Assembly (NCBI GenBank): GCA_039586795.1
Contig: JBDHJS010000062.1
Span: 1-26,212 of the forward strand
Reading direction: 5' to 3'
Origin: Gemmatimonadota bacterium
GTDB taxonomy: Bacteria > Gemmatimonadota > Gemmatimonadetes > Palauibacterales > KS3-K002
Length of the DNA: 26,212 nt
Shown here one piece after another: positions 1 through 26,212 of this stretch. The notes under the pieces were generated by a model. It was not told where the DNA came from. It did no database searches and was given only the letters and a program-made list of their open reading frames with translations. Each line of letters begins with the position of its first letter. Positions within the stretch are counted from its first letter, which is position 1. A program made the position numbers and the translations under genes.

Positions 1-1074
1 TACGCGGGCAACGTCCGGGAATGGTGCTGGAACGCAACGGATGGCTGCGGTGACCACAGGTACAGTGTCGGAGGTGCGTGGAGTGATTCAACATTTGCGT
101 TTATGATACCGCGCATATTGTCACCTTGGGACCGATCGCCGGAGAATGGGATTCGAACTGTCCACTATCCTTTCGGCGCGGCCACCGTTCCGGATGAGGT
201 TCTCAAGCCCATCGCACCGGGCCGCGCGCCCGAGCCTTCCATCGCGCCGATCTCCGATGATGCTTTTCAAGAACTGGCTGCCCGGGTCTTCTCGTACGAT
301 CGACTAGAACTGAACGCTGTCATCGACTCGGTCGATGATAGTTCGCCACTTTGGCGAAGGGAGTTGATCTCGTTCGACGCCGCGCGTGGAGAGAAGCGGA
401 TGAAGGCGATTCTGTTCCTCCCCAAAGGTGCAGAGCCGCCCTATCAGACCATTGTCTACGGGCCCAGCGGGCTCGCTGCGAGCTCCTCTGTACGGTCGTG
501 GGACGTCGGCCGGGCTCAGGGGATGCACGACTACTTCTGGGAATTCCTCGCTCTCAGCGGCCGGGCGATCATGTACCCCATATACTGGGGGACATTTGAA
601 CGGCGGCCGGTTGGCGGGTTCCCAGCTGACGCCGAGCCTGCTGCGCTCAGGGATCGATACGTTGAACGGGTTCTCGACTTCAAGCGGTCTGTCGATTACC
701 TGGCAAGTCGCTCAGACATCGACATGGAGCGGCTCGGTTACTACGGAGTGAGTTGGGGGGCAAACTACGGACTGTCGTTCCTCGCTGCAGATGATCGGAT
801 CAAGGCAGGTGTGACACTCCTTCGCGGCTACCCTTATCGGCCGCGGTATCCGTATCCGGAGGTCGATCAGAGAAACTTCGCTCCGCGAGTCTACGCCCCG
901 GTTCTCTTCATCGATGGCGAAAGCGATCTGTTCTACGAGGAGCTTGCAGGTCTGACGCCGCTGGTCGATCTGCTCGGCACGTCGAGCGAACATAAGCGTC
1001 GCCTGCTGCTTCCGGGAGGTCACGGAATCTACGGTCTGTTTGGGCACAAGGCGCGTATCCACATAACGGAGTGG
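1..1074 (+). CDS. 5'-partial FGE-sulfatase (SUMF1)-like domain fused to an alpha/beta (dienelactone hydrolase-like) hydrolase; appears to lack its native stop
   Basis: Frame 1 from base 1 reads YAGNVREWCWN...GGAW...DRSPENGIR (FGE-family motifs). It continues with GYYGVSWG (GxSxG elbow), IDGESD (acid) and PGGHG (His). After HITEW the translation becomes Cys/Pro/Arg-rich and does not look coding. Confidence 0.75.
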
Positions 1075-1278
1075 CCGCGGAGGCCGCGTGAGGCGTACGG
1101 CGGGTCCGATCCCCCCTCGTGCTCGCCTGCAGGGGGACCGCTGTTGGGTCGAGACTGCGGTTGTCCCGCACGCTCGCGTTGCAGCGCTCTCTCCCCGCGT
1201 GTAGATTTCTTATTGTCATCATTGAAGTTACGCGACATAGTGTGTCTTTCTGCTCTCCCAGGTTCGATCATGGATCCC

Positions 1279-2604
1279 ATGAGAAACATTTGGCGAATGC
1301 TCCTCGCGGCGATGCTCCTCGTCGCGCTGCCCGTTTCGGTTCACGCCCAGGAGGTGGTGCGGATCCCCATTGAGGGAACCATCGACCGCGGCCTGGGGCC
1401 GTTCGTCAAGCGGGCGCTGCAGGAGGCGACGGAAAGCGGTGCGAGGTTCGCGGTGCTCGACATCAACACGCCGGGCGGTCGGGTGGACGCGGCGTGGCAG
1501 ATCGTCGATGCGGTTCAGGACGCCGGCTTGCCGGTCTACGCATTTGTCGACCGGGCACTATCGGCGGGCGCGATGATCGCGTTGTCCACGGACGCCATCT
1601 ACATGCGACCGGGCGCGACGATGGGAGCGGCAACTCCCATTCTGGGGAGCGGCGAGAAGGCGTCGGAGAAGATGGTAAGCGCGATGCGCTCCGAGTTCCG
1701 CGCCCTCGCCGAGGCGCGCGGGCTGGACCCGCGCATCGCCGAGGCGATGGTCGACGAGACGATCGAGGTTCCGGGGATCGTCGCAGCGGGCGAGCTGCTG
1801 ACGCTGACCGCGGACGAGGCGGTAGAGGTTGGCTACGCCAGCGCCATCTACGAAGATCTCGATGCCGTGCTGGCGGCACAGGAGGCGTCGGGAGCGACTG
1901 TGGTGTCGACGACGGTTAACTGGGCGGAGATGATCGTTCGCTTCTTGACCAACCCGGTCGTGGCTCCGCTGCTTCTGTCCCTCGGCTTCCTGGGCCTGCT
2001 GTTCGAGGTGAAGACGCCGGGCTTCGGGTTTGGCGGGGCGGCGGGCTTGATCGGGCTGGGACTCTTCTTCGGCGCCCACCTGATCGTCGGGTTGGCGGGC
2101 TGGGAAGAGCTGATCCTGATCGGTGTGGGTCTTGTTTTGATCGGGCTGGAGGTGTTCGTCATCCCGGGCTTCGGCTTGGCGGGCGCGCTGGGCATCGTGG
2201 GCGTCGGGTCTGGCCTCATCCTATCGATGCTCGGTAGATTTCCGACTCTCATGGATATGGGCACAGCGTTTACGGTCGTCGTGGTGGCGATGGTGCTGAC
2301 CGGCGCCTTCGCCTATGCGTTTCTGCGGCACTTGAAGTGGACGCGGAAGTTCGGCGGCATCTTCCTCCGGTCGGCGACGACCAAGGAAGCGGGCTACATC
2401 TCGGGTGATGTGCGAGCCGATCTGGTCGGGCAAATCGGGCTGGCGGCCACGTCGTTGCGGCCTGCGGGTGTGGGCGTATTCGGGAACGATCGCATGGACG
2501 TCGTGAGCGAAGGCCCGTGGGTCGAAGAGGGAAGCAAGATTGAGGTGATCCAGTCGGAGGGTTACCGGCACGTGGTTCGTGAAGTGGAAGACGATGGCGA
2601 GTGA
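1279..2604 (+). CDS. nfeD: NfeD family membrane-bound serine protease (long form, YqeZ-like)
   Basis: Signal peptide MRNIWRMLLAAMLLVALPVSVHAQ; ClpP-like domain (INTPGGRVD, ALSAGA, SEK); multi-TM region; C-terminal OB-fold (LRPAG...DVVSEG); directly upstream of floA. Start could be 1270. Confidence 0.9.
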   Translation: MRNIWRMLLAAMLLVALPVSVHAQEVVRIPIEGTIDRGLGPFVKRALQEATESGARFAVLDINTPGGRVDAAWQIVDAVQDAGLPVYAFVDRALSAGAMIALSTDAIYMRPGATMGAATPILGSGEKASEKMVSAMRSEFRALAEARGLDPRIAEAMVDETIEVPGIVAAGELLTLTADEAVEVGYASAIYEDLDAVLAAQEASGATVVSTTVNWAEMIVRFLTNPVVAPLLLSLGFLGLLFEVKTPGFGFGGAAGLIGLGLFFGAHLIVGLAGWEELILIGVGLVLIGLEVFVIPGFGLAGALGIVGVGSGLILSMLGRFPTLMDMGTAFTVVVVAMVLTGAFAYAFLRHLKWTRKFGGIFLRSATTKEAGYISGDVRADLVGQIGLAATSLRPAGVGVFGNDRMDVVSEGPWVEEGSKIEVIQSEGYRHVVREVEDDGE

Positions 2605-2641
2605 TTAAGGCATGACATCTCGATAACGGAGAATACGAAAG

Positions 2642-3646
2642 ATGGAAGAGTGGTTCGTAGGCACGACGTTTTTCCTGGTGATCGCCGGCTTCGCGCTGAT
2701 TCTTTTCATCCTGTGGATGGTCCCGGTGCGACTGTGGATCACGGCGCTGGCATCGAGCGCCTACGTGCCGCTGACCACGCTGATTGGGATGCGACTGCGG
2801 CGCGTGAGTCCAGCTACGATCATCTGGCCGTTGATCGCGGCGACCAAGGCCGGTCTGCACCTGAACATCGGTGGGCTGGAGGCGCACTATCTGGCCGGCG
2901 GTAACGTGAGAAACGTGGTCAACGCGTTGATCAGCGCCGACAAGGCGAACATCGATCTCGACTTCCAGCGCGCCGCGGCGATCGACCTGGCCGGTCGCGA
3001 TGTGCTCGAAGCGGTGCACGTGTCGGTCAACCCGAAGGTGATTCAAACGCCCAGGGTCGCGGCGATGGCGAAGGACGGTATCCAGCTCATCGCGATAGCC
3101 CGCGTAACGGTTCGCGCCAACATCCACCGACTGGTAGGTGGTGCGGGTGAGGAGACGATACTGGCGCGAGTCGGCGAGGGAATCGTCTCGACCATCGGCT
3201 CGGCCGATACGCACAAGGCGGTGCTCGAGAACCCGGATTCGATCTCCAAGACGGTGCTGGAGAAGGGGCTCGACTCGGGAACCGCGTTCGAGATCCTCTC
3301 CATCGACATCGCGGACGTGGACGTCGGCAAGAACATCGGCGCCGAGCTGCAGGCCGACCAGGCGGAGGCCGACAAGCGGGTCCATCAGGCGAAGGCCGAG
3401 CAGCGGCGCGCCATGGCCGTGGCGGCGGAGCAGGAGAAGAAGGCGCTGGTCGAGGAGATGCGCGCCCGCGTGGTCGAGGCGGAAGCCCAGGTACCGCTGG
3501 CGATGGCGGAAGCGTTCAAGTCCGGGAACCTGGGGATCATGGACTACGCCCGCTTCAAAAACATCTCGAGCGATACCGCGATGCGCGATTCCATCGCCGA
3601 GGGCGGCCGCGAGCTTCCACCGGGCGGCGGCAAGGGCACCGGCTAA
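2642..3646 (+). CDS. floA: Flotillin-like protein FloA (YqfA family)
   Basis: Motifs [67 protein letters not shown] upstream. Confidence 0.95.
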
Positions 3647-3673
3647 CAGTGACCGCCGGTCGGAGTAAGCACC

Positions 3674-4480
3674 GTGGATGAGTTCATCGGCTTCATCATC
3701 CTGATGATCCTGCTGACGGTCTTCGAGCGCATCATGAGGGCCGCCCAGAAGAAGAAGACGCCTGCCTCGGAATCGCCCGAGGAAGAGGGCGCGGAAGTCT
3801 CGATGCAGACGGTGGGCAAGGACATCCAGGACCTGATCGCGGAGGAATTGGGGATCAACCTGGAGCGGCGACCCAGCGTAGAGAAGCTGCCGGGGCCCGA
3901 GACGCGAGACGAACGAGACGAGCTCGCGCGCCGGCACCCGACCAGAGAGGATCAGCCCACCCGGGAAGGGTTTGGAACTGAGACGCCGGCGCCCACGGCG
4001 CAGCGGGCTTCGGCCCAACAGCCTAGGGCCCTGCAGTCTACGACCCAGCAGCCTATTGCCCTGCCGCCCGAGGTGAAACCGCCCGAGCGGGGTCTGCAGC
4101 GCGAGGAGCTGGGCGCCGCGTCGCGCGCCGCGGCCACAGAGCGCGAGCGCGATCAGAAGGCGGAGGATCGCAAGTCGAATACCCGGGAGCGGGGTTACGC
4201 GCTCCAGCGCCGAAGTCTGCGAGAAGTATCAGAGCCCAAATCGCTCGAGGTGCCGCGTCGGCCGGAGGATCACGACCGCTTCCACGAGCGCTACGGCGTT
4301 CCGCAGCCGGTGCGCAGCCACAAGGAATTCCACGACCGCTACGTGGATGCCGAAGGTCGTCCGGCCGTGCGTCGACGGTCCCCAACCGTGCTTCCCGATC
4401 GGCTCGATTGGAGCGCCGCACAGAAAGCGATCATCTGGGCCGAGATACTCGGGCCACCGAAGGGCCTGAGCGAAGAGTGA
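3674..4480 (+). CDS. YqfB-like hypothetical protein with an N-terminal TM anchor and a disordered middle region
   Basis: Third gene after nfeD-floA; C-terminal AIIWAEILGPPKG motif typical of genes in this position; GGAG RBS before the GTG start. Confidence 0.7.
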   Translation: MDEFIGFIILMILLTVFERIMRAAQKKKTPASESPEEEGAEVSMQTVGKDIQDLIAEELGINLERRPSVEKLPGPETRDERDELARRHPTREDQPTREGFGTETPAPTAQRASAQQPRALQSTTQQPIALPPEVKPPERGLQREELGAASRAAATERERDQKAEDRKSNTRERGYALQRRSLREVSEPKSLEVPRRPEDHDRFHERYGVPQPVRSHKEFHDRYVDAEGRPAVRRRSPTVLPDRLDWSAAQKAIIWAEILGPPKGLSEE

Positions 4481-4508
4481 GCGTAACCGCGGGAGCCCGA
4501 GCGCGCTC

Positions 4509-5126
4509 TTGAGCGGGGCCGTGCGCTGGACGATGGAGGAGGCGCGGGCCGCGCTCCGCCGGGACAAGGAGTTCCGTCCGCTCCTCAAGGCCGTCAAGCC
4601 GTTCGAGATCAAATCCCACCGTCCCTATTTCTGGGTGCTCTGCTGCTCCATCCTGTCGCAGCAAGTCTCGGGCGCTTCGGCCCGGGCCGTGATCAACAAG
4701 GTGCGCGCGCTGCATCCCGACCTTCGCTTTCCGACGCCGGAAGCGATTCTTGCCACTTCGGAGAAGAAGCTGCTGGGCGCCGGCGTGTCCCGACAGAAGC
4801 GGCGCTACCTCTACGCGCTGTCGGAGGCGTTCACCGACGGAGGGCTGGGCCAGGTCCGCTGGGCGCGGCTCAGCGATGAGGAGATCATCGGGCGCCTTAC
4901 GGCTATCGTCGGCATCGGGCGCTGGACGGCGGAGATGTTCCTGATGTTTTCGGCGCGACGGCGCGACGTCTTCCCGGTGGACGATCTTGGAATCCGAAAA
5001 GGGATGGAACGGTTCTTCAGAAAGAGCGATGCGGGCACGATGGTGGAGCGGGCGGAAGTCTGGCGTCCCTATCGGACGGTCGCGTCGGTCTATATCTGGC
5101 GGTACCTAACCGCCGGCGGGATCTAG
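4509..5126 (+). CDS. DNA-3-methyladenine glycosylase II family (AlkA-like, HhH-GPD)
   Basis: ILSQQVS, GIGRWTAEMFLMF, VFPVDDLGIR, WRPYRTVA motifs; start uncertain (4509 TTG or 4533 ATG). Confidence 0.88.
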   Translation: MSGAVRWTMEEARAALRRDKEFRPLLKAVKPFEIKSHRPYFWVLCCSILSQQVSGASARAVINKVRALHPDLRFPTPEAILATSEKKLLGAGVSRQKRRYLYALSEAFTDGGLGQVRWARLSDEEIIGRLTAIVGIGRWTAEMFLMFSARRRDVFPVDDLGIRKGMERFFRKSDAGTMVERAEVWRPYRTVASVYIWRYLTAGGI

Positions 5127-5130
5127 TTCA

Positions 5131-5442
5131 CTAAGCCACTCCGTAGCTCATCGCCGCCTCGACGACGGTCTCCACGGCATCCTCGTCGAGGGTGGGATAC
5201 TCGCGGCTGATCATTCCCCAGATCATGGCCCGGTCGGAGCCGGAGGCGACCAACTGCAGGGCGCGGATCCGCGCCTTCTCGGAGATACGCTGCACGACCG
5301 TGGAGAAGCAGGGTCCGCCGGCGTGGGTCGAACACTCGTCGTGCCCGTTGAGGCAGGGCTTCAGCTTGTCGATTGCCGCCATGACCTGGCGGCGGGTCAA
5401 CCAGTTACGCCACTCTTCCGCGGTTTGCGGGTTCCGATGCAT
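5131..5442 (-). CDS. Hypothetical 103-aa protein with a Cys/His cluster
   Basis: MHRNPQTAEEWRNWL...CLNGHDECSTHAGGPC...; fills the gap between the glycosylase and amidohydrolase genes; TTGACA at 5538-5533 upstream on the same strand. Confidence 0.6.
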   Translation of the reverse strand: MHRNPQTAEEWRNWLTRRQVMAAIDKLKPCLNGHDECSTHAGGPCFSTVVQRISEKARIRALQLVASGSDRAMIWGMISREYPTLDEDAVETVVEAAMSYGVA

Positions 5443-5623
5443 AGACGTATCGCGCAGTCCGGTACGGGTACGGGCCGATTGCGAGTCCAACTTTTTCACA
5501 GAAGGGTTACTAGTGGGGCATCCCGGTTGTCGTGTCAAGGCGTTTGCGCGACGCGCCTCGAGCACCGATCTTCTACGCTTGATCGTCGACAACCTGCGGC
5601 ACGCTTCGAACGGAGGACGACCG

Positions 5624-7258
5624 ATGCGCTGGGTACGGATGACCGTCGCTTGTCTCGCGACTCTGGGGCTGCTGTTTGCGCACCCCAACCTGGTACGATC
5701 CCAGAGTGAAGGTCAGCGCCGCACGGTGGAGCCGGCGCCCGATCGAGGGGCGAACGAGGGCGCGGGGCCGTTCGAGCGGCTGATCATCCGCGGGGCGACG
5801 ATGATCGATGGGACTGGCGCGCCAGGGCAGGGGCCGGTGGACATCGTCATTGAAGGCAATCGCATCGTCCAGGTCCGCAACGTCGGCGCGCCGGGTGTGC
5901 CGATCGACGAGGAGCAGCGCCCGCAAAACGCGACGTACGAAGTCGACGCCCACGGGATGTACGTGCTGCCCGGGTTAGTCGACACGCACGCGCACACCGG
6001 CGGCCGCTCACAGGGCACGCCGGCCGAGTACGTCTACAAGCTGTGGCTGGGTCACGGCGTGACGACGATCCGCGATCCGGGTTCGGGGAACGGGATGGAT
6101 TGGACGCTACAGTCCCGAGAGCGCAGCGCGAGCAACGAGATCGTCGCGCCGCGGATCTTCGTTTACGTGCGTCCCGGCGCCGGTTGGGATCGGGGCCCGA
6201 TCGACACGCCCCAGGCGGCACGGGAGTGGGTGCGTTGGGCAGCGGATCAAGGGGTCGATGGCCTGAAGCTGGGCTCCTACGACCCGGAGATCATGGCGGC
6301 GCTCATCGACGAGTCGCAGAGGAGCGGCTTGGGGACGCAGGCGCATCTGGGTCAGATGGGCGTCTCGCGAATGGACGCATTGGATGCGGCGCGACTGGGC
6401 CTAGGTTCGTTGGAGCACTGGTATGGACTGCCGGAGTCGCTGTTCACCGATCGTACCGTCCAGGACTTCCCGTACGACTACAACTACAACGACGAGTACC
6501 ACCGCTTCGGTCAGGCGGGCCGGCTGTGGAAGCAGGCGGCGAAACGGGGCAGCGAGAAGTGGAACCAGGCGATCGAGGAGTACTTGGAGCTGGACTTCGT
6601 ATTCTCGCCGACGATGACGATTTACGAGGCGAGCCGTGACGTGATGCGAGCCCGGGAAGCGGAGTGGCACGACACGTACACGCTGCCGTCGCTCTGGCAG
6701 TTCTACCAGCCCAGCCGGCAGAGTCATGGCTCCTACTGGTTCAACTGGACCACCCAGGACGAGATCGAGTGGAAGCGCAATTTCCAGATCTGGATGAGCT
6801 TCCTCAACGACTACAAGAACGCCGGCGGTCGGGTCGTCACCGGTTCTGACTCCGGGTTCATCTACAAGCTTTACGGGTTCGGCTATATCCGGGAGCTGGA
6901 GCTGCTCCAGGAAGCCGGATTCCACCCACTCGAGGTGCTCCGTTCAGCCACGCTGTACGGAGCGGAGACGCTGCACGAGCCGAAAGGTATGCCGATCGAG
7001 TTCGGGATCATTCGCCCGGGCATGCTGGCCGACCTTGCCATCGTCGAGGAGAACCCGATCGCCGATCTGAAGGTCCTGTACGGGACCGGGACCATCCGGT
7101 TGAACGATGAGACGGGCGAGGTGGAGCGAGTGGGCGGCGTGAAGTGGGTCATCAAAGATGGGATCGTCTACGACGCGAAGCAGCTGCTGGCGGATGTGGC
7201 GCGAATGGTGGAGGAAGCGAAGGCCGAGGCCCAGGTCACGGCGACAGGCGAGAGCTGA
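5624..7258 (+). CDS. Secreted metal-dependent amidohydrolase family protein
   Basis: GGAGGA RBS at 5612 and ATG at 5624; signal peptide; VLPGLVDTHAH, GVTTIRDPG, GLKL, TQAH, SLEHWYG, GSDSG, GMLADLAIV motifs. Confidence 0.9.
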   Translation: MRWVRMTVACLATLGLLFAHPNLVRSQSEGQRRTVEPAPDRGANEGAGPFERLIIRGATMIDGTGAPGQGPVDIVIEGNRIVQVRNVGAPGVPIDEEQRPQNATYEVDAHGMYVLPGLVDTHAHTGGRSQGTPAEYVYKLWLGHGVTTIRDPGSGNGMDWTLQSRERSASNEIVAPRIFVYVRPGAGWDRGPIDTPQAAREWVRWAADQGVDGLKLGSYDPEIMAALIDESQRSGLGTQAHLGQMGVSRMDALDAARLGLGSLEHWYGLPESLFTDRTVQDFPYDYNYNDEYHRFGQAGRLWKQAAKRGSEKWNQAIEEYLELDFVFSPTMTIYEASRDVMRAREAEWHDTYTLPSLWQFYQPSRQSHGSYWFNWTTQDEIEWKRNFQIWMSFLNDYKNAGGRVVTGSDSGFIYKLYGFGYIRELELLQEAGFHPLEVLRSATLYGAETLHEPKGMPIEFGIIRPGMLADLAIVEENPIADLKVLYGTGTIRLNDETGEVERVGGVKWVIKDGIVYDAKQLLADVARMVEEAKAEAQVTATGES

Positions 7259-7262
7259 GGAT

Positions 7263-7392
7263 AAAAAAAACTGTGTGGCGGCTGACCCGGCACCGGGAGT
7301 AGGCAGCCGAGCCGGATGGAGGGACAGTTCCTACCTGCTGCCCAAAGCAGGCGCCGCCACACAACTATTTGTCTTTCCTACCCTGCAGTCTC
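7263..7392 (-). ncRNA. Candidate structured small RNA (~130 nt) ending in a U8 tract
   Basis: Perfect 11-bp closing stem 7272-7282/7353-7363, extended by G-U pairs only on the minus strand; internal hairpins; U8 tail at 7270-7263; ECF-like promoter just upstream. Confidence 0.5.
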
Positions 7393-7396
7393 CTTC

Positions 7397-7426
7397 TTAG
7401 ACGCCTCGAGTGCCCGGATGGTTTGC
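7397..7426 (-). promoter_or_regulatory. ECF sigma-type promoter GCAAAC-N17-CGTCTAA
   Basis: Matches the widespread ECF pattern (-35 AAC, -10 CGT) with 17-nt spacing and points into the structured element. Confidence 0.55.
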
Positions 7427-7604
7427 CCGTTACGGGCCGCTACGGAGCATCTATCTTGGAGTCTCTCTCGCTTTGAATCGGATAGGGTTTCTACATAGTC
7501 AACGCGGGGTCTGGCGCTGGTGTTCCCCCGCGGGGCCGGGTGGGTTCCGTGCCCTCTTTAGTTAATACGCACTATGGGGTTGGGGTGTTTCGTACTCCGC
7601 GAGG

Positions 7605-8027
7605 CTATAGCTGATGGAGGGCTTCCGTCACGTAGTCCGGAATCGGCACAGCTTTCCGGCCCACATAATCAAAGGAAACGATGATCCCCGATCCCTCGGC
7701 GGCAACCGCATCCCCGTCCTCCGAGATCATCAGATATTCCATCGTAAACCGGTCTTCCAGAATGTCCGTCCCCCGCGCTGCTACGATCGCGGTGTCGGGG
7801 TAGAACAACGGCCGCCGAAACCGGCAGCTGGTCGAATGCAAAATCGCGCCAACCTTCTCCCGGTCGTACGCCTCCAGAAACCGGCAACGATCCAGAAACA
7901 CGATCCGCGCCGACTCGAAGTAACGGAAGAACACCGTGTTGTTGACGTGCCCGTACGCATCCATCTCGCCCCATTGGACGGGGATGCGGATCACGACGGG
8001 GTAACCGGCCAGAAGCTCTTCGCTCAA
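7605..8027 (-). CDS. Acyl-CoA thioesterase (4HBT/YbgC-like hot-dog fold)
   Basis: VQWGEMDAYGHVNNTVFFRYFESAR motif; GGAGG RBS before the TTG start. Confidence 0.92.
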   Translation of the reverse strand: MSEELLAGYPVVIRIPVQWGEMDAYGHVNNTVFFRYFESARIVFLDRCRFLEAYDREKVGAILHSTSCRFRRPLFYPDTAIVAARGTDILEDRFTMEYLMISEDGDAVAAEGSGIIVSFDYVGRKAVPIPDYVTEALHQL

Positions 8028-8143
8028 GGATGTGGCTCCTCCCTGACCCGGTTGGCTCCGGGCCAGGCGGCTTCAAGTCTTGGGTGTCTGAAATCGGGAC
8101 AAGCGGGCGGCAGAGATGGTCTCAGCGGCGTCCGGCAACGCGA

Positions 8144-8239
8144 CTATTTGCGCTTGCGGCGCTTGTGCAATTCCTTGCGCTTCTTACGCCCAATCTTCCT
8201 GCGGCCTGACTTCTTCAGCTTTGGTCTTTTCCGACCCAT
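8144..8239 (-). CDS. 31-aa Lys/Arg-rich small protein (possible small ribosomal or RNA-binding protein)
   Basis: MGRKRPKLKKSGRRKIGRKKRKELHKRRKRK; GGAAGG RBS; own sigma70-like promoter. Confidence 0.7.
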   Translation of the reverse strand: MGRKRPKLKKSGRRKIGRKKRKELHKRRKRK

Positions 8240-8298
8240 GTGCCTTCCAGTAAAGGTAAACAGCCCGTCGGAGAACGCGGTTCTCCAGTGCGGCTGCG

Positions 8299-8326
8299 AA
8301 TATAACCCGCAGCCCACACAGGGCAA
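8299..8326 (-). promoter_or_regulatory. Sigma70-like promoter TTGCCC-N16-TATATT for the small basic protein gene
   Basis: Read directly on the minus strand, about 60 nt upstream of the ATG at 8239. Confidence 0.5.
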
Positions 8327-8335
8327 TGTCTGTGG

Positions 8336-8541
8336 AGAATTCGGGAGTCGGGGTTCTGATTCCGGGAGGTTGAGCTGAGTTGTCGAAGAGGATTCAACGA
8401 TTGCGGATTCTGGAGTCGCGGAAGCGGAGGATTGTGTGGGGATAGCTAGCGTCGTACCTCCAGCTTAGATCCAAAATCCCCGACTGAGAGAATCGTTGAA
8501 CGAGCTTCGATAATTCAGTTCGATATTCCGAATGACGATTC
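8336..8541 (+). repeat. Long imperfect inverted repeat (~200 nt hairpin)
   Basis: 8372-8402 pairs with 8491-8521: 24 Watson-Crick pairs, 3 G-T pairs and a 4x4 internal loop; pairing continues imperfectly outward. Confidence 0.65.
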
Positions 8542-8543
8542 TA

Positions 8544-8951
8544 TTAATCCTCCTCCCCCTCATCGTGAACGGGCTCGTCTGTGCCCCACGCCTGGCGGAT
8601 CCGGAGCAGCAGCGCGCCTTCGCTGGGCTCGAACAGGCCGTCGGCGGCCGCGATGGCGAGGAGATCGTCGAGGGCGGCGGTGCGGGCCTCGACGTCCAGG
8701 TTATCGGCCACGACGCCGATCGAGCGGTAAAGGTGGCCGAGTTCTTGCTTCTCCTTGTCGTCGCCCAGCGCCGTGACGGTGGCCATCACGGTCTGCATGA
8801 GATTCTCCGGGTCTTCCTCGGGGATCCACTCGTGGAGCTTCTTGCAGAAGACCTCGAGCTCGTCGTTGGTGATCGAGCCATCGATGGATGCGATGGCGGC
8901 GTAGACGTAGGCGAGATGGTGAAGAACGGTCCAGTCGTCGCGGTTCGGCAT
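8544..8951 (-). CDS. TerB-like (tellurite resistance family) protein
   Basis: AAIASIDGSITNDELE and LLAIAAADGLFEPSEGALLLRIRQAWG TerB-like motifs; GGAG upstream of the ATG. Confidence 0.8.
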   Translation of the reverse strand: MPNRDDWTVLHHLAYVYAAIASIDGSITNDELEVFCKKLHEWIPEEDPENLMQTVMATVTALGDDKEKQELGHLYRSIGVVADNLDVEARTAALDDLLAIAAADGLFEPSEGALLLRIRQAWGTDEPVHDEGEED

Positions 8952-9002
8952 CTTGGCTTTGTGCTCCGTATTCTCTCGATCGAAAAAGCGAAGGGGCGGC
9001 CG

Positions 9003-9031
9003 AATATACCCGGGGGTCACGGGCCGCACAA
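9003..9031 (-). promoter_or_regulatory. Sigma70-like promoter TTGTGC-N17-TATATT for the TerB-like gene
   Basis: Read directly, about 50 nt upstream of the ATG at 8951. Confidence 0.45.
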
Positions 9032-9051
9032 GTCAGCCATATCGATGATCC

Positions 9052-10413
9052 TCATATAGCAAACGCGATGATGAAGCGCAGGGTTCTGTACTGGGCACTC
9101 GTGATTCGCGGAGTGCCCGGATCGCGATCGCCTTCATCCCGCGTAACGATACTGTCGTCTCTGCTTCCCCAGCCGTAGGCGAGACCGAGGGTCAGGTCCG
9201 CCGTCCCGATCTGGAACGACGTGCCCGCGGTAATGAAGTAGAGGTTCCAGCGCGTGAAGGTGATGTCGGACGGCGTGTCGGGGTCCGAGCCCGTGAAGTC
9301 GGTCCTGAAGCTGGCGTACCCCGATAGTGTCGGACTGAAGGTGTGTTCGACCCCGATCCCGGCGTTCAGCACTCCCTTGCGCGCGTCCTCGAGGTCGGCA
9401 GTGATCGTCTCCCCGCCGCTCTGGTTGTCGAACGGCTCGAGGTCCATGACCACGTACTGCGACACCGGAGCGTAGTACTCCGTTGCGAAGTGCACGGTGG
9501 TGTTCTGGTCCGGCGAGTAGGCGGTGCCCAGGCCGAGGGAGAGCGGGGAGCGGAACGTTGCGCCGAGGCCGTCTTGGAACGTCGCCCCGAAAGCCGGATC
9601 GCTAATACCGAACCGGGTACGATTGACCAACACGCGCCCGCTACCGAACAAGCTGAGGCTGCGGCTGGTCACCGTCAGCCCGAAACTCACGCCATGAAAC
9701 TCGAACGTGACACCGGCCTTTAACAGCATGCGAAAATTCCAGTAGCTGCTGTAGGTCTGGTTGAGCACGATCGCCTGTGTCGTATCGGTGAACGTCTGTG
9801 CCTGCGACTGGCCACCGAATCGCTGACTGCGGTAGGCGCCGTACAGGGTGACGCCCAGCCCGACCTTACTACCCAGCAGCTTCGAGAAGGTGAGTCCGAC
9901 CCAGTAGTCGGTGAGGTCCTCTTCGAAGCGGACCAAACCGAGGAAGTCGTCGGTGGGCAGGGTATCGTTGACTTCGTCCAGCGTGCCGACCGCCCCGGCG
10001 TCGATCGTCGCCTTGAAGCGTTGACGGGTGAACAGCGAGTAGCCCAGCACGTCGCTGCCCAGGAACTTGAAGGGGAGTCGGCCGCCGACGAAGCCCGGCG
10101 CGATGGAAAGCCGCAGGTTGTCCAGATCGACTTGCGTGCCGAAATCGGGCTCGACCTTCAGGCTGGCCAGATCGAACACCTTCGAGGTCACGATGATCTC
10201 CGCTTGCTCGATCAGCGGCAGCGCACCGGGGTTGTAGTAGGTGGCGCTGATGTCGACCACGCTGCCGATCACCGCGCCGCCCAGCAGGTTCGCCGCCGTG
10301 CCCCACTGGTAGGTCCAGTAGTTGGAGTCTTGGGCGCGCGCGGATGCCCCGGTGAACAGCGTGAGCGCCGCGGCGAGCGCGAGAAGTCGGGCGCGGGCAC
10401 CGATCGTTTGCAT
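9052..10413 (-). CDS. Outer-membrane beta-barrel protein, FadL/TodX-like
   Basis: Signal peptide; LLGGAV...SATYYNPGAL hatch motif (NPA-like); alternating amphipathic beta strands. Confidence 0.75.
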   Translation of the reverse strand: MQTIGARARLLALAAALTLFTGASARAQDSNYWTYQWGTAANLLGGAVIGSVVDISATYYNPGALPLIEQAEIIVTSKVFDLASLKVEPDFGTQVDLDNLRLSIAPGFVGGRLPFKFLGSDVLGYSLFTRQRFKATIDAGAVGTLDEVNDTLPTDDFLGLVRFEEDLTDYWVGLTFSKLLGSKVGLGVTLYGAYRSQRFGGQSQAQTFTDTTQAIVLNQTYSSYWNFRMLLKAGVTFEFHGVSFGLTVTSRSLSLFGSGRVLVNRTRFGISDPAFGATFQDGLGATFRSPLSLGLGTAYSPDQNTTVHFATEYYAPVSQYVVMDLEPFDNQSGGETITADLEDARKGVLNAGIGVEHTFSPTLSGYASFRTDFTGSDPDTPSDITFTRWNLYFITAGTSFQIGTADLTLGLAYGWGSRDDSIVTRDEGDRDPGTPRITSAQYRTLRFIIAFAI

Positions 10414-10428
10414 TCTCGACGACTCAGC

Positions 10429-10809
10429 TCACCACCAGATCCAGATCTTCCCGGCGCAAATGAGCCCGCCGATCAATGCGAAGAACATGGAACAGAGCGA
10501 GCCCAGGATGGACGACCAGGCCATCGGTTTGTTCGCCGAGCCGTGGGTAACGTAGAGCTCCCAGTTGGGAAGCATCTTCAGCATGATCCAACCGATCATC
10601 GCCACCGCCGCCCCCGGCACGTAAAACGCCACTATAAGGGTGAAGAAGAGGCGCTCGCTGAGTCCCATGACCCAGCCAGGCACCACGCGGCCCGCCGACT
10701 TCGGGATCTTGAGGGACGCTCGCAGCGCGGCGACGAACCACTCCGTCAGCAGGGCGCCGATCACCAACGCCACTCCGAGCCCCACCGACCAGCGAACCAA
10801 CGTATCCAC
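10429..10809 (-). CDS. Small integral membrane hypothetical protein
   Basis: Three to four hydrophobic segments; GWVMGLSERLFF motif; 15-nt gap to the downstream barrel gene. Confidence 0.65.
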   Translation of the reverse strand: MDTLVRWSVGLGVALVIGALLTEWFVAALRASLKIPKSAGRVVPGWVMGLSERLFFTLIVAFYVPGAAVAMIGWIMLKMLPNWELYVTHGSANKPMAWSSILGSLCSMFFALIGGLICAGKIWIWW

Positions 10810-11236
10810 GCTTCACGTCTCCCGGTTCAGGATGGATGCTGCCTATCGAATACCTCAAATTGAACGCGTGGCGCTGGACTCGACAAGGCGCCTGCCGGAT
10901 CGCGGCCATGCGCAAAGCGACTCGGCGACTCGGCGGATAGTCATAGTTGTTATCTCTATTTGTTGCAATAACTTAGCGCATGTGCGATACTGGCGACCCG
11001 GGAGAAGGGCTGAGGTCGTGGCGATTTCACTTTCGCCGACACAGGACCCTCGGTCGTGGCCGAACCTCACAATCCTGCACACCCGCACAGTCGGTCGTCG
11101 TCGACGACCGGAGCGGATCGATTCATCCAGCGTCCTGGAAAGGCGCGTTTTTTTTGTCGGCGCGTGCGTGCTCCGCCGCGCGCTGCCTGAGGCAACACCC
11201 TAGTCGACCTCAACTGGCCCCAAAGGAGGCATTCCC

Positions 11237-11776
11237 ATGCGTGCCCTGAAATCCCTCGTCGTTATCCTTCTTGCCGTCGCGTTCGCAATCAGCTGCGAGA
11301 CCGCTTCGGAACCAGAGTATGCGATACCTGATATCAACCTCGACCAGAATCCGGTCCGGATGAGTGCGGTCGGGAGTGGACAATCCCATCGTCTGTACTC
11401 TCCCGATGTGTGGCGCACCTTTTCGTTCAATGTCAGGAAGTACCTGGATGACACCGTAGATGGGATGTTCCAGTGGAACAACCATGGGGGCAACTGGGGT
11501 AGCGCCGACGCCATATGCATGCAGATGGACGGAAACAGGGCTTGGATCGGAGGCATCGTCACCCGTCACTCGAATACCGAAAGGATAGGCGAGCCGGCTG
11601 TCTTTCGATTGGAGGACAACGGCCAGGGGGTGAACGCCGTTCCGGACAAGATCAGCTACGTATTGGTTGGTCCAGACGCTGAGAATTACTGCGCTGAACA
11701 GTACTCTTCGCCGTACTGGGTCAGGATAGAAGCGGGGAACGTTGTGCTCAGCGGGCCGACGAAGCCAAAACCCTGA
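11237..11776 (+). CDS. Hypothetical lipoprotein, beta-rich, with a probable disulfide
   Basis: AAGGAGG RBS; lipobox-like AISC; TFSFNV...C...NRAWIGG...EDNGQG...C...GNV pattern. Confidence 0.8.
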   Translation: MRALKSLVVILLAVAFAISCETASEPEYAIPDINLDQNPVRMSAVGSGQSHRLYSPDVWRTFSFNVRKYLDDTVDGMFQWNNHGGNWGSADAICMQMDGNRAWIGGIVTRHSNTERIGEPAVFRLEDNGQGVNAVPDKISYVLVGPDAENYCAEQYSSPYWVRIEAGNVVLSGPTKPKP

Positions 11777-11817
11777 CTAACGTAATCCCTAGATACACAG
11801 GCTGACACGCGTCTTTG

Positions 11818-11848
11818 GGGGCGGTTCCTTCAGGGGGCCGCCCCGTTT
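11818..11848 (+). terminator. Probable intrinsic terminator
   Basis: GGGGCGGTTCC/GGGGCCGCCCC stem followed by GTTT, about 40 nt after the stop codon at 11776. Confidence 0.5.
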
Positions 11849-11871
11849 CAGACCGCAGCGAGGCGCGAACG

Positions 11872-12891
11872 ATGAAGGCGAAAAGAATTACCTATGTTCC
11901 GGGCACGGCATCCCTGGTCAGCCTCGCCGACGGAACGAGGCTGCTGTTCGAGATCGTCCCCGGCATGCTGCGCGTGAGGACACAAGGCAGATTCAGCGCC
12001 CGCGGCAAAGACATCTGGCACTATCGGTTTCCGTTCGCTTTGCGTGAGCGGTACCCGGCGGCCGAGGAAGCGCTGGACATCGCTCTCGATTCGATCGAGA
12101 ACTGTGCGACGCTAGAGGACGTGGAACATCGGCTGGAGTCGCATGCGGCTCCTCGCCTGGCCGTGCTGGCTGTTGAAGGGGCGATCACCGTGGACGTCGG
12201 CGATGTGGCCCCGGTCGTTCCGCCGCCGCAGTTCGGGCAGTTCGAGTCAGGGAGTACTCGAGCTCGGTGGTTGACGATCTTGCTGGGCATCATTGTCGCG
12301 GTCGACTTGATAGCCGTTGTATCGGGCTTGGCGGAGTACATGCTGCTGGACCGGATGCTCCGAGGCGCTTTCGTTTCCAACGCCGAAGTGGCTGCGAACG
12401 ATACCCGCCAGGCATTTGTCGCATTAGCGCAGACGGGGCTGTTTCTCGCTACTGCGATCGTGTTTTGCATGTGGCTACACCGTGCATACCGGAATCTTCC
12501 AACGATTGGAGTGGCAGAAGTGCGTTTCACTCCGGCTTGGGTTGTCGGGTATTTCTTCATTCCGATCGTGAACCTCTTTCGGCCGTACCAGGCCGTGAAA
12601 GAGATCTATATCAAGAGCGACTGTGCCTACGAGCCGGCCGTGGCAGAATCGGCGCCGATCGTCGGATCCTGGTGGGCCGCCTGGCTATTCTATAACTGGT
12701 TCTCCTGGAGAGCCCTCCGCATCAGTCTGACAGCGGGCGATAACATCGGTGATCTAGCGGCCGGAACCGTTCTGTACGTGGTTTCCGACGCCATCAACAT
12801 TCTGGCGGCGATTCTGGCCATCGCGGTAGTCAGAGGGATCAACTGGCGACAGGAAGAGAATTACCGCGGCATCCTGGCGGGGAGCGCTTGA
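11872..12891 (+). CDS. DUF4328-like membrane protein with an N-terminal soluble extension
   Basis: WLHRAYRNL, TPAWVVGYFFIPIVNLFRPYQAVKEI and WWAAW motifs; GAGG RBS. Confidence 0.82.
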   Translation: MKAKRITYVPGTASLVSLADGTRLLFEIVPGMLRVRTQGRFSARGKDIWHYRFPFALRERYPAAEEALDIALDSIENCATLEDVEHRLESHAAPRLAVLAVEGAITVDVGDVAPVVPPPQFGQFESGSTRARWLTILLGIIVAVDLIAVVSGLAEYMLLDRMLRGAFVSNAEVAANDTRQAFVALAQTGLFLATAIVFCMWLHRAYRNLPTIGVAEVRFTPAWVVGYFFIPIVNLFRPYQAVKEIYIKSDCAYEPAVAESAPIVGSWWAAWLFYNWFSWRALRISLTAGDNIGDLAAGTVLYVVSDAINILAAILAIAVVRGINWRQEENYRGILAGSA

Positions 12892-13000
12892 TTCTTGAAA
12901 GCCGTCTAGATCCTCGCTTCTTTTATAGTTCCGCCGTTGTGGTTCGGGGCAGGCAGTGGTTCTGCAATGCTCGCTCTCCTGCTCCTACCTGGCCCGGGTC

Positions 13001-14308
13001 CTAGTTCACGCACACCAAATCAGCCTGCCTTGTGTTGTTGTTCTTCCGCGCTTCCGCAACCAAGCGGTTCGCATCGATCATCACTTTGACGGAGACGGTG
13101 TCAACGATCGACCGAGCTTTGAACGTGTACTGGCGTCGACCCGAAGGTGTGGACAGCAGTCTGTCTGGATCGAGTGCCGTGAGCGTGATCGAGTCCAACG
13201 GCTCATCATCGAACGACATTCTGAGTATCACCGACTCGTTTTCCCAGACTTCCTTCGGCAGATCGGCCGGGCCGCGATTGGCGACGTCGATGGTGACGTG
13301 ACATAAGGTGTCGAGCCTCAGGTTCGAGACTGCCAGGTCGGGCAAGCGGTTGTAGGCAATCTCTTGCAAGACCTTTCGGGTCAGGTTCTCCTTGACTGAC
13401 CAACTGGCGCCGCCGTCGTTCGTGATCGCGATCGTCCCACGCCAGCCCGCGGCGACGAATACACTATCTCGACCCGAGGTCACGGCCATCAAGCGTTGGG
13501 TCGTCCCCGATTCGACGACCGACCACGTCGCGCCAGCGTCTTCCGAACGCGTGACGGTCCCGTCCCAACCCACGGCGACGACGATCGCGCCAGCCGACGC
13601 GACGCCCTCCAGCGTCTTGCGCGTCTGCGTGTTCAATGCCGTCCACGTCTGACCGCCGTCATCAGACTGCGCCGCCTTACCCAGTAACCCCACCGCGACC
13701 CACCGGCTCTCACCCACGAACGCCAGGCCATTCACGTGAGCGCTCATGCCGGTGTTAGTGGTTGTCCAGTTTGCACCGCCATCGTCGGATCGGACGATTA
13801 GCCCTTGTGGGCCGCCGGCGATCCAGGTTCCGCTGCGGTCTGTCGCTACCGAAAGCAGCGCATCGGTGACTCCGGAGTTGGCCGCTTGCCACGTGTGTCC
13901 GCCGTCAGCCGACGTGAGGATCGTGCCTTTTGCACCAACGGCGACAAAATTCCCGTCATCGTCCGACGCTACGCCCTGTAACGTCTCCTCGGTGCCCGAG
14001 GCGATCGTCTCCCAACTCGCGCCGCCATCACTCGAGCGGATAATCGTGCCCCTGGCGCCTACGGCAACGAACCGTCCTCGGTTGTCGGAGATGACGCCGT
14101 TGATGTACGTGTCGATGGGTGTCAGAACCGTCCAGTTCGCGCCGTCGTCCCGTGTGTACAGTGCGGTTCCGTCGCGCCCGACCGCGATATAGTCCGTCAG
14201 GCTCTGGCTGCCGGCGCCCTGCTGTGCGGCTGCGGGTAACGCGACAGTAATCAGGAGCAGGGTCGCGAGACACGCCACCTTCCTCACCATCGGTCCAGTG
14301 GATCGCAT
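13001..14308 (-). CDS. Secreted BNR/Asp-box (Ycf48-like) beta-propeller with a C-terminal CARDB-like domain
   Basis: GGAGG RBS; signal peptide; about seven ~41-aa repeats (VAVG..GTI..S.DGG.TW); LPDLAV...NRGPA...EARKNNN CARDB-like end. Confidence 0.85.
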   Translation of the reverse strand: MRSTGPMVRKVACLATLLLITVALPAAAQQGAGSQSLTDYIAVGRDGTALYTRDDGANWTVLTPIDTYINGVISDNRGRFVAVGARGTIIRSSDGGASWETIASGTEETLQGVASDDDGNFVAVGAKGTILTSADGGHTWQAANSGVTDALLSVATDRSGTWIAGGPQGLIVRSDDGGANWTTTNTGMSAHVNGLAFVGESRWVAVGLLGKAAQSDDGGQTWTALNTQTRKTLEGVASAGAIVVAVGWDGTVTRSEDAGATWSVVESGTTQRLMAVTSGRDSVFVAAGWRGTIAITNDGGASWSVKENLTRKVLQEIAYNRLPDLAVSNLRLDTLCHVTIDVANRGPADLPKEVWENESVILRMSFDDEPLDSITLTALDPDRLLSTPSGRRQYTFKARSIVDTVSVKVMIDANRLVAEARKNNNTRQADLVCVN

Positions 14309-14378
14309 GAGTGTCCTCCGCGCTGGTCGTGGCCAATGCAGGCTGCTTCTTACGTGCAGCACATGCCTTCACTCTTCG

Positions 14379-14406
14379 TACAGGAAAAGCACACGTGTCG
14401 GGATCA
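14379..14406 (-). promoter_or_regulatory. Putative ECF promoter copy 1: TGATCCCGAC-N14-TGTA
   Basis: Shared motif, about 70 nt upstream of the BNR gene. Confidence 0.5.
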
Positions 14407-14462
14407 ACCGTTAGTCAGGTTCATCAGCGCCGCACGTCACGCAGCGAGGCGTTTCTGCCCAG

Positions 14463-14491
14463 CGAGCCCTGCGGTCACTGAAATCTGTAAC
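14463..14491 (+). promoter_or_regulatory. Putative ECF promoter copy 2: CGAGCCCTGC-N13-TGTAAC
   Basis: Shared motif, about 58 nt upstream of the ATG at 14549. Confidence 0.55.
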
Positions 14492-14548
14492 CCCAGTAGA
14501 GCGGTCATACAGCGGCCGAATCTCAGCCTGAACCGACAGTGAGGCCAC

Positions 14549-16195
14549 ATGAAACCTAGGAAAGAGGTGAGACCAGGCGCTTTTGCGTGGGCCGTTGCAG
14601 CAACTTCGCTTCTAGTCATTGGTGCGGCGGGGCTGCAGAGCGACGAGGCCCTCGACTGGTTGGGGGTCACCCGGTGGAGTGGGACTATCCGCGTGGAGGT
14701 TACTCAGGAGAGCAACCTTATGGATTCCGGAAAGGGCGTGCTGATCGCGTCGGCGAGCGGTTCGGTCAACCTGGAGCTGGCAGACGTGCGCGACGGTCCA
14801 AGGCGGGCGATCTGGGTGGGAGACGGCCTGGCGTTCTCGGCCACGCACCAGGCGAATTCGAGCATGGGAAACGGTACGATCGTGTTATCCGAGTCCGGAG
14901 AAGGCGTCTCTCAGGGGGGATCAGTCGAGCTGCTGATCGACGTCGAAAACCTCACGTACACGGTCGACTTCGATGTCGGTGACGGCATCCCGGGCCAGGC
15001 GACGATCGAGTACGTCGGTGGCTTTGGCAACGAGACGAAAGCCGTGGATCTCGGCCTGGATGAACTCGATGTACGCACTGACGATCTCAGGCTTCCCTCA
15101 TCATCACCCGGTGATCTTACCGGGTCTTTCGAGATCGACGTGGGGACGCCTGATGGGTTCGGCATGGGAAGCGGGCGTAAGACCGGTACGCTCAGCTGGA
15201 GCCTGTTGCCTTGCATCGATGCGGAGACACGCAGTTTGGAGATCGATCCCTTCAATTGGGACGCCCTCGTGTTCGATATGAACGGGAGCGAACTCAACCA
15301 GGTTGCTATCGCCAACAACATCAACCCCGAAGAAGCGGAGCCCTCGATCTATTGGACGTTCCCCGAGATCGAGGGTGTCACGCTGACCACGGATCCGGAA
15401 GACGGTCGGGGCAATATGGTCGGCGTAGAGTACCAGGGGATGCCAGAGGACAACGCTGCCTTCGATGTGCAGGATCCGGTAAAGGTGACGCTGCCGGGGT
15501 GCAGCGAAGTGACCGCTGAGTTACCGGCCCGATTCTTCTTCAGCGTTGCAGGAAAGGGCAATCCTGACGACGAAGATGTTCCGAACTGGTTCTACTACTG
15601 GCGACAGACCCCGGCGGGACAGGGGCTGGCCAGATCGGCGGTGCGCTACGAGCAGGGCGAAATGTGCAACATGGAGAATGGAGGAGACGTGTATGGCTTT
15701 TACCCGCCCGGAGCCGACCACATCTATCTCTGTGATGCCGCATCAGGAACGGCGTGGAACAAGGTCACCGGAGAGTACACGGACGGCATCGATACCTACG
15801 CCGTAACGGTCCTCCACGAGCTCGAGCACAAGCGGCACTACGATGACTGGTGGAGAGAATTCGATGAGCAATGGAAGGAGGATAACGGGCGGTCGAGGTT
15901 TGAGGATACGACGGCCTATCGGGCCGACAGAAGAATCGTCGACCGTGACGGGGACGATATACCTGACGACAGGGAAGCGTCGCTGGGGATGGACACGGTC
16001 CCAGACACACACCGCTGCAAGATGACCGACGAGCACTACCTGGCGTGGTTAGCCGAGGGCCTATGGCAGATCGGCGCGGCCGACAAGGAAGACTGGGCGG
16101 CGCCTGGAAAGCAGCACGGGAAAGGTTCGCCGCCGGTCTACCCGGCAGGCGGCCCATTGTGCGGTATCGCGAAGACTGGGAGGCGTCGCGGATGA
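14549..16195 (+). CDS. Exported protein with an HExxH zinc-metallopeptidase-like C-terminal domain
   Basis: N-terminal signal or anchor; beta-rich N-terminal half; TVLHELEHKRH; DRDGDDIPD Ca-binding-like loop; GAGG RBS. Confidence 0.75.
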   Translation: MKPRKEVRPGAFAWAVAATSLLVIGAAGLQSDEALDWLGVTRWSGTIRVEVTQESNLMDSGKGVLIASASGSVNLELADVRDGPRRAIWVGDGLAFSATHQANSSMGNGTIVLSESGEGVSQGGSVELLIDVENLTYTVDFDVGDGIPGQATIEYVGGFGNETKAVDLGLDELDVRTDDLRLPSSSPGDLTGSFEIDVGTPDGFGMGSGRKTGTLSWSLLPCIDAETRSLEIDPFNWDALVFDMNGSELNQVAIANNINPEEAEPSIYWTFPEIEGVTLTTDPEDGRGNMVGVEYQGMPEDNAAFDVQDPVKVTLPGCSEVTAELPARFFFSVAGKGNPDDEDVPNWFYYWRQTPAGQGLARSAVRYEQGEMCNMENGGDVYGFYPPGADHIYLCDAASGTAWNKVTGEYTDGIDTYAVTVLHELEHKRHYDDWWREFDEQWKEDNGRSRFEDTTAYRADRRIVDRDGDDIPDDREASLGMDTVPDTHRCKMTDEHYLAWLAEGLWQIGAADKEDWAAPGKQHGKGSPPVYPAGGPLCGIAKTGRRRG

Positions 16196-16938
16196 ACACG
16201 ATACGTCGGACGCCACTTCTCGTGGTGTGGATGCTAGTGCTGGTCGGACTGGGTTCGGCTGTTGGGTGTGGTGGCGAGAAGCCCGAATCACCGCCGAGTC
16301 AGGAGCCCGACGCATCGCTGCAGGATGCGGTAGCCGAGGTGGAGGGCGCGCTAAGAGATGAAGACGTGAACCGTCGCCTGGCTGTGGTTTGGACGCTCCC
16401 GGAGCGGCGAGACATCGATGCATCCACCAAGGTCAGGCTATTGCTCGACGCATTGGACAGCGAGATCAGCCTCCCCACACAAGCGACGCTTCAATACGGC
16501 ACTTATCTCTCAAGCTCCGAATATCTCAGGTTCGTATATACCCGGTCCCTGGGCAATTCCGAGCCCGCTGGGCTAGAGGTTCTGCGAGAAGCCCTGCGCG
16601 GGGAGTCCGGGGAGCTCCGGGCACGCGCGGCTCTGGCACTCGGGTACGCCGGGGACCCGGCGGTCGTACCGGACTTGCTGGAATTGCTGAGAAGTTCGGA
16701 GATCGGAGACATAAGATCGGACGCCGCGTATCTGCTGGGTGAACTGGGTGGCGAGGAGGCCATTCCCGACCTGCGCCGGGCCATCGCCGCCGACACCTAT
16801 TGGGTCACCGTGAAGAATCTGTCCGGAACGACGAGCGGCTTCTATCCGGTTCGGGCCGAGGCCGCGAGATCGCTGAAGCAGCTGGGGGTGAGCGTCGAGC
16901 TGACCGAGGACGGAGAATACCGCGTCAGCGAAAGGTGA
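16192..16938 (+). CDS. HEAT-repeat lipoprotein
   Basis: ATGA overlap with the upstream stop; GGGAGG RBS; lipobox AVGC; LRARAALALG, IRSDAAYLLG and VRAEAARSL repeats. Confidence 0.85.
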   Translation: MNTIRRTPLLVVWMLVLVGLGSAVGCGGEKPESPPSQEPDASLQDAVAEVEGALRDEDVNRRLAVVWTLPERRDIDASTKVRLLLDALDSEISLPTQATLQYGTYLSSSEYLRFVYTRSLGNSEPAGLEVLREALRGESGELRARAALALGYAGDPAVVPDLLELLRSSEIGDIRSDAAYLLGELGGEEAIPDLRRAIAADTYWVTVKNLSGTTSGFYPVRAEAARSLKQLGVSVELTEDGEYRVSER

Positions 16939-16959
16939 TAGTAAGCGGCGGCTGGCGGG

Positions 16960-16988
16960 TGAGCCCGCCGCTTCCGGATTCCTGTAGT
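16960..16988 (+). promoter_or_regulatory. Putative ECF promoter copy 3: TGAGCCCGCC-N13-TGTAGT
   Basis: Shared motif about 100 nt upstream of the ATG at 17090; overlaps a GC hairpin after the HEAT gene. Confidence 0.5.
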
Positions 16989-17089
16989 TGCAGATGGGTG
17001 GACCGATGTCGGCTGTGCTGACCCTGACGCCGGATACGTTGTCGGCGATCCATCTCGGCGCGAAACACTGATTCAAAGGAGTGTGTCCC

Positions 17090-17947
17090 ATGACGAACAG
17101 ACGCATGACTCTCACCTGGCTCCTCATTCTGATGCTCTGTCCAACCGTCCTCTCAGCGCAGACGTTCGAGGGCACGATCAAGCAACGCACCATTCAGGTG
17201 TCTACTTACATGTTGCAGGAGCTGCTTTGGGCCGAGGAAGAAGAGCCGGAGTACGACAGCGAGGCCGAATACAACGCGGCCGTGGCGAAGAAGCTGTTTG
17301 CGATCCCGATGGCGCGGCTCGAGGCCATGGGACTGGATGGCTCTGCCGACATCAGCCAATCGACGATCTACATCAAGGGATCGCGGATGCGCATGGCAGG
17401 AGAGTCCGAGGACGAGGGGTTCATGTTGTTCGACTTCCAGAACGGCACCTACCAGATAGTCAACCCGCAAGAGCAGACGTACCTGGAGTTCTCGCGGGAC
17501 GAAATGGAGCAACAGAGACGTGCTTCGGAGGACATGCTGGCGCAGGTCGGTGTGAACCCGGAGGAGACAGGGGAGATGTCCGAAGGTGGGGTCAAGGTCC
17601 AGGCTCTGGGCCTGACGGAGCACATCAACGGTTTCCAAGCATCGGCCTATGAAGCCGACGACGGCGAGCGGATAGGTCGCGGGTGGTGTGCCGAAGACGA
17701 AGCGGAGTTGGTGAAGACGTTCGAAGCGTTTGAGACGCAGGCGAGCTTTGATGAAGAGGAGGGTGACGACTTCGAGAGCCTGCTCTGCGAGGGACGCGTG
17801 CCGATCTTGCTCCAGGTATTCGAACCCTTCCTCGGCTCGTACGACGTCACCGAGATTCTGGCGATCGATCGAAGCGGTGTGTCGGATTCTCTGTTCGAGA
17901 TCCCCGCGGGGTTCAAGCGAGTGAGCATGGGAGAGATGTGGCAATGA
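17090..17947 (+). CDS. Secreted DUF4412-like protein
   Basis: AAGGAG RBS; signal peptide ending LSA-Q; FEGTI, YIKGSRMR, G.TEHINGF and SLFEIPAGFK motifs. Confidence 0.78.
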   Translation: MTNRRMTLTWLLILMLCPTVLSAQTFEGTIKQRTIQVSTYMLQELLWAEEEEPEYDSEAEYNAAVAKKLFAIPMARLEAMGLDGSADISQSTIYIKGSRMRMAGESEDEGFMLFDFQNGTYQIVNPQEQTYLEFSRDEMEQQRRASEDMLAQVGVNPEETGEMSEGGVKVQALGLTEHINGFQASAYEADDGERIGRGWCAEDEAELVKTFEAFETQASFDEEEGDDFESLLCEGRVPILLQVFEPFLGSYDVTEILAIDRSGVSDSLFEIPAGFKRVSMGEMWQ

Positions 17948-19082
17948 CGGGTACGACGAAGTTGACCGTGTTACGAAGATGGTGTCTCGTTGTCTCGTGC
18001 GTCGCCGGGCTGGCGACGCCGGGACAGCTCTTCGGCCAATCGGTCGCCGAAGTCTGCGGAGACTCGCCTCTGGAGGCCTCGGGCCTCGAAGTCGGACGCT
18101 GGCTGGCATGGACAGAAGGCGACGCCAGCGGGCTCGAGATGCCGCCCAGCGTGAGCGGGCCGATATTCGAGCGGCACAGCGGGCTGCTCGAGCTGTTCCA
18201 GCAGATCCCCAACCTGCAGCCGCCCTGGGGCGTCGAGGTCCGTCCCAGTGGCGTCATCCGGGGTAGGGAGCGAGTGGGTTCGGGACCTTCCGTCGTTCAC
18301 TCGTCGCTGCTGATCCAGGTCTTTCATCCCACGGTCCAGCAGGCCGGGGAAGCCAGCGCCAGCGTGCGGGTCGACGTCAACACGTTGACGCCTTTGCTGT
18401 ACGACGGTAGCGGCGCCATGATCGAGGACTCGGCCGGGCCGATCTTCATCGAGCCCATCTCGGTGGTCGCCGTATCCACAAGCGGCCGCTGTGGCTTCCG
18501 GTCAGTCAGGAGCGATTCCTAGAGGCGCAGATTGCGGACATTCGACGGATGGCCCGGGAGGCGAACAGCGATATCGGCGGCGCGCAATCCGAGCCGCCCG
18601 CGATCGATGATGAGGCTGTGCAGGCGATGATCCGTCAGCTCCGGACGACCGATCCCGAGGCGGCCGACAAACTGGAGCGAGACATGGCCGCGATGAAGGA
18701 AGAGCTGGCGCGCCAGACCCGGGAAGTCGGGTCCGAAGTCGCCGAGGCGAACAGCGCCGTGGCGAAACTGATCGCCGAGTTGGAGGCGGAGCTGGCAGCC
18801 ATGAGCCCGACGGAGCGGGCACGGCAGGCCTACGTCACCGGCGAAATGTCGGGGTCATCCGTGCTGGCCAAACCGGAAGCGGAAGGTGCCCGCGCACTGG
18901 TGGCCCCCAACCCGGCCTACTTTGACGCCGAGGCCGACCCCTGGGACTTTCAGTTGATCGCCGTTGGGCTGCGCAACGGAGCCGATCATCCGCCCGAGAC
19001 CACGATCATCAGGTCGGTCCGATTAGGGCTGGACTGGGAGGCTGTTGCGAGTTTCCTGAGTGGTGGGCGTCCGCAGCGGTAG
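17944..19082 (+). pseudogene. Exported hypothetical protein split by a frameshift near 18450-18480
   Basis: ATGA coupling to the upstream gene and a signal peptide. The first frame degrades after PIFIEP and stops at 18522. A second frame reads KRPLWLPVSQERFLEAQIADIRR continuously into ORF 18549-19082. Confidence 0.65.
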
Positions 19083-19099
19083 CGTTCGCTACCGCTGCG
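19072..19099. terminator. Perfect 13-bp inverted repeat between convergent genes
   Basis: CGCAGCGGTAGCG-TT-CGCTACCGCTGCG, overlapping the TAG stop; no U tract. Confidence 0.55.
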
Positions 19100-19118
19100 C
19101 GCTCGGTTCGGCGAGGTT

Positions 19119-19643
19119 CTACATCACACCGCAGAAGAAGCTGCCCTCCACGCTGATTCGATAGCCGGGGTCGGACTCGAGCCCGGTACCGGTAAACGTA
19201 ACCCGCACGGCGTCGAATCCGACGTTGTCTTTCCCCGCATCCTCCAGCGTCAGCGTGCCGTCCCCATAGAAGCGATGATCCCGGCCCGCAGCGCGAACCG
19301 ACTGAATCTCGGGAGGCGCGGCGACCATGAACCGAACACCATGAGAGCCCGGACCAGATCCGTCGGCGTCGAGGGAGAAGTTCCAGTCGCCAATCGTATG
19401 CGCCTTGAACCCATCAGAGGTCTCGCTGCACAACACGACTTCCTCCTCCCGGTTCGAAACTTCGACGTCTCCCGTCACAGTGTACTCGATATACGCACCC
19501 GACTTCATGGCGCCCGGTGCCGCAGCGCTGGTGGCCGCCGCCTCAATGTTGCTCTGCGTTTCCTCTGTCCGGGCCTCGTCGTCGCTGCCGGCGCAGCCGA
19601 CGAGAACAAGCAGAGCCAAAGCGGATGGTAGGAGCGCTTTCAT
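19119..19643 (-). CDS. Hypothetical lipoprotein
   Basis: GGAGG RBS; MKALLPSALALLVLVGC lipobox; beta-rich domain with two Cys. Confidence 0.8.
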   Translation of the reverse strand: MKALLPSALALLVLVGCAGSDDEARTEETQSNIEAAATSAAAPGAMKSGAYIEYTVTGDVEVSNREEEVVLCSETSDGFKAHTIGDWNFSLDADGSGPGSHGVRFMVAAPPEIQSVRAAGRDHRFYGDGTLTLEDAGKDNVGFDAVRVTFTGTGLESDPGYRISVEGSFFCGVM

Positions 19644-19699
19644 GATTGTCACCTCCGGTATGGGTTCACTGCTCAGCTGAGCCAGCCGGCGCTCGGGTC

Positions 19700-19728
19700 A
19701 GAGCACCCGTTTCGTGGTTCGCTGTACC
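19700..19728 (+). promoter_or_regulatory. Weak putative ECF promoter copy 5 (autoregulatory): AGAGCACCCG-N13-TGTACC
   Basis: Same GAGC...CTGTA spacing, about 120 nt upstream of the sigma gene. Confidence 0.3.
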
Positions 19729-19738
19729 GCTACCTGGA

Positions 19739-19767
19739 GTTACAGAATTGTGGGCGTGGCGGGCTCA
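19739..19767 (-). promoter_or_regulatory. Putative ECF promoter copy 4: TGAGCCCGCC-N13-TGTAAC
   Basis: First 10 nt identical to copy 3 with the same spacing; about 95 nt upstream of the lipoprotein ATG at 19643. Confidence 0.6.
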
Positions 19768-19848
19768 TCGACCGCTGCCGGCGGCGATGCGCAATGGCGA
19801 GACGAGGAGGAGCGTTTGTCTTGACGATAGGAGGGAGGCGCTCGCAGT

Positions 19849-20427
19849 TTGACCCCTATGCACTCGTCGGAGGAGATCACTGCTCGGCTGCGCGCCGCGC
19901 AACAGGGCGACCGCGAAGCCCTGGACGAGGTTTTTGCGGCGGTCTACGACGAGTTGCGCCGGCGAGCGCATGCCCAACGCCGACGCTGGGTCGGTGACCA
20001 CACGCTGGATACGACGGCACTTGTCCACGAAGCCTACCTCAAACTCGTCAATCAGAGCCAGGCACGGTTCGAGGACCGAGCCCATTTCCTGGGCGTCGCC
20101 TCCAAGGCGATGCGCCACATCCTGGTCAACTACGCGGAGCGAAGACGAGCGGCCAAGCGCGGCGGAGGAACGCCTGACGTCGCGCTGGACGAAGCGAACC
20201 CGGTGGCAGAAGAAGTGGCCGAAGAGATTCTCGTGCTGGACGAAGCGCTGCGGCGTCTCGCAGAAGTGAATGAGCGCCAAGTGCGAGTGGTCGAAGCCCG
20301 GTTCTTTGCCGGGCTGTCGGTCACTGACACCGCGGCCGCATTGGGTACCTCTCCCGCCACGGTGAAGCGCGATTGGAGGCTGGCGAGATCCTGGCTCCAA
20401 CTCGAGATCAAGGCGAATCTCATCTGA
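19849..20427 (+). CDS. ECF sigma factor, kinase-associated type (TIGR02999 / ECF43-like)
   Basis: YDELRRRA, DHTLDTTALVHEAYLKL, AMRHILVNYA, KRGGG and TVKRDWRLARSWL motifs; 3 nt upstream of a Ser/Thr kinase. Start is 19849 or 19858. Confidence 0.92.
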   Translation: MTPMHSSEEITARLRAAQQGDREALDEVFAAVYDELRRRAHAQRRRWVGDHTLDTTALVHEAYLKLVNQSQARFEDRAHFLGVASKAMRHILVNYAERRRAAKRGGGTPDVALDEANPVAEEVAEEILVLDEALRRLAEVNERQVRVVEARFFAGLSVTDTAAALGTSPATVKRDWRLARSWLQLEIKANLI

Positions 20428-20430
20428 CGT

Positions 20431-23022
20431 ATGAAGCCTGAGCGCTGGGAGCGGATAGGTAAGATCTTCGCGGCGGCCCTCGAGCAACCTGTCGAGGCCC
20501 GCCAGCGGTTTGTCGCCGAGGCCTGCGAAGGGGATGGGGACCTCGAGGGACAGGTGACGGCGTTGCTCGATTCGGAAGAGTCTGCCGGTGACTACTTCGC
20601 CGACCTGGCCGACCGTGCGGGCGTCCATGCGGTAGACGACGCAGAGCCGGACGATTTGCAGGGCAAGCGCATCGGCAGTTACCGGCTGGTGCAGCTCATC
20701 GGCCGGGGCGGCATGGGGGCCGTCTACCTGGCCGAGCGCGACGACCAGCAGTTCGAGATGCAAACCGCGCTGAAGCTTCTGCCGGTGGGCCTGGAATCGG
20801 AAGAATCGCGTCTTCGGTTCCTCTCGGAACGACAGATCCTCGCGCGCCTCAAGCATCCCAGCATCGCGCAGCTGCTGGACGGTGGTGTGACCGAAGATGG
20901 AACGCCCTTCTTCGTGATGGAACACGTCGAGGGGGTGCCCATCGATGAGTACTGCGACACGCGCCGACTCGGGATCCCAGAGCGGCTGGAAATCTTTCTT
21001 CACGTATGTGACGCGGTTCAGCACGCCCACCAGAACCTGATTGTGCACCGAGATCTGAAACCCGGCAACATCTTGGTGACGGAAACGGGGGAAGTGAAGC
21101 TTCTGGACTTCGGGATCGCCCGGGTGCTGGCGCCGGGTGAGCACGGCGATGCCGGTTTGACCCAGACCCGGCGCGCCCGTCCGATGACGCTGGCCTACGC
21201 CAGCCCCGAGCAGCTTCGCGGTGCAACGGTTACCACGGCCAGCGACGTGTACGCGCTGGGCATCCTCCTTTACAGGCTGCTTACCGGCCGTCACCCCTAC
21301 GAGCTCCCCTTCGCTTCGCCCAGCGATGCGGAGCGCGTGATCTGCGAGGAGCAGCCGCCTTCGCCCAGTTTGGCGCTCCGCCGGGCCAAGAAGGAAGCCG
21401 CGGCGGAACCGCCCCCGTCGACTTCCGACGCTGAAGGGTCAGCCCAATCACGCCGGTCATCGCTGCAGAAGTTGATCCGTCAGATCTCGGGCGATCTGGA
21501 TACCATCACCATGATGGCTCTGCGCAAGGAGCCCGAGCGGCGTTACACATCGGTGTCGCAATTCGCCGATGACATCCGCCGCTACTTAGGCGGCCTGCCG
21601 GTCAGCGCGCAGAAGGACACGCTCCGCTATCGAGCCTCTCGATTCGTCAGGCGGAACAGGGTGGCGGTCGTCGTGGCCATCGCCTTCGCGGTGATGCTGG
21701 TCGGACTGGTCGGGATCTCGTTGCGTTACGCGGTGACATCGGCGGCGCAATCGCGGGCGGTGGCCCGGGAGGCCGAGACGACCGAGCAGGTCTCGACCTT
21801 CCTTGTCGACCTGTTCAAGATGGCCGATCCGGTGGAGGGATTCGGCGACACGGTTCGTGTGCGAACGGTTCTCGATCGGGGTGCCGAGTACATCGAGGAC
21901 GCATTGCAGGATCAACCCGAGATCCGCGCGAGACTACTGAGAGTGTTGGGTGGAGTCTATGAGAACCTGGGACTGTACGATGAGTCCGTCAGGCTGTACC
22001 AGGAGGCACTGGATCTGCAACGACTCGTGCATGGTGAGTCTCATCTCGAGGTGGCCGAGGGCCTACATAAGCTTGCAGAAGCGGAGCGTTCAAAGCGCAA
22101 CTTCGAGGCAGCTGAGTCTCTGTACGTGGCGGCCCTCGACCTGCGACGGCGCTTGAACGACGACCCGGTGAACATCTCGCACTCTCTGCGTGGTCTGGCG
22201 TTGGCCCTACGGGAGCTGGGCGCGGCAGATTCGGCAGAAGTGTTGGCACGGCAAGCGCTGGAGATCAGGACCGCGGAATTGGGCGCAGAGGATCTCTTGA
22301 CCGTAACCTCGCGCCTGGACCTGGCCTACGTTCTTCGGGCCACCGGCGAGGTTGATTCGGCTGAGGTGTTGTACCTCGGCGCGATCCCGATTCTTCGCAC
22401 CCACGGCGAGCCGGGCCGTCGACTGCTGGGTGGCACGTTCAACAATCTCGGGTTTCTTCACCGCTCGAAGAAGCAGTTCGCCGAGGCGGAACGCTGGTAC
22501 CGGGAGGCGTTGCCGCTGGAACGGGCGCGTGGCCGGGAGCCGCACCTGGTCATTCTGCTCAACAACCTTGCCTCGGTGCTCTATCAGCAGGGTAAATACG
22601 CCGAGGCAGAGGAAGCTCTGCGTGAGCGGCTCGCCGTCTCGGAGGCGCATTGGCCCCCTGGAGACTGGCACATCGGCAACGCGCACGCTGCGTTGGGCAA
22701 TCTATTCATGCTGATAGGAGATACGGCCCAGGCGGAGCCGTTCGTTCGCCAGCGGCTCGCGATCTATGAGGCCGCGTTTGGCTCCGACCACGGATGGACG
22801 GCGCAGGCGAAGGTGGCGCTGGGAAGCTGCCTCGCCGGACTCAACCAGTACACAGAGGCGGAACAGCTGCTCTTGGAAGGCTACCGATCATTGCGCGACA
22901 GATCGGGATTGGAGGATCGATACACACAAGGTGCGCTGACGCTGCTGGTCCGGCTGTACAGAGCGTGGGGGAGGGAGGATGCGGAGAGACAGTATCAGGA
23001 GTTGCTGGAGCCAGCCCGATAG
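20431..23022 (+). CDS. Membrane Ser/Thr (Hanks-type) kinase with C-terminal TPR repeats
   Basis: IGRGGMGAVY, ALK, HRDLKPGNIL, DFG, YASPEQ, GDLDTI...KEPERRY; one TM helix; kinesin-light-chain-like TPRs (NNLG/NNLA). Confidence 0.95.
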   Translation: MKPERWERIGKIFAAALEQPVEARQRFVAEACEGDGDLEGQVTALLDSEESAGDYFADLADRAGVHAVDDAEPDDLQGKRIGSYRLVQLIGRGGMGAVYLAERDDQQFEMQTALKLLPVGLESEESRLRFLSERQILARLKHPSIAQLLDGGVTEDGTPFFVMEHVEGVPIDEYCDTRRLGIPERLEIFLHVCDAVQHAHQNLIVHRDLKPGNILVTETGEVKLLDFGIARVLAPGEHGDAGLTQTRRARPMTLAYASPEQLRGATVTTASDVYALGILLYRLLTGRHPYELPFASPSDAERVICEEQPPSPSLALRRAKKEAAAEPPPSTSDAEGSAQSRRSSLQKLIRQISGDLDTITMMALRKEPERRYTSVSQFADDIRRYLGGLPVSAQKDTLRYRASRFVRRNRVAVVVAIAFAVMLVGLVGISLRYAVTSAAQSRAVAREAETTEQVSTFLVDLFKMADPVEGFGDTVRVRTVLDRGAEYIEDALQDQPEIRARLLRVLGGVYENLGLYDESVRLYQEALDLQRLVHGESHLEVAEGLHKLAEAERSKRNFEAAESLYVAALDLRRRLNDDPVNISHSLRGLALALRELGAADSAEVLARQALEIRTAELGAEDLLTVTSRLDLAYVLRATGEVDSAEVLYLGAIPILRTHGEPGRRLLGGTFNNLGFLHRSKKQFAEAERWYREALPLERARGREPHLVILLNNLASVLYQQGKYAEAEEALRERLAVSEAHWPPGDWHIGNAHAALGNLFMLIGDTAQAEPFVRQRLAIYEAAFGSDHGWTAQAKVALGSCLAGLNQYTEAEQLLLEGYRSLRDRSGLEDRYTQGALTLLVRLYRAWGREDAERQYQELLEPAR

Positions 23023-23109
23023 TGACCGACTCGCCAGCATTGCGCTTGATTCCGAGCCGATTATTGGCAATTCTTCAGCCGCCCGACAGCTGAGATTCAA
23101 TGTCGGCCA

Positions 23110-23193
23110 GCCCGGGTGGCGGAATCGGCAGACGCGACGGACTCAAAATCCGTTGGGCTTCGGCTCTTGAGGGTTCGAGTCCCTCCCCGGGCA
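23110..23193 (+). tRNA. tRNA-Leu (anticodon CAA)
   Basis: Acceptor stem GCCCGGG/CCCGGGC plus discriminator A; D arm GGCGGAATCGGCAGACGC; anticodon arm ACGGA-CTCAAAA-TCCGT; long variable arm; T arm GAGGG-TTCGAGT-CCCTC; CCA not encoded. Confidence 0.95.
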
Positions 23194-23199
23194 CTTTTC

Positions 23200-24024
23200 A
23201 TGGCTTCCCAAGAAACGACCTCGAAAGCACATTCGAGCAGCTCACCCGGGCGGACCGCTCGTTTGGCGACGCTGGCGGTAGCCGCCACCCTGCTTGGCCT
23301 GTCCTGTTCCGGTCAAACCGACGACGGCAACGGCCCCGATGGCGAGAACACCGGTGCGTTCAGCGTGCTGGTGTTCAGCAAGACCGCCGGGTTCCGTCAC
23401 GCTTCGATCCCCGCCGCGATCGCGGCGCTAGAGACGCTCGGGGCGGACAACGATTTCGCCGTCGAGACCACCGAGGACGCATCGATCTTCACGGATGCGG
23501 AACTCGGTCGCTTCGACGCCGTGGTGTTTCTCATGACGACGGGCGACGTGCTCGACGCCGGCCAACAGGGCGCGTTCGAGCGGTTCATCCAGCAGGGCGG
23601 TGGGTTCGTCGGCGTGCACTCGGCGACCGACACCGAATACAGCTGGCCGTGGTACGGCGGGCTGGTGGGGGCCTACTTCGAAAGCCACCCGGCCGTCCAA
23701 GAAGCAATCATACGAATACTGGATCACACGCACCCGGCGGTGGCGACTCTTCCCGACGAGTGGGTGCGAACGGACGAGTGGTACAATTTCCAGGCAGTCC
23801 CCACGGGAGTGGAAGTACTGGCTCTACTGGATGAAGGCAGCTACCAGGGCGGGAAGCACGGCAGCCCTCATCCCATCGCCTGGTACCATAACTACGATGG
23901 TGGGCGCTCGTTCTATACAGCCGGCGGCCACACGATAGACAGCTATTCGGAGCGGCTATTTCTGGATCATCTTTTGGGTGGAATTGTCTACGCCGCCACC
24001 GGACGGCTTACCACACAAAACTGA
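23200..24024 (+). CDS. ThuA-like (class I glutamine amidotransferase-like fold) lipoprotein
   Basis: VLVFSKTAGFRHASIP, GGGFVGVHSATDTEY, DEWYNF, HPIAWY and GRSFYTAGGH motifs; lipobox GLSC; start uncertain. Confidence 0.88.
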   Translation: MASQETTSKAHSSSSPGRTARLATLAVAATLLGLSCSGQTDDGNGPDGENTGAFSVLVFSKTAGFRHASIPAAIAALETLGADNDFAVETTEDASIFTDAELGRFDAVVFLMTTGDVLDAGQQGAFERFIQQGGGFVGVHSATDTEYSWPWYGGLVGAYFESHPAVQEAIIRILDHTHPAVATLPDEWVRTDEWYNFQAVPTGVEVLALLDEGSYQGGKHGSPHPIAWYHNYDGGRSFYTAGGHTIDSYSERLFLDHLLGGIVYAATGRLTTQN

Positions 24025-24094
24025 CCGCCCACGTCGTGGCATGTCGATGTCCTAGATGAAATCGTACCTGATAGTGCTTGAGCCAGGAGGCGCA

Positions 24095-25744
24095 ATGCGA
24101 AACCTGATCCACTCATCTGGTCTATTGCTCGTAGGATTCTTGGCTGTTGCGGGCGTCATCATGAAAGCCTCGAACGCGTCCGCCCAGAACCCGGAGATCC
24201 GGTTTCGAGATGGGCCGCTGCCGATAGGCTCGACACCGGGCGTGCGCTACGAGCGACTGGTGATTCGGAACGCCATCGTCGTCAGCGGTCGTGGTACGCC
24301 CGGCTCGAACCGCGCCATGCCGCCCGAGGGCCCCATCGACATCGTCATCGAGGGTAACAAGATCGTCGATATGGTTCCTTTCGATCCGGTGAACGCCGCC
24401 GGCTACGGGGAGGACTTCGGCCGCCCGACGGGCGATCGTGTGATCGACGCGGCGGGGATGTATGTGTTGCCCGGCTTGATCGAGCTACACGCGCACCTGC
24501 GGGGGAACGGTGGCTCCTATGGGCCGGACGCCCTCGGCTATGCCTATCGCCTTTACATCGCCCACGGCGTCACCACGGTACGCGACGCGGGTACCGGCGC
24601 CGGGCTGGAGACGATGACCGAGCAGCGGCGCCTCAGCGAGGCGAACGACATCGTCGCGCCGCGCCTCGTGTTGTGCCAGCGCTGGCCGTTACCCCTGCGG
24701 CATTGGGATGCGGGGAACACGCCGGACGCGGCCCGGGAGATGGTGCGGGAGTTCCAGCGCCAGGGCGCCGACTGCGTGAAGGTGAGCAAGAGTCCCGGGC
24801 ACTACCCCGACGTTCTCGAGGCGATCGTCGCGGAAGCGGACCAGCTGGGCATGCCGGTGATGGTCGACCTGAAGGTCTCCGAGACAGACGCCGTCGTCGC
24901 GTCGAACGCGGGCGTCGCGAGCATCGAGCACTGGTACGGCGTGCCGGATGCGGCGCTCCCCGGCACACAGAACTTCCCCACGGATTACAACTACTGGAAC
25001 GAGCTCGACCGGTTTCGCTGGGCGGGGAACCTGTGGACGGAGGCCAGCCAGTATCCGGAGAAGCTGATCGGCGTGCTGGAGACGATGATCGAGAACGGCA
25101 CGGCGTGGGTGCCGACGATGACGGTGTACGAGAGCGACCGGGACTTCTCGCGTTACATGACGTTGCCGTGGCGCGAGACGCTGATGCACCCGAACGAGGC
25201 GGCGGAATGGGGCGCCGACACGACGTCGCACGGCGGGTACAAGACCGAGTGGAAGACATCGGACGAGATCATGTGGAAGCGCAACTTCCGCCTCTGGATG
25301 GACTACGTGCTCGAGTTCAAGGAGCGCGGCGGGCTCCTCGGCGTCGGAAGCGACGCCGGGGCGATGGGCGGACTGTTCATGATTCGCGAGTTGGAGCTGA
25401 TGCAGGAAGCGGGCATTCACCCCATCGACATCATCAAGCTCGCGACGACGAACGCGGCGCAGGTACTCGGTCGCGACGACCTGTGCGGCGTGCGCGTCGG
25501 CTGCACGGCCGACCTGGCCATCGTGAATGGCAACCCGATCGACAACATGCGAGTGATGTACGGGATGGGTTACGGGTTCTACGGCATCGCGCCGGCGGCG
25601 GAGCAGGCGGACTGGGGCGGTGTGCGCTGGACGATCAAGGACGGAATCGTATTCGACGCCAGAGCGTTGCTGCGCGAGGTGCGTGGTTACGTGGAGCAAG
25701 AGAAGCGCCGCCTGGAGATGGCGGCGGCCGAGCTGGACGGCTGA
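24095..25744 (+). CDS. Secreted amidohydrolase family protein (paralogue of 5624-7258)
   Basis: AGGAGG RBS; signal peptide; VLPGLIELHAH, GVTTVRDAG, SIEHWYG, GSDAG and TIKDGIVFDA motifs. Confidence 0.9.
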   Translation: MRNLIHSSGLLLVGFLAVAGVIMKASNASAQNPEIRFRDGPLPIGSTPGVRYERLVIRNAIVVSGRGTPGSNRAMPPEGPIDIVIEGNKIVDMVPFDPVNAAGYGEDFGRPTGDRVIDAAGMYVLPGLIELHAHLRGNGGSYGPDALGYAYRLYIAHGVTTVRDAGTGAGLETMTEQRRLSEANDIVAPRLVLCQRWPLPLRHWDAGNTPDAAREMVREFQRQGADCVKVSKSPGHYPDVLEAIVAEADQLGMPVMVDLKVSETDAVVASNAGVASIEHWYGVPDAALPGTQNFPTDYNYWNELDRFRWAGNLWTEASQYPEKLIGVLETMIENGTAWVPTMTVYESDRDFSRYMTLPWRETLMHPNEAAEWGADTTSHGGYKTEWKTSDEIMWKRNFRLWMDYVLEFKERGGLLGVGSDAGAMGGLFMIRELELMQEAGIHPIDIIKLATTNAAQVLGRDDLCGVRVGCTADLAIVNGNPIDNMRVMYGMGYGFYGIAPAAEQADWGGVRWTIKDGIVFDARALLREVRGYVEQEKRRLEMAAAELDG

Positions 25745-25778
25745 TCTCGGACGCGCGATTTGCGCCATACGATAGTCG

Positions 25779-25809
25779 GGCCCCGAGCGCCATCTGGACG
25801 CTCGGGGCC
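25779..25809. terminator. Hairpin between convergent genes
   Basis: GGCCCCGAGCG-N9-CGCTCGGGGCC, a perfect 11-bp stem. Confidence 0.5.
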
Positions 25810-25855
25810 TTGGCACTGAGGCCTGGACGAGCTTTGCAGGCCGGCAAGCACGACT

Positions 25856-26212
25856 CTAGTGCCGCACCGTGCACGGCTCGACGAAGCGGTCGACGGTGAT
25901 CTCTCCGTTTGCATTCAAGATGAACGTGGAACGGACGGGCCAGTCGAGAACCATGCCGGTTGTCGCGTTCTCCACGACATAGTGGAGCGTCCAGGACTGG
26001 TGCACGCCGACTTTCAATGTGGTGATGATCTTGTTGTGGAATCCCGAGACCGGATACCAATCCCCCGTCGCCGTGCCTCGAACGACGTAGTCATCGCCAG
26101 GCCAGACCTGCCACCTGATTAAGACTGCGCCGTCGTCCTGTATGACGCGGTGCCGTCTGCGATGGACCGTGCCCTGCTCGACGACGTAATCGTCGATGCA
26201 CGGCGCGTAGTA
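25856..26212 (-). CDS. 5'-partial hypothetical beta-rich protein (absent from the ORF track)
   Basis: Open frame from the window end: YYAPCIDDYVVEQG...FILNANGEITVDRFVEPCTVRH*, with TAG at 25858-25856. Confidence 0.7.
   Translation of the reverse strand, partial: YYAPCIDDYVVEQGTVHRRRHRVIQDDGAVLIRWQVWPGDDYVVRGTATGDWYPVSGFHNKIITTLKVGVHQSWTLHYVVENATTGMVLDWPVRSTFILNANGEITVDRFVEPCTVRH

Follow-up and report, generated by a model that had tools for sequence, protein, structure and literature searches.

To our knowledge, only two ECF43 circuits have been studied in depth, both in Proteobacteria. In EcfK/PknS of Xanthomonas citri (PMC13147305, PDB 9EED), a Sigma70_ECF-type sigma factor carries a Thr in place of the acidic DxxD motif (QATE) and is paired with a +1 kinase, PknS, that has an N-terminal extension, one transmembrane (TM) segment and TPRs; the accessible part of the source gives TagK and the type VI secretion system as the output. 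For EcfP/PknT of Vibrio parahaemolyticus (PMC8999054, PMC8103513), the available excerpts describe an STTA motif without any acidic residue, whose second Thr is the predicted phosphosite, no anti-sigma factor and an output of the envelope-stress type; in the excerpted literature the ECF43 consensus of the replaced motif is QTTA. The ECF Hub entry for ECF43 (PMC7826278 supplement) lists PF07638 and a +1 kinase with one TM segment and extracytoplasmic TPRs, confines the group to Proteobacteria (PMC7826278) and gives GTC (−35)/CAG (−10) as promoter, which is a prediction for proteobacterial members and does not define the group. No mapped ECF43 promoter was found in the accessible literature. Whereas the kinase switch is already known, the locus described here newly maps, from its sequence, a candidate promoter and regulon.

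A sigma/kinase pair of ECF43 type

The window, that is, the whole 26,212-nt stretch analysed, comes from a sediment bacterium and encodes the following pair:

19858..20427, plus strand, ECF43-type sigma factor, 189 aa (PF07638, 164 bits; TIGR02999, 196 bits, cut-off 126)
20431..23022, plus strand, Hanks-type receptor kinase, 863 aa (Pfam Pkinase, TPR_12/10)

As is characteristic of ECF43, a Sigma70_ECF match (PF07638) takes the place of separate r2 and r4 matches, and DTTA at residues 51–54 replaces the DxxD of sigma2.2 in line with the xTTA of the group, Thr53 being the predicted phosphosite. The kinase gene lies at +1, 4 nt past the sigma stop codon, and its product has a single hydrophobic/TM segment at about residues 408–436 followed by TPR_12/TPR_10, both again as in ECF43, with the catalytic motifs (G-loop, K115, HRD206, DFG226) intact. 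Its best solved relative is PknS (9EED, E 4e-52). No anti-sigma family match was found at the locus, where the sigma gene has as neighbours the kinase gene, a divergent lipoprotein gene and a tRNA-Leu gene. The ECF43-type reading proposed in the earlier note is borne out by these features.

The pair also differs from the described systems. Unlike EcfP, the window sigma keeps the first Asp of the motif (Asp51), which leaves room for some activity without the kinase; phylum and targets differ as well, the window belonging to a probable Gemmatimonadota subclade. In contrast to the EcfK output, no TagK or type VI secretion genes are present at the locus, and the putative targets are local exported proteins. 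The GTC/CAG promoter predicted by the ECF Hub does not match the window motif, TGA(G/T)CC/CTGT.

As for the surroundings, the tRNA-Leu gene directly follows the kinase gene, and a flanking ThuA gene was found in none of five relatives. GC content is flat (0.59–0.68) and gives no island signal. Scans for sigma-70 promoters (2 versus 2.5) and for terminators (8 versus 8.3) were at chance level.

A bipartite motif upstream of the local transcription units

Across the window and its relatives, the motif has the consensus TGA(G/T)CC-N16/17-CTGT-X. Its copies in the window, with their ranks under a matrix built from sites in other organisms (hold-out matrix), are:

14379..14406, minus strand, promoter motif TGATCC-N17-CTGTA, 116 nt 5' of the BNR start, rank 12; predicted +1 at about 14369-14370, minus strand
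14463..14489, plus strand, promoter motif CGAGCC-N16-CTGTA, arranged divergently to the BNR promoter, rank 3379; predicted +1 at about 14498-14499, plus strand
16960..16986, plus strand, promoter motif TGAGCC-N16-CTGTA, 130 nt 5' of the DUF4412 gene, rank 7; predicted +1 at about 16996, plus strand
19741..19767, minus strand, promoter motif TGAGCC-N16-CTGTA, 124 nt 5' of the lipoprotein start, rank 13; predicted +1 at about 19731, minus strand
19700..19726, plus strand, weak motif AGAGCA-N16-CTGTA, 158 nt 5' of the sigma gene, rank 6941; predicted +1, if the site is real, near 19736, plus strand

Coordinates, strands and spacings of all five copies agree with the earlier note, as does the C before TGTA (5/5); counted from hexamer to CTGT, the spacers are 17 nt for the 14406 copy and 16 nt for the other four. 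The claim that other intergenic regions of the window lack the motif also holds: a loose pattern matched five times, always inside 14405–19766, and one weaker copy, at 12750, lies inside a DUF4328 gene. The copies are unequal in strength, with those at 14463 and 19700 scoring weakly. The CGAGCC at the −35 of the 14463 copy recurs in the related sigma locus L001, and the 19767 copy has the same position relative to the sigma gene in L001, L068 and L069. Of sigma autoregulation through the 19700 copy, as suggested earlier, only the presence of the copy stands: it is weak, faces the nearby lipoprotein promoter (19741..19767) and is off the position 63–68 nt 5' of the sigma start (−63 to −68) where close relatives have their sigma promoter and where the window sequence has decayed. 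A role as an autoregulatory site is doubtful.

To separate the motif from background, we scanned the whole 4.68-Mb genome. The loose pattern matched 29 times, five of them in the window. [TC]GA[GT]CC-N16/17-CTGT was promoter-placed, as judged with a simple in-house gene caller, in 11 of 112 matches, against 2–6 for ten control spacers, and all four promoter-placed CTGTA sites of the genome lie in the window. Under the hold-out matrix, the copies at 16960, 14406 and 19767 rank 7, 12 and 13 of 9,344,792 positions, and ranks 1–2 fall to the two sites of a sigma paralog in the same genome, C68; as the training sites were initially found with a window-derived matrix, the fully independent tests are the dyad and start-step analyses below. 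A third paralog in this genome (C55, 49% identity) had no promoter-placed copy.

De novo dyad search of eight close-relative loci, with the window and its paralog left out, returned TGAGC-N17/18-CTGT as the top dyad, present in 10 of 16 locus-strands versus 4–5 in 50 shuffles. The motif lies at most 450 nt from the sigma gene in 7 of 9 distinct loci with a sigma identity of at least 63%, and near the sigma gene in just 3 of 80 rows below 60%, indicating that it is subclade-specific. It tracks sigma relatedness across loci that have only sigma and kinase in common, stands 5' of neighbouring units irrespective of their gene family, and is absent from 12 of 12 other DUF4412 loci. A pyrimidine-purine step, the start-site criterion in the accessible part of Todor et al., follows the motif by 9–10 nt in 17 of 20 clade sites, the highest count among 25 offsets (others 3–13), and is found at the predicted start in 5/5 window sites. 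A search for RNA data listed one run, at a 0.05 share, and none covering this region. Dyad, hold-out ranks, start step and tracking of the sigma factor together support the earlier proposal that the motif serves as the −35/−10 of this sigma.

Predicted exported products of the four units

The genes downstream of the motif copies are:

13001..14290, minus strand, target unit 1, exported BNR/Ycf48-like beta-propeller with a C-terminal CARDB-like domain, 429 aa (Pfam PSII_BNR, BNR, weak CARDB)
14549..16195, plus strand, target unit 2, exported 548-aa protein with a beta-rich N-terminus and an Ig-like domain at about aa 225-332
16192..16938, plus strand, HEAT-repeat lipoprotein (Pfam HEAT_2/HEAT_PBS; lipobox AVGC)
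17090..17947, plus strand, target unit 3, exported DUF4412 protein (PF14371)
17944..19082, plus strand, broken gene whose two parts lie in different frames (exported protein of roughly 390 aa, family unknown)
19119..19643, minus strand, target unit 4, lipoprotein of unnamed family, 174 aa (lipobox LVGC)

That every downstream product is exported was confirmed for six of the seven ORFs by a hydrophobicity/lipobox heuristic; the exception, 18549–19082, is the signal-less C-terminal half of the broken gene, whose 17944–18522 half has a signal peptide. The two halves match aa 18–174 (49%) and aa 213–397 (42%) of a 398-aa homolog adjoining sigma L071, with which an Atlas search gave only hypothetical-protein clusters. 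One contig matches 18477–18673 and leaves a further 75 letters unaligned, a weak hint that another allele may exist.

Homologs of 6 of the 7 target ORFs adjoin close-clade sigmas. The BNR protein, which has a signal-like N-terminus, has a 68% homolog with a motif copy next to sigma L001, and a DUF4412 homolog with motif adjoins sigma L002. The 174-aa lipoprotein has 45 relatives among 1.84 billion representatives; its domain is fused to DUF4412 in L002, occurs also in L071 and survives as a remnant in L001. The 548-aa protein, with a 26% homolog next to sigma L070, gave no sequence match in Pfam, NCBIfam or PDB and no usable Atlas match, and a survey of 144 further genomes from the order found no member of its family. 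A full-length fold search was uninformative (TM about 0.1), and in other fold searches the matches were taken up by the Ig-like domain. Its C-terminal domain carries HELEH (H423, E424, H427), and this HExxH is invariant across 11 aligned sequences and helical in both models, making the protein a putative zinc metallopeptidase. The start codon of the HEAT lipoprotein gene overlaps the stop codon of the 548-aa gene (ATGA); no homolog was found in 150 other sigma loci, and PADLOC returned weak HEAT matches only.

The base after CTGT and the sigma specificity loop

In E. coli sigmaE and M. tuberculosis sigmaH (PMC8103513, PMC6411747), the −10 is likewise GT-X and, as established in the accessible portions of these sources, a variable loop (L3) recognises the third position; the same excerpts describe ECFs as stringent at this flipped base, and specificity there was shown through structures and engineered loop swaps between distant groups. 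The window would instead represent a natural shift between close paralogs, suggested by covariation alone. The base X after CTGT is A in 5/5 window copies, T in 2/2 sites of C68, whose sigma is 72% identical, and T or G in 16/16 sites of Asn-loop clade loci (A in 0/16). Within the specificity-loop region RFEDRAHF (residues 70–77), residues 71–72 are F-E in the window sigma and W-N in the C68 paralog and most relatives. Orthologous promoters compared between the window and L001 (both pairs), and target promoters compared between L068 and L069 (both pairs), move towards A along with the loop change; a promoter common to L068 and L069 has an identical 17-nt spacer and differs at X (A versus G). 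In the tree, window and L068 fall on separate branches, so that A with an F-E/Q loop arises twice. The sites of L068 (loop FQDR) are A, A and T, and that of L071 (loop FADR) is T. A test of the loop rule defined beforehand covered Glu-loop sites only, of which 2/2 had A; the two loci share one clade whose non-Glu members have A too. A relaxed test on 27 Glu-loop loci gave no A excess (6 versus 5.1 expected), and no motif emerged there de novo. A code in which W-N reads T/G at the flipped base and F-E/Q admits A, splitting the regulons of close ECF43 paralogs after a shift that occurred two or more times and carried all target promoters with it, is offered tentatively, at somewhat less than even odds; it would assign regulons among kinase-coupled Gemmatimonadota sigma paralogs, of which one genome has up to 22.

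The sites might alternatively form a shared pool of real ECF43 promoters, with the C68 paralog and the window sigma driving both loci and A versus T/G being drift. The −35 and CTGT core shared by the two loci, the similarity of the two sigmas, the coexistence of A and T in L068 and the negative relaxed test would fit such a pool, but the clean division of A and T between window and C68 sites, the promoter pairs that move towards A along with the loop and the reported ECF stringency at this base make it rather unlikely. Decay of the module, with promoters that are remnants of an ancestral regulon and a circuit only partly in use, would account for the broken target gene, the degraded autoregulatory site and the patchy distribution (in two genomes of the same genus, 86% and 83% complete, the best sigma matches reach just 51% and 47%). 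Such decay appears improbable given that the sigma, the catalytic motifs of the kinase and the five remaining target ORFs are intact, and given the concerted change of all sites to A, which suggests selection.

We give equally little weight to control of the whole locus by something other than this sigma, whether a further ECF or a transcription factor, with the sigma as one more target. Such a regulator is conceivable since a palindromic CCTGTNACAGG at the −10 of some relatives could suit a dimeric factor; yet the motif follows sigma relatedness, its fixed orientation, 16–17-nt spacer and start-site step accord with an ECF promoter, and the promoter-placed matches beyond the two paralog loci number five, within the 2–6 control range. 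A LexA-type box is CTGT-N8-ACAG, which on inspection the window copies do not fit, and was rejected.

Overall, the motif is very likely (probability roughly 0.8) the −35/−10 of the adjacent ECF43-type sigma, predicted to be kinase-switched, which would drive four local units for exported proteins; motif, gene layout, domain architecture and subclade conservation of motif and targets are seen directly. By analogy with EcfK/PknS and EcfP/PknT for phosphorylation and RNA polymerase binding, the TPR receptor kinase is predicted to phosphorylate Thr53 and switch the sigma on, which would then transcribe the four units of exported proteins and lipoproteins. EcfK reportedly has a second phosphosite, T106, in its linker. 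Less firmly supported is the idea that the base following CTGT is the flipped base read by the specificity loop, and that the change from W-N to F-E moved the window sigma to A promoters and insulated it from the C68 paralog. In relatives, this motif precedes genes for CsgG-like, OmpA, outer-membrane beta-barrel, DUF4412 and BNR proteins; a kit for repairing or remodelling the envelope or surface is therefore the most probable output.

The locus provides a well-supported candidate promoter together with envelope targets that are conserved but uncharacterised. Its sigma and the C68 sigma, 72% identical and encoded by the same genome, have promoters that differ by a single base and offer a ready pair on which simple reporters could test both kinase gating and the natural insulation of paralogs; the loop-linked base, if true, would separate these two look-alike copies.

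A sigma/kinase pair and the repeated motif near it

The window sigma scores above the cut-off for PF07638 and TIGR02999 and carries a DTTA motif at residues 51-54. In its kinase the G-loop, K115, HRD and DFG are all intact, a single TM and TPRs are present, and the best solved relative is 9EED (PknS), in line with the ECF43-type pair proposed in the earlier note. The reported ECF43 consensus is QTTA, with a phosphosite Thr equivalent to EcfK T51 (PMC13147305), and the EcfP phosphosite is given as the second Thr of STTA (PMC8999054). By analogy, Thr53 is the predicted phosphosite of the window sigma. The pair fits how the ECF Hub describes ECF43 apart from its phylum and predicted promoter; for the latter, the supplement text gives GTC/CAG, although its tables or logos may bear on this (PMC7826278 supplement). 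The closest named relatives of the sigma are from Gemmatimonadota MAGs (77% and 65% identity), which points to this phylum for the window. The genome (4.68 Mb, 97.8% complete, 107 contigs) holds three such sigmas, the one on contig C8, which the window covers from end to end, and paralogs on contigs C68 (72-73%) and C55 (49%).

All five claimed motif copies were found as written:

14406, minus strand: TGATCC-N17-CTGTA
14463, plus strand: CGAGCC-N16-CTGTA
16960, plus strand: TGAGCC-N16-CTGTA
19767, minus strand: TGAGCC-N16-CTGTA
19700, plus strand: AGAGCA-N16-CTGTA

A loose pattern matched five times in a 5.4-kb stretch of the window and 24 times across the rest of the genome. With promoter placement judged by our own hexamer gene caller (4005 genes), 11 of 112 strict-consensus matches were promoter-placed, compared with 2-6 for ten control spacers. 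Four of the 11 lie in the window (all CTGTA) and two at the C68 paralog (CTGTT). As the five elsewhere all have T and are at background level, the A-type regulon looks local to the window, as far as an assembly in 107 contigs can show. TGAGCC-N17-CTGTT sites at C19:46439 and C30:2640 of this genome, within the background count, precede exported-looking proteins and may be distal targets that the C68 paralog controls. The C68 pair (72%-identical; G000:C68:99588-101379, locus L049; also L091) has CTGTT promoters before its sigma and a divergent lipoprotein, a layout also present in another genome, G011.

Evidence on whether the sigma reads the motif

A matrix derived from the window placed the motif at most 450 nt from the sigma in 7/9 distinct loci of at least 63% identity (L086 and L071 were missed) and in only 3/80 rows, duplicates included, below 60% identity. 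A de novo dyad count over eight close loci, leaving out window and paralog, put TGAGC-N17/18-CTGT on top; it occurred in 10/16 locus-strands, and 50 dinucleotide shuffles gave 4-5. We also trained a hold-out matrix, which ignores the base following CTGT, on 11 sites taken from other organisms. Over 9,344,792 positions, the two C68 sites came first and second and the window sites 16960, 14406 and 19767 ranked 7, 12 and 13; the weaker window copies at 14463 and 19700 ranked 3379 and 6941. The window matrix had been used to locate the training sites, so this ranking is not fully independent. When entire loci are considered, motif copies stand ahead of adjacent units whose families have nothing in common (CsgG-like, OmpA, outer-membrane beta-barrel, DUF4412, BNR, lipoproteins). 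A CTGT-type site was absent upstream of other DUF4412 genes (0/12; 19 other loci fetched, 13 reported by the script, 12 with upstream sequence). A pyrimidine-purine step at likely start positions, a promoter criterion in the text of Todor et al. (bioRxiv 2020.06.23.168245), played no part in site selection; at two likely start positions it occurred in 17/20 clade sites, the maximum of 25 offsets (others 3-13), and at the predicted start in 5/5 window sites. Together, these tests make it very likely that the motif is the sigma-read -35/-10 promoter, as the earlier note proposed. In more distant ECF43 sigmas (L014-L017, L025, L053, L109, L146, L196), TGA(G/T)C(C/G) is kept and the -10 varies (GTGT, TCGT, CCGT, ACGT), which suggests that these promoters form one related family.

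L001, L021, L049, L068 and L069 each carry a site for the sigma gene itself, 63-68 nt upstream of its start. The equivalent window position is alignable but decayed. The copy at 19700 scores weakly and points towards the lipoprotein promoter; only 5 nt separate the two predicted starts. Self-activation of the window sigma is doubtful.

Among the papers found on ECF43, EcfK/PknS, EcfP/PknT, TagK, Gemmatimonad ECF plus kinase and sigma phosphorylation regulons, none maps this motif, which may overlap with the EcfK/EcfP promoters of Lima 2022 and Iyer 2020. It is well supported that the window module is real and that it belongs to the known ECF43/kinase kind, its promoter being newly mapped and its exported regulon conserved.

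Predicted target proteins and surroundings

There are four predicted target units. Two encode one protein each, a BNR propeller and a lipoprotein; the other two are coupled pairs, a 548-aa HExxH protein with a HEAT lipoprotein and a DUF4412 protein with a broken gene. ORFs 17944-18522 and 18549-19082 match, in different frames, two halves of one 398-aa L071 protein, so the latter is no exported product of its own; judged by a hydrophobicity/lipobox heuristic, the claim that all downstream products are exported holds except for this second half. Among 150 other sigma loci, 6/7 target ORFs have homologs beside the close-clade sigmas L001, L002, L070 or L071, one weak BNR match lies elsewhere (L006), and the HEAT lipoprotein has no homolog. 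The 548-aa protein has ten relatives, an invariant HExxH, an Ig-like middle domain and a catalytic part without assigned fold. From these families we infer a role in envelope repair or remodelling. In L002, DUF4412 is fused to the domain of the window lipoprotein (5077-6321), suggesting that the two domains act together; relatives of this lipoprotein include ~400-aa matches, which suggest more such fusions. The L002 kinase gene after the sigma (10557-13114) is predicted only in pieces and may be broken; four motif copies persist in this locus.

On either side of the region lies an exported protein of the amidohydrolase family, and the two are similar (5624-7258 and 24095-25744, the latter with a Pfam match). 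Positions 1-2604, upstream of floA (named by Pfam), form a single long open frame joining a dienelactone-hydrolase-like C-terminal part and an NfeD-like protein (both named by inspection); two genes are probably read as one here because a stop is missing. Pieces of the window recur near-identically in four metagenome runs, three labelled sediment or marine sediment. Two tRNA features lie beyond the kinase gene:

23110-23194: tRNA-Leu(CAA), directly 3' of the kinase gene
24249-24326, minus strand: ARAGORN tRNA-Gly prediction within the amidohydrolase gene, probably spurious

The base after CTGT and the specificity loop

In ECF sigmas, a variable loop is described as reading one flipped -10 base (PMC8103513, PMC6411747). 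We set this loop at residues 71-76 of the window sigma by position against sigmaH numbering, not by structural alignment. The base after CTGT is A in 5/5 sites of the window sigma (FEDR) and T in 2/2 of the C68 paralog (WNDR). Within the close clade, all 16/16 sites of Asn-loop sigmas (WNDR, WNNR, WNDL) show T or G at this position, L068 (FQDR) has A, A and T, and L071 (FADR) has T. Orthologous BNR and lipoprotein promoters differ as A in the window versus G in L001, and L068 differs from L069 as A versus G with an identical 17-nt spacer and, in a second pair, as A versus T. In both comparisons, the base moves with the loop. On the tree, the window sigma groups with L001/L091/L049 (0.89) and L068 with L069 (0.95); as these are different branches, A reflects two separate changes.

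A strict broad rule, with sites in 44/107 loci, gave A3 for Glu, T8/G8 for Asn and A5/T4/G2 for Gln. With the loop prediction fixed beforehand, 68 more loci were added and contributed 43 new sigmas, of which 19 had some site. A GT-type site was present in 2/6 Glu loci, with A each time; A occurred in 2/8 non-Glu sites, and the two Asn loci had no GT site. Both A-bearing Glu loci fall within one 20-leaf clade, in which Tyr and Gln members also have A. A one-mismatch test found no A excess in 27 Glu loci (6 vs 5.1 expected). In 15 Asn loci the counts were 10 vs 4.6 for G, 6 vs 3.3 for T and 1 vs 3.1 for A; in 22 Arg loci C was seen 13 vs 7.2 times. Insulation of paralogs by this base therefore has good support within the subclade, from two events, and is unproven as a code of general reach; we give the paralog-insulation reading a probability of 0.4. 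Sigma matches per genome number 22 in G516 (the L004 genome) and up to 12 in G049, and these large ECF43 expansions are suited to testing paralog specificity.
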